This document shows positions 1 to 52,363 of a stretch of DNA of 52,363 nucleotides, in pieces. The position numbers and the translations under genes were made by a program. How positions within the stretch are numbered: position 1 is the first letter of the stretch; each line of letters opens with the position of its first letter. Source of the stretch: a virus (taxonomy: Duplodnaviria; Caudoviricetes); the IMG/VR virus record IMGVR_UViG_3300037069_001879, positions 1 through 52,363 of that record. The stretch is one strand, 5' to 3'. A model generated the notes under the pieces. It did no database searches, was not told the origin of the DNA, and was given only the letters and a program-made list of their open reading frames with translations.

Positions 1-2034
1 AAAGGCTTGAGCTGGTTTATAGCCCCCGGTGGTTGCGGTAACATTCACATTATCTATCCTGACCGAAGAAATGTTTCCCTTTTTAAATGCAAGCCCACCG
101 TTGTTTATGTAGCTTGGATTTTCGGTATAGTAATCGCAAACAAGCCATTGCTGAGACACCGTTCCCATCACATTGGATATATTTATCCTACCAAGCAGGG
201 CCGCCGTCGATAAAAGTCTAATACCGCTTTTTGTATTTTGAAAATTAATCCCATCGACAAACACATCCGTTATATTACCAACGCTTGCTCCTAAATCATA
301 GGTAGAACCGTTTAGGGGGAGATTTCCTGAGGGGTTTGTGGTCTGCCAAACATCATTGGCATCCAGCGCAATCAAATCATCCTGACTGTTGCCATAAAGG
401 TTTTTAACCACAACATTGGTCATTGGGCCGATAAAATGCACACCATCATAATCGTTTGAACCTGCCAGCGTTGCCGGTAGGTTGGTGAACCAGTTTTGAA
501 AATAGATATTGGACGAATTATTTATCATAATCGCCATTGTGCGGCTGTTCAGCGTTGTAATATCTCTCATAATAAGATTATTCACCCCGCTAAACCTGAA
601 AATCGTATTCCAACCCGTTCCTGATGTGCCGCCATCGTGGGATTGATTTGCCGTTCCGGAAACCTGTCCGTTACCGTTCCAAATGCCACCATCTATCTCT
701 ATATTACTTTCAACAACACCCGTAGACCCGGTGCTTTGATGTGTGTTCTTAATAAATGGTACGTTTGAATTGGTGCGCTGAATAAACCCACAACCCGGTA
801 AAACAACAATCTTGGTATTAGATAATACTTGTAATTGCGTGGCCGAGTAGTGTCCGTCAACATAAACAGTAATAGGCGTTGTTGAACTCGCATTATTTAA
901 TATAGCCTGCATGGATGCGGTATTATCAGTCCCGAATGTGGTCGATTCCATTGCGAGGCTGGCGTCGTCGACCAACCCCATCTTTGATGTATAAAATATC
1001 TTGGTGCTGCCTAATAATGAATTAGTGTTTATCTGCGCCTGTAGTTTGTACAAACCCATATTAACACTATCCCCCGCGAGTATAGTACTTGATGGTGCTG
1101 ATGGGTTGGCTGAAATTATCTTAGCTTGCGCCCCTATCAGCGCAGGCGTTATCGTCGCCCAGCTCCTGTTCGCGCCGTCTGTTTTCAAAAACTTGCCGCC
1201 GTTCAAATTTTGCGTAGGTAGCGAAACGCCCGAGCTGCCCACGATCTGAAAGTTAGTACCGTCGTATTGCAGTACCAGCGTTTGCCCGGCAGCTATGTCG
1301 CCTATCTCTAAATCCTGCGAGCCTGCTTTTTTTACCGCCGTGGTGCCCACACTATTAATATTCAGCGTTACCGTACCCGCAATCGTGTTGGCATTGGTAA
1401 ATGTGATATAGTAAAGTTGGTTGGTAACGTAAGATGTGATTGCCGGGGTTAAGCTGGCTAAATAAGTATTGGTGCCGGTGGTCGTTGCGGCGAGTGTCGC
1501 GATTATATCGGTCGATGCCTCCTGCCATGTCCTGTATTTTATCGTAGGATCGGCGGTAAGCAAGCCGTTAACAGCTGTCGTTTCGTGCTGCAATAAGGTA
1601 AATGTTAATGTACGGTGGGTAACGTCCTGGTTGTGGCCCAGGCTCAGGTTGTTTTGCGAGCTCGTTACGCTGGCCACATCCGACAGGTTGTTTGCCTTTT
1701 GCAGGTAACCGGGCAACACCGTTCCATACAACCGGGTGCTGTCGGCCTTTTTTGGAAGCATAACGCCGTACAGCCGTGCGCTGTCGGCTTTAAGGTTTAA
1801 CTGAGTTGTTAGTCCTGTAACGTCTGATTGCGCTATGGCGCTAAATTCAACCCTCCCGCTGCCCGCGTTCTTTGCAAAGCCCGAAACCGATTTAGTGCTA
1901 TTTTCGATTATAAAAACCGCAGCCTTTGTCCTGTTAGTAACTCTGAGCGTATCGGCGCGAAGGTAGGAGGATTGCTGAGCAAACGTACAAATACTTGCAA
2001 GTGTTATAGCGATAAGTAATAGGCTTTTTTTCAT
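1..2034 (-). CDS. Tailspike/tail fibre with pectin-lyase-fold (GH28-like) depolymerase, N-terminal part; continues through the junction into 50789..52360 (~1173 aa in total)
   Basis: Manual translation from ATG 2034 is open to the window edge: MKKSLLLIAITLASICTFAQQ..., fibre motifs LQKANNLSDVASV and PTQNLNGGKFLKTDGANRSW, beta-helix motifs GTDNTASMQAI, NDYDGVHF, SQDDLIAL, GIRLLS. In frame with ORF 50789..52324. Confidence 0.88.
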   Translation of the reverse strand, partial: MKKSLLLIAITLASICTFAQQSSYLRADTLRVTNRTKAAVFIIENSTKSVSGFAKNAGSGRVEFSAIAQSDVTGLTTQLNLKADSARLYGVMLPKKADSTRLYGTVLPGYLQKANNLSDVASVTSSQNNLSLGHNQDVTHRTLTFTLLQHETTAVNGLLTADPTIKYRTWQEASTDIIATLAATTTGTNTYLASLTPAITSYVTNQLYYITFTNANTIAGTVTLNINSVGTTAVKKAGSQDLEIGDIAAGQTLVLQYDGTNFQIVGSSGVSLPTQNLNGGKFLKTDGANRSWATITPALIGAQAKIISANPSAPSSTILAGDSVNMGLYKLQAQINTNSLLGSTKIFYTSKMGLVDDASLAMESTTFGTDNTASMQAILNNASSTTPITVYVDGHYSATQLQVLSNTKIVVLPGCGFIQRTNSNVPFIKNTHQSTGSTGVVESNIEIDGGIWNGNGQVSGTANQSHDGGTSGTGWNTIFRFSGVNNLIMRDITTLNSRTMAIMINNSSNIYFQNWFTNLPATLAGSNDYDGVHFIGPMTNVVVKNLYGNSQDDLIALDANDVWQTTNPSGNLPLNGSTYDLGASVGNITDVFVDGINFQNTKSGIRLLSTAALLGRINISNVMGTVSQQWLVCDYYTENPSYINNGGLAFKKGNISSVRIDNVNVTATTGGYKPAQAF
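3..84. repeat. 82-bp terminal overlap, copy 1 (identical to 52279..52360); circular assembly junction
   Basis: AGGCTTGAGC...TTCCCTTTTT is identical at both ends (offset 52276); the reading frame of the spanning gene is preserved across the join. Confidence 0.95.
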
Positions 2035-2046
2035 TGTATTGCTAAA

Positions 2047-3087
2047 TTATATTATTATAAATTCTGATATGTCAGATTGAGGGGACAAGGTAACAGTTAG
2101 TATGTTTCCCGAACCATCTTTTGCCACAGCGGCAGCAGGAACACCGTTTGGAACCCAAACACCGTTCGTTAAATCGGACTCCGATATTTGGATTGAGTTA
2201 CCATGTTTTGCAACATACGTAATCGTTGTTCCTGATAGGTAATCAGTCTGCCAATTTATGACTTTAACCGAACCGTCGGTAATATCTATTACTGTTTTCT
2301 GTGCCATGGCTTCTGGGCTTGAGGAGTCTACAAAAACGCTCCTGGTGTTTATAGGAAACGTATATTCTTGGTCGGTATCGTCAACGTACATATTAACCGA
2401 GCCTTTGGAATAGTCGTTTAAAGGCTCAGTCGCAATGGAATAAGCGTCTTTGGTTATGTACTTTATGCCGTCGATATATATACCGTCATGCTCATACATT
2501 TCGGACGCTGCCTCGTGTGCTGGCTCGTCAAACCAATAGCTTTCGATCTTTATAAATTTATACTTAAAATCTCGAAGGTTCCTAAGGCGCTGGTCGCTTG
2601 CGTTGCGATACTGCGTTTTTTGCAGCTCGAATTGGTAATCAATTTTTATCAAGGGTAGGCGAAATACGTTAAAGTAATCCACCAGGTTCTCGTAGTTTAT
2701 TTTATTCCTGTTGCTTGCGTTCCTGTAAAGAACAGTAGGCGCGTTGGCGTATGCAAGCGGATCGTTTTCGATCCAAATATAATTAGACCTGATCTTTTCG
2801 ACATTTGCAAGCGTGTCCCATATGACAAACTGATAATAACCATTTGGAAGCTGTGGGCAATGAAAAACAGCAAATATATTGTAGGTTATTCCTGTTACCA
2901 GGTCCTTTTGAAGTGGCCCAATGTTTGTCGCCTTGCTCGTCGCGCCCTGGTAAACATCCAACTGGAAATGATCGAAATTTGAGTCCGAAACAGGCGTATC
3001 AAAATTAATATAAAAGGCATACTGCTCAGTTGGAACATAAATAGGTCCGAATACCTTATTTGGGGTTTTGGAGTATAAATTTTCCAT
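2047..3087 (-). CDS. Putative minor tail protein
   Basis: 346-aa ORF in the tail operon between the tail-tip genes and the tailspike. Confidence 0.6.
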   Translation of the reverse strand: MENLYSKTPNKVFGPIYVPTEQYAFYINFDTPVSDSNFDHFQLDVYQGATSKATNIGPLQKDLVTGITYNIFAVFHCPQLPNGYYQFVIWDTLANVEKIRSNYIWIENDPLAYANAPTVLYRNASNRNKINYENLVDYFNVFRLPLIKIDYQFELQKTQYRNASDQRLRNLRDFKYKFIKIESYWFDEPAHEAASEMYEHDGIYIDGIKYITKDAYSIATEPLNDYSKGSVNMYVDDTDQEYTFPINTRSVFVDSSSPEAMAQKTVIDITDGSVKVINWQTDYLSGTTITYVAKHGNSIQISESDLTNGVWVPNGVPAAAVAKDGSGNILTVTLSPQSDISEFIII

Positions 3088-3872
3088 TATGGGCAGGTTG
3101 ATATGTTAATGACACGGCCCATATAGACCTGTAATAGATATGTTCCGTCTGAGTACCAGCCCGTGGCTGCTTGGGTTGTCAAACTTGTTTCATTCCATAG
3201 CAACATCCCTATACGCCAGGAGCTGTCAGCGGGCGCCACATAATAATCCGTATGGCTTGAGGAGCCGCAAGGCGCGGAGCTGTCGGTCGCGTTAAAGCTC
3301 AGCGTCCTTGTAAGGTACGTTGCGGTACTGCAATTAGTTGGATCCAACGCTTGTGGTATATAATCAGGGTCGGTATTAACGTTTGCTTTGGTTACGCCCG
3401 TTGCTGAGTTATCGTCCGTGTAATACTGCTCTAAAATGGCATATAAGCTATAACCAGTCCGGACGCCACCTGACATAACGCAAGTAGGCGTACCTTGACC
3501 TCTCCAAGCAGTCGCCCTGGCTGTTACCGTTATCCTAATGGTTGCCTCGTTTGACATATTGCCGTAAACATCTGCCCATTTATATTTAATAGTCCTAAGA
3601 CCGGAAACCGAGCCTGACGGTAAATAATATGTGAGTTTTTGAGTGGCTGGATTAAAAGTCGCAGGGCGGCTTATGTTGTCCTGAACCGTTACCAGTATGC
3701 TCGAAAGGTTTATGCCAAAGGTAGAAATGTCATTTAATAAAATGCTTATATCGACACTCGCAGCATTATTAGGCATTGAGGCAACATCGTCCACCGCGGA
3801 ATTTGAAAACACCGCAGCGTTAAAACTCCCCGTCCAGCGTAAAAAGTTATTTTTATTTAATGGATCCGGCAT
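3087..3872 (-). CDS. Putative minor tail protein (Ig-like beta-rich domains, Cys-containing C-terminus)
   Basis: S/T-rich; TIKYKWADVYGNMSNEATIRITV resembles an Ig-like (Big) repeat; tail operon position; start moved to ATG 3872. Confidence 0.55.
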   Translation of the reverse strand: MPDPLNKNNFLRWTGSFNAAVFSNSAVDDVASMPNNAASVDISILLNDISTFGINLSSILVTVQDNISRPATFNPATQKLTYYLPSGSVSGLRTIKYKWADVYGNMSNEATIRITVTARATAWRGQGTPTCVMSGGVRTGYSLYAILEQYYTDDNSATGVTKANVNTDPDYIPQALDPTNCSTATYLTRTLSFNATDSSAPCGSSSHTDYYVAPADSSWRIGMLLWNETSLTTQAATGWYSDGTYLLQVYMGRVINISTCP

Positions 3873-3887
3873 GTTCAAATATATAAA

Positions 3888-6668
3888 TTAAAATAAACCT
3901 TTTTTAGCAACCTTAAAATTACACTCCTCAATCGTTGGATTGTATTTGATCTCATAAGGATAGCCCTTCCAAAGCACACCTTTTGCATCATTGAAAACGA
4001 TATATCCACCGTCGTCGTCCGTTTGCGCTGAGAAATTTAATTTATTAATAAGGTCAATTAACTGGTCATATTTTATTGAGGCGTCAAAGTTGCACCAAAT
4101 AGGTAAATGTATGGGTGATCTTTGCCCTTGTATGAAATCGGAAACCGATATGCTGCTACCCTCGCCCACAGGCGTCGCGGGCTCAAATCTGTTGTAAGGA
4201 TCGGTTGCGCTCAACTGGCTTTGCAGCGTGTTGTTATTTTGCGCGAATGTAAGCACGATTAATGAGCTTGCAGGCTGCTTGGCTAATCCTACGCCTAAAA
4301 ACTTGCTCCAGTTGTATAATATACGCGCAGGAGTTATGCGAAGATCGTAGGCGGTTTCAGGGCTTAATACGCCTGACACGGTTGCAAACGCTTCGTTTGC
4401 CTGCGATTGTAAAACGCCGCCTACTACCTCGGTGTTTATTATAAAAATATCGTCGTCGTTGGATAGCGACTGAGAAGGGTTAAGGGCAAACTGTTCGCGG
4501 CGCTGACTTTCGAGCGCGTAACCCGAGCCTATAAAGCTTGACAATTTATTAAACGCCGCCTTAAAGGTTCTGATTGGGAAAAGATATTTATGGTAGGTAT
4601 TGTACTCGTCCAGCGTGTTGCCCAGTCCATTCGCGGTTGCAAGCGTAGGGTATTTTTCATAACCTATCTGAGCTTCGTTAAACACAAACTGTTCGGCGTG
4701 ATCTTCGGTGTAGTTGTAAACGTTATTTATTTGCGTAATCTGCCGATCTTTAAAAAAGAAATCAAGCTCCTCGATTAATAGGTATTGAACGCCGCCGCGA
4801 ACAGGGAAGCCATAACCCAGTCCAAAGATATTGCAAATGGATGTAATTGCGGCCTTAAGGCTCGTAATCGTTGGTTTAAAATTTACGTCAAAGCCTCGAA
4901 TTTGGTAACCGTTTGTTATAAACCAATCGTAACATCTGCCGCCTGGGCTCATTACCGAGCTGATTAATCCACCTGCTTGGTTTGTGGTAGCGTTTAACAG
5001 ACCAGTAATGGCATCAAAGAGCCTGTATGCCTGCGTAAAACTGTCGGGCGCTACTGTTTTACCTGTTAATGTTAACTCGCTTGTATAGTTGGTAATGAAA
5101 TAGAAATAACTGGTTCCTGGATGACCCATTGTTCCTGTTATGTCAAGGTAAAGCAGGTCGTTTACTTGTAGGTCACGGTTAATAGCAAGGTTACAGGAAA
5201 TATTCAAATTAATGTTACCCGTGCCGTCGTTACCCGTAACCTGATACGCAGGGAAGGTGGTATATTCTGTTGTGCTTAGCGCGGATGTTCCTGAGATAAC
5301 CAACGTGGCGTGTGTATAGCCATTACCCGCGCTTACTACGTTAACGCCTGTGCCTACGCCGCTGCTACCTGTGATCTGAACCGCAGCGCCCGAGCCGTCG
5401 CCCACGATCTCAGCAGTTGCAAGAACATAGCCTGCGGCCCCGCTGTTATGCGTAGTGTTTGGCTGATAAATAACGGCACCGCTTCCGTCTACAATGGTAT
5501 AGCCGCTGCCGCCGTGTGTCAGCGTAACGCCCGTAACTGTGCCGTTGGTTATTGTTGCTGTGGCGCCTGCCCCGTCCCCTGTGATCGTAACCGTTGCGTT
5601 GGTATATCCTGCGCCTGGCCCTGTGATTGTAATACCAACGATAACGCCGCCCGCTATCGCAGCCACAGCGGTCGCGCCTGCGCCATCGCCCGTAATCGTA
5701 ACGAGAGCATACGTATAACCAGCGCCGCCCGCTGTCAGGTTTGCTCCTATGATTGCGCCGCCCGAAATTGTGCTTGGAGAGAGGTTTACGGTTCCAATTA
5801 CAATGTCCTGGCGCTGGATCATAAAACGCGGAACAATGTTGAAATTACCCACGCCGCCTGAGCCTGAAACGATTTGCAATTTAAAGTTGCAAACGTAATT
5901 AAGCTGATAATTACCCGCCTCTATTGCTTTAAAAAAGAAACGCGATTGGTCGCGAGGGTCGATACCTGAAATGGCCAAAGGTAAGCTTTGCGGCTCCTGT
6001 AGCTCAGTAATAGACGGCGACGAGGTTTCAGGCTGTATGCTCATAAAACGAGCTATACGCCCACTCTCAATACTTTCAGGCGTCGTAACGTTGCAAATAA
6101 ACTGTTTTGAAATCAGCTTAGACCTGAGCTTTAATAAGTGCGAAGTGGCGGGCGCCATTGCGTATTGGTCAAGTGTTCCTGCCGCGTTAAGATTTACGGG
6201 CGTATCGAACCTTGTCCTAAAAAGATCGTTAAAGGCAAGCTTTTCGACTGAGCATTTTATAATTTGTAACTCCTGGTCGTTTTGGTAGGTATTAAGGTTC
6301 AGTATCGCGCTATATTGTATATACTCAACGCCGGCAATCGCATAGCCAAAATCCAAAGTTATTTGAAGATCGGAGCCAAATTGGTCGTAGGCGCTTTGGA
6401 TTAACGTGTACGCTTTCCAAACAGGCGTGGTGCCAGGATCCTTCGTGTCGTTTGCAAACTCTAATTGCTGCTTGTCATCCACAAAGCTTTCGTTAAAGCC
6501 AAAAAACTCCTTATCCCTCAGGTTCTGAATTACAATTTTATCCCAGGTCGCGGGCTCGTCTATGTAAAAAGGCGTACCTTTATCAGGTACAACGCCAGGA
6601 ACCGGCAAGGTGTTAGGAATCCAAAGTTTAAAAAAAGTTACGTTATCGTATAGGTTTTTATTGCTCAT
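3888..6668 (-). CDS. Tail tip/hub protein with an inserted Gly-rich repeat domain
   Basis: 926 aa, immediately downstream of the tape measure gene; internal GxGYT..VTITGDGAGATA repeats. Confidence 0.65.
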   Translation of the reverse strand: MSNKNLYDNVTFFKLWIPNTLPVPGVVPDKGTPFYIDEPATWDKIVIQNLRDKEFFGFNESFVDDKQQLEFANDTKDPGTTPVWKAYTLIQSAYDQFGSDLQITLDFGYAIAGVEYIQYSAILNLNTYQNDQELQIIKCSVEKLAFNDLFRTRFDTPVNLNAAGTLDQYAMAPATSHLLKLRSKLISKQFICNVTTPESIESGRIARFMSIQPETSSPSITELQEPQSLPLAISGIDPRDQSRFFFKAIEAGNYQLNYVCNFKLQIVSGSGGVGNFNIVPRFMIQRQDIVIGTVNLSPSTISGGAIIGANLTAGGAGYTYALVTITGDGAGATAVAAIAGGVIVGITITGPGAGYTNATVTITGDGAGATATITNGTVTGVTLTHGGSGYTIVDGSGAVIYQPNTTHNSGAAGYVLATAEIVGDGSGAAVQITGSSGVGTGVNVVSAGNGYTHATLVISGTSALSTTEYTTFPAYQVTGNDGTGNINLNISCNLAINRDLQVNDLLYLDITGTMGHPGTSYFYFITNYTSELTLTGKTVAPDSFTQAYRLFDAITGLLNATTNQAGGLISSVMSPGGRCYDWFITNGYQIRGFDVNFKPTITSLKAAITSICNIFGLGYGFPVRGGVQYLLIEELDFFFKDRQITQINNVYNYTEDHAEQFVFNEAQIGYEKYPTLATANGLGNTLDEYNTYHKYLFPIRTFKAAFNKLSSFIGSGYALESQRREQFALNPSQSLSNDDDIFIINTEVVGGVLQSQANEAFATVSGVLSPETAYDLRITPARILYNWSKFLGVGLAKQPASSLIVLTFAQNNNTLQSQLSATDPYNRFEPATPVGEGSSISVSDFIQGQRSPIHLPIWCNFDASIKYDQLIDLINKLNFSAQTDDDGGYIVFNDAKGVLWKGYPYEIKYNPTIEECNFKVAKKGLF

Positions 6669-9600
6669 TATCCTCTACCGCCTCCCTTGCGTCTTTCGGC
6701 TTGTTTCTGTATGCGGCTATTTGAGGTAACCTCAAACTCTCTCCACCCGTCGGCGTCGATAACGGTTTCCCTTACAGGGCGCTGATTTATTGCACGTGTA
6801 AACGCGCGTTCCATTTGATCTGCGGACACGCTCTTGGATAAAAGCGATTTTATAAGCTTGTCGGTCTTTTGGTGCTCGTAATTACGCACAATGTCGGTAC
6901 CTCTTATCAAGCTGTCAACAAACTGGTTGGCGTCGTTGCCTCCGTCGAATTGTTGGCGCAATATCTCAGCAGACCGATCGGCTGTGTGTACTTTTTCACC
7001 TTTTTTAAGTCGTGTAACCGTTTCTTTACCACCACCCGCTATTCGGAATTTACCTTCGTGCTCCAACAGCTCAGTACCTCTATCGTTTACAACCGCAAAC
7101 TCCTCGGGTCCACCCGTTCTACCTTTATAATATTTAGGTATCGGCTTAGCTGCGGCAACCGCAAACTCAGCAGCGCCCAAAATACCAATCGCGATTGATA
7201 GAGGAACGTTTGGTGGTAACGAAGCAAGCGCGGAAGTGATACCAATAGCTGTGTTTAATGCAATCCTAAACAGCGCGTCCAGCTTTTCTGCTTTCGCTTG
7301 TTTGGTTTTTTCTGCCGCAACTTCGTCGTTGTATTTTTTCTCAATCGCCCTTTTTGCAGCAGCGTTGCCACCAGCTATTACCAGTGAGTTATCGCGCTCA
7401 ACGCCGAGCTGGGCAATACGCTGATTTGAACCGTCGATAAAGTTTTGGGTAAACCCGTCAGCTAATCCACCTGCAAGCTCAAAGGCATCGGTTAAAGATA
7501 GTTTTTGTTTAACGGCAAAATCCTCGACGCCTTTGGATAGTGTTTTAAATATTTCTGCGTAGCCATTGCCCACGCCTTTAGCGATTGCAGGTAACGACCG
7601 ATTAAACTCCTGGAAAACTTCTTTGATGCCTTTGATACGGGCAACCTCAACCTCTTCGGCATTTTTAATCTGTTCCTCGGCGTGTTTTTTATCTAAGTCA
7701 GCCACTTGTTTAAGCAGGCGCAACTGCTCTAAGGACCCTTCTTTTGAGAGTTGCAACCTGGCATTTAACGCTACCTTGGTGGCAAAATATTCCTCGTTCT
7801 GCTGGTCAATAACGCTTTTTAGCTGCAAGTGGTTGTAGTCGTCCTTGTCAATAGTGGCGGCCTTATACTGCTCTAAAATATCCTTATTGTAAATCGCGTA
7901 TTTGGTTGCGATCTCGTCCAGGCTCTTTTCGGCATCTTCGGCGTCCTTTTTGTAATCCAGCTTAACCTGCTGAGCGTTTAGGTCTTTTGCGGCGCTGTTA
8001 ATGTCGCCCGCGTCAGGTCTGCCAGGAAGCGGCTGAAAGGTACTACCTCTCATTAAGTTTTCGTAGGCTTCTTTGGCTGCATTAAGCTTGGCAACTTCTT
8101 TCCTGTAAAGCTTAACCGTAGGATCATTCTCGCCCACCTTTTCGCCTTTCAGGAAACGATCCTGTATTTTTTTACCAAGCTTGTCAATTTCGGCCTGTAA
8201 TTCGGCAAAACCGTCTTTAGTAGATTTTACGGTTCCATGAAGCTCTTTAAGGCGTTCGCGCAAGGCAATAATTCGCTCGTTTGTCACGCTGCCTTTAACC
8301 GCGCTATCGGGTTGATCTGTGAGCTCCTTAATTCTTTTTTGGATTTCTGGTATAGACCTTAAATCGCCGTCGCCCAGCTCTTTCGTACCTGACGAGCTTG
8401 CAGGTGGTTTTACTTTAACGGCATCACGGGCGCGGACATACGCCTCGCGTATTTTATTATAGGAATATTCAAGGTCTTTGGCGTTTTTAAGCGACTTGGA
8501 TAAGTTTATAGGCCCACCGTCCTCCACGTCGCCTTTCTTAACAGCGCGGGCGTATTGGTTGTAAGAGGCAAAGGCATCGTCGGCAGCGGTCTTATATTCC
8601 TTCAATAAGGCCTTTATTTTCTCAGGATCATTGCCTACGTTTTCGGGATAACCGTTTCCTGTTAAAGGGTTTTTCTTTAATAACTCGTCGTGTTTTTTCT
8701 GAGTGGCCTGCGTGTTGTCTGATACCGAGTTAAGGCTATCAAAGTTTGAAGCGTCAAAGGAAAATATCCTTGCAAATAATTCGCTTGCCGATCTGCTGTT
8801 AAACAGCTTGTTTAAAGCGTCCACCGCATTACCTGCGCCGTCCACGATCTGCTTAAAGAAATTAGATATGGCGCCGCTGGTCGTCGCGTTTGTGAATTTC
8901 TTTAAAAAGAGATCGGTGTGGGCGCTGAGCGTGTCTTGGCTTATCGCGTTTTCGCTTAACGCCTCCGAGCCTGTTTTAAAGGACTCGGTAACCAGGTTTG
9001 TAGCCGTTACGAGCTTGCCCTGGTTCTGAGCAAGCCCAATAACCGATCTCGTTACGTCGCCTGCTTTTAAGCCCAGGTCTTTTAACCTGGTTGCCATTTC
9101 GGTAGCGGTAGCGTTGCCCGATGTTAAGCCGACAAAGAATTTCTTTAACGCAGCATCGGCGTCGGTATTGATTAGATCGGTGAAATCCTTTAAGGTTAGT
9201 TTCGCGTCGCCTAATTGTGCTATTGCAAAATATTTCTCTTTTTTACCAGCAAGCAGTAGTAGTAGTTTGTTAAACGCTGTTCCTGATTTTTCAGCCTCGA
9301 CACCTGCCTCCTGGAATGCCGAGCCATAAGCCAACACCTGTGGTAATGATAGTTTAAACACCTGAGCCACACCCGCTGTCCTTGTCGCAAAGTCCTGCAG
9401 GTTCTCACTCGTGGTAATACTGAATTTACCAAGCGTTGCAAGTGCTGAGCCTGTCTTAATGATGCCTTCTTTTACACCAAACTGGTTGCTAATACCAAAT
9501 AATGAATTTATTTTGGTTAAAGCAGTCGCGACACCTTCGGCACCACCAGCGATCTGATTTCCCAGCGCCCTGCTCACTAAGTCCAACCCTTCGGCAAAAC

Positions 9601-10591
9601 CAGCAAGGTCATCTTTACCAATTCCTCGTCGTGCGCCTATCGCCGCAATCTTAGCGAGATCGTCCAACGAGGTTGATGTTTTGATACGCTTTAAACTCTC
9701 CTCCAGTTTGTCGGTCTCCTCTGCTGTTAAAGAGGCTTTTTGACGTACAAGGGCTAAGCTTTCGCCCACCGCTTCGTTACCTTTGAAGATACTACCCAGC
9801 AAGGCAAAGCCGGCCTGTATGGATAAGTAGCCAAGCGCAAACTGTGAAAACTGATTTCCTAATCCGCTCAGCGCCGACTTATAATTACCAACGTTCCTAA
9901 AGTTTTGGTTTATGCTTGCGTCAAACTCTTTTAGGCGCGCTGTATTATTGAAAATTTGCTTTTCGAGCGCGGCGGCCTCTTTGTTGCCTTTGGCCAAACC
10001 CTCGGGCATATTTTTCAGGCTCACTATTAATCTCTTATTCTCAGCGTCAAGGGCTGCGTAAGATCCTGCGGCAGCGGTAAAAACCTGCTTCGTGCTTCGC
10101 AGGGTGTTGTTCATCGTCTTAATGTCGGAATCGATTTGCCGGGCATCTTTGGCGATCTGTTGAGCTTTTTCGTGATTAGCTGAGGTAAATGCAGCCTCAT
10201 AGGCGCGCTTTAGGTCTGCATACTGTTGGGTGAGCGACTTAACGGCATCCCTCGCAACTGCATCCGTATTTTTTGCGTCTTGCCTCGACTGTTTAAGCTT
10301 GTCCAGTTGGGACTTTAATTTATCAGCAGCCTGCAGGTTATCAAGCAACGCCTTTTGGTTTTGCTTATTGGCGACCGATAATTGTAAGGTAGATTTTAAC
10401 AACTGCTCGTTAACGCTGGTGAGTTGAATTTCCTGCTCAGTCAGCCTTTGCAGTTGCCCACCTATAACCGAATTGAAAAAATCGGTGTAGGTTTTTTTAA
10501 GCAGGTTAACACCATTTATACCCTTCTCAATAGTTGACTGGTCATTGAAATTAAAGAGATCGTTAAAATCAATAGGGTTATTACCTGCCAT
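6668..10591 (-). CDS. Tail tape measure protein
   Basis: 1307 aa, Ala/Lys-rich helical; NFRNVGNY motif, TP901-like core (EAGVEAEKSGTAFNKLL), C-terminal IPKYYKG..GGPEEFAVVNDRGTEL. Confidence 0.93.
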   Translation of the reverse strand: MAGNNPIDFNDLFNFNDQSTIEKGINGVNLLKKTYTDFFNSVIGGQLQRLTEQEIQLTSVNEQLLKSTLQLSVANKQNQKALLDNLQAADKLKSQLDKLKQSRQDAKNTDAVARDAVKSLTQQYADLKRAYEAAFTSANHEKAQQIAKDARQIDSDIKTMNNTLRSTKQVFTAAAGSYAALDAENKRLIVSLKNMPEGLAKGNKEAAALEKQIFNNTARLKEFDASINQNFRNVGNYKSALSGLGNQFSQFALGYLSIQAGFALLGSIFKGNEAVGESLALVRQKASLTAEETDKLEESLKRIKTSTSLDDLAKIAAIGARRGIGKDDLAGFAEGLDLVSRALGNQIAGGAEGVATALTKINSLFGISNQFGVKEGIIKTGSALATLGKFSITTSENLQDFATRTAGVAQVFKLSLPQVLAYGSAFQEAGVEAEKSGTAFNKLLLLLAGKKEKYFAIAQLGDAKLTLKDFTDLINTDADAALKKFFVGLTSGNATATEMATRLKDLGLKAGDVTRSVIGLAQNQGKLVTATNLVTESFKTGSEALSENAISQDTLSAHTDLFLKKFTNATTSGAISNFFKQIVDGAGNAVDALNKLFNSRSASELFARIFSFDASNFDSLNSVSDNTQATQKKHDELLKKNPLTGNGYPENVGNDPEKIKALLKEYKTAADDAFASYNQYARAVKKGDVEDGGPINLSKSLKNAKDLEYSYNKIREAYVRARDAVKVKPPASSSGTKELGDGDLRSIPEIQKRIKELTDQPDSAVKGSVTNERIIALRERLKELHGTVKSTKDGFAELQAEIDKLGKKIQDRFLKGEKVGENDPTVKLYRKEVAKLNAAKEAYENLMRGSTFQPLPGRPDAGDINSAAKDLNAQQVKLDYKKDAEDAEKSLDEIATKYAIYNKDILEQYKAATIDKDDYNHLQLKSVIDQQNEEYFATKVALNARLQLSKEGSLEQLRLLKQVADLDKKHAEEQIKNAEEVEVARIKGIKEVFQEFNRSLPAIAKGVGNGYAEIFKTLSKGVEDFAVKQKLSLTDAFELAGGLADGFTQNFIDGSNQRIAQLGVERDNSLVIAGGNAAAKRAIEKKYNDEVAAEKTKQAKAEKLDALFRIALNTAIGITSALASLPPNVPLSIAIGILGAAEFAVAAAKPIPKYYKGRTGGPEEFAVVNDRGTELLEHEGKFRIAGGGKETVTRLKKGEKVHTADRSAEILRQQFDGGNDANQFVDSLIRGTDIVRNYEHQKTDKLIKSLLSKSVSADQMERAFTRAINQRPVRETVIDADGWREFEVTSNSRIQKQAERRKGGGRG

Positions 10592-10624
10592 TGCTAATTT
10601 TTTTAAAATACACCTGTGTTAAAA

Positions 10625-10657
10625 TTTGGATTATGTGGCCCAAATCTTATAGCTTTG
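10625..10657 (+). promoter_or_regulatory. Bacteroidota sigmaA-type promoter, oriented antisense to the late operon
   Basis: TTTG-21 nt-TAGCTTTG matches the -33/-7 consensus. Confidence 0.45.
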
Positions 10658-10858
10658 CAATGCCACGCAGCTACGCGCCGGCACTTGCAAAAGCAGTTAT
10701 ATAAACTTTTTCATTTATAACTGTCTGATTATCAAACAGTTACGCAGGTTTACCCTCACCCTGTAGCCTCGACGGTTCATCTTATATTCGCTTGATAATC
10801 AAACCCTTATCACATACCTGCTTTGCCCCAAACATACACTTTATTTTTTTTAAATATA

Positions 10859-11461
10859 CTATTTTCCGGTAGCTTCTACCGCTAAAAATTTATTTCTGTT
10901 CGCGTGTAATCGAACATTGTAAGGCAGCTCAGCATTTTTGTCAGCCAATTCCTTATATTTTGGTCCATTGTAGTAAAAAGCAATGTTGTCATAATCGCAT
11001 TTTAAAACCGCTTCGTGTAATTTTGGTTTGGATTTTATCCATTTCAGCATACAGTCAACCTGGTTTAACTCGCTTATTTGGCAGTAATCCCAAAAGTCCT
11101 GAACGTGCTTAAAACCGATCGCATAACAGTTAAAACCCATTAGCTGCCCTATACCGATAGAAGTTGATAATTGGGCTGCTGTCTTATCCTCAATGGCTGC
11201 AATATTAAAAGCTTTCCACTCAGCGGTTTGGTTTTGTGCGCCTGTGTTCATCCAGGTAGTTTGACCCGCTGCCCAATCTTTATGCTCTTTTTTAAACCAG
11301 GTCGGTTCAAAGCGTATTATCATATGGTAAGGCGAAAGACGCGAAAAACCAATCCCTGACGTTTCGACTGAAAGGATAGATCGTATCATAGGTAAATCGT
11401 ACCCGTACTGAGATACAATGGTTTTTAATTGTTGCAATGTGAGTACTGTTTGGCTTTCCAT
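10859..11461 (-). CDS. Endolysin, N-acetylmuramidase (DUF3380-like)
   Basis: VETSG.GF, IRFEPTWF, STSIGIGQLMGFN, FYYNGPKY motifs. Confidence 0.88.
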   Translation of the reverse strand: MESQTVLTLQQLKTIVSQYGYDLPMIRSILSVETSGIGFSRLSPYHMIIRFEPTWFKKEHKDWAAGQTTWMNTGAQNQTAEWKAFNIAAIEDKTAAQLSTSIGIGQLMGFNCYAIGFKHVQDFWDYCQISELNQVDCMLKWIKSKPKLHEAVLKCDYDNIAFYYNGPKYKELADKNAELPYNVRLHANRNKFLAVEATGK

Positions 11462-11462
11462 A

Positions 11463-11822
11463 TTATTTAGGTTTGTTTTGCGAATTAAAAAAGGTCAGCT
11501 TAGCGTAAAGCTCCATGGTCGTTATATTCTTTGTCAGGTGCCCTGCTGTTTCAAGCGCCGCACAAACATTGTTAAAATTATTCTCAAAACCAACCACAGC
11601 GTTTTTTACGCTTTCGTCCCTGAAATCATAGGTTTGAACCGAGTTAATAAAATACTGCTCAGCAACCTTTAACTCAACCTCTCCCTCACCTTGAATATCG
11701 GCATTAGGCGACATGGTTTTTAACAGGGCGATAACTTTTTTCTTAACATTGGAATAAAAATCCAACTCGTCGGTGTCAGGAAATAGCTTAGGAAAGTGCG
11801 TTTTTAATTGGGATTGGAGTTT
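11463..11822 (-). CDS. Tail assembly chaperone, C-terminal (gpT-like) segment reached by -1 frameshift
   Basis: The -1 frame is open from the A9 run at 11820-11828 (KLQSQLKTHFPKLFPDTDELDFYSNV...) into ORF 11463..11765, which has only a TTG start. Confidence 0.65.
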   Translation of the reverse strand, partial: KLQSQLKTHFPKLFPDTDELDFYSNVKKKVIALLKTMSPNADIQGEGEVELKVAEQYFINSVQTYDFRDESVKNAVVGFENNFNNVCAALETAGHLTKNITTMELYAKLTFFNSQNKPK

Positions 11823-12226
11823 TTTTTTGAATCCAATACCGCATCTTCAACCATTTTTTGAGTTAAACCCTTTTTTGAAAGGCCATCTATTAGGTCGGAA
11901 AGGTTATTTGAGGAGTGATCTGTTATGACCTGATCGTTTACGCTATGGATCAGGCAACCAAAAGAAAGGTGTTTGTAGCTCAGTTTTTCAAGGATCGCAA
12001 AACTGGTATAGTACAGGTTCTCAGCTTCGGTTTTTGCTTCGGTATATTTGTTCGCTGCAAGGTGTTTAAACATAGCATCGTACCTGGTTATAATGTCGTC
12101 CATTGTCGAACCTATGCCCGCGTCTTGTAAAAGGTATTTTTGAAACTCCTTATACAGGGCGGCAGGCATGTCCATTGCATCGTCGTAAAGCAGTATTTTA
12201 GTATCAGGTAACAGTAGTGAGATCAT
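11804..12226 (-). CDS. Tail assembly chaperone (gpG-like)
   Basis: ATG 12226 overlaps the upstream stop (ATGA); ends ...DSKKNSNPN after the slippery run; upstream of the tape measure gene. Confidence 0.65.
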   Translation of the reverse strand: MISLLLPDTKILLYDDAMDMPAALYKEFQKYLLQDAGIGSTMDDIITRYDAMFKHLAANKYTEAKTEAENLYYTSFAILEKLSYKHLSFGCLIHSVNDQVITDHSSNNLSDLIDGLSKKGLTQKMVEDAVLDSKKNSNPN

Positions 12227-12507
12227 AATATTTTCCGCGACAAGGTTGCAGTCGCCACGGCAAATGCGAAAATAATACAAAGATCGAATAGGTAAAAATG
12301 GCTGAGCTTTAGTACGAAATGGTAGGTCTCCTCCAGTACGGACATCCAAAAGAATAAACAAAACTCGCACCGCTCGGGCATCCACCTTTTTCTGTGATAA
12401 TCGTAAAATTCAATCAGGCCCACCTTTGTTGCAACAAGGTACAGGCCCGCATTATACAGCGCAAAGAACAGGATCCAAATAAATGAATTATAGTTTAATA
12501 AAATCAT
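12223..12507 (-). CDS. Small membrane protein with CxxC (CEFC)
   Basis: Two to three hydrophobic segments; likely start ATG 12507. Confidence 0.55.
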   Translation of the reverse strand: MILLNYNSFIWILFFALYNAGLYLVATKVGLIEFYDYHRKRWMPERCEFCLFFWMSVLEETYHFVLKLSHFYLFDLCIIFAFAVATATLSRKIL

Positions 12508-13324
12508 AGGTTGCGGATAGGTATAAGTTTGCGCGATTTCTGTTAAACAGCGGGTTTGCAATCGTATTGTTTGGGCTCATATTGTAAAGGTAGCTTGCTC
12601 GTAATGAAGCAGGACCTCTGCTGATCTCAACGCCCGGGCCAAACTCAGGTTCTTTGGAGTACACGCTATAACGAGTCACGCCAAAAAGCTTGAAACCGTA
12701 TAAAGCTATAGGCTGTTCCACTTGATAATGCTTCACGCCCTCGACCGTCATATTGGTATCAGCAGACGAAACGTCCATAAAATAGTGTCGCGGCCCCAGG
12801 AACCAATTCCGCTTGTTATAGTTAGCTACTATCAGCCCTGTGTTATAATGATACCCAAACAACCCTGCTTTTTCAGGGTCAGCGTCAGGGGTATAGCTCA
12901 GGCGTATAAACTCCGATTGGTAGTAAAACACCTTTTTATTGGCAGCGTTAAGTTTAATATTTGCTCTCAAAAGGCTGTCTTTTAACGTTATGGTTAGCGT
13001 TGTAAGCTCAGCGACCTGATTTTTATAGTCGGCGCCAAGATCAAGGCTCCTTTCGGCGGTGTCAGCCCACCCAGGTAGAACCTCTTTTTTGCTTTCGAGA
13101 TATGATATTGGTTTGGGCGCCTCGTAGGTTCGGTGTTTTGAATGTGTCAAGGTATCGGTGAATTGTTTAACCAACTTAGTTGCGGTATTGATAACCTTAG
13201 AGTTGGATTGGGCCTTTTCGTCGGCTGCTTGGTATTTCCTTAAATAGATAAAGAAACACACCCACCCTGCAATAAATAATACTGTCAATAACAGCAGGAG
13301 GTAATTTTTAAGTGAATTGAACAT
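12488..13324 (-). CDS. N-terminally anchored membrane protein, possible spanin
   Basis: N-terminal TM helix, coiled region, beta-rich amphipathic C-terminus ending YDFIKL; next to a holin-like gene. Confidence 0.45.
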   Translation of the reverse strand: MFNSLKNYLLLLLTVLFIAGWVCFFIYLRKYQAADEKAQSNSKVINTATKLVKQFTDTLTHSKHRTYEAPKPISYLESKKEVLPGWADTAERSLDLGADYKNQVAELTTLTITLKDSLLRANIKLNAANKKVFYYQSEFIRLSYTPDADPEKAGLFGYHYNTGLIVANYNKRNWFLGPRHYFMDVSSADTNMTVEGVKHYQVEQPIALYGFKLFGVTRYSVYSKEPEFGPGVEISRGPASLRASYLYNMSPNNTIANPLFNRNRANLYLSATYDFIKL

Positions 13325-13329
13325 GGTTT

Positions 13330-13698
13330 TTAATGATTAATTAGCTTTTTTGACTTGATTAATAAATGTTTTCTAACCAGGCTATCCGTCTTTTGGGTGC
13401 TGTCCTTATAGCGGGTGTAGCCTAATTTTTGGTCCAATAGTTCGTTCGTAATCTGCAAATTTATGTTTCTTTCGGTGGCAAACGAATTTTTCCAATATAT
13501 AACCTCTTGTTTGCAGTCATTGTTTTGGTCTTTTTTGGCGATTACGAATTGGTCCAGCATAAAACCGCCCGCAATGCTCAGTAAAATCATTGTCCAGGTT
13601 AGCGGATGTTTAACCACATTATTAAAAGAAATTTCAGGTACAGGTAGTGACATTAGCGACGATTTTATAAATTTCAATATTACGTTTAAGTGCTCCAT
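13330..13698 (-). CDS. Membrane protein, possible holin/antiholin
   Basis: One TM helix (LTWTMILLSIAGGFML) followed by a coiled coil. Confidence 0.4.
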   Translation of the reverse strand: MEHLNVILKFIKSSLMSLPVPEISFNNVVKHPLTWTMILLSIAGGFMLDQFVIAKKDQNNDCKQEVIYWKNSFATERNINLQITNELLDQKLGYTRYKDSTQKTDSLVRKHLLIKSKKLINH

Positions 13699-13700
13699 TT

Positions 13701-14321
13701 TTAGCTTTTAAGAGGCGAATAACAAATATTTGGATCTCCTACCAGTATCCTGTACGACAAATCAAAGTCAATCCTGAACGCGGTATATGGAAACTTCATA
13801 TACTCGCGGTACTCCTCTAATATCGTATAGTTTGAAAAAACATTTTCGTAACTCTCAAAAGTTTTGGTTACATATACATTGCTAAATTTACCCAGTGTAA
13901 CCAGTACCTGTAATTTAAGTTGCTCAGTTGTCCTTGCAGTGGCTATAACATTTAATTTTTTAAGGTTTATCCAAACTACCAACGACGCAGGGGCGGTAAA
14001 TATCGAATTATGACCTGGCAGATAATCAATGGCTTTAATAGGATCGTTCACGTAAAAAAACGATTGAGCGCGTAGGTTATCATTAGGCATAACATTCAAA
14101 GGCTCGCCACCTGCTTGGTAAACCTCAGGATAATAAATAAGCTTTCGCGACGACTGCCCTGGCAATATCTTAACCAGTTCTTGTTTGAACGCGCGGCCAA
14201 AGGCGTGATTGCCTAACCAGCCAAGATCGTTTTGTAGTTGCTCTTGGATATTCTGTATCGCTTTATCTACGCCAAGAAATTCGTTAATAAGCGGGGCTGA
14301 CGGATCGAGGTAGTTTATCAT
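13701..14321 (-). CDS. Putative tail terminator/completion protein
   Basis: Position after the neck genes; C-terminal FRIDFDLSY strand. Confidence 0.5.
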   Translation of the reverse strand: MINYLDPSAPLINEFLGVDKAIQNIQEQLQNDLGWLGNHAFGRAFKQELVKILPGQSSRKLIYYPEVYQAGGEPLNVMPNDNLRAQSFFYVNDPIKAIDYLPGHNSIFTAPASLVVWINLKKLNVIATARTTEQLKLQVLVTLGKFSNVYVTKTFESYENVFSNYTILEEYREYMKFPYTAFRIDFDLSYRILVGDPNICYSPLKS

Positions 14322-14761
14322 AATGCACCTGTTTTAATTATGCTCCTTAGGTCTTTTATCATTAACGGTTTCATAGCTTGTCTAACCTGACCTAACGAAG
14401 GGTCGGACAAGCCCAATATTTCGTGGCCGTATTTTTCTTGCAAAGCCTCTGATTTGGCATCTAATGAAATCAGTTCATATTTGGTAGCGTACTGCTTTAC
14501 CCTGATTGCGCCCTGAAAAAAACCTTCGTCTTTTAGCGTTACACGATCATAGGGCTGCCCTTTTTTCTTTTTCTGTATAACGGTATAAGGAGCATAAGCG
14601 GGTGTTATGGGCGCGCCTGTATCCAGTAACCCTGCGTTAAGCTGCTCAATATTTAACGAGATCATTAAATCCTCTTGGCGATCTGCGGCCCTTTGAACAA
14701 GACCTTGCATCGGCAAAGTGCTTAACGTATGCTCCAACCTTTCAAAAATAGCCAAATTCAT
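14318..14761 (-). CDS. Neck/tail-completion protein
   Basis: PAYAPYT..KKKKGQPYDRVTLKDEG.F and KYG.EILGL motifs typical of Bacteroidota phage neck proteins. Confidence 0.65.
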   Translation of the reverse strand: MNLAIFERLEHTLSTLPMQGLVQRAADRQEDLMISLNIEQLNAGLLDTGAPITPAYAPYTVIQKKKKGQPYDRVTLKDEGFFQGAIRVKQYATKYELISLDAKSEALQEKYGHEILGLSDPSLGQVRQAMKPLMIKDLRSIIKTGAL

Positions 14762-14763
14762 TT

Positions 14764-16086
14764 CTATATACTTTCGTAGGTTAATTTACCCTTTGTGCTG
14801 CAAGGAATACAATTTATGTCAAATCCTGAAATATCCCAATCTACCGCGGCAATGGCATCGTTTAAATACGCTCGTAAACTGCCGCTGCTCGTTTTTGGAT
14901 CCAGCTCGGTTGCCGCAAGCTGTTTGGTGGTCATGGCCACGCCATTCATACGTGTGGAGTTTGCAATTTGTTCCAAGCATTTTAAACCAACCTGCTTTGC
15001 GTAGGCGTCAGCGAAAACACCAGCGTTAGCGCAAATAAATTGGCTTACATCACATTGAACAGAAAACGCAAGGTTAAAACCCCAGTTGGTATCGTAAACA
15101 AACTGTGTGCGTGTTATGTCCCACATCTTTGGCGCGCCTGATGTTAAGTCCTCGCTGTCGACCTTTATAGCGGTCGCCTTTATAAACTTGTTCCAAACCC
15201 TGTAAGCTTGCAGGTTAAATTGGTTGCAAGTCAAGCAAGGCGCAACCGAAAGGTTAAATCGCTTTTCGATTGCCTGAGCTGAACCTAAATCCTTTTGGTA
15301 GTAGCCTATGAAATAGATACCACCAAGATCGTGACCCGTGTCTACGTTGTTATCGTAATGCTTTATGGCTACGGGCTTGCTGTTGCTATCTAAAATATCA
15401 TTCCAGTTGAAATTCAACCCGCCCTTGGCGTTTATCGTTAGCCTGTAAACAGGGTCGGACAAACTGCTGTGGAAGATGTAAATGGGAAGGTTGTTTATCG
15501 CGGTATCAAGCTGGATACCGATCTGAGTAATGTAATTTATAATATTTTGGTTGGGCTTTAATTCGATTGCAAAGCCAACGAAATCGCCTGAGTTTATAAC
15601 CCTGTCAGTCAGTATGCCACCACCCTCGTACAACCTGGTATTTTCCATTAGGGTTTTGCTATAATTAGCTATTTTCCTATTTCTGAAAACGGACGTTACA
15701 ACGTCAATGGCGCACTGATACTTAATATCATAAAGCCATTGGCTAAATGGATCGCTCGCCTCCCAGTTTGCAGACGCGTGTGGCGCCACCGTATTTTGGG
15801 CGGGCGATAACGATGTTAATGCCGTATAATAAACCGTTTCGTCAACCCACATGGTTCCTTTTTTAACCGACTGAGAAGGATCCCAGGTAGGAAACGCGAA
15901 CAAAGGAAACTCCGGCGCGCTGTTAAATATGTTCTCAACCGTGCAAAGCGGATGAACGCCTGTAATGGTTCGCCCTGTGGTACTTGAGGTTAATCGGCTA
16001 TCCAGTAAAGGATACGCTGGGTCGCTTGACTGAGCAAACTGGGCCAGTGGCATTATACATTCGGATATTAAGGCTTCATTGAACAT
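14764..16086 (-). CDS. Putative head-tail adaptor
   Basis: 440 aa directly after the capsid gene; HPLCTVEN motif and C-terminal CIPC. Confidence 0.55.
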   Translation of the reverse strand: MFNEALISECIMPLAQFAQSSDPAYPLLDSRLTSSTTGRTITGVHPLCTVENIFNSAPEFPLFAFPTWDPSQSVKKGTMWVDETVYYTALTSLSPAQNTVAPHASANWEASDPFSQWLYDIKYQCAIDVVTSVFRNRKIANYSKTLMENTRLYEGGGILTDRVINSGDFVGFAIELKPNQNIINYITQIGIQLDTAINNLPIYIFHSSLSDPVYRLTINAKGGLNFNWNDILDSNSKPVAIKHYDNNVDTGHDLGGIYFIGYYQKDLGSAQAIEKRFNLSVAPCLTCNQFNLQAYRVWNKFIKATAIKVDSEDLTSGAPKMWDITRTQFVYDTNWGFNLAFSVQCDVSQFICANAGVFADAYAKQVGLKCLEQIANSTRMNGVAMTTKQLAATELDPKTSSGSLRAYLNDAIAAVDWDISGFDINCIPCSTKGKLTYESI

Positions 16087-16112
16087 GGCTATTGGTTTAA
16101 GATGTAAAAAAG

Positions 16113-16146
16113 AAAAGCCCCGTAACCAATACGGCTGCGGGGCTTT
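16113..16146 (-). terminator. Intrinsic terminator after the major capsid gene
   Basis: AAAGCCCCGCAGCC-loop-GGTTACGGGGCTTTT followed by a U tract on the minus strand. Confidence 0.8.
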
Positions 16147-16168
16147 GCAGTTATTTTGCTCTGCCTAT

Positions 16169-17224
16169 TTATGCAGTAGCAGGACCGGCTAATTCAGTTT
16201 TCAAAATTGGAGAGTAACGGTTTGCAGGATCGCTGTTGTAAGCAGTCACAAAGCAAATATCGGTGCTCCACTCATAGCCCTCTTTCTTAGTACGTGTCAG
16301 GCCGGTTGTACCAGCGTTTAATGCTGAGTAGTCCGCGCAATCTTCGTAATAATAAGTACCCATGTTGAGATCAACAATAGGCATTTGAGCCTGACCCCAC
16401 ACCTTTAAGCCGTTACCAACGGTGTTACCCATGATAGCGTCCCAATCGTTACGATTGTACACACCAACGAAACCGTCAGGGACAACAAACTGAGTGGATT
16501 TAACACCAGCGCCGTTGGTTATGCGATTGGTGTATTTCCAGTTGTAACCCAACATTTGGAAGCTCTCGTTTACGCCGTTAGCGTTACCCTGGCCTTTTAA
16601 ACGATCAACCAGCGGCATACCTGAGGTAGAGCTGATAACGTTTACCGAGCCATAGTAGTCGCGGACGTTTTGGATCGCGTTTAATTGATTGTAGTAGTCG
16701 TTTTTATCCTCGTCAGTTACCTGTAAAGCGTTCCCTACCTGTGGGTAGAAGCTCAGCAAGTCCGAAGGGAAATAAATATTTTTGTCGTTTTCCATTTTTG
16801 CAACGGCAGCAAGGTCAAGCACCGAAGCGAATTTTAACAAGTAAGCATCCAGTTTGCGGGTAAAGTCAGATTGGTATTTTACATCGTTATTTTTGTACTG
16901 AGCAGGCACCATTGTGAAACCAAACGAATAGGTTGCAAAGGTCAAGGCGATAATCCTTGAAGTGTTTTCCTGGTCGGCAATGGTACACGACCTCACGTTT
17001 GAAATGGTAACATTTGGCGCATCCAAAACAGGAACCTGAACTGTATTACCAAAACTTTCTTTTATGAATTTTTCGGTTTCAGGATCCAAAATGCTATTTG
17101 GTAGCGCGGATTGCTTTTGAAAGAAATCCCAGGCGCCGTACTGAGAGGCGCGCAATTCGTTTTTGTCCAAACGTGCTGCGTACTGAGCGCGTAGTGGTTG
17201 CATCAAGGTATTAACTAATGACAT
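16169..17224 (-). CDS. Major capsid protein
   Basis: 351 aa, follows the scaffold-like gene, has its own promoter and terminator; N-terminus (MSLVNT...LDKNELRASQYGAWDFF) resembles B40-8/B124-14-type capsid proteins from recall. Confidence 0.82.
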   Translation of the reverse strand: MSLVNTLMQPLRAQYAARLDKNELRASQYGAWDFFQKQSALPNSILDPETEKFIKESFGNTVQVPVLDAPNVTISNVRSCTIADQENTSRIIALTFATYSFGFTMVPAQYKNNDVKYQSDFTRKLDAYLLKFASVLDLAAVAKMENDKNIYFPSDLLSFYPQVGNALQVTDEDKNDYYNQLNAIQNVRDYYGSVNVISSTSGMPLVDRLKGQGNANGVNESFQMLGYNWKYTNRITNGAGVKSTQFVVPDGFVGVYNRNDWDAIMGNTVGNGLKVWGQAQMPIVDLNMGTYYYEDCADYSALNAGTTGLTRTKKEGYEWSTDICFVTAYNSDPANRYSPILKTELAGPATA

Positions 17225-17264
17225 ACGGAATAGAGTTTAAAGAAGTTTAAAAAAATGGTTTTTT

Positions 17265-17372
17265 GCGCCTCTATCCCATGAAGTGCGGGTATAAAAATGG
17301 TATAACTAATTTCGGTTTATCTCTTAACCGGTTAGTTATACCACAAACATAATTTATTTTTTAATAACCAAA
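17265..17372 (-). promoter_or_regulatory. Capsid gene promoter and structured 5' leader with two ANGRGAUA-loop hairpins
   Basis: TTTG-17 nt-TATGTTTG; hairpins at 17301-17340 and 17265-17286. Confidence 0.6.
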
Positions 17373-17380
17373 GAATTTTT

Positions 17381-18331
17381 TTACCTCAAAGGTAATTTTT
17401 CTCCAAGCTTGGTATAAATCTTATTAAATTCCTCGCTGTCTGCTAACAAACCAAGCTTGGACAAGTATTCGTGTAGCTGCGTTTTGGTTTTAACTTCGGC
17501 AGGTACACTGGTCACGTCTGTGATCTTTCCTGTGGCGTCTTTCACTACACCTTCGGATGCCTGCTGCTGTTGCTGTTGCTCCTGCTTGGTGCCTGTGCCT
17601 GTTAACACACGCGCTTTATCAATAAGATCGGCTAAACGCTCTTTCAGCTCAGCCTCAATAGTTACGGGTTGGTAGGTTGCAGGGTCAAGTTTTGGCGCGC
17701 CTTGCGCGTCGAGGATAACAAGTTCGGTTTTGCCGCCTATCTCAACCTCTTTCATTGACTTTTTAATGTCAGCGATAACCTTAGCCTCAGCGGCTTGTAT
17801 GGCAAATTCCGGCACACCGGGAATGTACGCGCCACGAATTTTGGCCATTCCTTTTTCGATCTCAAAGCCAAATTTAAGGTCGGTTATAATCGCGTCTTTC
17901 TGTTTAAGCTTGTCGCCCGCCGTTGTTTTTTCCGTGGTAAGCAGTCCCTCAAGTTGGGCGATACGCTGACGGTCGGCGGTATTTTTGTTTGGGTCAGCCT
18001 TGAGCTGCTCCAGCTCGGTTTTCATTTGGGTTAACGTTTGCTTGGTTGTACCAAACACGCGCTTTAAATACTCATGGTATTTTTCGTTTTCCAGTTTCGG
18101 CTCGCCTGAGGCTTCCAAAACATCCTTTTCGATACCGGTTGCAAACTCGAAAGTCTTGGCATCCACTTTTTGTTTTTCAAATCCCGATAAAAAGGTTGCC
18201 TCTTCGTCGGCTGTCCTAATTCTGTAATTGGCTTTTTCGCCGAAGGATTTGAGTTGTGCCGCAAGGGCAGGGTTGGCAGTTAAGGCTGCCTGGAGCTCGT
18301 CCGCTGTGAAGTTGTTTTCTGTAATTGGCAT
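17381..18331 (-). CDS. Capsid scaffolding protein
   Basis: Coiled-coil, acidic, TGTGT plus a poly-Q linker near the C-terminus; immediately upstream of the capsid gene. Confidence 0.7.
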   Translation of the reverse strand: MPITENNFTADELQAALTANPALAAQLKSFGEKANYRIRTADEEATFLSGFEKQKVDAKTFEFATGIEKDVLEASGEPKLENEKYHEYLKRVFGTTKQTLTQMKTELEQLKADPNKNTADRQRIAQLEGLLTTEKTTAGDKLKQKDAIITDLKFGFEIEKGMAKIRGAYIPGVPEFAIQAAEAKVIADIKKSMKEVEIGGKTELVILDAQGAPKLDPATYQPVTIEAELKERLADLIDKARVLTGTGTKQEQQQQQQASEGVVKDATGKITDVTSVPAEVKTKTQLHEYLSKLGLLADSEEFNKIYTKLGEKLPLR

Positions 18332-18355
18332 AATCTGTTTACTATCTCTTTTAAA

Positions 18356-18387
18356 CTAAAATAGGACCGCAATTTACGGCCCTATTT
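18356..18387 (-). terminator. Intrinsic terminator
   Basis: AATAGGGCCG-loop-CGGTCCTATTTT hairpin. Confidence 0.55.
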
Positions 18388-18411
18388 CCATATTGTCAAT
18401 ACCAGCGGATT

Positions 18412-19122
18412 TTACTGCTGCTGACCTGCTGCTTTGTCTGCTTCCAATTTCTCAGCAGCCAGGAACGCGATCTTTTCCTCGGACATTTCGATAAGGTCAG
18501 CCTTTGTCCATTCAGGCTTTGGTGCCTCGCCGTAAAGCTCAGTATATTTTGCAGTCAGTTGATCCTTGTTCGCTTTTTTAAAGTCGAAAGGTACAACGGT
18601 TTCGCCGCCTGTGCCCTGAGTGCCTGCGCTCTGGGTGCTGGATGTGCTGTTGCCAGCTACGCCGGTTTTTTCCAACTGCTCGTCGCCAGGTTTACCTGCT
18701 GTGTTTTGCCCGTTTTCAAAGCCACCAGCTAATTTAGACTTATTGTCCTCGCTGTGGCGATCACCAAGCGACTGACCGCCCTGAGTTTGCGGGTTAAGGT
18801 TTGTATTGATACCGCTATCCTTGGGATCGTGCAAAACGGTAACCTTATAGCCTGCGAAGCCATTGGTTTCTTTCATCTGCTTAAACACCTTTGGTGAATA
18901 CTTTTGAATTTTGGGAACACCAAGCGGCTGCCCTGTGTGCGGGTCAAACTGAGGTATCTCTATTTTTGCATGGACCAGGTGTTTTTCGTGGCCGGGAAAT
19001 TCATAATCCGGATCCTCGGAACCTTTGGTATCGTTTTCAACATTACCATTATGCTGGTCGTGTTGGAGCTGGCGCATCTGCCCGTGGGTCAGGTTGTGAG
19101 CTTGAAATGGTTGCTTTTGCAT
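18412..19122 (-). CDS. Hypothetical virion-associated protein (low-complexity linker, small helical C-terminal domain)
   Basis: HAKIEIPQFDPHTG..LGVPKIQKY N-domain; start overlaps the portal 3' end. Confidence 0.55.
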   Translation of the reverse strand: MQKQPFQAHNLTHGQMRQLQHDQHNGNVENDTKGSEDPDYEFPGHEKHLVHAKIEIPQFDPHTGQPLGVPKIQKYSPKVFKQMKETNGFAGYKVTVLHDPKDSGINTNLNPQTQGGQSLGDRHSEDNKSKLAGGFENGQNTAGKPGDEQLEKTGVAGNSTSSTQSAGTQGTGGETVVPFDFKKANKDQLTAKYTELYGEAPKPEWTKADLIEMSEEKIAFLAAEKLEADKAAGQQQ

Positions 19123-20848
19123 ACTGTTGGAGTTTTAAATTTATGGCATTAATTTTACTTGCTTGATCTGTTTTCGAGCCAAATTCCACAATATTTATAT
19201 TTTCCCTCTCGAAACGGTCGATAAAACTATTAAAATTAATCTTAATAGCAAAATTAACCGCATCTATATTGTGGAGCCCTAATGTTGTTATTTGCGCAAT
19301 ACTGAGATCGGGCCAAGGTTCAAGTTGGTTTAAGACCTCGTTACGCTGTAGCGCCTCAGGATTGTTTCTGTTTTCGATCTTATTTGCAAGGTCGCGTATT
19401 TCTGCCAATTCGTACATCGGCTTGCCCGCGTTCTTTGCGTCAGCATAGCGTCCATTAAGGTCCTCTGCCCCGTGAAGGTAAAACTCGTCGCCTGAGCTAA
19501 TAGTGGAACCAAGATAATTACGGCGACCGTAACGCAGATAATTACAGGTGTCGTATATAAACTTGTCTGTAAGGTCTATGTTGGTTGCTATGCGTTGCAG
19601 GACATTCTGCTTGCTTTCGACGCTCTTTTGGACTTGCTTTTCATTCTGAGCCATGGCAGTTGGCTCAAGGTCTTGACCTACGCAAGTCAGGAAGGTGTCG
19701 TCCTCGAGATCGTCCAAATATGTCTTGCCATATTCCAGCTTGTCGTTGGATATTTCAGCAATATAAATTGGGTTTTTCATTAGGTCAACATCTTCGCCGT
19801 CCTTAGGAGCGTCAATGGTAACGCGGCTGCCTGGGCCTATTCCTTTACGCGCTGAGCAAGCTGGGCAGTCCTCCCAAACGCTCGTCGCTGCGTCCACGCC
19901 TGTCTGCATAATGCGTTCTACCTTACCACCTTCGCACATAGCGCCCTGATCGTTTTTGTAGTCGCAAACCTGTTTATAGGTAAAAATTATCGGGTAGTCA
20001 CCGTAAAGGCCGAGGTATTTAAAGCTGATATCCTTAAATAGGTACCAGTCAAGGTCGCCAAGCACGTTGGTAACAGGGCCGATCTTATCAATGAAGTTGC
20101 TGGACTTGCTTGCTGTTTTCCAAACGCCATTTGCAGGAACATAGCCTGGGCCGTCAACAACCACGCCCTGAGCGTCAAAGATTGAGTGTTGGCTTTCCAA
20201 TACCTTTTCCCACGTTGCGCCTTGTTCGGGCATTTTATATATCCTATAAAACTCGTCGTCCATTACGCACATTTGTGGCTTACCCTCGGTGTCTGTGATC
20301 TTATAAAACAGATATTCCAACTCCTCGTCCTCGTCAAAGGCGCAGTCGAAAACGCTGGATATTGAGATCAAAACAGGATAGGGCTCGGGGCGTGGCGTGA
20401 TCTGCTTTTGGGGCAGGTCGATAACCACAAAGGAGTTGAGTTGAGTTTTAACAGCCTCCCAACCTTTGGTCTGCATGTAGCTGCTAATTTTAACCTTTTG
20501 GTCGTACTCCTGAAAGTCGTTTAAAAGGGCAGGATCAATAAATTGCAGCTTTTTAATGCTGTTCATTGATTGAAACACCTTTTTAAGCTCAGTAAAGATA
20601 GATTGTGCCTGGCGGTTTGTGGGCAGTGGAACAGTTATCAGGCTGTTAAAGCGGTTCCATTTGTCTTGAGGGAGAATAGCCTGAACCCAAGCAATCCAGC
20701 GCCAAAACGCCTGGTTTAACTTGGTCTTATCCTGAACAGGCTCCGAGTGCATTACCAAACGCTGTTCTTGTCGAACGGCAAAAGAAATTTTATCCGAGTT
20801 TTTCGGGGCTGTTAATATCGCTTGTATTTGCTCCTCCGATAATCTCAT
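19049..20848 (-). CDS. Portal protein
   Basis: 599 aa upstream of scaffold and capsid; Zn-finger-like insertion (CDY...CEGG...CPAC); B40-8-like from recall. Confidence 0.78.
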   Translation of the reverse strand: MRLSEEQIQAILTAPKNSDKISFAVRQEQRLVMHSEPVQDKTKLNQAFWRWIAWVQAILPQDKWNRFNSLITVPLPTNRQAQSIFTELKKVFQSMNSIKKLQFIDPALLNDFQEYDQKVKISSYMQTKGWEAVKTQLNSFVVIDLPQKQITPRPEPYPVLISISSVFDCAFDEDEELEYLFYKITDTEGKPQMCVMDDEFYRIYKMPEQGATWEKVLESQHSIFDAQGVVVDGPGYVPANGVWKTASKSSNFIDKIGPVTNVLGDLDWYLFKDISFKYLGLYGDYPIIFTYKQVCDYKNDQGAMCEGGKVERIMQTGVDAATSVWEDCPACSARKGIGPGSRVTIDAPKDGEDVDLMKNPIYIAEISNDKLEYGKTYLDDLEDDTFLTCVGQDLEPTAMAQNEKQVQKSVESKQNVLQRIATNIDLTDKFIYDTCNYLRYGRRNYLGSTISSGDEFYLHGAEDLNGRYADAKNAGKPMYELAEIRDLANKIENRNNPEALQRNEVLNQLEPWPDLSIAQITTLGLHNIDAVNFAIKINFNSFIDRFERENINIVEFGSKTDQASKINAINLKLQQYAKATISSSQPDPRADAPAPTRPA

Positions 20849-21002
20849 GGTTTTTCTTTGACTTGGTTTGGCTTGCGTCTGTTTTCTGTTCCCAATGCGA
20901 AACGCCTAAACGTTTTTCCAAAGCAAGCAACCGTTCCGCGTGTTCAGGATGAAACTCCCGAGGTCCCAGTTGCTTGCTGTGTAGTGTGACTGTCTTTGCC
21001 AT
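20790..21002 (-). CDS. Small hypothetical protein
   Basis: 70 aa, tightly packed between the tail tube and portal genes. Confidence 0.55.
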   Translation of the reverse strand: MAKTVTLHSKQLGPREFHPEHAERLLALEKRLGVSHWEQKTDASQTKSKKNHEIIGGANTSDINSPEKLG

Positions 21003-21004
21003 TA

Positions 21005-21640
21005 TTATTGGTGAATATCTACCAGTGGATCAAATGCGGTTGGAGTGTATACCTGTGCGTAGTCGTCCCAGTCAGGCAGCAGATCAAAACCAATTTGGGT
21101 CTTGTTACGAGCGTTAAAACCCTGTGACCCAACAGACGAAACGCGGAAGTTATTAACCGGGAAACCATATATATGGGTTGCGTCTTTACCCATTGCAATG
21201 ATTTGGCTAAAGCGATTAACCATGTACACCGATAACCCTGACTGTCCAAGCGCGTTGGGTATGCTCTCAGGTGTCAGGTTCTTTAAAGCGCGTTTAGTTA
21301 ATGAGTCCAAACCAGGTATCTCAGCAGTTACAGGCACAAAGCCTTCGCCGTTGTACTGAGGAATACCGTTAATGGTTGTGTTATCGTTACCACCTACCTG
21401 TATTGCAGTAGATTGAGGGATAACAAGCTCAGCGAATTTTGGAGTGGCTACTACTTTAGTGCTGTCGGCAGCGGTAAGCAGTGGAGTCCATGTGGCTAAA
21501 AGCAGGATGCTTGTTGCCGTGAACGGTGCGGCAGATTGCACACGCTGGAAGATTAGCATTATGATTTGGTCGAAATCAATTTGGCAACCCTCAGGTACAA
21601 TGTCTGCAATGGCAGCGGGAGCGGGGCAGGTTCTTAACAT
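21005..21640 (-). CDS. Major tail tube protein (putative)
   Basis: CP...C..DFDQI..LIFQR N-terminus and GGNDNTTINGIP, as in B40-8-like major structural protein (recall); own promoter. Confidence 0.65.
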   Translation of the reverse strand: MLRTCPAPAAIADIVPEGCQIDFDQIIMLIFQRVQSAAPFTATSILLLATWTPLLTAADSTKVVATPKFAELVIPQSTAIQVGGNDNTTINGIPQYNGEGFVPVTAEIPGLDSLTKRALKNLTPESIPNALGQSGLSVYMVNRFSQIIAMGKDATHIYGFPVNNFRVSSVGSQGFNARNKTQIGFDLLPDWDDYAQVYTPTAFDPLVDIHQ

Positions 21641-21680
21641 TTTCTTAAATGATTAAATTAATTAATAAATGGTTTTGGTT

Positions 21681-21738
21681 GTGCCTATCCCGTTGCACCG
21701 ACTATGCTACAAATATATAAAAATATTTAACAAACAAA
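21681..21738 (-). promoter_or_regulatory. Late promoter and leader hairpin of the tail-tube/portal operon
   Basis: TTTG-17 nt-TATATTTG followed by GTGC-AACGGGATAG-GCAC. Confidence 0.55.
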
Positions 21739-21753
21739 TTTTTTGGTTAAATT

Positions 21754-22290
21754 TTATTCGGGCATATAAACGCAGCCCAAATAGTTCAATCCGTTGACGG
21801 AGTGAGGCTTGTTGGTTGTGTGGTGGTTCTCAGCTACCTCGTCGCCGTTTCTCGAACCGTCAGTATTGGAGTTGCCCTCCGAGCTTGTAAACGAGGACGT
21901 ACCGTCGCAAGTAAGGCAGATACCCACATGGCCGTTTGTACCGTTACCTTCTACCCAAAACACCAGCGCGCCTGGGCGTGGTATTAAACCGGTTTTAAAT
22001 TCCTTCGACGCCTTAAAGTTCGTCCACATTTCGTGGGTTGACGCTGAGCAATATTTTTTAAGCAGCGCAAGGACGGTTGGGTTGTCAGCGTATGCATCAA
22101 ACAGCACACACATAACATAAAAACCACACCAGCTCGCCGTACGATAAAAGCCAACAGCTACCATCTTTTTAGCGAAGTCAATAACGCGACCTAAGGAGTC
22201 TTTCAGGTTGTTTTGAAATCCCAGGTTGGGAGATATTTCTTTTTCGCCCTTGTAAACTGAGCATAAGGCGAGGATTTTTGATACGTACAT
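21754..22290 (-). CDS. CHAP-domain peptidoglycan amidase/endopeptidase
   Basis: SWCGFYV (catalytic Cys), PRPGALVFW, GHVGI (His), EGNSN. Confidence 0.88.
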   Translation of the reverse strand: MYVSKILALCSVYKGEKEISPNLGFQNNLKDSLGRVIDFAKKMVAVGFYRTASWCGFYVMCVLFDAYADNPTVLALLKKYCSASTHEMWTNFKASKEFKTGLIPRPGALVFWVEGNGTNGHVGICLTCDGTSSFTSSEGNSNTDGSRNGDEVAENHHTTNKPHSVNGLNYLGCVYMPE

Positions 22291-22328
22291 GGCTGATCTG
22301 TTTGGTTAAGTTAGAACAAATATGGAAA

Positions 22329-23861
22329 TTAATTTTCTACGGTCATACCTTTTCTTTCCGCGGTCAGCTCAAAAGCGTAACGCATCATTATGGTGTCTGC
22401 AAAGTCAGGCGACATGCCACCAAGTATATTTTTCTGTTCCTCTTTGTCGTTAATCTGCTTTTTGCCCTCTTTGTCGATCTCAGCGCGTTTAATCGCGAGG
22501 AGCTGCTTTTTAATCAGATCGCGAATTTCCCAAAGTTTGCCTCCGACCTTTACCTGTGTGCCAAGATAACCCGTAGTCGCTGAGTTGTCATATATCATAC
22601 AGGTTTCCCTGTTAAGGTTTATCCTGATCTGCCCTTTATTGATAATCTCCTCACAAACGCGGTAGTAACATTGCGTTTTAAAGTTCTTATAATTTTCCTT
22701 GATGCGGCTATCGGGATCCTTAACAGCAGGGTTACCGCCTTTGAAACCTTTATAGCCTCCAAGCGCAACGGCTCCACCACCAACGCCGTCCTGATCCACG
22801 ATAACGTCCGATTTCATAACGTTAAACTTGCGCCTCAGTCCCTCAATGCAAGTAACTATGTCGTTAACATCTGATTTGACGTACACGACAATATAAACCA
22901 CCTCCCAGCCTTTCCACACGAATATTACGCAAAGGTCGCGGCCAAAACGGGCAGCATCACACGTTATAAAGCGCCTTGGACGGTCATTCTGTTCAGGATA
23001 GTTGCTGTAAATGTCCTGCAAGCGCGGATAGTCAACCAACCCTAAGCCGTCCAGCCTGATCTTCCAGTTACCGTCAAGCAAGCGCGTTTTAATATCCTCA
23101 TCCTGTGATAAGAGGTTACCCAGGTAGCCAGGGTCAATGTCAAGCAGGATATTGTTTTCATAGATCGAACCAGGGATAAAGGATACTGACTTTATAAGGT
23201 CGCTCATATTCCTATCCCTCAGTTTTTCGTTATTGAAAATGTGCGGACATTTCTCTATGACCTCGCGAGGTGTATCGCCCCATACGTATCTGCCATTGTC
23301 CTGTATCATATAGCGTAACACGCCAGCGCGTTCAGGGATAGGAAATCCTGTTTCTTGGTTGATCCACCATTCGAGAAGCTCCGCCACCCAACTATCGGGG
23401 TCAGGGTTGCAACCAGCACGAATGTAAGGGCGGATGCCGCACTCAGACCTGTTCCTGCTGAGCATATAAAAAAACTGTTCCTTGGTGAAGTGGGTAAGCT
23501 CGTCAAAGCCAATAAGGCAGATTTGCGACCCTTGCCAGTCCAAAACGTTCTTGTCATACTCTAAGTGCGAAAACTTTAATTTGCAGCCAGCGGGGAAACG
23601 CCAGGTTAGTCTGCTTTCGATCGGCGTGGCTCCTACAAGTGGAAAGAGCTTCATGGACGTGTCCCAAAGGCCGCCTTCGCTCGTTATTTGCGGCGAGGTT
23701 CGACGAAAGTAAACCGCACCAAACTTTGGATTGTCTGCGTGTCGCAAGTACTCCATGAGCATCACGAATGTTTTACCGCAACCCGCTGAACCTCCCATTA
23801 TTAAAATGTCCGCTGGACTCGCAAGGGCAGCCTCCTGGAAACCGGGTTGGGGTTTAATCAT
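22329..23861 (-). CDS. terL: Terminase large subunit
   Basis: PQPGFQ, Walker A GGSAGCGKT, Walker B IGFDELTHF, CNPD, nuclease motifs DAARFGRD and SPDFAD. Confidence 0.96.
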   Translation of the reverse strand: MIKPQPGFQEAALASPADILIMGGSAGCGKTFVMLMEYLRHADNPKFGAVYFRRTSPQITSEGGLWDTSMKLFPLVGATPIESRLTWRFPAGCKLKFSHLEYDKNVLDWQGSQICLIGFDELTHFTKEQFFYMLSRNRSECGIRPYIRAGCNPDPDSWVAELLEWWINQETGFPIPERAGVLRYMIQDNGRYVWGDTPREVIEKCPHIFNNEKLRDRNMSDLIKSVSFIPGSIYENNILLDIDPGYLGNLLSQDEDIKTRLLDGNWKIRLDGLGLVDYPRLQDIYSNYPEQNDRPRRFITCDAARFGRDLCVIFVWKGWEVVYIVVYVKSDVNDIVTCIEGLRRKFNVMKSDVIVDQDGVGGGAVALGGYKGFKGGNPAVKDPDSRIKENYKNFKTQCYYRVCEEIINKGQIRINLNRETCMIYDNSATTGYLGTQVKVGGKLWEIRDLIKKQLLAIKRAEIDKEGKKQINDKEEQKNILGGMSPDFADTIMMRYAFELTAERKGMTVEN

Positions 23862-23878
23862 AGTTTACAAACATAATT

Positions 23879-23997
23879 AAAAAAGGCCTGCACGTGGGTA
23901 CAAACCTTTTTTACTATCTCCCCATTTGTCGGAATCCTAAACAACATTGCTATGGATGATGCATATAACATTGCGGGTTGTCCGTAAAGCAAATGTA
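23879..23997 (-). ncRNA. Candidate small RNA 2 (promoter to terminator, no ORF)
   Basis: -7 box TACATTTG at 23997-23990; terminator hairpin with G.U pairs at 23881-23910. Confidence 0.3.
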
Positions 23998-24000
23998 AAC

Positions 24001-24096
24001 AAAAAAGGGAGCGTTGGCAAATCTGCTACCTACGCATCCCTTTCGGTCATTTACGCTAAAAATGAGTTCCTTCAAATATACTGCATTGCAAATGTA
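24001..24096 (-). ncRNA. Candidate small RNA 1 with a UUAGCGU-loop hairpin
   Basis: -7 boxes TACATTTG/TATATTTG, hairpin TCATTT-TTAGCGT-AAATGA, terminator GGGATGCGTAGGTAG..TTGCCAACGCTCCC-T6. Confidence 0.4.
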
Positions 24097-24112
24097 TATT
24101 CCTAATAATTTA

Positions 24113-24319
24113 TTAGACCGCCGTGGCTGAATACGCCATTGCCGAGTACGCGGACTTGTCTTTGTAAACATAGCCGTAAATACTAAACGCCTGGTCTATG
24201 GCGTCCTGCTCGTTTTCTGCTTTAAACGTGGCGGGCCTAATCTGCGGTTCCTCCATGGCGGTCAAACAAGGAGCTTTTTGACCTTTGATTTCGATAAAAA
24301 CATTCCAATTAATTGTCAT
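24113..24319 (-). CDS. Hypothetical protein
   Basis: Last ORF of a tightly packed leftward early operon. Confidence 0.55.
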   Translation of the reverse strand: MTINWNVFIEIKGQKAPCLTAMEEPQIRPATFKAENEQDAIDQAFSIYGYVYKDKSAYSAMAYSATAV

Positions 24320-24707
24320 GGTGCTTATATTTTGGTTTATGTGTGTGCAGGTTAAACTGCTTATTTACCTTGTCGATCATTTCGGACAAGGTTTCAGTGG
24401 ACATACCAAGTATGCCCGGTCCATTCAGGGCTCTCATTAAAACGGCGCGTAACAATAACAACTCGTCAGCGTCGAACAGCGCGCCGCTCAGCTCGTCAAA
24501 GGCAAACGCTTTAAGCTCGCCCAGGAAGATAACCTTATCTGAGTGCGCCTTTATCCACTCAATGTCCTCGAGGTGTTTTTCCATTCCAGGCTCGTTTACT
24601 ATGGCAATCGTAAAATCATTACCGATCTCCTCATGGGGAAACAGTTTGGTAACGGTTCTGTAAAGTTGGTTCCAGGACGCGAAGCCCTCAGGTAGTTTTC
24701 TGTCCAT
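24309..24707 (-). CDS. Hypothetical protein
   Basis: Overlapping-gene operon packing. Confidence 0.6.
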   Translation of the reverse strand: MDRKLPEGFASWNQLYRTVTKLFPHEEIGNDFTIAIVNEPGMEKHLEDIEWIKAHSDKVIFLGELKAFAFDELSGALFDADELLLLRAVLMRALNGPGILGMSTETLSEMIDKVNKQFNLHTHKPKYKHHDN

Positions 24708-25056
24708 TTATTTTGTTTTTGCTGGTTAATATCTCTTGAAAGTTTAAATATTTCTTGCAGGTGTAAACGCTGAAATACAGCGTCCAAAAGCCTGGTTTCT
24801 CGCCCTTTGTCAGAACGTCCTTAAGTTTCTTGCCTTCCCAACGCTGAGTTAAAAAGGTTATGTTAAAAAAGCCCGACACCTGTAATTTGCTTGGATCCTC
24901 CGTCTGCTCAACCATATAGGTCTTATCCTTTATGAAGTTGCCGCGTATTTCTACAATCTCGCAGGCTTGCTCAGGGTGTGCTGCCCAGCTCCAGGTGTCT
25001 TTACCGCTGGTCGTCGCGTTCGACTTGTAAATAAAAGTTCGCTTAGATTTTTCCAC
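24688..25056 (-). CDS. Hypothetical protein
   Basis: Operon packing. Confidence 0.55.
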   Translation of the reverse strand: MEKSKRTFIYKSNATTSGKDTWSWAAHPEQACEIVEIRGNFIKDKTYMVEQTEDPSKLQVSGFFNITFLTQRWEGKKLKDVLTKGEKPGFWTLYFSVYTCKKYLNFQEILTSKNKINGQKTT

Positions 25057-25267
25057 CTTTAAGTGCTGCCTTTAAATTTTGGTCGTACACGCTGAGCACC
25101 TCGCTTGCAAGCTTTAGGATTTCATGGGCGCGGCTTTGATCGCGGCCATTGTTTGGTATCCTATATTGTGTTATGCACTGTTTTAAAGCAGCGACATAGT
25201 TAGCCAACAGCCCTGTGGGCATCAGGCGCAATGCCTTGTACAGGATTTGTTTTTCGATCTCTTCCAT
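25043..25267 (-). CDS. Hypothetical protein
   Basis: Coupled TAATG start. Confidence 0.55.
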   Translation of the reverse strand: MEEIEKQILYKALRLMPTGLLANYVAALKQCITQYRIPNNGRDQSRAHEILKLASEVLSVYDQNLKAALKGGKI

Positions 25268-25464
25268 TATACTGTGTAATTAATTTGCTTTTTGTCAAGG
25301 ATCCAGGTTTCGATCTCAATCCGCTGAGTATTAGGATCCCACGATCTCACGCAGGCGTCCGGTATCCAATGAATTTGTGTATTCTTTAGCTGCAAACGCC
25401 AGGCTTTGTCGCTTCGCTGTAACAGGGCTTTAATCGTAAGGTTTGCGGTTTGGTTGCTGCTCAT
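25267..25464 (-). CDS. Hypothetical small beta protein
   Basis: SDKAW...WIP...ETWI pattern common in small phage proteins; ATGA coupling. Confidence 0.6.
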   Translation of the reverse strand: MSSNQTANLTIKALLQRSDKAWRLQLKNTQIHWIPDACVRSWDPNTQRIEIETWILDKKQINYTV

Positions 25465-26129
25465 ATACCAAATTTTATTTTAACCACCTCGACAATGGTT
25501 AAGTATGCCTTAGCAAAAACATTATCGGCATGCGTTCTTATAACCTGAGCTATAAATTCCTCAAGCGTACCAAAGAAGCAACCGCAAACGACCTTTATTA
25601 ACTTGTCTTTACACTTAAAAAAGGTGGTTGATCTGTTTTCGGATCCAAAGTTTTGAAATACGCAGTAATCATTGTTGGATTTAATTTCTGCATTACCGCA
25701 AACCCATGCATTACCGCAAACCCGTGCATTACCGTAAACCTCTGCATCACCGGAAACCCATGCATTACCGTAAACCCGTGCATTACCGCAAACCTCTGCA
25801 TTACCGCAAACCCATGCATTACCGCAAACCCGTGCATTACCGTAAACCTCTGCATCACCGGAAACCCATGCATCACCGGAAACCCATGCATTACCGTAAA
25901 CCCGTGCATTACCGCAAACCTCTGCATTACCGTAAACCTCTGCATCACCGGAAACCCATGCATTACCGTAAACCCGTGCATTACCGTTCGGCGTGTTTTC
26001 CGCGTCCACCCAGCCACCTAAGTCGCCAGGGTTGGCATACTTGGTTTTTTTGGTACATTTAATTCTGAATAGCTTAATACCAAAAACGTTTACTTTGGTT
26101 TCGCTGGTTAGTTCATAATATTTTTCCAT
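25461..26129 (-). CDS. Hexapeptide-repeat (left-handed beta-helix) protein, common phage family
   Basis: KLFRI...GDLGGWV N-domain, tandem G[ND]AxVx repeats, C-terminal VVCGCFFGTLEEF. Confidence 0.85.
   Translation of the reverse strand: MEKYYELTSETKVNVFGIKLFRIKCTKKTKYANPGDLGGWVDAENTPNGNARVYGNAWVSGDAEVYGNAEVCGNARVYGNAWVSGDAWVSGDAEVYGNARVCGNAWVCGNAEVCGNARVYGNAWVSGDAEVYGNARVCGNAWVCGNAEIKSNNDYCVFQNFGSENRSTTFFKCKDKLIKVVCGCFFGTLEEFIAQVIRTHADNVFAKAYLTIVEVVKIKFGI
25689..25985. repeat. 18-bp coding tandem repeat (about 16 units)
   Basis: GCATYACCGNAAACCYNT units; explains the spurious repetitive ORFs in other frames. Confidence 0.9.
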
Positions 26130-26135
26130 TGCCTT

Positions 26136-26279
26136 TTACTTATTGGTGATTTGGTTAATTAATGAGTTACCGCGTTTTAACGAAGCCGCCAACGCTGCTA
26201 TACTTGCAGGTGTTACACCTTGTATTTTGTTGCGGATTTCTATGCGTTTAGCTTCGGCCTGTGGGTTGGTGGTTTTCAT
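26136..26279 (-). CDS. 47-aa hypothetical protein (not in the ORF track)
   Basis: MKTTNPQAEAKRIEIRNKIQ...; ATGA-coupled to the upstream ORF and fills the operon gap. Confidence 0.55.
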   Translation of the reverse strand: MKTTNPQAEAKRIEIRNKIQGVTPASIAALAASLKRGNSLINQITNK

Positions 26280-26446
26280 AATGCTGGGTAAAGTTTGTTA
26301 CCGTTTTCTAAATAAACATTTGATTTGTGAATTGAACGCAGACGGTTACCGTTAGGTGAGTGGTAATAATAGGTTTCGTTTTTACCCTTACCTTTTATCA
26401 CTTCGATTTTTTCTCCTGTTAGTTGATTGATTGCGTACATTTTCAT
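26276..26446 (-). CDS. Hypothetical protein
   Basis: First gene after the leftward promoter; start moved to ATG 26446. Confidence 0.5.
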   Translation of the reverse strand: MKMYAINQLTGEKIEVIKGKGKNETYYYHSPNGNRLRSIHKSNVYLENGNKLYPAL

Positions 26447-26463
26447 TATCATTAATTCGATGT

Positions 26464-26568
26464 ACAATAATAGGCACAATTATTTAATCTACCAAATTTA
26501 TTTTAAAATATTTTTTAAAATTTATTTTGTTTTTTATTTGGTGGTATGGAACCATATACCGACATTTG
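26464..26568. promoter_or_regulatory. Divergent early promoters flanking a conserved 29-bp AT box
   Basis: Leftward TTTG-20 nt-TATTATTG, rightward TTTG-20 nt-GACATTTG; box at 26492-26520. Confidence 0.65.
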
Positions 26569-26589
26569 ATTAAACAAAACAAAAAAACC

Positions 26590-26736
26590 ATGATAATCAC
26601 AGCATTAAAACAGACATTCAAAGGAAAAGCAACCAACAGCGAATTGCTGATTGCTTTTGTCGTATTTGCAACCATAGCAGGCACAGCGTTTGCTATCTAT
26701 GCTTATAAGCACCCAATTAATTTTCCTACTTATTAA
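26590..26736 (+). CDS. Small single-TM protein
   Basis: LLIAFVVFATIAGTAFAIYAY helix; start ATG 26590. Confidence 0.5.
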   Translation: MIITALKQTFKGKATNSELLIAFVVFATIAGTAFAIYAYKHPINFPTY

Positions 26737-26757
26737 TCACTTATTCATTACGCTAAA

Positions 26758-27195
26758 ATGAAAACAGTATTTTTCACAATCGCAACCAACAACATCCTCA
26801 GGATAGCCAGCTCAAAAGACTATCCTATAGGTAAAGAGGTTGCAGAAGGTCTAAACCATTTAATTGATATGACCCGCGACGCCAATGGTAAAAGGCCTGA
26901 GCTTAGCCTCGAGGACTTTGAATTTATCCACCAACATTTAAGGGTTAGCTTATTTTTTGAAAACGATCAATCCGAAGGTGTAAATAATTTGGTGCTACCG
27001 CTTCGCGACTTTCGCAAATGGATCGTTTGGAATGGTAAAGCTATTTGGCATAACCAACAGCAAGGTGTTTTGGCCTGGGCTGAGACCTTTGCCGAAGAGG
27101 TAAACACCTCCTGCGTTCGCGAATACCTTAACGATATTTGCATGGGTCGTGTGTGCTATAAACAAGCTGAGTTTACTATCCACAGCGAGGAATAA
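26758..27195 (+). CDS. Hypothetical protein
   Basis: 145 aa in the rightward early cassette. Confidence 0.6.
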   Translation: MKTVFFTIATNNILRIASSKDYPIGKEVAEGLNHLIDMTRDANGKRPELSLEDFEFIHQHLRVSLFFENDQSEGVNNLVLPLRDFRKWIVWNGKAIWHNQQQGVLAWAETFAEEVNTSCVREYLNDICMGRVCYKQAEFTIHSEE

Positions 27196-27428
27196 TGGAA
27201 GGCTTCGTTTCGGTTGCTGAGTTTTTAGAAAACGGCGGCAAGTTGGATTTAGGTAGAGAAATCTACCAGGCTAAGGTATATATCAAACCATTACGCCAGT
27301 ATCACACACCTATTGGTAAATGCTTATATGAGAGCGGTGGCAAGGTTTATTTATATAACTGCGTCCAGAAAGGGCACGGCAACGCTCAGGTTTATGTTAA
27401 AATAGAATACAAGCCTTTATACGTATGA
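27195..27428 (+). CDS. Hypothetical protein
   Basis: TAATG coupling. Confidence 0.55.
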   Translation: MEGFVSVAEFLENGGKLDLGREIYQAKVYIKPLRQYHTPIGKCLYESGGKVYLYNCVQKGHGNAQVYVKIEYKPLYV

Positions 27429-27895
27429 CACTACACGAAACCGAGGCGCTCGCCTGGAGCCACATGCTTGCTCACGGGTTGCCACAGAAAGGTTGGAAGT
27501 TTGATTTTCAGTATCGCCTTAATCACCTGGGCACCTGCTTCTATTTCAACAAAACAATAAAGCTATCCGTTTCGTATGTGCTGTTAAACGACGAACCTGA
27601 GATATTGGACACGATCCTGCACGAAATAGCCCACGCCCTGCTGCCGCCCAAAGAAGGGCACGGGAAACGCTGGAAGGCCATGTGTGTTAAACTGGGCTGC
27701 AATCCTGAAAGGTGCGTTGGCTATGGTAAGATCAAGCGCCCTGAGCTTGCTTATAAGGCAGTCTGCGTAAATGGGCATACGCACTATCGCACACGCAAAA
27801 CAAAGGTGGAAATAACCTGCGGTCAATGTGATAGGCGTTTTAATATGGATTATCTGCTCGAATTTGAACCCAACCCTAACCATAAAAAGAAATGA
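27425..27895 (+). CDS. SprT-like zinc metalloprotease
   Basis: DTILHEIAHAL, GHGKRWK, C-terminal Zn ribbon (C..GH, CGQC). Confidence 0.9.
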   Translation: MTLHETEALAWSHMLAHGLPQKGWKFDFQYRLNHLGTCFYFNKTIKLSVSYVLLNDEPEILDTILHEIAHALLPPKEGHGKRWKAMCVKLGCNPERCVGYGKIKRPELAYKAVCVNGHTHYRTRKTKVEITCGQCDRRFNMDYLLEFEPNPNHKKK

Positions 27896-28116
27896 AAAAG
27901 AACCAAGAAACATGGGAGATCGTTATAACCTACGCGATTATTGCCCTGATCGTTTGGGCCTGCATTAACTTTATTAACTATAAGCAGCAGCAAACTAAGC
28001 GCCTTTATAAAGCCAAACACGGTTACGAGCTAACCCGTGACAGTTTAAAGGAAATAAAAAAGCGGGACACGATTAATACCGCATCCCGCCGATATGACCT
28101 GAGGTCAATAGATTAA
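27892..28116 (+). CDS. Small single-TM protein
   Basis: IVITYAIIALIVWACINFI helix. Confidence 0.5.
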   Translation: MKKNQETWEIVITYAIIALIVWACINFINYKQQQTKRLYKAKHGYELTRDSLKEIKKRDTINTASRRYDLRSID

Positions 28117-28835
28117 ATACTCAGATGTGCCTTGGTGTTCAGGTCTGCCATTGTGTAGGGCTTAACTATGTCCACCTTACTGCCTGGCTTATGTGAGTGT
28201 ATTCCTGAGTAATACGCGAAATCGTGTTTCTTAACGCTGTCCTGGTTGGGCATTATGTATGCAGTCCATTTGTGGTTCTCATAAATGGCCTTGTAACAAA
28301 ACTCAGGGATATTGACAGGCGACACCAGTTTGGTTTTAACCTGATTAGGTTTCTTGCCTGTTGTCTTTATGTAGGTCATTTTACCAAGCGTCCCGATCAC
28401 GCCGCAAACGATATGCAGGTTACTCTTAGCAGCTTCTTTGCGACACCAGGTTTCAAGTGCAAGCCAAACAATGCGATTAAGGGAAGGGCATTGAGGAACC
28501 ATATTTGACATATACCAACATTCCTTCTCGCCCTGTGCTGAGCAGCTATTATCCTGCGCCGACATTTGGTGGCCTTGATCGTATCCGCTGCCCACATAGT
28601 AGTCCATTACGTTGGAACCAGGTATCCGAGGGTCACCGATAAAATCATTCGTGCGGGGCAGGTGTGTTAAGCAGTTGACCGATGCCGCGTTAAGGTTCCA
28701 GGACACGCTATCAGGCTCGTCTGTTGAAGGGTTCCAATGCGTGACATACAGCGTATGTTTTACCGTGATCTCTTTACCGGCCTGCATGCTGAGCGACATA
28801 AACGCCGCGATCAAAATAAGGATAATGGGTTTCAT
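28113..28835 (-). CDS. DNA/RNA non-specific endonuclease (Serratia NucA-like His-Me finger) with signal peptide
   Basis: SGYDQGHQMSA, YMSNMVPQ..LNR..W..LE..CR, IPEFCYK; N-terminal MKPIILILIAAFMSLSMQA. Confidence 0.88.
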   Translation of the reverse strand: MKPIILILIAAFMSLSMQAGKEITVKHTLYVTHWNPSTDEPDSVSWNLNAASVNCLTHLPRTNDFIGDPRIPGSNVMDYYVGSGYDQGHQMSAQDNSCSAQGEKECWYMSNMVPQCPSLNRIVWLALETWCRKEAAKSNLHIVCGVIGTLGKMTYIKTTGKKPNQVKTKLVSPVNIPEFCYKAIYENHKWTAYIMPNQDSVKKHDFAYYSGIHSHKPGSKVDIVKPYTMADLNTKAHLSI

Positions 28836-28856
28836 AATGATTTGGTTTTAAAGTTT

Positions 28857-28884
28857 AAAAGCCCAGCGATTAACTGAGCTTTTT
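28857..28884. terminator. Intrinsic terminator hairpin
   Basis: AAAAGCCCAG-loop-CTGAGCTTTT. Confidence 0.6.
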
Positions 28885-28964
28885 ATTATTGGTTTCGTGC
28901 AGGTCTATGTTAGTCATTCCTGCTCTTGTAAATAGTCGTTTCAACTTCCAAAGCCTGAGGCTAA

Positions 28965-29453
28965 TTAATTTGGAAAGTTTTTTAGGAGTTGCTGTTTTCG
29001 CCACATTGCTGTTGTGTTGACCGTACTGGTTTGCGTCGATCCATTACCGCCGTGATAGGTCGCCCTGTAATATTGATATTTCGACGGGATAATGGTCCAG
29101 GTATAGATTTGCGGTGTGGATACGTTTGTGACCGCTAAACTATCAACCGCAGGCGCTACTGGTACAGGTTTCGCTGCTGCCACGAAATCATACTTAACAC
29201 CGTCAACGGAACCATACAGTTTAACGCCGCCCAGGGTAGGATTGCCTGTTAGCTTTACCACGCTCGTTTGAATTGTTACCACATCCTGCCAGCCTGCGAT
29301 CTGCAAGGTCTGCGAGATTGTGCCCGAATTAGTTACGGTGTCCAAGCCCGCCTTGTGGATCGTGAGATCGGATTGGAGCGGCTTGAGGTTAGTTTGCGCC
29401 TTGACTGCAATGAATGACAGCAGCGCAACGGAAAGGATTAATAGTTTTTTCAT
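28965..29453 (-). CDS. Signal-peptide beta-sandwich protein (discoidin/jelly-roll-like)
   Basis: MKKLLILSVALLSFIAVKA|Q; KLYGSVDGVKY...YQYYR pattern; start moved to ATG 29453. Confidence 0.65.
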   Translation of the reverse strand: MKKLLILSVALLSFIAVKAQTNLKPLQSDLTIHKAGLDTVTNSGTISQTLQIAGWQDVVTIQTSVVKLTGNPTLGGVKLYGSVDGVKYDFVAAAKPVPVAPAVDSLAVTNVSTPQIYTWTIIPSKYQYYRATYHGGNGSTQTSTVNTTAMWRKQQLLKNFPN

Positions 29454-29642
29454 TGCTGAATAGTTTTGGGTTAATGTTTTTTTGGTCAAAGTAATATTAA
29501 TTTTGTGACAAATCAAAATAAATTAATCAAATGTATGGCGTGGACTTCTTTCTTATACCTGAATGGTTGATTAAGGATCCTTTACGCTGCCCAGCATTTG
29601 GCTTTTTGCCTGGGCGTCATGGTGCGCCACAGCTCAGAAATG

Positions 29643-30206
29643 TTATAGGTTCTGCTCAACATCGGGAGTAAGGTTACGGTTATTCTCAGGTAAATAGATT
29701 TGGACAGCCGTTTCGGTTTTCTTTTGTTTATTGTCCTCAAGGTAACCACCTGTATGCTTCATAAGCTTTTCAATCGCGTCCATTTTGTCGTAAAACTCCA
29801 CTTCGATCTCGCCCGTCTTACGGTGGATTTTATATTTTTTGATGTACTTACCCACCTTTTGCAGGTCTTTCAGGTCTTTGGTGTAGAATTTACCAGCGTC
29901 TTTACCTGTACCCTCTCTCAGCGTGTCAAAAGGATTGATCGTTAAAACAGCTTTAAGCTCCTCCACCAGCATTTGCACACTCACAAAGTTTTCGTCCTTA
30001 ACGCGCTCTTGGATTGCAGCAATGTACGCCTTAACATTTTCGTTATGCAGCAGCTTCCAGCCCATACGCGAAGGAATAGGTGTAATGTAGCCCGCATCCA
30101 ATATGCTCTGGTTAAGGTTTCCCGTTTTCACATACTGGTAAACGAAATCCTTAATCTTTTGGCTTTTTATTTTGCGCTCAATGGCGGTAAAGTCGCTGAG
30201 TGTCAT
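29643..30206 (-). CDS. terS: Terminase small subunit
   Basis: FVYQYVKTGNLNQSILDAGY...KLLHNENVKAYI HTH, DKMDAIEKLMKHTG, terminal IYLPENNR. Confidence 0.85.
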   Translation of the reverse strand: MTLSDFTAIERKIKSQKIKDFVYQYVKTGNLNQSILDAGYITPIPSRMGWKLLHNENVKAYIAAIQERVKDENFVSVQMLVEELKAVLTINPFDTLREGTGKDAGKFYTKDLKDLQKVGKYIKKYKIHRKTGEIEVEFYDKMDAIEKLMKHTGGYLEDNKQKKTETAVQIYLPENNRNLTPDVEQNL

Positions 30207-30224
30207 AGCTGCAAATATAATTTA

Positions 30225-30512
30225 TTAAACCACATCTTTGCCAAAACTTTTTAAAAACGGTGAGCCAGGGCGCAGATTGAGTTTAATAGCCAGTTGCTTC
30301 ATGGTAATTTGTTCGGCACCATAAGCGATTGCCAATTTCTTTTTGCCCAGGCAAATATCAAAATGCTCTGAGTAGGTACCTTCGTCTTGGATCCATTTTC
30401 GAGCTACGCCGATCTTATCCACCATTTGCAATAACTCTTCCTTTGTGTCTGCGATCATATGGCACATTTTTAACCTGCCATATCGCGCTTCCATGTTGTC
30501 AACGTAAACCAT
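30225..30512 (-). CDS. DUF4031 family protein
   Basis: MVYVD...MCHMIADT.EEL...IG..RKWIQ...HFDI. Confidence 0.85.
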   Translation of the reverse strand: MVYVDNMEARYGRLKMCHMIADTKEELLQMVDKIGVARKWIQDEGTYSEHFDICLGKKKLAIAYGAEQITMKQLAIKLNLRPGSPFLKSFGKDVV

Positions 30513-30515
30513 ATT

Positions 30516-31838
30516 TTAAAACTTTAATGAGGTATCTAAATCAAACATCGTAACCAGTTTTTTAACCATTGGGTGTTCCAGTGTTGTCAGGTGTTTTTCA
30601 ACCAACGGCATTAATTCGTCGTACACTCGCGAGCTTACCCCATACCCATAACGCTCATGGATAAACTTTTCCGCCTTTTGCCTTACAGAAATTACAGGCT
30701 TTTCTTTATTTTCCTCTCGGTTTTGTATTTCTTGACCGATTTTCAAGAAATCAAGAGTTTTGACCATATTTTTGTCACCCGCCCCTGTTTCAACCCTTGA
30801 AGGGAGGGTTAGGTTGGCTAAGTCGGGCATTAACACTAATTCGGGCGGTGGCTCATTCACCACATAATCTGCAAGGTCTGACCCATCGTTAATATCGGGA
30901 TACCGATCGAAAAAATGAACCCTGCATCCGCGCTCAACCAAACGATCTTTAACACTCACATAATCAGGCTCCAGCTCACCGTCCTCGCTAATCTCTTTCC
31001 TACCCGTCTGTTCATTTAACTTCTTTCGCATAGGCAGCAGTCCCCACGTTGCACGGGCTGAGTATGCAAAATCGGGACACAATAAAACGTCCTGACCTGC
31101 TAACGCCGAAAGCTTTTCATCAGTAAATCCGTGCATGCCACAGCAAGCAAGCCAAACCAACGGCCTATTGTTCCAAGTGGGAAAGTAGACCGAACAAATG
31201 ATTGCCGTCTTTTCAGCCTCGACCACGGCAAAGGTCGCCGTCTTTGGAGCATCATAAATGAGGTGTTCACCAAATAGACATGGTACATATCCTTTGTCGA
31301 TTGTAAATAAACGCTGTGAGGGTGGGTTAAAAGTCTTATCCCTATGCCCATCGGGCTTGTAATGAATTTTTTGCGCTGTTCGGATACGATAGAGGTTATC
31401 CAGTTGCCAAAAGATCGTGCCGTTTTGTTTCGCGGTTCCAATGAAGTATAATCCCTTGAGCGTTTCCACAGTCTCGGGGGAAAAAATAGTAAGTAGGTAA
31501 GTAATAAAATTGTTATGCTCATAGTGCTGTAATGTTTGGTTAAGGATCGCTTTGTCAACCGTAATAATCCTCGCTTTTACAGGTTCGTCGTAGGTTACTT
31601 TGATGCGGTAGTTTTCCGCGTCGCCTTGCCCGTTCGCTTTAAGCCACTCCCAGGGGGTTGATACATAACCACAATTATCCTCGCGGTCGCACTTTCCAAA
31701 ATGCTCAGGTAGATACTGATTGGTTTGAAAGTCGTAAAACTGGACATAACGCTTGTGGCCACATTGGGGGCATTTGAATTTTTTGGCGGCGTGTCCTGGA
31801 ACGCTTTTGTCGTACTGGTAACGGTGCTGCTCAGCCAC
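30516..31838 (-). CDS. Zn-finger/Toprim primase (Bacteroidota DUF6371 type)
   Basis: CPQCG, GKCDREDNCGY, TIFWQLD, CLFGEHL, VVEAEKTA, GSDLADY. Confidence 0.8.
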   Translation of the reverse strand: MAEQHRYQYDKSVPGHAAKKFKCPQCGHKRYVQFYDFQTNQYLPEHFGKCDREDNCGYVSTPWEWLKANGQGDAENYRIKVTYDEPVKARIITVDKAILNQTLQHYEHNNFITYLLTIFSPETVETLKGLYFIGTAKQNGTIFWQLDNLYRIRTAQKIHYKPDGHRDKTFNPPSQRLFTIDKGYVPCLFGEHLIYDAPKTATFAVVEAEKTAIICSVYFPTWNNRPLVWLACCGMHGFTDEKLSALAGQDVLLCPDFAYSARATWGLLPMRKKLNEQTGRKEISEDGELEPDYVSVKDRLVERGCRVHFFDRYPDINDGSDLADYVVNEPPPELVLMPDLANLTLPSRVETGAGDKNMVKTLDFLKIGQEIQNREENKEKPVISVRQKAEKFIHERYGYGVSSRVYDELMPLVEKHLTTLEHPMVKKLVTMFDLDTSLKF

Positions 31839-31859
31839 AGAAAACCCTCCTTTCTAAAA

Positions 31860-32200
31860 AACACCCACAGCGCAAACCTGGCTTATGGTATATATATATA
31901 TACTCCGTATATATATTATAATTCACCATAGCCTGGCAGATAGGTAATAAAATATACCATAACCTGCTGATTATCAAACGAATATAAGCTGGCATAATGT
32001 GGGTAAATTTGAGTTAAACCTTAGGTTAACAGGTATGGGTATATTCGCTTGATTTACAGCGAGATATAATACCTGGTTTAAAATATTTTTTAAAATATAT
32101 TTTAAGTATAGGATAAAACGCTTATTATCAGCGCCTTGCGTGTTAAACCTCTGCTCAATAGTTTGTTTATGTGAATTTACGTAATACATTGAATTATTGC
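31860..32200. other. Putative replication origin
   Basis: Non-coding AT-rich gap between helicase and primase genes; (TA)n tract, short ACCATA/ACCTG repeats, TGATTATCA palindrome. Confidence 0.45.
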
Positions 32201-32210
32201 AAGTTAAATG

Positions 32211-33413
32211 TTAAAACGGTACTGTGCCGGCTTTGAAGTATGTGCCCCCCACGTTTTCCAAATATTTGTTGTCAACCAAGAAGTTTAGGAACCCGTCTTT
32301 GCCCGATATTTTAGTCTCACCGATGTTATAGAATTTTACCATTTCGTAAACAATCCCTTTGCGGTCAAAGGTCAGCGTGTCGCTCGTAAACACGGCATCC
32401 ATGAAATCCTGGTGTATATCGGCGGGCAGCTCAGCGGGTTTTGCCTTGCGTTTTCGACCGTTATCCATCGTTACTTCTTTCGTTTCCTGGTTCAAGTTTT
32501 GACGGTTCCAGTCCTCAATTTTAATCAAATCTTCGTACCTGTGGAGCAGCGTTTCACCGTCAAATTGCATCTTAATGGCTGAGCTTACAAAGTGCTTGGA
32601 CATAAGGTTGGCTTTGACACAATGCAGATAATTGGTGTATGATTTACCGTCGGCTGATACGGATTGAGGGTCATTGCTGAGGGATAATATGGTACGTGGT
32701 TTCTGCGTGATCGCACCCGCGCCCTGGCTGTCAAACTTATCCAAGAAGATTTTACCCTCAGCCTGTTTTGGTGCCACTTTGCTTTTAGCAGCGTGGTGGA
32801 TTAAGATAATCGTTACTTGGTAAGTGTTGCAAATAGCTTGCAGCTTACTGAGTATTTTACGCGCGTGGCTGTTGCTGTTTATTTCGCCGTCAATCATTGT
32901 AAACAAGTCGCTGAGCGCGTCCATTATAATCACCTCGTACTTTTCGAGCTTTAAAAGGCTTACGATCTCAACTAACAGCGCGTCGAACGTGTCAAAATTA
33001 CTACCCTCGGTAAAGCTTATTTTAACATTGGTTGGGTCAAAATTGGCGTCCACCTTCGCAAGCGCGTAGGTTTGTTTTACTATGGCTTTGGTAAATTTCT
33101 GCCTACTGTCCTCTGTTGCGACGATCAGGCACCGCTTATGTTCGACGTTTAAGGGCAAGTCCATGAATGATGCAAAGCCAAGCGAAATGGAAAGACAAAG
33201 CTGGGTTGTGACCTGCGTTTTACCAATACCGTCCTCTCCTATCAGTACGCATAATGTGGACTTTGGTATCAGCTCAGGGATAAGAAATTTCTGCTCAAAA
33301 TCCTTTTCTTTCCATAGCTCAGCGAAGGTATATGTATTTTTCTCAACCGGTACAGGGATCGCGTTTACCTTATCAAGCTGGGTGGTAAGAAAATCCTTTT
33401 GAGCGTTGGGCAT
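32211..33413 (-). CDS. RepA-like SF4 replicative helicase (AAA_25)
   Basis: Walker A GEDGIGKT, IIMDALS, ILIHHAAK, GAGAI. Confidence 0.82.
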   Translation of the reverse strand: MPNAQKDFLTTQLDKVNAIPVPVEKNTYTFAELWKEKDFEQKFLIPELIPKSTLCVLIGEDGIGKTQVTTQLCLSISLGFASFMDLPLNVEHKRCLIVATEDSRQKFTKAIVKQTYALAKVDANFDPTNVKISFTEGSNFDTFDALLVEIVSLLKLEKYEVIIMDALSDLFTMIDGEINSNSHARKILSKLQAICNTYQVTIILIHHAAKSKVAPKQAEGKIFLDKFDSQGAGAITQKPRTILSLSNDPQSVSADGKSYTNYLHCVKANLMSKHFVSSAIKMQFDGETLLHRYEDLIKIEDWNRQNLNQETKEVTMDNGRKRKAKPAELPADIHQDFMDAVFTSDTLTFDRKGIVYEMVKFYNIGETKISGKDGFLNFLVDNKYLENVGGTYFKAGTVPF

Positions 33414-33499
33414 TTGTGTTGGTGTATCAGATCGTTTAAATAATATTTTTGGGGTCGGGGCTTGAATTTACAGCAAAAATTAGTGGCTGCAAAATAAAT

Positions 33500-33721
33500 C
33501 TACAGGTGTTGTCTTTCTTTTCGTGTCCTTCGCATAACATCATTTTTATAGTTGTTTAAACTTATCCTCGCTAACCGTCTTTCCTCGAGGTTAAACAGGT
33601 TAACGTTTTCTAAAATTATCTCCCTGTAGTCGAAATCCGATAGTATTTTTTTAAGTTTCCAAACCGCATCACGTTCATCCTTAGTCTGCCTGTCAATCAA
33701 AATTCCTTCCTCCTTTGTCAT
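33500..33721 (-). CDS. Hypothetical protein
   Basis: Overlaps the helicase 3' end. Confidence 0.5.
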   Translation of the reverse strand: MTKEEGILIDRQTKDERDAVWKLKKILSDFDYREIILENVNLFNLEERRLARISLNNYKNDVMRRTRKERQHL

Positions 33722-35342
33722 ATTGTAGTTTAAAATAATCGAATTGGTTTTTGGACATACCTTTTTTCTTTATCTGCTTTATGGCACGGTCGTAAGCGTC
33801 GGACGCTAAGAAACCAACGCCCGCAATCGAAATACAATTTGCCTCATAACGCGACGCCTCGTCCTCGGTCCTTTTTACGAGCGCGTCCTCAATATAGTTC
33901 CAACACGTTTCATTTATAAAGTAACCATTTTTAATGCAATATTTTACATATTCCTTAAAAGCGAACAGTCCTGGTTTTTGGATACCTTTAATATGCTTAC
34001 CCATTACATACAGCTTGTCAAAGTGCTTTAAGGATTTGATGTTTATTATTTTGTGCTGGTTTTCGGTCGTGATCTCAACAAGCTCCAACCCTATGATCTC
34101 CTTCGCGTTGTTTGTGCGAATTTGGTTACCGTCTTTATCCTCAGCTACAAAAACCGTGATCTCAATATCTTCAAATAATTCCCTGGTTTGCTTCGTGCCC
34201 ATGAAGTGGCGCGGCCAATCTATTTTACCTGTAATAACGCCCGAATGTTCGATAAGGCAACCCGCGTTATCAAGTATAATGCAATAAGGTTTGGCGCTTG
34301 CTGCTATGCGTTGTTTACGCTGTTCAATCGTTTGCGCGTCAGGGCCGTCCACCACGCCCGCAAGGGCCCGCGACCCTCGTCCAAGCATTTGTTCCACTAA
34401 GCTCAGCGACATGGTAGGACGGGCAAGCTGTATAAACTCAACGCCAGGAATGTCCACGCCCTCGGTCGCTATACCAACATTACACAGGATCAATATTTCC
34501 TTTCGCTTAAACGCTGCAAATATTTCTTTCCTGATCTCTTTGGGCGTTTCGGCGTCAATGTGGGCAGCAGTTATGCCACGCTCCTTGTACTGCTTAACGA
34601 TCTGCATGGAGTGGTGGACGTTAACGGCAAAGACTATACCCTGCTTGCCTGGGCAGTATTTTACCCAGCTGTCAACCAAGGGCGCAAGCTTTAACATGGC
34701 TTTTTCGGACTCCTCTTCGTCGTACTCACGCCCGCGCTTGCTGACTTTCGACATATCGGGAACGTCCACTATAAAGAAACGATATGGAACCAGGTAAGCC
34801 TCCTGCTGGAGCTCGAAACGTGTTTTATTTATAATGAGCTTGGTTTCCTTTGTACTGTCAGGCACCAGGTACCTAAAGCCTTTTCCGCTCAGCCTGTAAG
34901 GCGTAGCGGTTACGAGCAGCACCTTAGCGTTGGGATATTTGGCGAACAGGTTACCGTAGGAATTATCGTCCTGCGCGTGGTGCCCTTCATCAATTACAAT
35001 GAGATCAGCCGCAGGCAACTGCTGCCTGCGGGCAAGCGTCTGTATGCTCGCCACCTGGCATCTGAGATCAGGATTTGGCTTGCACTTCGCTTTTACGATA
35101 CCTGCAAAAATGCGGTTATCATATAGCGTCTGCCAGGTGTTCATTATCAACTCCTCCCTGTGAGCTACCACCATTACGTTTTTGTTTTGATACAAAAATT
35201 GTCTTACAACTTCCATAAAGGTTACGGTTTTTCCGCCGCCTGTGGCAAGTATAAACATAAGTATATCGTGGCTCGTCCAGCCCGCGAAAATGTCCCGCAA
35301 GCCTTCAGATTGATAAGGTCTAAATAGTAGTTTTTGACCCAT
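33693..35342 (-). CDS. SF2 DExH-box helicase
   Basis: ATGGGKT, DEGHH, TATP, TEGVDIP, QMLGRGSR. Confidence 0.93.
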   Translation of the reverse strand: MGQKLLFRPYQSEGLRDIFAGWTSHDILMFILATGGGKTVTFMEVVRQFLYQNKNVMVVAHREELIMNTWQTLYDNRIFAGIVKAKCKPNPDLRCQVASIQTLARRQQLPAADLIVIDEGHHAQDDNSYGNLFAKYPNAKVLLVTATPYRLSGKGFRYLVPDSTKETKLIINKTRFELQQEAYLVPYRFFIVDVPDMSKVSKRGREYDEEESEKAMLKLAPLVDSWVKYCPGKQGIVFAVNVHHSMQIVKQYKERGITAAHIDAETPKEIRKEIFAAFKRKEILILCNVGIATEGVDIPGVEFIQLARPTMSLSLVEQMLGRGSRALAGVVDGPDAQTIEQRKQRIAASAKPYCIILDNAGCLIEHSGVITGKIDWPRHFMGTKQTRELFEDIEITVFVAEDKDGNQIRTNNAKEIIGLELVEITTENQHKIINIKSLKHFDKLYVMGKHIKGIQKPGLFAFKEYVKYCIKNGYFINETCWNYIEDALVKRTEDEASRYEANCISIAGVGFLASDAYDRAIKQIKKKGMSKNQFDYFKLQYDKGGRNFD

Positions 35343-35797
35343 TACAAATCTATTAAACCGTTTGCGCTTATTGCCATTTTTGGACGCTCAACAAAAAATA
35401 GGTTTTCAGCTTCCAGGTTAGGAAACGCTTCCAGTATTCGGTCGATCAACTGCCGCGCCGAGATCGCTTCCACTAAGTGTTCGCCGCCTTGATCTAAAGG
35501 CACCCAGGCTTTAAACTCATAGTTTTTGATCTTATCATATTTGATAACCACGACGCCAAAAGGCGACTCCACCTGAGGTAATATGGGCTGGAATCCGTGC
35601 CCAAATTGGCTGAAATAAAAACACTTGGTTAGCGAAAACTGGGCAAATTCGATTTCGGATAGCTGGTATTTTACTGTAAACTGGGCGCCGTCTTTTGGAT
35701 CCTCGGTCATGGGGCGTATGCAAACAGGTAAGGGCCTAAACTGTGGCTGACTTTTCGCAAGCTTGCCATTTTGTTGTGGAAATTCTATTGGTTCCAT
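35342..35797 (-). CDS. Hypothetical protein
   Basis: MEPIEFPQQN..LAKSQPQFRPLP N-terminus typical of a phage family. Confidence 0.6.
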   Translation of the reverse strand: MEPIEFPQQNGKLAKSQPQFRPLPVCIRPMTEDPKDGAQFTVKYQLSEIEFAQFSLTKCFYFSQFGHGFQPILPQVESPFGVVVIKYDKIKNYEFKAWVPLDQGGEHLVEAISARQLIDRILEAFPNLEAENLFFVERPKMAISANGLIDL

Positions 35798-35801
35798 AAT
35801 G

Positions 35802-36188
35802 TTAAATGTATTGAGATAAATAGGAATTATACCATTTTACAAAGTCGTTATAATCCTTGCTTTCAAAACAGCAGCCGCCCGCCTCTAAAATCTCAGTCCT
35901 AAACTTTATTTGGTCTTTACTGAGCTTGTCGCGTCCGCGCTTCGTGTCCACCATTAAGGTCATTCCTATTGGTTTTAAGTGAGCGCCCACAAATCGCGTC
36001 TTTATTGTGGCTGCAATGTCATAAAAGCCCGTACGCGCCCCTGTTTTTCTAAAGAGCTGTAAACGCTCGTCCCAAACCCCTGTCGTGTTAACGCGGCTTG
36101 CTGAGTGCCCTCGCTCCAATAAAAAATTGATTATTCCTTTAGTGATATTATTGGTAGTCGCTTTAACCTTAATAGTTTTCGTCCGCAT
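35802..36188 (-). CDS. VRR-NUC/PD-(D/E)xK nuclease-like protein (possible resolvase)
   Basis: RVNTTG, G..DI, K.GRDKLSKDQ..F...I..AGG. Confidence 0.7.
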   Translation of the reverse strand: MRTKTIKVKATTNNITKGIINFLLERGHSASRVNTTGVWDERLQLFRKTGARTGFYDIAATIKTRFVGAHLKPIGMTLMVDTKRGRDKLSKDQIKFRTEILEAGGCCFESKDYNDFVKWYNSYLSQYI

Positions 36189-36468
36189 CTTCGCCGCCCT
36201 CCTTTATTATATCGCGCTCAGCAAGCGACATACAGGCGTAACCTTTTGGCAGGCCAAAACCACCTGTACCTATCATTACGTAATCAACGTAACAGGTGAG
36301 CTGTCGCCCCGTGTAGTGCTTAGCCTTATTTGCAGGGTCGTACTCTTTTAATACGAGCATATCACCTTCCTTAAAAGGGCGGTCGTTTTTACGGATTTCA
36401 AATCGCTTTTTGCCTTCCCAAATTTTCTGAAAGAAGTGGGGCCAGGTCTTTAATTCGTGTACGTTCAT
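36169..36468 (-). CDS. ASCH/PUA-like domain protein (DUF3850)
   Basis: HELKTWP.FF..I..GKKRFEIRKNDR.F..GD.L.LKEY; start ATG 36468. Confidence 0.88.
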   Translation of the reverse strand: MNVHELKTWPHFFQKIWEGKKRFEIRKNDRPFKEGDMLVLKEYDPANKAKHYTGRQLTCYVDYVMIGTGGFGLPKGYACMSLAERDIIKEGGEDADENY

Positions 36469-36469
36469 A

Positions 36470-36946
36470 TTAAAATAATGAGGTTTGATAATGTGCAGGA
36501 TTGTTGTCAAAATCCTCCCAGTTAAATTCTTTGAGCTGTTTGAAATTGTGTATCTCGTCGCGTGTATGATGCAATACATTGGCAAGACCTTTATAATTTA
36601 CCTCACCGTGTTTTAGCATCTCCTCGAGCATTTTAGCCATTCGTAAAACGTCAACGTTGCGGGATTGGTTTTCTATCATATTAATGGTTATACTATCAGC
36701 AGCGGTAAGGTTTTCAAAAACAAAGCATATCGCGTGTGTTATGCCCAAATCTTTAAGCGCCCTTAAAATGTCATTGCCGGCAACCAAAAAATATTCATTA
36801 AGTATATACTCAACCAATATGGGTTTAAATTGTCCATAACGCTTAACAATACAGTTGGTTACATGCTGCTCGTGTTTGGTTCGCTTGCTATGTTTAATAA
36901 GGTCGGTATTATATCCCAGGTCCTCAACGGGTATTATTTTAATCAT
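36470..36946 (-). CDS. ParB/Srx N-terminal-like domain protein
   Basis: I.RYGQFKPILV...LVAGN..LRALKDLG...IEN; ATGA-coupled to dpdA. Confidence 0.7.
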   Translation of the reverse strand: MIKIIPVEDLGYNTDLIKHSKRTKHEQHVTNCIVKRYGQFKPILVEYILNEYFLVAGNDILRALKDLGITHAICFVFENLTAADSITINMIENQSRNVDVLRMAKMLEEMLKHGEVNYKGLANVLHHTRDEIHNFKQLKEFNWEDFDNNPAHYQTSLF

Positions 36947-37821
36947 AATGCTAAGTTTCCTTCCCAATCTATACCCCTGTACATCCAGAGGTCGGTAAAA
37001 AAATATTCAAGCTGTTTATAGTGAGTGCAGGCCCATTCCTCTTTTACCTTGATCTCCTCGGGTTTGCGGAATGAATTGTGCATAAATATAGGAATGTTGC
37101 TCCTGATAAAGTGATCCTTTACAGGCGCGCAGGATAGCATCCTACCATTATTAAAAATCTGAAAAACGCCATACCTGACAACGGTACACCAACTGGAGCT
37201 ATCTACTGAGTAAAAAGGAAAGTCATACAGCAGATCGGCGCGCGTGAACGCGAAACCATGAACCTTTACCTTGGCATCATACGCTTTTTTCAAATAGCGA
37301 TTGTAGGGCAACATTGGTTGGCTTGGCCGGATGCCCTCTAACCCTATATATCCACTATGCGAAGTATCCAGCAGCTCGTCAAATTCGCGCTCGGTATTTG
37401 AGCTGTGAAAAACAGTTATGCACTTGTCGTAAACGCCCTCCGCTGCCATGATCTCGCGCCACTCGGTTACGCGCTTTTGACCCACAACCTCCTGCAAGTC
37501 AAGCTCCACGAAGTAGTCAAAATAGTTATACCATTCTTTTACCCATTCAAGGTATTTGGCAAAATACACCTCAGGATCCTGCTGAGCTTTTTTACCTTTT
37601 TTCTCTTTCTTGCCCGTAACCGACACGCCCATTTGTTCAAAAAAACTATGGGCGCCACTATCAATGGTTATAATACCCGTGTGGCCTTTTGGTTTTAAGT
37701 TTGGCAGCTCAGCGTTTACCTTTTTGTGGTAGAAGTAAGTAAGGAACAAGTTGCTATCCAAAGGCAGCTCAATTTTATAACTGGACTTTTGCGTTTCATA
37801 CGCTGCAAAGTAAATCCTCAT
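36943..37821 (-). CDS. dpdA: DNA-guanine transglycosylase DpdA (TGT-fold)
   Basis: IDSGAHSF, FVELD, VFH, YIGLEG, KVHGFAFT, FYSVDSSSW..RYG; context of folE/queD/queE. Confidence 0.85.
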   Translation of the reverse strand: MRIYFAAYETQKSSYKIELPLDSNLFLTYFYHKKVNAELPNLKPKGHTGIITIDSGAHSFFEQMGVSVTGKKEKKGKKAQQDPEVYFAKYLEWVKEWYNYFDYFVELDLQEVVGQKRVTEWREIMAAEGVYDKCITVFHSSNTEREFDELLDTSHSGYIGLEGIRPSQPMLPYNRYLKKAYDAKVKVHGFAFTRADLLYDFPFYSVDSSSWCTVVRYGVFQIFNNGRMLSCAPVKDHFIRSNIPIFMHNSFRKPEEIKVKEEWACTHYKQLEYFFTDLWMYRGIDWEGNLAL

Positions 37822-38828
37822 ATAAGCGATTTAACAGCGTCCATAATTACGTCCACATTATTCAGCACACCCGCAGGCTGCGGAGCCGCGCAATCGACAA
37901 GCTCCAGCGTGTCGTCGATCTCGGCCTCATTATCGTACAGGTTCATAATTGGAACAAACTCATTATAGCAGGCGCGATTGGGCGCCACGATCATACAGTC
38001 ATAGTACAAAGCTTCCTGCAGGGTGTAACCAAACGTCTCCTGGCGCGCTGTTGATAGATACCATTTTGCCTGATCGAGGATTTTATAATACTGCTGTTTT
38101 GAGAGATCGAAATAATAATCCACATTTTCCATGCCCGCAAACTGTTCGCATAGCTTGTCTTTTTTGCCGCAGGATGTAATTACTATTTGGTGTGCTGTTT
38201 CCATGGCGAAGCGATAAAGCACGTCCATGCCTTTTTCGTGACAAAGACGGTGTGGCCAAATAATATAAGGCGCTTTAGGTAACGAGCCTTTTTTATGGAC
38301 GCTTTCGCACCACTCAGGGCTCCAGGGCTGACCTGTGTTTTTTACTTTATGAAGCGGTTGGCGAAAATAAGAAATAACCCGCTGTCTGTGAAACTCGCTA
38401 CCTACCAATATAAGGTCGCAAGCATCGTGCCACCCTTGCTCTGAGCTGTCGGCCCATTTATCAAGGTTACGCACAAAGTCCATGTTATCAGCGCGACCTG
38501 CATGGTTAAATGCAGCGATTGACACGCGAATACCAAGCAGCTCAGCCATATATTTAACAGACTCCAGGCCAGGAAAAAATATGTCACCAAATAGGAATAT
38601 GTCGCCCGTTTCTATTTGGCCCTCCTTGAACATATAGGCTATAATACCCAGTTGCTCAGTTTTATAACGTATGGTACCTGCAATGTCTAAAAACTGCCCA
38701 TTGGTTATTTTACTGTATCCGCTGCCTGGGTTGATCGTCAAATTACAGCGAGGAGATAGAACGTCAAAAACCATTCCCGAATACCGTTCTTCCAGCGGCT
38801 CAACCGGGACAAAAATTATTTTGCTCAT
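37818..38828 (-). CDS. GT-B fold glycosyltransferase (GT4-like)
   Basis: WPHRL..EKG, STARQETFGYTLQEA, APNRACYNE; ATGA-coupled to dpdA. Confidence 0.85.
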   Translation of the reverse strand: MSKIIFVPVEPLEERYSGMVFDVLSPRCNLTINPGSGYSKITNGQFLDIAGTIRYKTEQLGIIAYMFKEGQIETGDIFLFGDIFFPGLESVKYMAELLGIRVSIAAFNHAGRADNMDFVRNLDKWADSSEQGWHDACDLILVGSEFHRQRVISYFRQPLHKVKNTGQPWSPEWCESVHKKGSLPKAPYIIWPHRLCHEKGMDVLYRFAMETAHQIVITSCGKKDKLCEQFAGMENVDYYFDLSKQQYYKILDQAKWYLSTARQETFGYTLQEALYYDCMIVAPNRACYNEFVPIMNLYDNEAEIDDTLELVDCAAPQPAGVLNNVDVIMDAVKSLI

Positions 38829-38844
38829 TTGTTTTGTTGTTAGC

Positions 38845-39309
38845 TTATTCGCATCGGTCGCCTGTTTGTTTGTAACGAAACCAAGGGATGAATCCTTTCG
38901 GTGTCCAAAAACCCCATTGCCTAACTTTTTTAAGTGTCAGTACAAGAGTCCAAACGGGCTTTTCAATTTCTAATTTATGTTTAAACTCTGCAGGTCTGTA
39001 AAGCAATGAACCTGCTTTAAAATACTTGGCAACCTTGCGCTTTTTGCTGCCCCAAGGCTGTGGCGTGTGATCTTTGTATATATCCTCCTCTGAGTGCTCC
39101 AGGTAGCCGCCTTTTAATATGAAGCTATAAAACGCCCAAGGGTGATCGTGTAAACAATCGTCGTCGGAAAGTATTATTTTATGAATTTTAATGGAAAACC
39201 ACTTGCATTGAAAAATGTTCCACCTGATAAGATATTCCTCGTTATCGTTTCGCGTAATAATACGCTTGCTCAAAAACTTCATTAGGGCTATGCTTTTAAT
39301 TTTATCCAA
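38845..39309 (-). CDS. Cupin-fold protein
   Basis: LHDHPW.FYSFILKGGYLE...H.L metal-binding cupin motifs. Confidence 0.75.
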   Translation of the reverse strand: MDKIKSIALMKFLSKRIITRNDNEEYLIRWNIFQCKWFSIKIHKIILSDDDCLHDHPWAFYSFILKGGYLEHSEEDIYKDHTPQPWGSKKRKVAKYFKAGSLLYRPAEFKHKLEIEKPVWTLVLTLKKVRQWGFWTPKGFIPWFRYKQTGDRCE

Positions 39310-39791
39310 CCATAAGAAATTAGATCGTCAATGGATAAGTCCAGGTAATCAAGGGCTACACCTTTAGATTCCAGGTATTGGTACTGCTTGACTGAAACCT
39401 TACTAAAGTCTTTTGAGCCGTCCAAAAAGGCAACCTCACATTTTACATACTTACCATTGGTTTGTAACCACTGAAATAATACAGTTGGAATATCTTTATA
39501 TTTTTTGTCGAAAGACACGACCGATAATCCTTCCCTGTAATTTAACTGCATGGTTATAAGCTCAGTATATTCCTCGTCGGTTATACTGGACGCGGAGCGC
39601 AGATTTAACCAAACCTTGCTTAATGGTACGCCGCTAAAGCCGCTTTCCCCGACTTTATATAACGCGCTGTTTTCGTACACGCCAAGCATTATTTGTTTCT
39701 TGGTTTTAGCATTGAAATTATATTCCATTTCCTGACCTATGTGGTGGCCAAAAAATTTAACCTTGTTTTCAATCGTGTTTGCGGTTTTCAT
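39288..39791 (-). CDS. Hypothetical protein
   Basis: LNLRSASSITDEE...YQYLESKGVAL; operon packing. Confidence 0.6.
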   Translation of the reverse strand: MKTANTIENKVKFFGHHIGQEMEYNFNAKTKKQIMLGVYENSALYKVGESGFSGVPLSKVWLNLRSASSITDEEYTELITMQLNYREGLSVVSFDKKYKDIPTVLFQWLQTNGKYVKCEVAFLDGSKDFSKVSVKQYQYLESKGVALDYLDLSIDDLISYGWIKLKA

Positions 39792-39794
39792 GGC

Positions 39795-40172
39795 TTATAT
39801 GGGTAGGTGGTTGAACATTTGTACTTCGGCGCCGTTTTCGCCGTCCTCTAATACTGAGCAACTTTCCAACTCAAAGTTTTTAGCGACAAGCAGCGCAATA
39901 GTTTCGCAGCTCATGGAGCCAAAATTAAGCTCGTCGGAGCTCTCTTTAAAGATTGGCAAACTGTCCTTAAGGAACTTGGTAATGTCACGCTTTAAGGTAA
40001 TAATCTCCACATCCCTATCCTCGTGTGTTACCACTTTTTTGGCCCGTATATGGAAAACGTGTCGGTGAAGCAAGCGCAGGTAACTAACTTCGGGAAACGG
40101 ACACTGGGGCCAACAATGCACCCCCGCAATTTGCAGGGATGCCATTACTACTGTTTGGTGATCTCTTGCCAT
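39795..40172 (-). CDS. dpdL: QueD-like T-fold protein with LxxxHRHxF motif (DpdL-like)
   Basis: GVHCWP, LRLLHRHVF, HEDRDVE, SCE.IA, V.EDGENGA; a second QueD paralogue beside the canonical queD. Confidence 0.7.
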   Translation of the reverse strand: MARDHQTVVMASLQIAGVHCWPQCPFPEVSYLRLLHRHVFHIRAKKVVTHEDRDVEIITLKRDITKFLKDSLPIFKESSDELNFGSMSCETIALLVAKNFELESCSVLEDGENGAEVQMFNHLPI

Positions 40173-40915
40173 TACTTAGCTATTTCCTGGGCTTTAACAA
40201 TGTCCCGCACTCTCTCGGCTTTTGCAGCCTTGTCAGGGTTTTTGGTGTAATCCTTAATCACGTTACGGATGTGACTTTCAACGCTGCACTCGATTATTTC
40301 CATAATCTCTTTAATGGTTTTCTTGTTGTCGCTATGCTCTAACCATATTTTTTGGCTTTTGCTCAGCTCTGTTGGTGTTGCAGGTTTAGCAGCTTCTTTT
40401 TTAGGCTTACCTGTGATCGCCTCGGGCTGGTATAACTCGTTAAAAATCTGCTCAGTATCCACCCAATCACGGCTACCAGTATCGCTGGTTAAACGAACCT
40501 TTATTTTATCGCCCTTTGCTTCTTTAGCACACACGGCGCCGGTGGTAGCGTTGCGAAACTGACCGTCCGAAGTAACCTCATAACGAGAGTATTTTGGGAT
40601 CCTTTTCGCTTTGCTTGGCTCAGGCATTGGCGGCGTGGCCGGAACGGTTGGCGTGGTGGGCGCGGCTGCTGGTGTTCCACCGATTGCATCCTCAAACGAG
40701 GTGGATGTGTCGGTGTCGGTTTTTGGAGCCTTCGGCGCTTTCGGTGTTTTGGGCTCTTTTTTCTCCCATGTTGCAAGCGTTTCGATTTTCAGATACCTTT
40801 TACCGGCAACCTCAATTTCTGAGTTGATTGGCTCGATGCCTGGTTTAAGGGTAAATTCTTTAACCTCTGATTTTAATAACAAGCCTTCGGCGGCTGTTGG
40901 TTTTGCTGTTTTCAT
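40172..40915 (-). CDS. Protein with NUMOD4-like domain, P/T/K linkers and C-terminal HTH-like region
   Basis: IPKYSRYEVTSDGQFRN; no HNH motif seen. Confidence 0.55.
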   Translation of the reverse strand: MKTAKPTAAEGLLLKSEVKEFTLKPGIEPINSEIEVAGKRYLKIETLATWEKKEPKTPKAPKAPKTDTDTSTSFEDAIGGTPAAAPTTPTVPATPPMPEPSKAKRIPKYSRYEVTSDGQFRNATTGAVCAKEAKGDKIKVRLTSDTGSRDWVDTEQIFNELYQPEAITGKPKKEAAKPATPTELSKSQKIWLEHSDNKKTIKEIMEIIECSVESHIRNVIKDYTKNPDKAAKAERVRDIVKAQEIAK

Positions 40916-40988
40916 TTTTTAAATTTTTAGCGTTTAAATTGTTGCTGTTACTTAGTGAGTGTAAATAACGGTACAATAAACCACTTAA

Positions 40989-41017
40989 CCAAATTTATTT
41001 TAAAATATTTTTTAAAA
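40989..41017. promoter_or_regulatory. Conserved 29-bp AT box overlapping the -33 element of a leftward promoter
   Basis: CCAAATTTATTTTAAAATATTTTTTAAAA is identical to 26492-26520 and 45184-45212. Confidence 0.7.
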
Positions 41018-41018
41018 T

Positions 41019-41564
41019 TTATTTTAAATGACTAAAAAACTCCTGCTTAACCGCCGGGTTATCTTTAAAGTTACCCAACAGGGCGCAGGTAACGGTTTCG
41101 CAGTTATGTTTTTTGACACCACGCATTTCCACGCAAAGGTGCCTTGCTGTGATCTGAACCGCTACGCCCTTAGGGTCAAGCTTGTCAAATAAGAAATCGG
41201 CAACCTGCGTGGTTATGCGTTCCTGGTTCTGCAATCTACGCGCGAAGTGATCTAACACCCTGGGCAGCTTGCTCAGCCCTACAATAAACTCGCCAGGGAT
41301 ATAAGCAATAGAGGCGGTTCCAAAAAAGGGCGCCATGTGGTGTTCGCATAAACTGAAAAAAGGAATATTCTTAACCACCACCATTTCGTCGTAATTCTCA
41401 CCTTCAAATACCGTCATTTCAAATTTATCAACGGTAAGAAACTCAGTAAGGAATTTTACATAACGTCTTGGTGTGTCACGCAAGCCCTCGCGTGTGCTAT
41501 CGTCGAAACAGTCAATTAGTTGTTTAACCGCCCTTTCGGCGTTCGTTTTAGTTTGCTCGGTCAT
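41019..41564 (-). CDS. folE: GTP cyclohydrolase I
   Basis: REGLRDTPRR, SLCEHHMAPFFG, GLSKL.R, QNQERIT, HLCVEMRGV. Confidence 0.97.
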   Translation of the reverse strand: MTEQTKTNAERAVKQLIDCFDDSTREGLRDTPRRYVKFLTEFLTVDKFEMTVFEGENYDEMVVVKNIPFFSLCEHHMAPFFGTASIAYIPGEFIVGLSKLPRVLDHFARRLQNQERITTQVADFLFDKLDPKGVAVQITARHLCVEMRGVKKHNCETVTCALLGNFKDNPAVKQEFFSHLK

Positions 41565-41761
41565 TAGTCCTTGATCGTATAGTTTTCGTTAACAAATTCA
41601 GTTACTTTTTCAAGGATTGCCTCGATTGCAGCATCATACCTATTAATAGTCAGGCATTTAGTTTCGTCGCCGCCCTTAGTAAAAAGAGCTGTGGAATTTT
41701 CGTGAACGATCTCCATTATATCCTGTCTTAGGAATGGATCGATCTCAATTTTCTGTCCCAT
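41564..41761 (-). CDS. Hypothetical protein
   Basis: Fills the gap between queE and folE; start ATG 41761. Confidence 0.55.
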   Translation of the reverse strand: MGQKIEIDPFLRQDIMEIVHENSTALFTKGGDETKCLTINRYDAAIEAILEKVTEFVNENYTIKD

Positions 41762-41765
41762 GGTG

Positions 41766-42524
41766 TTATACTCCTGTTTTTTGATTCCATACTGAGATAT
41801 GGATCCTGTGTGAATAATTATAACCAAATTCAAGGGCCAGTCCTACAATGCTCTCAGCCATTGCGTCCAGCTCGTTTCTATTGTCAGCGGCAGCCATAAG
41901 GTACACCTGTGATTGGTACATTATATCCTGTATGTAGGTTTTTTCGATCTCTAAAAGATCGGCGCGATCTTTAACCACGAATTTAAAGCAGGTTTTTGGG
42001 CCACGAAAAGAAAGAGCCTCAATTACCTCGCGTTTAACCCTTTTAAAGTAAGGCTCACCACTGTTTTGCAGCTTAGGGCTGACATTCCAAAACTTAACCA
42101 GCGAAAACAGTTTATCACTGGGCATTATAGTACCGTTTGTTTCGATCTCAACCGTTAAGCCAGGTATACCAATATCCAAGGACAAGTACTTTATAAAATC
42201 ATAAATACTATCCTGCTGCAAAAGTGGTTCACCACCCGTTATTATAAGGTGGGCGCCTTGTTGTAGGTTAGATATAAACGCCCTGCCCCCCATGTCATCC
42301 ACGAGCTGATTAAAGGTTACCGACTTACCTTTTAACCAAACCTCGATGCTGTCACAACGCCAGGTGGCGCCATTGTGTAACTGTCCATCGCGCTCAGTAC
42401 CTTTGCCGCCACACATAAGGTTACAGCCTGCAAGACGTAAAAAATAAGCTCGTTTTCCGGCTGTCTGCCCTTCGCCCTGAACGGATAAAAAATGCTCAGC
42501 GACGGCAATGGTTTCTTTGTTCAT
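41766..42524 (-). CDS. queE: 7-carboxy-7-deazaguanine synthase (radical SAM)
   Basis: F.SVQGEG..G..AYFLRLAGCNL.C...CDS, ITGGEPLLQ, IETNGT, VSPK, KFVV. Confidence 0.95.
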   Translation of the reverse strand: MNKETIAVAEHFLSVQGEGQTAGKRAYFLRLAGCNLMCGGKGTERDGQLHNGATWRCDSIEVWLKGKSVTFNQLVDDMGGRAFISNLQQGAHLIITGGEPLLQQDSIYDFIKYLSLDIGIPGLTVEIETNGTIMPSDKLFSLVKFWNVSPKLQNSGEPYFKRVKREVIEALSFRGPKTCFKFVVKDRADLLEIEKTYIQDIMYQSQVYLMAAADNRNELDAMAESIVGLALEFGYNYSHRIHISVWNQKTGV

Positions 42525-42751
42525 TATTTGGATGTTTTTTCAAGGTTGCTAATTTCACGCGCAAGGTACCATTGAGCTTTTTTTAAATCTTCAATGGTTT
42601 TAGAGGTATCTTTTTTACCGGCACGTGATATATATTTTACAGTGTTACCCAAGTTAAAACCTAAGTTTTGATCCTCAATATAATCTATAACCTCTATCTT
42701 GCCAGAATTATAATGAGAAGGGTGGTTTACATTATTATTGTCCATATCCAC
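42524..42751 (-). CDS. DUF3310 family protein
   Basis: VNHPSHY..GKIEVIDYI...GN.VKYI.RAGKK...EDLKKA.WYL. Confidence 0.92.
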   Translation of the reverse strand: MDMDNNNVNHPSHYNSGKIEVIDYIEDQNLGFNLGNTVKYISRAGKKDTSKTIEDLKKAQWYLAREISNLEKTSK

Positions 42752-43382
42752 GTGCTTTTGCTATAATGGGTAAATTTTCTGTGAATATATCGCGAATAGC
42801 CTGCGCGATTAAACGCGCTTCTTTTTGCGCGTGTTCATCAAGGCGGATATCCAAAAAGTGTATCCAGCTACGTATTGAACCAGTCATAAAAATGGTAGTA
42901 CTGGAGCACATAGGTAATATCATACGGGCGCACTCTTTGGCAACACCCAAATCCAAAAGTATGTTATAAAGCTCCCGGCCTTTTTTAATGTAATCCGCTA
43001 TTTCAGCCGAAGCAGTTGCAGGTTTCAGGTCGCGGTCGCGGTAAATAAGTGGGTCAATCAAATCCGTACTGGATTGACGATTTATAACCGCTTGCTGCCT
43101 AAGCTCTATGGGCTCCATTTTTTCTACCTTGGAATAACGCTGAGAAAACTCCTGGAATGTAAAGCTACGGTGGCGCAAAAGCTGTATGCCTATCGCTTTG
43201 GAGGTTTCTATTTCGACGGTCATATAACTATGCTCGAAAGGGCTCCAATGTTTGTTTTTGATAAGGTAGTTTATCAAGTTTTCAAGGTGTTCGGTTTTGT
43301 CGCTTCGTGAGCTACTAACACGGGCGATCTCAACAATATTAACCTCTGCATCAGGGGTTAATGATTTAAGTTTTACATTCAT
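42735..43382 (-). CDS. thyX: FAD-dependent thymidylate synthase
   Basis: ARVS, HWSPFEH, QLLRHRSFTFQEFSQRY, KECARMILP, HAQKE. Confidence 0.96.
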   Translation of the reverse strand: MNVKLKSLTPDAEVNIVEIARVSSSRSDKTEHLENLINYLIKNKHWSPFEHSYMTVEIETSKAIGIQLLRHRSFTFQEFSQRYSKVEKMEPIELRQQAVINRQSSTDLIDPLIYRDRDLKPATASAEIADYIKKGRELYNILLDLGVAKECARMILPMCSSTTIFMTGSIRSWIHFLDIRLDEHAQKEARLIAQAIRDIFTENLPIIAKARGYGQ

Positions 43383-43384
43383 AA

Positions 43385-43810
43385 TTATTTAAAGCTTAAT
43401 ATAGTTACGGTGCTGGAAACGGTTTCTTTCAATTTGATTTGCACGACATTAAGGCCCGCTGAGCGAAGCGCGTTTAATAAGTTTTGCGCTATATTCTCGC
43501 AGCTTGTCGGGTAAGGATATACAACCATTTTTAAATCGTCGTTACATTCCTTGATGTAAGCGCGTAAGTAGTCCAGCAGCGGGTCGGTTTCGTGTATTAA
43601 CATAGCGTGATCCAACTGCTTAAATATCGGCTCAGCGATACTATCAATGTCAGAAAACAGCATGGTAATACCGCCCTGTTGGAATGCTTTTTCAAATTGA
43701 ACGGTTATGGTGGCATAGTATGTATGCCCATGCAAGTTTTTACACTTGTCGTTAATCAGCTCATTCCTGTGAGCCGCATAAAAATGGTACTTTTTTTCAA
43801 TGTTTATCAT
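43385..43810 (-). CDS. queD: 6-carboxytetrahydropterin synthase
   Basis: F.AAHR, CKNLHGHTY, LDHA.L, TSCENIA, KET. Confidence 0.94.
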   Translation of the reverse strand: MINIEKKYHFYAAHRNELINDKCKNLHGHTYYATITVQFEKAFQQGGITMLFSDIDSIAEPIFKQLDHAMLIHETDPLLDYLRAYIKECNDDLKMVVYPYPTSCENIAQNLLNALRSAGLNVVQIKLKETVSSTVTILSFK

Positions 43811-44520
43811 TAGGCGGCAATCATTAAGTTATCAATATTTAGGTCGTACACTATATGTTTGTAAAGATAACCAAGTTTTCCATATTGGAACCTACCTTGA
43901 TTATATGTCGCGTCGCCGCGCTCAATCGCAAATTTAAAAATAGGGTATTTGCCATTTTTAGCTCGTTTCTTACCTATGCCAAAATACCACATGCGGTCGA
44001 TCTCAGCAAGGTCCATATATATGGCGCCCTGGCGAAAATATTTAAAATGTTGTATGCTCTCAGTAAACGCCCGCTGAGTTTCGCAGGCGGTAGTCTTTAT
44101 GTCTGCGGCTTGCTTAACGTGTTTGTTTAAAATATCAAACTTACACCGCGTAGGCATTTGAATGACATTACCTGCAAACTCGTATTTGAACGCTTGCCTT
44201 AAAACCACGTGCTGAAACGTTGCGCCGTTTAATATGAGCTTAAGGACAGGGTCGTTTACCGCGCTCTCTGCCATTGCTTCGGCGCGTCGCCAATCAAAAG
44301 CGTGAAAGGGTATTATCTCGCCTGAGCTTTCCTCTATTAAAGAGTTGGTTTTAAAATCCAGCTTATTGCGTTCTGTTACCATTGCGTCCACCAGGTTACC
44401 AAAATTATAAATATTTTGCAGGTTTTCACAATTATTCTCAATCGCGTGGTAGGCATTGAAAAAGTCGCCCAGGGTTGAATTGGAAACAAAGCGCGGAAAG
44501 TCTTTATAGTAGTTAAGCAT
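43810..44520 (-). CDS. PD-(D/E)xK exonuclease (RecE/DUF3799-like)
   Basis: VSNS.L, FGNLVDA, RCKFD, DIKTT, Y.RQGA.Y; near recT. Confidence 0.78.
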   Translation of the reverse strand: MLNYYKDFPRFVSNSTLGDFFNAYHAIENNCENLQNIYNFGNLVDAMVTERNKLDFKTNSLIEESSGEIIPFHAFDWRRAEAMAESAVNDPVLKLILNGATFQHVVLRQAFKYEFAGNVIQMPTRCKFDILNKHVKQAADIKTTACETQRAFTESIQHFKYFRQGAIYMDLAEIDRMWYFGIGKKRAKNGKYPIFKFAIERGDATYNQGRFQYGKLGYLYKHIVYDLNIDNLMIAA

Positions 44521-44800
44521 TGGTTTTAACGTATATCATTGTTAATGGCCACTGCTCCTCTTTCCCGTTTACCTCGACCGTTGCCCAGGATTGACTGCTC
44601 ATATATTTACCCAGCCCTGTAAAATCAGGTTTGAGATCGAATATAACAAGCTCTTTAAGTTTTGCAGGAATTAAGGGTGTGCGGACACTTCGCTCCAACA
44701 TTAGATCAAGGTCAAACTCGCAGCTTCCAACCTTTCTGTGGTAGTCTGCAATCGAGGTTAAGCCCTCGTATGTGTTAAATCTTATTGGGTGATCTTCCAT
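44513..44800 (-). CDS. Hypothetical protein
   Basis: Likely start ATG 44800 (MEDHPIRF), preceded by ACGCTAA and a structured leader. Confidence 0.55.
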   Translation of the reverse strand: MEDHPIRFNTYEGLTSIADYHRKVGSCEFDLDLMLERSVRTPLIPAKLKELVIFDLKPDFTGLGKYMSSQSWATVEVNGKEEQWPLTMIYVKTNA

Positions 44801-44905
44801 TTTCTTAGCGTTTTTTCTACTGGCAATGGCCACCTCTATGGGTGACCTTTGCACGGTGCTGTTCGCAGCTTCCTGTATTCAGGGATGCCCTACTGAGCAA
44901 GCTCT

Positions 44906-45121
44906 TTAATTTACTATCGTACAATCCTCGAAGTGGATTATACCTGTAAGGTATCTGTGTGATACAGATTTAAGATTTTCGTTATTTTCAAATACAACTT
45001 TGTAACCACCTTCAAAGCTTAATCCGGCGTTGCTTTCAACTACTATGGTTTCACCTATGAATTGATTTGACCAAGCAGCGTGATTTTTTGATTTTTTGAT
45101 TGTTACTTTTAAAGTTTCCAT
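44906..45121 (-). CDS. Hypothetical protein
   Basis: First gene after a consensus promoter. Confidence 0.6.
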   Translation of the reverse strand: METLKVTIKKSKNHAAWSNQFIGETIVVESNAGLSFEGGYKVVFENNENLKSVSHRYLTGIIHFEDCTIVN

Positions 45122-45157
45122 TTTGTTATGTTTTTAGCGTGTTTGTTAATGACATAA

Positions 45158-45212
45158 CAAAGATAGGAATAAAATGGTGTAATCCAAATTTATTTTAAAA
45201 TATTTTTTAAAA
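45158..45212 (-). promoter_or_regulatory. Consensus Bacteroidota promoter plus 29-bp AT box
   Basis: TTTG-19 nt-TATCTTTG. Confidence 0.8.
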
Positions 45213-45237
45213 AATTTTCTGGACTACACCAATTACA

Positions 45238-46506
45238 CTATTTCTTAATAATGGTTCCTATTTTTTCGTGTATTTCCAAGCCGTCCACTTTGGCGTCGCA
45301 ATTATTGGCAAAGAAGGTTAAAATCTTATCTGCCCAGTCTTGCAGGATAGGTTCTCCTTTGTCGTCCACGCTAACCGCTTTAGTGGTTTTGTCACGCTTG
45401 TAATGGCCCTCGAAAGATGGGTTGGAATAACAAGCGAACAGTACCGCGCTAAAGATTTTAACAATATCAGCGGGCGGGCCTGTGATCTTCGCATATTTGG
45501 TTTTGCGTACACCAGTAAGCTCGCCATTTTGCTGAGCCGCTACCTGTGCGTTAAACTCGGCGTCCAACGTTTCTTTTTGCAGTTGCGTAGCTGCTTCCTG
45601 TTTGTTGGTTTCGATCTGCTGGTTAAACAAGTCGGTAGCTTTCTTGGTTTCGGCCTCAGCCTGTTTTGCCATGTCTGCTTTCTTAGCTTCGGCAGCAGCA
45701 GCGTTGGTTTTTTCCAAGTCGCGTATTTCTGTCAGCTTAACCTTGAGATCAGGCAGCTTGTTTTTAAACTCCAGGACGATTGGCTCAGCCTGAGCGATAT
45801 AAATTTTATTCACCTCGTCGTAGGTGAGCTGCTGTTTTTGCTCAGCTAAAAACTGACTGAAATCCTCGGTCGTGATCTTTGATTTATCGTAAGGGATAAT
45901 AAACCAATCCTCAAAGTCGGCCTGTTTCAATGAGGGTTTAAGTGAAAACCGCTTGGCTTTTTCGTCGAAGTTTTCCAGCGTAAACGTTGCAAGGTATTCT
46001 GAAATGCCCTCACGCAAGGCAGACGCGCGTTTTAAGATATTGGCGTGGAACGTTGTGGTAAACTCTGACCTTAACCTTGCAAGCTCGGTTTCTTTATTGC
46101 GCTGCGCCTCGATTTTTTTATTGTTCTCCTCGATCTGAGCGGCTTTTTTAACTGCGTAGTTATCACGCAATAGCTTAACGCGCAAGGCTTCGGAGCCTGT
46201 ATGCGATTTTTCAAGGGAAACCGTTTTTTCAGGTTTCATTAGCTCCTCTTTAATGAGATCGGTATTTTTGGTAATACGCTCCCTCATTTCCTTGATCTTA
46301 TCGTAGGTCAGTTTCGACTTAACCAGGTAGGCGTTCGCTTTCTCGTCCTCTTCGTCGTTTTCGACCTGTTTAATAGTACTGAGCGCGGCAGCGGCGCGCT
46401 GGGCGCTCGCTACCATTTCGGGATATAAGGTCTTGGCGTTTTCCAGCGCGCCTGTTAGTACCAATTCTAAATCGGTACCTTGATTTGTTGCAGGTGATGT
46501 TTCCAT
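45238..46506 (-). CDS. Long coiled-coil protein of the recombination module
   Basis: Likely start ATG 46506 (METSPATNQG), right after the recT stop. Confidence 0.65.
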   Translation of the reverse strand: METSPATNQGTDLELVLTGALENAKTLYPEMVASAQRAAAALSTIKQVENDEEDEKANAYLVKSKLTYDKIKEMRERITKNTDLIKEELMKPEKTVSLEKSHTGSEALRVKLLRDNYAVKKAAQIEENNKKIEAQRNKETELARLRSEFTTTFHANILKRASALREGISEYLATFTLENFDEKAKRFSLKPSLKQADFEDWFIIPYDKSKITTEDFSQFLAEQKQQLTYDEVNKIYIAQAEPIVLEFKNKLPDLKVKLTEIRDLEKTNAAAAEAKKADMAKQAEAETKKATDLFNQQIETNKQEAATQLQKETLDAEFNAQVAAQQNGELTGVRKTKYAKITGPPADIVKIFSAVLFACYSNPSFEGHYKRDKTTKAVSVDDKGEPILQDWADKILTFFANNCDAKVDGLEIHEKIGTIIKK

Positions 46507-46507
46507 T

Positions 46508-47659
46508 TTACCAGGCCTCCTCTGTGTTAATGTCGTTAGCGGCTTTGGTTTCGGGCTGCTCCACTTGCTGTTCCTGTGCGGCAGCAGCTGGCTCCGACGC
46601 AGGTTCGGCAGTTGTTTTTTTACCACGCGGCTTTTTACCAGCTTCGGGCGCTGCGTTGGTAACATCTTCGCTCGGCGTGATAATCTCACCAGAGTCCGTA
46701 TTAACAAGGTCGCCATTAACTTTCTCAATCTCGCTAAGCGCGGCAATAGCTGCCCTCGACTGCTCAGCAATGCGTTTGGATTGATCGTCAGGATCTACAA
46801 AAGCAGCCTCAGGGTTTGCAGCGATAAACTCGGCATATTTGTTGTCCAACAGCGCGTGTTTTGGTAACTTCTCCTGCATATTCCAGGTGCGCTTTACGAG
46901 CGTCTTTTTAAACGCCTGCGCTTCGCTCGAAATCCACATAGGTGGTTCCAGGTCGTACTCAAACCAGCCGTTTGCGCCTTTGGCTTTGCCTTTAAGTATG
47001 TCGCCCGCTTTCTTACCCTTGTTCTCCTCGCTGCTGAGGGCTTTCATATAGGATTTATACGACTTGCTGTAATTGTCGCGAATGTTTAAAACATCTTCGC
47101 GGTCCATCATATAGATTTCCTTGCCGTGTGTGAAGTGTACTACCATATACACATGCTCAATCCTTGCATTTTCAGGACGAGGTGACTTAGGGCGGTGGCT
47201 GTGTATTTTGACCTCCAACCCTTTTTCATAATCGAAAATGTCACAATCGTAAACGATCTGAGGCTCCGATACGTGAACCACTTTTGGTATTTCGAGCATT
47301 TGCTCCAGGCGACCTTTCCAGCCTACCATAAATTGGGCTTTCTTACCGAAGCCTACTATATAGGTAAGTCCGTCGCGTAGTGTAAGCCCTGAGATTGCAA
47401 GCTCTATGAACGCGCTATAAATGGTAAAGCGGTCGCAGTCTTTCAGTTTTTCAGTCGCTTGCGTAAATAAAATCATTTCAGCAGCAAAACGGTTTTCGCC
47501 GTCGTTTCTGCCCGAAACGCTTTCATAAGTTTTAATCCACCTTTGTTGCACCGCAGGGATTTGGATCATTTCCGAGAGTGAGGCTGGCGCTGCCAGCATT
47601 TGTTGGGTTAGCGCAACGGTTGCCACTTTGGCAGGTGCGTTGCTGGTTGTGTTTTCCAT
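46508..47659 (-). CDS. recT: RecT-family single-strand annealing protein
   Basis: AISGLTL..GLTYIV.F...AQFMVGWKG, IVYDCD.F, KKTLVKR; acidic disordered tail. Confidence 0.8.
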   Translation of the reverse strand: MENTTSNAPAKVATVALTQQMLAAPASLSEMIQIPAVQQRWIKTYESVSGRNDGENRFAAEMILFTQATEKLKDCDRFTIYSAFIELAISGLTLRDGLTYIVGFGKKAQFMVGWKGRLEQMLEIPKVVHVSEPQIVYDCDIFDYEKGLEVKIHSHRPKSPRPENARIEHVYMVVHFTHGKEIYMMDREDVLNIRDNYSKSYKSYMKALSSEENKGKKAGDILKGKAKGANGWFEYDLEPPMWISSEAQAFKKTLVKRTWNMQEKLPKHALLDNKYAEFIAANPEAAFVDPDDQSKRIAEQSRAAIAALSEIEKVNGDLVNTDSGEIITPSEDVTNAAPEAGKKPRGKKTTAEPASEPAAAAQEQQVEQPETKAANDINTEEAW

Positions 47660-47850
47660 TAATTCATAAAGATTGGTGAGGAATATTGAAACTCAGGCAG
47701 GTCGATAAAGAATAATTTAACCTGGGCGCTATGTTGAGCGCGTGGCGCCATTAGTCGGGCGACTGCTGTGGCTTCAAAGCTTGAACCGTCGGAGCCTACT
47801 GTTATGGAAGTAAGTTTTTTGCAACGGTATAGGTTTGTGAACTTTAACAT
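47659..47850 (-). CDS. Hypothetical protein
   Basis: First gene of a leftward operon, coupled to recT. Confidence 0.5.
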   Translation of the reverse strand: MLKFTNLYRCKKLTSITVGSDGSSFEATAVARLMAPRAQHSAQVKLFFIDLPEFQYSSPIFMN

Positions 47851-47874
47851 AAATTTAGCGTTTTAAATGTTCTA

Positions 47875-47957
47875 CAAATCTATTGGAAAAATGTTACATT
47901 CAAAATATATTTTAAAATATTTTTTATTTTTTTTTCTAAAATTTATTTTTATCTTTG
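47875..47957. promoter_or_regulatory. Divergent promoters with a variant AT box
   Basis: Leftward TTTG-18 nt-TAGATTTG; rightward -7 TATCTTTG; core ATTTTAAAATATTTTTTA. Confidence 0.65.
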
Positions 47958-47983
47958 CTGTTGACTAATAACACACATATATT

Positions 47984-48220
47984 ATGGCTAAACATATTTT
48001 AAACCTACACATGCTGTCCAAGCTCGTGGACATGCAGGATCCTAAGTTGTATTACCATTTAAACCTTGCCATGAAAGGTGTGGTTGGCCAACTTGACAAA
48101 GCGGCATTGCAAAAAATTAAAAAGGTTCTTTCTGCTGAGCATCAAAAAAACCTTAAGTTTATCGACGACCTTATAAAGAAAGGCGAAGTTCAGCAGTCCG
48201 ATCTTAAAAAAGCATCTTAA
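47984..48220 (+). CDS. Hypothetical protein (possible small DNA-binding regulator)
   Basis: 78 aa, basic and helical, first gene of the rightward operon. Confidence 0.5.
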   Translation: MAKHILNLHMLSKLVDMQDPKLYYHLNLAMKGVVGQLDKAALQKIKKVLSAEHQKNLKFIDDLIKKGEVQQSDLKKAS

Positions 48221-48251
48221 CAAAAATAATTCACATAATTTTTAACCAAAA

Positions 48252-48758
48252 ATGAAAGTTGTACACTTTACATTACCACAAGACTACTCGGGCAGCGAAT
48301 TAGCAGCCTGGTTAAAGTCGAACGCTGTGGAGAGCTTTACCGACGAGATCAAGCGGTATTTCACTTCCGAGCAAATCGCGGACTTTGAACATGAGTCCTC
48401 AACCCATGGCCGCGAAAAAAACAAGCTGGACGATCTGTTAAAAGAGATCACCGCAGCAATCAAAAAAGGCCTCGAGGGCGAGGAGCCTTTAATTATCGAA
48501 ATTGCTCCAACCATTGGTACCGTTATGCTTGATAAGCAGCGCCGCCAAAACGACAACTTTATTGACCGTGGTTATGAGGTTGAAGAGTGCGAGGTGTTTG
48601 GCATCGTTAACGAAACCGAGGAAACCATGGAATACGTTACGATTGAGGGTGAGCTTGTTAAGGAGCGTACCCGCGGGCTGTCGCCTAAGGAGAAAATGAA
48701 ATATTTGCACGTTAAGCAAATATCCATGGTTCCGGGCCAGTTAGCTGCAAATGGCTAA
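48252..48758 (+). CDS. Hypothetical protein
   Basis: 168-aa acidic ORF with an A-rich leader. Confidence 0.65.
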   Translation: MKVVHFTLPQDYSGSELAAWLKSNAVESFTDEIKRYFTSEQIADFEHESSTHGREKNKLDDLLKEITAAIKKGLEGEEPLIIEIAPTIGTVMLDKQRRQNDNFIDRGYEVEECEVFGIVNETEETMEYVTIEGELVKERTRGLSPKEKMKYLHVKQISMVPGQLAANG

Positions 48759-48906
48759 GCAAACTAACGACCGGGATTTGCCTGAGGTGGATCCCGGTTT
48801 AAAAAAGACAATTTTTGAATTGGCGGCCAACCTCAAGTCGAAAGGTTGGACAGACCGTCGTATTAATCGACACATCGAAAAAAAGTTTAATATTAAAATC
48901 AATTAA
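48751..48906 (+). CDS. 51-aa hypothetical protein (not in the ORF track)
   Basis: MAKQTNDRDLPEV...KGWTDRRINRHIEKKFNIKIN; fills the operon gap. Confidence 0.55.
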   Translation: MAKQTNDRDLPEVDPGLKKTIFELAANLKSKGWTDRRINRHIEKKFNIKIN

Positions 48907-48907
48907 A

Positions 48908-49651
48908 ATGGATATTGATAAAATGAACGTAAACGTTCCTACTGATTATAACGGATCGCCTATCCACGTAGTGATAAGCGAAGGCAAGACGCCCGCACTC
49001 AATGAGCCGCGACAACTTAATAAGATCGTAACGCTGGGCTCCATAGCGGCCCTTATTTTAGCTGGTAAGTTTGACAAAAACCCAAAAGACAACAAAGCAA
49101 TGTTGTTTTACAACTTACAGCCCGAAAAATTGGGTATGGACTTTTACGGTGACCCTACGGACGCCCTGGCTGTTGAGCTGCATGCCAAGCTGGAAATCAA
49201 TCCCGACTTTTTGGCCTGGGGCATTAACAAGGATCATTATTTTTCAGGCAAGGACCTGCAACTGTTTTGCCGTCGGTATGCTCATTGCTTCGCTGACCCA
49301 AAACAGGCAATGGTGCTGGTAAACGCGCTGCGTAACTTCGAGGTTAAGTTTGAGCAGGTACACAAAGAAGAGGACGACCGCAAGGGTAATACTGATAAAC
49401 AGTTAAAAACCAGCCTCAACTTTGCAAAAGGCGAAGTGCCAACCGAATGGTTGCTTACCATGCCGCTCTTTAAAGCCACCGAGCCTGTGACTTTTAAGGT
49501 TGAAATTGAGATCGAGGCGCGTAACGGTTACCCGACCTTTGGTTTTTACAGTCTTGAAAGTGACCTCCTTTTAAAGACTACGGGCGAAACCATAGTAATG
49601 AATGAGGTTAATAAATTTTCGGACTACGTTGTTTCAATGGAACAACAATAA
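48908..49651 (+). CDS. Hypothetical protein
   Basis: Likely start ATG 48908 (MDIDKMNVNVP). Confidence 0.65.
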   Translation: MDIDKMNVNVPTDYNGSPIHVVISEGKTPALNEPRQLNKIVTLGSIAALILAGKFDKNPKDNKAMLFYNLQPEKLGMDFYGDPTDALAVELHAKLEINPDFLAWGINKDHYFSGKDLQLFCRRYAHCFADPKQAMVLVNALRNFEVKFEQVHKEEDDRKGNTDKQLKTSLNFAKGEVPTEWLLTMPLFKATEPVTFKVEIEIEARNGYPTFGFYSLESDLLLKTTGETIVMNEVNKFSDYVVSMEQQ

Positions 49652-49663
49652 CCAAAACCCACA

Positions 49664-49999
49664 ATGAAAAAATTATTAACCATGTCGTGTTGTATACTTA
49701 TAGCGGTTTGCTCTTTTGCCCAGGGTACACACGAAAAAACGAAACCAAAAAAAGAAACCATTGGCGTAGCGCCTACGCCTGGACCTGAAAAGATATACCA
49801 TTTCAGTTTTGATATGCCTGCAAGTGAAGTGAACAGGCTGGGCTTTGCGCTCAACCTGACGCTGGACCGATTAGACGAAACGTCCGCGCCTGCTAACCAG
49901 GTTAAGGATAGCAAAACCACTATTAAAAACTGGGGCCTCGTGCTGCAAAGGCAAGTTGAGGCGCAGAATGATACAACCAAAAAGCCTCCTGCGAAGTAG
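49664..49999 (+). CDS. Signal-peptide protein
   Basis: MKKLLTMSCCILIAVCSFA|Q. Confidence 0.65.
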   Translation: MKKLLTMSCCILIAVCSFAQGTHEKTKPKKETIGVAPTPGPEKIYHFSFDMPASEVNRLGFALNLTLDRLDETSAPANQVKDSKTTIKNWGLVLQRQVEAQNDTTKKPPAK

Positions 50000-50018
50000 G
50001 CTAAATTACTGACAAATG

Positions 50019-50051
50019 AAAAAGCCCTGCGTTAATAGCAAGGCTTTTTTT
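50019..50051. terminator. Bidirectional terminator between convergent operons
   Basis: AAAAAGCCCTGC-loop-GCAAGGCTTTTTTT. Confidence 0.8.
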
Positions 50052-50072
50052 GTGGGCAGCAAGCAGGTAGCT

Positions 50073-50309
50073 TTATACCTTGTTTGTCTTGGCTGCTGAG
50101 CTAACAGCGGCCGCGCTGTTAGGGTCGTTAACGACTGTTCCGCCCGTTACATTGCTGTCTTTAGCATTGATTAAGCCTACGGCAACGGCAAGGGCTGTTA
50201 ATGCGTTGGCCACATCGTGCGTAACAACGGTAGGGAACAAAAGCGGAAGCAGTTGCAGTATAACAACCACCACGCCGCTTGCTGAGGTTTTCCAGGATTT
50301 GAAATTCAT
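50073..50309 (-). CDS. Holin-like two-TM protein
   Basis: SWKTS..G start, two hydrophobic helices, GLINAKD motif. Confidence 0.6.
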   Translation of the reverse strand: MNFKSWKTSASGVVVVILQLLPLLFPTVVTHDVANALTALAVAVGLINAKDSNVTGGTVVNDPNSAAAVSSAAKTNKV

Positions 50310-50422
50310 AACGCTTTGGGTTTGATTAATAAAAAAAACAATGATACGGTTTTTATGGATACACCTGATAATTAATTACGCTGAGCGCGAGGCTGAGGAT
50401 TAAAATTGTTTTTTTTCATTTG

Positions 50423-50782
50423 CTATTGTTTATGTATCCTGGGGTTAAAAATTGAAATTCGACTATCGAGAAACTCCATGTACGCCGCTGTTCCAGGCAG
50501 CGGTTGCAGCAACTGCAAATAGCCAGCGTTTGAAATCTCTGCCCCTTGCTTGTTGTAAAACACAACCCGGATAAAAAAACCGACTGTCGTATCCCGCTGC
50601 ATTTGGGTAATGGAGTAGGTAACCGAACGCGCGGTGTCGGTTAGCGACGTGGCCACCATCTTATCGATCACGTAAGCGCCTTTTGGCACCAGTACCGTAT
50701 CGCCCTCGTTGCTTCTGATTTTTGTTTGTGCGTTTACCCCAATAGCTGCTATCATGAGTAAAAATGTGATGATTGTTTTCAT
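50423..50782 (-). CDS. Signal-peptide protein directly downstream of the tailspike (possible spike chaperone/partner)
   Basis: MKTIITFLLMIAAIGVNA|Q. Confidence 0.65.
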   Translation of the reverse strand: MKTIITFLLMIAAIGVNAQTKIRSNEGDTVLVPKGAYVIDKMVATSLTDTARSVTYSITQMQRDTTVGFFIRVVFYNKQGAEISNAGYLQLLQPLPGTAAYMEFLDSRISIFNPRIHKQ

Positions 50783-50788
50783 AATGCT

Positions 50789-52360
50789 TTAAAATGAACC
50801 GATTACCAGCCATGCGTTTCCGCTTGCCTGAATTGTATAGCCTTTGTATTGAACGCTTACCGTTAAAGAAGCCGCACCGTCTACTGTATCAGCGCCGTTC
50901 GGAGTTATCACAACCGTATTGGCTGAACCGTCTATTTTTTTAATGATGTAGGTTTGGCCGGGAACGGTATTTGCGGCGGGTAGATTGACCGTTACAGTCC
51001 CGCTGGTGGCGTTACCCTGAATTATATAATTACTTGTTGTTGCTGTTGTGGCACCCGCGCTAAATGTATTCGAGGTTGTCTGTATGCCGGTAAAGTGTGC
51101 CGCTCCCGTGAATTGAGGGCTTGCTAAAGGGGAATAATAAGTATTCACCCATGCTGTCGTTGGTATCTGCGTAGTGTTAATGTTTGAGCCGGGTGTTGGC
51201 GCTGTTGGTGTGCCGGTTAATGCGGGGCTTGCCGATGTTGCGTAATAATTAGCCGCTATAACATTCAATTTACCGTTCGTACCGCTCGTAACTAAACTAT
51301 CTGTGCCTGCCGTACCAACGCCTTTTTGTTTGATTGTGGCAAGCCCGTTAACCTGTAATTTTGCGCCGCTGCCATTATCCGTGTTGTTATTAATTAAGAC
51401 ATTTCCCGTACTTCCCTTAATCACCATTTGGTAGGTAGAATTTGTACCGAGTGTGGAAAGATCAATATCCTGGGCCGTCCCTGTTGAGTTAGCATCGGCA
51501 ACCAGTAAAAGCCTGTTATTTCCAAGAGACGTGTATTCAGTAGAGGAGGCCAATGAGGCATTCGTAAAGTTAGATGGTAGCGAAAATATGCCGCCGATTG
51601 TAATTCCGTTGACCGTTAAATTAACGCCGGAAAATGCGTTTGTTCCCGTGTTTGTATTGGATAAGTTTATTTGAGTGTTAAAGGCATTATCGTTGTTGAT
51701 AAAGTTTTGAATGCCCGAAAAGTTCATTCCGGTTGCGAAACTGGTCAAAAGCCCATAGCCATCGTTATATGTCTTGGTAATTGATGAGCTGCCGAAAAAC
51801 GCAATCTGGGATGGCGCCGAAATGTTGTTAGGATAATAAGATGAAATAACACTTGTTGCCTTTAACTGCAATGCCCATCCTACCGAAGACAATAACCTTA
51901 TATTATTCATTAAAAGAACGGGTATAGTTGCGCCCTCGTCTACTGCTATTGCAGACGTATTTGAGGCGGTTACATTGTTTAAGCTAACGTCGTTTGTTAC
52001 CAAAGATGCCCCAAGATCAACCGGGAACATATTGACTACCGAGGTTGCTGAATCCCTCAAAATGGCGCTGTCAAAAATGTTTATATGGTTTATATTGCCG
52101 TTAAGCTGGATTATATTAAAGGCACTTGTGTTTGTGTTGGAAGTCATAGAGAAATTATGACTAATATTTAACCGGTTAATTGTCGATCCTGTATCTACCA
52201 TTAAAGACGGGTATCCGTTACCTATGGATGGCCTTTTGTAGTTCGTAATGGATATTTCATTTGCGATTGTATGAATGTAGGCTTGAGCTGGTTTATAGCC
52301 CCCGGTGGTTGCGGTAACATTCACATTATCTATCCTGACCGAAGAAATGTTTCCCTTTTT
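50789..52360 (-). CDS. Tailspike/tail fibre, C-terminal part (continuation of 1..2034)
   Basis: Asn/Ile-rich beta-helix, SPALTGTPTAPT...TTQIPTTAWV fibre motif, C-terminal TVNLPAA...YIIKKIDGSAN...DTVDG domain. Confidence 0.88.
   Translation of the reverse strand, partial: KKGNISSVRIDNVNVTATTGGYKPAQAYIHTIANEISITNYKRPSIGNGYPSLMVDTGSTINRLNISHNFSMTSNTNTSAFNIIQLNGNINHINIFDSAILRDSATSVVNMFPVDLGASLVTNDVSLNNVTASNTSAIAVDEGATIPVLLMNNIRLLSSVGWALQLKATSVISSYYPNNISAPSQIAFFGSSSITKTYNDGYGLLTSFATGMNFSGIQNFINNDNAFNTQINLSNTNTGTNAFSGVNLTVNGITIGGIFSLPSNFTNASLASSTEYTSLGNNRLLLVADANSTGTAQDIDLSTLGTNSTYQMVIKGSTGNVLINNNTDNGSGAKLQVNGLATIKQKGVGTAGTDSLVTSGTNGKLNVIAANYYATSASPALTGTPTAPTPGSNINTTQIPTTAWVNTYYSPLASPQFTGAAHFTGIQTTSNTFSAGATTATTSNYIIQGNATSGTVTVNLPAANTVPGQTYIIKKIDGSANTVVITPNGADTVDGAASLTVSVQYKGYTIQASGNAWLVIGSF
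52279..52360. repeat. 82-bp terminal overlap, copy 2
   Basis: Identical to 3..84. Confidence 0.95.
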
Positions 52361-52363
52361 CTT

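Follow-up and report, generated by a model that had tools for sequence, protein, structure and literature searches.

A tailspike-type phage protein with a predicted Bacteroidota Sec/SPase I leader at the end of a siphovirus tail module

The locus and its genes

The window, that is, the whole stretch of DNA analysed here, is a virus record of 52363 nt (IMG/VR class linear; CheckV completeness 100). It contains an 82-nt direct repeat (3..84, no strand), with positions 3-84 exactly matching 52279-52360 and the window edges differing by the outermost 2-3 bases only. The phage genome represented by the window is circularly permuted; the repeat, present near both window ends, is an assembly overlap, the genome being circular or terminally redundant with a length of about 52276 nt. 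The host phylum is indicated by the portal protein, for which all 75 matches among cultured phages come from phages that infect Bacteroidota or from unassigned gut phage, and by the Bacteroidota label on 12 of the 13 genome loci.

A minus-strand frame at 2034..1 (678 aa, open at its 3' end) continues into 52363..50789, and translation across the junction yields a protein of 1173 aa, denoted P0001. The same protein and a variant that is identical to it at 1172 of 1173 positions (P0167) are encoded without interruption on 36997-nt contigs from other assemblies, in agreement with the claim of the first-pass annotation that an ORF spans the junction and lies outside the ORF track. The gene call in the record itself (P0166) comprises only the 511-aa C-terminal piece, hence the absence of the full ORF from the track. 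A search of the phage for tRNA or suppressor genes found none, and read-through of a stop codon from an in-frame upstream gene was rejected given that no tRNA or suppressor is present and there is no sign of another genetic code. Scans for sigma-70 promoters and terminators, with models that are ill-suited to Bacteroidota, gave hits at chance level.

P0001 is encoded by the last of the large genes in a siphovirus tail module. The upstream distal-tail genes (2047..10591, minus strand) encode a 346-aa protein (2047-3087), a 263-aa protein (3087-3878), a 926-aa distal tail protein (3888-6668) and the tape measure protein (6668-10591), the latter identified by a PHROG match; the PHROG matches in this block are the tape measure and phrog_15220. 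Inspection of the N-termini revealed no leader in any of these proteins. The gap between the stop codon of the 346-aa gene and the P0001 ATG is 12 nt. Directly upstream of the tape measure gene is the gene for a leaderless muramidase (endolysin; 10859..11461, minus strand; PF11860, E 1.8e-29; PHROG endolysin, E 1.2e-34).

The earlier statement that the ORF ends the tail operon stands with respect to the large genes only, as two small genes follow on the same strand. The product of the first (50423..50782), of 119 aa, likewise opens with a Q-rule leader (MKTIITFLLMIAAIGVNA followed by QTK) and is a candidate exported partner of P0001; it has no family match in Pfam, PHROG or NCBIfam, and its Atlas scores are below lead level. 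The second (50073..50309) encodes a 78-aa protein with hydrophobic segments, also with no match in Pfam, PHROG or NCBIfam, that could be considered holin-like by position only.

PHROG scans of 30 ORFs detected no other fibre-like genes in this phage, so that P0001 is, by sequence comparison, its only recognisable fibre-like gene. The rest of the distal tail has few detectable relatives: a search with the 346-aa protein yielded just two homologues, and a profile scan of viral and metagenome contigs yielded none; scanning with the 926-aa protein brought up no closer phage relatives, and the distal tail proteins of phages PDS1, P2559Y and TCUEAP2 show no similarity to the window. A complex prediction for the 346-aa protein with residues 21-170 of P0001 returned a score of 0.00, which is no answer and speaks neither way.

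The predicted leader and the domains of the mature protein

The N-terminus of P0001 reads MKKSLLLIAITLASICTFA, followed immediately by QQ. Residues 1-19 (1978..2034, minus strand; MKK, SLLLIAITLASI, CTFA) form a predicted signal peptide that consists of the n-region MKK with a charge of +2, a 12-residue uncharged h-region that passes the hydropathy rule, and a boundary with T17 at -3, A19 at -1 and Q20 at +1, SPase I cleavage being predicted before Q20-Q21; the AlphaFold model places a helix at residues 2-19. These are all the classical features of a Bacteroidota SPase I leader, the substrates of which follow the Q-rule, as described in the accessible parts of two sources (PMC5837995, PMC10653852). 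Thus, the sequence bears out the earlier reading of an ORF that opens with a Sec leader and then QQ: P0001 begins with what is, by its residues, a textbook Bacteroidota Sec/SPase I leader, and the protein is probably sent out of the cytoplasm.

The first-pass annotation had itself named a true start further downstream as something that would refute this reading. A TAA codon is located in frame 5 codons upstream of the ATG at 2034, and the next in-frame ATG, GTG or TTG is codon 92; therefore, a leaderless full-length protein cannot be produced from a downstream start. Other export signals were sought in P0001 and not found. A lipobox has G, A or S at -1 before the Cys; in P0001, Ile precedes Cys16 (LASIC), and no lipoprotein (SPase II) signal is present. 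There is no twin arginine that would indicate a Tat signal, the n-region MKK being devoid of Arg, and no type IX secretion sorting domain was matched by Pfam or NCBIfam on P0001 or its pieces, the C-terminus adopting a fibre-tip fold. By a simple hydropathy rule, about 5 of the ~70 phage ORFs (6 with P0001 included) have leader-like N-termini, no other tail or head protein being among them.

The mature protein starts with an orphan region (residues 20-169; 1528..1977, minus strand) that has no recognisable homologue and is modelled at pLDDT <50. Residues 1-170 have no homologues among proteins of 645-2053 aa; P0026 alone overlaps part of this region (residues 122-199). No virion-attachment domain is recognisable in residues 20-169. 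The orphan region includes the motif LQKANNLSDV (residues 111-120; 1675-1704, minus strand), the first of the three tail-fibre motifs that had been noted previously, all of which are present (the others being GKFLKTDG at residues 280-287 and SPALTGTPTAPT at 1028-1039). It is followed by a common tail-fibre domain (residues 170-280, TGTNTY...QYDGTNFQ; 1195..1527, minus strand), which is the best-matching stretch in dozens of sequence matches; 12 viral loci match residues 159-286.

The central part of the protein is a GH28-like beta-helix that is split by the window edges (residues 342-678 at 1..1011 and residues 678-850 at 51761..52278, both on the minus strand, with 52279-52363 repeating the window start). 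Here too the earlier annotation is upheld, although Pfam is blank: neither ORF piece matched any family, the gathering score of PF00295 was not reached, and NCBIfam and PDB sequence searches with P0001 as a single query gave no matches. The AlphaFold model contains a confident beta-helix over residues 342-850 (pLDDT about 90), and the best PDB folds in the Foldseek search are GH28 exo-polygalacturonases (2uve, E 1.3e-8; also 3jur, 5olp and 1bhe). Furthermore, a profile of 26 homologues matches GH28 chains by sequence (8ikx, E 1.3e-10), and homologue P0007 has a precomputed PF00295 match. The helix has catalytic-type motifs, namely NDYDGVHF (433-456), SQDDLIAL (364-387) and SGIRLLS (208-228), all on the minus strand; in the profile alignment, N-x-D, D-D and G-x-R are opposite NTDG, GDD and GVRIK of 8ikx, and D530, D552, D553 and R606 are invariant across the 26 homologue sequences. 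Two further GH28 features, GHG and the lysine of RIK, are not retained in P0001.

Downstream of the helix are a beta-rich linker of unknown fold (residues 851-999; 51314..51760, minus strand; pLDDT <50 in both models) and a tail-fibre repeat region (residues 1000-1078, including the motif ASPQFTG; 51077..51313, minus strand) with multi-stretch matches and a match to PHROG 2631 'tail fiber protein' on residues 997-1062 (E 3.5e-7). The C-terminal beta-sandwich (residues 1079-1173; 50792..51076, minus strand; stop codon 50789-50791) is modelled at pLDDT 86-95 as a fibre-tip domain. It has 343 BFVD matches at E<=0.001, with an rmsd of 1-2 A over about 94 columns, several of them named tail fiber or minor tail protein, and is 44% identical to a protein annotated as 'T7 tail fiber protein'. 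Taken by sequence and model, P0001 is a protein of the tail-fibre/tailspike type with a GH28-like catalytic module.

Leaders among homologues and related loci

A leader is found on 43 of the 104 beta-helix homologues and on 17 of the 32 that have at least 150 aa before the helix, including the syntenic homologue in a distantly related phage, so that retention of the leader, which the first-pass annotation had proposed to check, is common. Of the 43 leader-bearing homologues, 39 have a Q preceded by a small residue between positions 13 and 40; the same is true of 15 of the 61 leaderless ones. Between distant groups of homologues, the AQ, SQ or GQ boundary and the domain behind it can be aligned, while the sequence of the h-region differs. 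Among the viral loci with a beta-helix homologue, the leader is absent in 3 of 5.

The syntenic locus (L018) encodes a homologue of the 926-aa distal tail protein (27% identity, E 2.5e-13), followed by two small genes, a 941-aa leader-bearing beta-helix protein, another leader-bearing protein and the lysis genes; judging from gene order and sequence, this is a distantly related, syntenic phage. The succession of a leader-bearing fibre and a leader-bearing next gene is seen in the window, L018, L019 and L031 but not in L016, L017 and L020. By eye, leader-like N-termini are present on all 12 matched ORFs of loci L021-L032, the phage-like L022 and L031 included; L033 has no ORF listed over the matched stretch.

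The remaining loci of this set (L021, L023-L030 and L032) encode Bacteroidota beta-helix glycosidases that share the catalytic module with P0001 (31-36% identity over about 400 residues) but differ in all other respects. These enzymes comprise 536-750 aa and lack fibre modules, the leader being immediately in front of the helix; they are encoded outside phage tail modules, near genes for SusC/D-like proteins and other exported enzymes in polysaccharide-utilisation-like loci.

The host O-glycosylation sequon is D[ST][AILVMT]. P0001 has 8 such sequons vs 4.85 expected (p 0.10), which is no significant enrichment. In the five other phage proteins with a leader or anchor, the total is 11 vs 2.4 expected, the 119-aa protein alone having 3 vs 0.4, and 18 leaderless phage proteins have 10 vs 24.8 expected; with the leaderless rate as reference, a post-hoc Poisson test yields p of about 0.001. 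Across the family, the observed-to-expected ratio is 1.08 for leader-bearing proteins vs 0.90 for others (Mann-Whitney p 0.75), and because this family-wide test failed, sequon enrichment is not used as support here.

Possible roles of the probably exported protein and comparison with known systems

Tailed-phage particles are generally regarded as assembled wholly in the cytoplasm, and a receptor-binding fibre that bears the export signal of the host phylum, kept over many unrelated fibre architectures, clashes with this picture. The interpretation that we favour, with a probability of roughly 0.45, is that P0001 is a receptor-binding tailspike fibre with an embedded GH28-like glycanase that is made as a Sec/SPase I precursor and joins virions at lysis. 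Under this scenario, the precursor would be exported by Sec and cleaved after A19, and the new N-terminal Gln would be cyclised, as in host proteins. The fibre would then fold in the periplasm, probably as a trimer and possibly with the leader-bearing 119-aa protein encoded downstream. The most speculative part of the scenario is that particles built in the cytoplasm without fibres would come into contact with the periplasmic fibres only upon opening of the inner membrane by the holin and release of the leaderless muramidase, whereupon the fibres would dock and the beta-helix on the virion would bind and cut the surface polysaccharide of the next host. We know of no described precedent for the joining of fibres to tails only at lysis. 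A broader proposition, to be entertained tentatively, is that a subset of Bacteroidota tailed phages have a fibre and a next small protein that are Sec-exported, given the same processing as envelope proteins of the host, folded in the periplasm and added to complete but fibreless particles just after holin opening.

It is also possible, if somewhat unlikely, that P0001 is a free exported enzyme rather than a virion component, cutting the host's own capsule, exopolysaccharide or O-antigen in the periplasm while infection is under way and acting as a soluble depolymerase after lysis. Such an enzyme could promote release, remove receptors on debris and infected cells, or give progeny a way through biofilm, with adsorption mediated by the leaderless distal tail proteins. 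This possibility is compatible with the lack of a recognised virion-attachment domain in P0001 and with the similarity of the catalytic module to the leader-bearing enzymes of polysaccharide-utilisation-like neighbourhoods. The accessible part of the literature provides a bacterial counterpart, WceF of Pantoea stewartii, an exported, tailspike-like trimeric beta-helix that cuts the organism's own exopolysaccharide, but WceF is encoded in a bacterial EPS cluster, carries a leader of the Tat and not the Sec type and, as far as that source goes, is without fibre modules (PMC7949094). Likewise, plaque halos are attributed to free phage depolymerase activity in the available text of another source (PMC6116005). 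However, the fibre modules that flank the helix, about 320 aa on either side, would be superfluous for an enzyme alone, the gene lies immediately behind the tail genes, and Pfam and NCBIfam detect no T9SS C-terminal domain or other outer-membrane route. Moreover, P0001 being the only fibre-like gene, a free enzyme would leave the phage without a recognisable receptor-binding fibre. The evidence in this analysis is compatible both with late joining to tails and with a free secreted depolymerase. Of the original interpretation, which had offered both, the ORF, the leader, the lack of a rescue start, the leaders of homologues and the fibre type with a GH28-like module are retained, and the two mechanisms are left side by side.

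We consider it improbable that the hydrophobic N-terminus remains uncleaved, whether to anchor fibres or tail tips to the inner membrane while particles are assembled or to serve as a docking helix embedded in the baseplate. A structural role of a fibre N-terminus has a precedent in crAss001, where the docking hub holds residues 1-26 of fibre gp22 (PMC10172136). However, the gp22 N-terminus is not hydrophobic, and for this reason a gp22-like docking helix was rejected as the main reading; in addition, a membrane anchor would usually be longer than the 12-residue h-region, the h-region sequence is not conserved in homologues, unlike a docking peptide, and the -3/-1/+1 pattern is that of host cleavage and recurs in nearly all leader-bearing homologues. 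An artefact, be it a wrong start, a chimeric junction or an unused leader inherited with a captured host gene, appears highly improbable despite the disagreement of the outermost bases between the repeat copies and the fragmentary gene call, in view of the intact ORF on other contigs, the upstream stop, the lack of a start before codon 92, the presence of leaders in front of many different N-terminal modules, and the distance of about 320 residues between leader and host-like catalytic module, which implies that the leader was not captured along with the module.

If the favoured interpretation of a fibre that is exported and yet present on virions is correct, it would amount to a new assembly step, a two-compartment route of which none is described for tailed phages. 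Such fibres could gain envelope-type modifications (pyroglutamate, disulfides, glycans), recombinant expression of the depolymerase would need leader removal or a periplasmic route, and the Q-rule leader could serve as a phylum marker when hosts are predicted from tail genes. In the case of a free exported depolymerase, the phages of an abundant gut and soil phylum would instead be remodelling host envelope glycans from within.

The fibres of all five cultured phages that were checked are leaderless (PDS1 gp60, Croceibacter phage P2559Y gp18, Elizabethkingia phage TCUEAP2 gp39, Leeuwenhoekiella phage Arctus_1 and crAss001 gp22-26), and a literature search, with subscription journals mostly outside its coverage, found no tailed-phage fibre described as having a Sec leader. 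A parallel is Cellulophaga phage phi18:3 (NC_021794.1), in which gp085, gp086 and gp087 have Bacteroidota-type leaders with Q at +1, are encoded just upstream of the lysis genes and are annotated in the record as structural/tail from MS/MS. These proteins of a member of Pachyviridae have no sequence similarity to P0001 (best BLASTP E 0.45), and the literature search found no paper commenting on their leaders. Co-purifying material is a possible source of the MS detection in phi18:3.

Phage genes that use the host Sec pathway are described elsewhere: five genes of unknown function in Porphyromonas gingivalis prophages obey the Q-rule (PMC10367356), and the endolysin Lys44 of phage fOg44 is Sec-exported (PMC6116005), none of these being described as a tail fibre in the accessible parts of the two sources. 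In its overall design, P0001 resembles the classical tailspike depolymerases, with a right-handed parallel beta-helix enzyme encoded in a virion appendage gene that closes the tail module, as in the tailspikes of HK620 and CBA120 and the pre-neck appendage gp12 of phi29 (Foldseek matches 6nw9, 4xot and 3gq8); the similarity to the appendage of Bacillus phage MG-B1 extends to 29% sequence identity over residues 368-677. To our knowledge, these classical tailspikes have no signal peptide and are folded in the cytoplasm. P0001 differs from them in the orphan N-terminal region of its mature form and in the predicted Sec leader in front of it.

The junction-spanning gene and its neighborhood

The IMG/VR entry (52,363 nt) is complete and carries an exact terminal repeat (3-84 and 52279-52360, with mismatches confined to the outermost 2-3 bases), which marks it as a circular or terminally redundant genome (~52,276 nt) that was opened within a gene. 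As the first-pass annotation had proposed, the 678-aa frame at 2034..1 (-) runs on into 52363..50789 (-): comparison of translations identified the two joined pieces as P0001, a 1173-aa protein of the tailspike-fibre type. This protein and a single-residue variant are encoded by unbroken ORFs on 36,997-nt contigs from other assemblies, and the annotation in the IMG/VR record includes only a 511-aa fragment. The fibre ATG (2034) is separated by 12 nt from the stop of the 346-aa gene; the frame is closed by a stop five codons before this ATG and offers no further start until codon 92, so that any product including the first 91 residues begins MKKSLLLIAITLASICTFAQQ. The downstream true start considered in that annotation thus has no candidate in this frame before codon 92. 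The 346-aa gene (stop at 2047-2049) and the fibre gene share one reading frame, with TAA and four codons between them; no sign of read-through from the former into the latter was seen at the locus, and no tRNA genes were found in the window.

The late genes on the minus strand are arranged in the order terminase, portal, capsid proteins, muramidase (PF11860), tape measure, 926-aa distal tail protein (phrog_15220), 263-aa and 346-aa proteins, P0001, a 119-aa protein with its own leader of the Q-rule type (Gln at +1), and a 78-aa hydrophobic protein. Among the 30 ORFs scanned against PHROG, no second fibre-like gene was detected. The leaderless muramidase (10859-11461 (-)), the sole recognisable endolysin, is encoded within the tail module directly upstream of the tape measure and far from the holin-like gene (50073-50309). 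The 75 portal matches among cultured phages, bar one unassigned gut phage, come from Flavobacterium, Bacteroides, Parabacteroides, Croceibacter, Alistipes or Elizabethkingia phages, indicating that the host is very probably a member of Bacteroidota.

Several other features of the genome were recorded. A tRNA-guanine-transglycosylase-like protein (phrog_887, 36943-37821 (-)), GTP cyclohydrolase I (PF01227, 41019-41564 (-)), a weak radical-SAM match (41766-42524 (-)) and a PTPS/QueD-like protein (PF01242, 43385-43810 (-)) form a set that resembles phage 7-deazaguanine DNA-modification clusters. An 18-nt unit is repeated 15 times in tandem (25635-26030) within a 222-aa ORF (25461-26129), which accordingly encodes a hexapeptide-repeat protein; the PHROG matches of this ORF are to families without an assigned function (phrog_7964, E 1.2e-89). 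An AT-rich element of ~56 nt with the core AAATTTATTTTAAAATATTTTTTAAAA is present in four copies (26473-26528, 40970-41025, 45165-45220 and 47882-47937), all in inter-ORF gaps as judged from the ORF map; they may serve as regulatory sites or promoters of the phage.

Leader and domain architecture

Judged by its sequence, the N-terminus of P0001 displays all the classical features of a predicted Sec/SPase I leader. Its n-region carries two lysines, the h-region is an uncharged hydrophobic stretch of 12 residues, and the predicted cleavage site has Thr at -3, Ala at -1 and Gln at +1, the last described as a hallmark of Bacteroidota SPase I substrates (PMC5837995, PMC10653852). Residues 2-19 form a lone helix in the AlphaFold model, the leader has no twin arginine, and no type IX secretion domain was found in the protein. 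Under the lipobox rule for the residue before the cysteine, a lipobox is unlikely because Ile precedes Cys16. Export by Sec with cleavage after Ala19 is predicted with high likelihood.

By a simple hydropathy rule, ~5 other ORFs of the phage have a leader-like start, and none of the remaining head or tail proteins does. They are two small proteins close to the junction (119 and 111 aa), an Endonuclease_NS protein of 240 aa (28113-28835 (-)), an ORF of 183 aa when read from an internal Met, and a membrane-anchored protein of 278 aa. The 240-aa DNA/RNA non-specific endonuclease (PF01223, E 5.5e-28), which starts MKPIILILIAAFMSLSMQA, is a candidate exported phage nuclease. The 111-aa ORF (49664-49999 (+)) has a Q-rule leader, MKKLLTMSCCILIAVCSFA followed by QG, runs toward the end of the late operon from the opposite strand and yielded no family match.

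Downstream of the leader, P0001 contains a region without detected relatives (residues 20-169), a domain widespread in phage fibres (170-280), a confidently modeled right-handed beta-helix (342-850), a match to PHROG 2631 'tail fiber protein' (997-1062, E 3.5e-7) and a small beta-sandwich (1079-1173, pLDDT about 90). At E<=0.001 the sandwich has 343 structural matches; it superposes to 1-2 A on the C-terminal ends of numerous viral proteins, of which several bear the name tail fibre or minor tail protein. The GH28-like character of the helix, noted on first pass, was recovered in two ways. GH28 exo-polygalacturonases head the PDB fold ranking, with the phage tailspikes HK620, CBA120 TSP3 and phi29 gp12 ranked lower, and a 26-homologue profile matches GH28 chains by sequence (8ikx, E 1.3e-10), placing the N-x-D-G, D-D and G-x-R motifs of the family opposite the NTDG, GDD and GVRIK of polygalacturonase; the corresponding residues D530, D552, D553 and R606 do not vary across the homologue alignment. 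Because P0001 itself has no Pfam match, we term it GH28-like rather than a GH28 member.

Homologues and their genomic contexts

A HMMER search against 1.84 billion representatives gave 14,960 matches at E<=0.001; the best 150 of these, together with the 16 matches from a separate search, yielded 104 beta-helix homologues. Many of them keep a leader: among the matches listed, 43 of the 104, comprising 21/50 with <70 residues before the helix, 5/22 with 70-150, and 17/32 of the fibre type (>=150). In two more, P0067 and P0118, inspection by eye places a leader after a start that was called too far upstream. Of the matches listed, 39 of the 43 with a leader but only 15 of the 61 without one show a Gln directly after a small residue between positions 13 and 40. 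Most leaderless members begin with N-termini of the kind that anchors fibres in phages of other phyla.

Beta-helix relatives occur on five viral contigs. In L018, a homologue of the 926-aa distal tail protein (27% identity, E 2.5e-13) precedes two small genes, after which come the leader-bearing 941-aa homologue P0006, another protein with a leader (316 aa) and lysis genes; this is a second case, syntenic with that of the window. In L019, a leader-bearing 1164-aa protein is followed by one of 501 aa, also with a leader, and then by membrane proteins and a lysozyme. In the near-identical L016 and L017 and in L020, the relative is leaderless. Among 13 loci in species-representative genomes (12 labeled Bacteroidota, one Cellvibrionaceae), ten encode proteins of 536-750 aa with the leader directly before the helix, in neighborhoods that look like polysaccharide-utilisation loci; L022 and L031 are short phage-like contigs, and in L033 the match is broken off at the locus end, with no ORF listed over it. 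The catalytic module of P0001 thus has relatives predicted to be exported by hosts. The leader of P0001, however, lies ~320 residues upstream of this module, heading the fibre modules, so the two were not simply acquired together.

A leader-bearing fibre is followed by a leader-bearing gene product in the window (119 aa, 50423-50782 (-)), L018 (316 aa, 11126-12076), L019 (501 aa, 12395-13900) and L031 (207 and 593 aa, 3491-5895), and a leaderless fibre by a leaderless one in L016, L017 and L020. BLAST detected no similarity among the leader-bearing next-gene proteins, which may be compartment-matched partners or chaperones of the fibre.

Possible fates of the putatively exported fibre and comparison with known phages

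The first-pass annotation had envisaged an exported spike that either joins tails after membrane disruption or acts as a free enzyme. The export signal on a tailspike fibre is confirmed at the level of sequence, and the proposed interpretation is supported in part; between the two fates we favor incorporation into virions, with a probability of roughly 0.45 for the whole chain, because P0001 is fibre-like at both ends, has no other gene of its kind beside it in the genome, and is co-transcribed with tail genes, and because Cellulophaga phage phi18:3 provides a proteomic precedent. Since the muramidase is leaderless, lysis should be holin-gated; fibres would wait in the periplasm until the holin opens the membrane, allowing contact with fibreless particles. 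Particles can receive tailspikes and fibres in vitro, so late joining is physically possible. A test counting host O-glycosylation sequons in P0001 and its family gave no usable support.

The main rival, an exported free depolymerase, is somewhat less probable given these fibre features; such a protein would be kin to periplasmic enzymes of the host itself, or to Pantoea WceF, described as a Tat-exported, tailspike-like glycanase (PMC7949094). An uncleaved anchor, comparable to residues 1-26 of crAss001 fibre gp22, reported to be held by a docking hub (PMC10172136), is improbable: across distant homologue groups the hydrophobic core varies while the AQ/SQ/GQ boundary and the next domain align, a pattern that, in these alignments, points to a signal peptide and not a docking peptide. 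That the leader is an artefact is hardly credible, given the single available start and the recurrence of leaders among homologues.

The literature searched contained no description of a Sec leader on a tailed-phage tail fibre or tailspike. Sec-exported endolysins are known (PMC6116005), phage DGR targets are stated in one paper to be without signal peptides (PMC6199706), and rumen Bacteroides phage genomes are reported to encode one or two signal peptides, location not given (PMC5723332). Fibre-position proteins are leaderless in Parabacteroides PDS1, Croceibacter P2559Y, Elizabethkingia TCUEAP2, Leeuwenhoekiella Arctus_1 and crAss001 (gp22-26); the distal tail genes of the first three show no similarity to the window. 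Finally, in phi18:3 (NC_021794.1), gp085 (leader MK...SQ), gp086 and gp087 (leaders ...AQ) are encoded directly before the lysis genes, and the record labels them virion structural, structural and tail, respectively, 'based on experimental MS/MS proteomics analysis'. These proteins and P0001 are all leader-bearing but not similar in sequence (best E 0.45), and P0001, with its GH28-like module, would be an example from a siphovirus of a tailspike fibre carrying a predicted export signal.

Follow-up and report, generated by a model that had tools for sequence, protein, structure and literature searches.

The gap ahead of the terminase gene terL in this phage raises the question of whether a short promoter-terminator unit within it, on the minus strand at 24096-24001, is the gene of a small RNA (sRNA) that addresses the starts of several distant phage genes through one short sequence. 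The original prediction, which concerned the window (the whole stretch of DNA analysed here, 52,363 nucleotides), placed in this unit a -7 box, a hairpin with the loop UUAGCGU at 24053-24059 and an intrinsic terminator, and proposed that a single trans-acting sRNA coordinates the switch from early to late genes. The reading that we favour, and that we regard as reasonably probable on the strength of the sequence, is that the unit encodes a trans-acting antisense sRNA which blocks initiation at the genes carrying the complementary tag, ACGCUAA. A second phage, Croceibacter phage P2559S, was found to have the same layout in different letters, and it bears on most of the alternatives weighed below.

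It is useful to consider the phage and its likely host before the unit itself. The window is genome-sized and represents the whole phage on a single contig; bases 3-84 recur at 52279-52360 and one big minus-strand open reading frame (ORF) crosses both ends, so the assembly is circular or permuted. No tRNA and no tmRNA was found in the window. The capsid protein (16169-17224) matches 76 phage records, with identities of 30.5%-40.8% among the matches listed, and 75 of the 76 are named for Bacteroidota hosts (Flavobacterium 32, Bacteroides 31, Parabacteroides 6, Croceibacter 4, Elizabethkingia 1 and Alistipes 1), the remaining one being an unnamed faecal phage. Shine-Dalgarno (SD) sequences are absent from the start regions, which are A-rich instead, and TAnnTTTG boxes show a five-fold intergenic enrichment, as 18 of the 72 found genome-wide fall within the 2,491 nt of intergenic DNA in 52,363 nt. 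The source DNA is present, whole or in part, in five soil metagenome DNA runs. Taken together, the capsid matches, the A-rich starts lacking SD sequences, the TAnnTTTG enrichment and the occurrence in soil point to a phage from soil that infects a member of the Bacteroidota. Ribosomes of Bacteroidota are described as working without SD pairing, with initiation tuned by upstream adenines and little structure (PMC6847099).

The 251-nt gap at 23862-24112 separates terL, identified as Terminase_6N by Pfam, from a 68-aa ORF that is the last gene of an eight-gene operon behind an AT-rich promoter repeat (AT box). Four of the genome's 18 intergenic TAnnTTTG boxes lie on the minus strand of this gap. 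The features of the gap and of the operon upstream are as follows.

24113-26449, minus strand: upstream operon with eight small genes, one of them beta-solenoid/bactofilin-like
24096-24089, minus strand: upstream Bacteroidota-type -7 promoter box TACATTTG, called by its match to the TAnnTTTG consensus only
24080-24073, minus strand: proximal -7 promoter box TATATTTG, likewise called by consensus match only
24047-24065, minus strand: predicted seed hairpin with the stem UCAUUU/AAAUGA (24065-24060 / 24052-24047)
24059-24053, minus strand: predicted seed loop UUAGCGU, 7 nt
24001-24044, minus strand: predicted intrinsic terminator, with a bulged G+C-rich stem (24040-24007) and a U6 tract (24006-24001)
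23997-23990, minus strand: third -7 box
23913-23878, minus strand: second strong terminator
23875-23868, minus strand: fourth -7 box, 6 nt before the terL ATG

All elements that had been claimed for the unit are thus in place, and the unit spans 66-85 nt. Transcription would presumably begin at about 24069-24065, given the usual distance from box to start. The 66-nt RNA 24066-24001 folds as the seed hairpin followed by the terminator (-23.8 kcal/mol, z -4.0), and none of 200 shuffled controls was as stable. The seed hairpin is kept in the minimum-energy and centroid folds of 66-, 70- and 85-nt RNAs; by itself this 5' hairpin is not significant (-3.6 kcal/mol, z -0.9). Two features expected of an sRNA are found, namely an intrinsic terminator at the 3' end (G+C-rich stem plus U6) and, in the predicted fold, an accessible seed that is complementary to several mRNAs at functional sites. 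A simple terminator scan missed the terminator at 24044-24001, probably because its stem is bulged. It is the first terminator downstream of the upstream operon, whose stop codon lies at 24113-24115, and the candidate RNA doubles as the 3' untranslated end of that operon. No Rfam family reached its gathering threshold in the window, and 23700-24400 gave only weak sub-threshold matches of the kind produced by chance. The ORFs of the gap (73 and 37 aa on the minus strand, 49 and 22 aa on the plus strand) look non-genic. Ahead of the capsid gene, at 17344, there is likewise a -7 box with a terminator-like hairpin directly behind it.

The layout described so far could also be read as plumbing, with an operon terminator and tandem late promoters forming a leader that is opened by antitermination, as in the pR'-tR' (6S RNA) region of lambda. 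In its favour, terL and all virion genes follow directly on the gap, a lambda-type order of promoter and then terminator is indeed found directly upstream of the late operon, the gap holds four minus-strand -7 boxes and two terminators, the box and hairpin ahead of the capsid gene are of the same kind, and the upstream operon would require a terminator at its end in any case. This explanation is nevertheless quite unlikely in our view, as it does not account for the loop being an exact complement to the top-ranked start motif. In addition, terL has a -7 box of its own close to its ATG, as does the 63%-identical L002, where the box lies 4 nt before the terL ATG; no antiterminator family was detected among the proteins scanned; and the corresponding unit of P2559S is not upstream of late genes but between the early-type genes gp39 and gp40.

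The start motif itself is defined by where it lies and not by how often it occurs. With 13 copies on both strands against 9.2 +- 3.0 expected, and 14 of 100 shuffles reaching 13, ACGCTAA is not enriched genome-wide. In the windows from -25 to -1 before start codons, it ranks first of 14,848 7-mers. For curated starts (n = 69), 5 of the 13 copies are start-proximal (binomial p = 3.6e-7, ~0.005 after Bonferroni correction), and automatically called starts (n = 74) return the same top tag (p = 5.1e-7). Six of the 13 copies fall in intergenic DNA, which makes up 4.8% of the genome, and five of these are sense-oriented; the tag is identical over its 7 nt in all six (the five start-proximal copies and the antisense one). 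One-mismatch variants are barely enriched at starts (6/188, p = 0.04), which suggests that recognition of the tag is strict. The start at ATG 44800 is uncertain, with an in-frame GTG upstream at 44854, and the corrected significance of the tag is lost if this site is removed, while the intergenic clustering stays. The tagged starts and the four copies of the 56-nt AT box are listed below.

26750-26756, plus strand: tag of target 1, 1 nt before ATG 26758 of a 145-aa gene, second in its operon
40933-40927, minus strand: tag of target 2, 11 nt before ATG 40915 of a 247-aa gene, first behind an AT box
44811-44805, minus strand: tag of target 3, 4 nt before ATG 44800 of a 95-aa reading, a second gene
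45140-45134, minus strand: tag of target 4, 12 nt before ATG 45121 of a 71-aa gene, first behind an AT box
47861-47855, minus strand: tag of target 5, 4 nt before ATG 47850 of a 63-aa gene, first behind an AT box and upstream of RecT
26473-26528, no strand assigned: AT-box copy 1, divergent, serving the leftward operon 26449->24113 and the rightward operon with target 1
40970-41025, no strand assigned: AT-box copy 2, in the promoter region of target 2, 86% identical to copy 1
45165-45220, no strand assigned: AT-box copy 3, in the promoter region of target 4
47882-47937, no strand assigned: AT-box copy 4, in the promoter region of target 5

The five ATGs for which the motif had been proposed within about 20 nt upstream therefore all carry it, at 1-12 nt. 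Three of the five genes (40915, 45121 and 47850) are the first behind a copy of the AT-rich repeat, and the statement that three tagged genes head operons behind an AT box is borne out. The tagged second genes, 26758 and 44800, have no promoter box nearby. As these two sites are intercistronic, the tag tracks start codons and not promoters, and this points to a function on RNA.

The same observation bears on the idea that a phage transcription factor binds ACGCTAA/TTAGCGT as DNA, just downstream of promoters and in either orientation. The promoter-proximal motifs do start 14-18 nt after a -7 box (24073, 45158 and 47875), the inverted copy included, and the 5-versus-1 split in orientation is not significant alone. 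However, the sites at 26750 and 44805 and at least three sites in P2559S (gp20, gp49 and gp51) lie within operons, beside a start codon and with no box, and the motif stands alone as one asymmetric 7-mer that lacks a repeated or dyad partner. The bias in orientation also recurs, at 5:1 here, 9:1 in P2559S and 8:1 in a relative of the latter, and the lone reversed copy is always the one in the promoter-terminator unit. We therefore hold a DNA site to be very unlikely.

Contiguous complementarity to the RNA reaches 11 nt at 40915, 11+7 nt spanning the AUG at 26758, 10 nt at 45121, 8 nt at 47850 and 7 nt at 44800. Target 1 forms the best duplex among 72 start regions (-16.5 kcal/mol), and the duplex energies of the five tagged genes rank 1st, 3rd, 5th, 8th and 11th of the 72; these energies separate targets poorly because the U-rich flank of the seed pairs with any A-rich leader. 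The targets sit 2.7-24 kb from the candidate RNA, in four other transcription units. A hairpin at target 1 had been proposed to hide the AUG and to suit loop-loop kissing with the sRNA. The sequence 26744-26762 does fold in this way, with ACGCUAA as the loop and AUG 26758 included, but the fold is weak (-2.2 kcal/mol) and no other target has such a hairpin, so kissing is not supported. A separate 10-nt match to the RNA occurs at the start of the virion-region gene 13698.

How easily such a complement would arise by chance can be estimated from the gaps themselves. For G+C-containing motifs found at four or more starts, the complements present among the 4,426 intergenic 7-mer positions are the opposite strands of the targets plus the copy at 24053, which makes the latter the sole trans-located complement of such a start motif in intergenic DNA on both strands. 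A Markov model of the gaps gives 0.15 expected antisense copies over all gaps, and potential hairpin loops hold 17% of gap 7-mers. Positions lying 8-30 nt after a TAnnTTTG box and at most 70 nt before a terminator-like hairpin with a T-run number 82 of the 4,426, and an antisense copy is expected there by chance 0.0056 times.

Read on the plus strand, the copy at 24053 might instead be a start element for the 22-codon ORF at 24062-24130, or the fossil of an inverted gene start, since it has the same stem arms as target 1 and an ATG 2 nt after the tag. We consider this highly improbable. There is no plus-strand -7 box upstream of the ORF, which runs antisense through the promoter region and the gene end, and its ATG is just the stem of the hairpin. 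In P2559S no ATG-started reading frame lies downstream of the reversed copy, and this removes the reading as a gene start on the opposite strand.

The independent case of P2559S came to light when nine further Bacteroidota phage genomes, of which one is partial and two are near-identical, were put through the start-region k-mer search used here. One of them, P2559S of Croceibacter (capsid protein 40.6% identical to that of the present phage), carries the tag CGAGAGC, mostly as ACCGAGAGC, in 10 copies. Eight of these lie 1-9 nt before annotated ATGs (p = 7.9e-14 with 68 annotated genes), those of gp02, gp04, gp20, gp31, gp40, gp49, gp51 and gp55, and one further copy lies 8 nt inside gp43. The lone copy on the opposite strand reads GCUCUCG on the sense strand and falls in the gap between gp39 and gp40, where it follows a TATATTTG box (the identical 8-mer, itself downstream of the gp39 stop codon) by 20 nt and precedes a strong terminator by 14 nt. 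The candidate RNA is delimited as follows.

30538-30606 of P2559S, plus strand: candidate 69-nt RNA

This RNA is predicted to fold as a 5' hairpin plus terminator (-25.9 kcal/mol, z -4.4), and its complementarity to the eight tagged start regions is 7-11 nt. An antisense copy of this kind is expected by chance 0.00028 times, which is still small when all nine genomes are allowed for. A repeated AT-rich promoter precedes four of the eight tagged genes. Not all of the tagged genes are early, as a virion gene is among them, and this weakens the idea of an early switch. What stands of the proposal that one trans-acting sRNA coordinates the transition from early to late genes is therefore its core, an RNA antisense to several starts; the switch is not supported.

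A complete IMG/VR relative of P2559S, 92%-94% identical in aligned blocks, has an identical RNA and keeps 8 sense tags and 1 antisense copy. At its gp20 homologue the tag is unchanged amid diverged flanks and spacing. In the identity profile between P2559S and this relative, the RNA is no better conserved than the adjoining coding DNA. Terminator and promoter pattern searches for P2559S matched only the same two genomes, and five IMG/VR loci with the 18-nt seed stretch of P2559S were set aside as chance matches with unrelated sequence around them. The present phage and P2559S carry different tag/anti-tag pairs, which disfavours a conserved rRNA partner for the tag.

Elsewhere the layout is mostly missing. 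No close relative of the present phage was found in the collections searched, the best TerL matches being L002 (63%), L001 and L003 (54%) and a partial Bryobacterales match (57%). The tag is absent from the start regions of both L001 and L002, and in the available part of L002 no start-region 7-mer is enriched; the gap of L002 is structured (z -4.9), yet it contains nothing comparable to a tag with its anti-tag. The seed hairpin, the AT box and the terminator were sought as exact patterns in viral contigs, with no match, and a nucleotide search of the phage collection gave short unrelated matches only. Eight of the nine other Bacteroidota phage genomes tested have no tag/anti-tag pair. It is absent from P2559Y, TCUEAP2, FpV9-1.3, FPSV-S20A, phage 1/32 and tant8-1, and in B40-8 a 5'-UTR motif, TAGTAACA, is at best borderline and lacks an antisense counterpart. 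With the pair absent from eight of nine genomes the layout is not general; it is sporadic and not universal.

A tag at start codons need not be read by an RNA. A protein could recognise ACGCUAA, either as a translational repressor or as an endoribonuclease, in the manner of RegA or RegB, with the copy at 24053 being incidental. Phage T4 offers a likeness in that many of its early genes are controlled via a short start-region motif: RegB is described as cutting GGAG in early-gene start regions and RegA as binding A/U-rich start regions (PMC3014915). Many proteins of the present phage are without known function and could include such a reader. The T4 systems differ in that a protein reads the motif and that the RegB motif is the SD sequence (PMC3014915), whereas here an RNA complement exists. 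A protein reader predicts neither of the antisense copies, for which the chance expectations are 0.0056 here and 0.00028 in P2559S, and the invariance of the tag in six copies together with the weak enrichment of near-matches fits base pairing better than typical protein sites. Comparison of 40 of ~70 proteins with PHROGs and 10 with Pfam, all encoded outside the virion region, found no RegA- or RegB-like family. This coverage is too narrow to support the premise of the original prediction that the phage has no obvious repressor. We therefore regard a protein reader as unlikely.

Returning to the antisense sRNA, one small RNA probably controls the translation of the tagged genes, both here and in P2559S, and the way in which it may do so can be sketched. 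The unit 24096-24001 would be a small-RNA gene placed right after the stop codon of the AT-box operon and using the terminator of that operon. An RNA of ~66 nt might start at its own -7 box, derive from the 3' end of the operon transcript, or arise by both routes, and it would show UUAGCGU in a 7-nt loop near its 5' end with a U-run alongside. Seed and U-run could then pair over 7-11 contiguous bases with ACGCUAA and the A-run that follows it. All five tags lie within ~20 nt of the AUG and hence presumably inside the 30S footprint. Since the host does not use SD sequences and its initiation relies on an unstructured, A-rich leader, pairing near the AUG would be expected to block 30S initiation, and mRNA decay may be faster too. 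The outcome would be coordinated negative control of the tagged genes by a single RNA. The tag is absent from all genes of the operon 24113-26449; as the RNA's own operon is driven by an AT box and yet untagged, such an arrangement would be consistent with a delayed feedback that represses the remaining AT-box operons. What we observe are the sequence elements, the placement of the tag at starts, the single, improbable antisense copy and the parallel in P2559S; transcription of the RNA, its pairing in the cell, repression as the outcome and the timing are inferred from them.

Control of phage genes by antisense RNA is itself already known, and the candidate appears to work most like the c4 RNA of P1 and P7 and also like canonical Bacteroides sRNAs such as GibS. 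In c4, short exposed stretches pair with complementary boxes at the ribosome-binding region and thereby block translation. It is a 77-nt trans-acting repressor of ant (PMC8546580), and the candidate resembles it in being a small phage RNA that would act in trans on sites not opposite its own gene. The difference is that c4 is processed from the transcript of its targets' operon and controls one operon in lysogenic immunity, whereas here five start regions in four other operons bear one tag and the host phylum does not use SD sequences. With no Rfam match, and with the targets on other operons instead of sharing one operon transcript with the regulator, membership in the c4 family is ruled out.

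Among Bacteroides sRNAs, intergenic ones with a start site and a terminator are reported as mostly validated, and GibS is described as repressing by pairing with start regions lacking SD sequences, one target being the second gene of a dicistron (PMC7366714). The candidate shares with GibS a -7-box promoter, an intrinsic terminator, a seed in the 5' part and a second-gene target. GibS is described as chromosomal, ~145 nt long and equipped with a long unstructured seed (PMC7366714), unlike the candidate, which is phage-encoded, ~66 nt long, uses a loop as its seed and would target the phage's own tagged genes. In its position the candidate resembles 3'-UTR sRNAs with their own promoter: it lies right after the stop codon, has a promoter box in the 3' region and has its terminator in common with the operon. 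DapZ and MicL are bacterial, Hfq-dependent members of this class. The class, defined by an own promoter and the use of the mRNA's terminator, is set out in PMC7366714. The OOP RNA of lambda and the sar RNA of P22 are likewise described as short phage RNAs (68-77 nt) that base pair with phage mRNAs, but as being transcribed opposite one target and fully complementary to it (PMC12197685), whereas the match here is 7-11 nt. No target lies on the strand opposite the candidate, the nearest one being 2.7 kb away, and it is thus not a cis-antisense RNA.

A broader reading is possible but tentative, namely that the two phages represent an undescribed class in phages of Bacteroidota hosts that do without SD pairing, in which a leader tag peculiar to each lineage occupies the SD position and an anti-tag RNA lies at the end of an operon, the two changing together. 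The pairs concerned are ACGCUAA/UUAGCGU here and CCGAGAGC/GCUCUCGG in P2559S. Under such a reading the RNA might govern translation across the phage programme as a master switch, or might even serve the tagged mRNAs as an activator or adaptor in place of a repressor. The literature consulted held no description of an sRNA from a Bacteroidota phage, nor of this tag. If the antisense reading is right, a single phage RNA that addresses a set of the phage's genes through one invariant tag in their leaders would constitute a novel regulatory layout, as the phage antisense RNAs compared here each act on one operon or one gene and none belongs to a Bacteroidota phage, and it would show how translation can be controlled in a phylum whose ribosomes ignore SD sequences. 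The second instance belongs to a cultured pair, P2559S on Croceibacter atlanticus HTCC2559, which makes the idea directly testable. For annotation, orphan promoter-terminator units in phage gaps are worth checking against start-region motifs.

Croceibacter phage P2559S (NC_018276.1), a cultured marine phage compared with the window, carries a start-codon tag of its own, (A)CCGAGAGC, upstream of eight annotated ATGs, and the only antisense copy of that tag is found within a 69-nt promoter-hairpin-terminator unit.

NC_018276.1, 1508, 2007, 14333, 28260, 30682, 34176, 35888 and 37400: start-codon tags of P2559S
NC_018276.1, 30526-30606: promoter-hairpin-terminator unit of P2559S

The layout is identical to that of the window, but the letters of the tag differ. 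In Bacteroides phage B40-8, TAGTAACA occurs in three 5′ leaders, ~23 nt downstream of TAnnTTTGCA promoter boxes, and such leaders hold three of its four copies in the genome; no antisense copy of TAGTAACA was seen in B40-8.

B40-8, 19003, 20986 and 29449: TAGTAACA leader sites

The window has a second, weaker start-proximal motif, TCACCAAT, all three copies of which lie ≤25 nt upstream of start codons (ATGs 26129, 47659 and 21002).

Directly after the candidate RNA gene, in the gap upstream of the large terminase gene (terL), lies a second promoter-box-to-terminator unit of ~105 nt (23878-23997, minus strand). Inside it is a 37-codon ORF (23971-23858), which ends in a stop codon overlapping the ATG of terL. 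The gap contains a further -7 box (TAnnTTTG):

23868-23875, minus strand: -7 box ending 6 nt before the terL ATG

This spacing suggests that the terL mRNA is nearly leaderless, and in a relative whose TerL is 63% identical the terL ATG is likewise preceded by a box, at a distance of 4 nt. A small-terminase-like gene (29643-30206, minus strand) with its own -7 box at 30212 is located ~6 kb from terL, the two being separated by one plus-strand operon and another minus-strand operon.

At 17290-17351 (minus strand), upstream of the major capsid gene, a -7 box (TATGTTTG) leads directly into a long terminator-like hairpin with a U-run behind it; the hairpin could terminate transcription close to the promoter or serve as a stabilising 5′ stem. 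A 267-nt gap (10592-10858, minus strand) ahead of the 1,307-aa gene combines a -7 box and a long leader with two near-identical palindromic boxes, GTTTGATTATCAAGC and GTTTGATAATCAGAC.

A 222-aa gene (25461-26129, minus strand) contains fifteen tandem 18-nt units at 25635-26030 and matches YdcK beta-solenoid and bactofilin repeats; DNA resembling these units is also found in unrelated phages. In the early region, a 7-deazaguanine gene set (36943-43810, minus strand) comprising GTP cyclohydrolase, QueD-like, QueE-like and queuine tRNA-ribosyltransferase-like (DpdA-type) proteins adjoins thymidylate synthase, a gene content which suggests that the phage DNA is modified. An exact 82-nt repeat is present at both contig ends (3-84 and 52279-52360) and a large minus-strand ORF extends past both, and the simplest reading is that the genome is circular or permuted and the repeat an overlap left by assembly.
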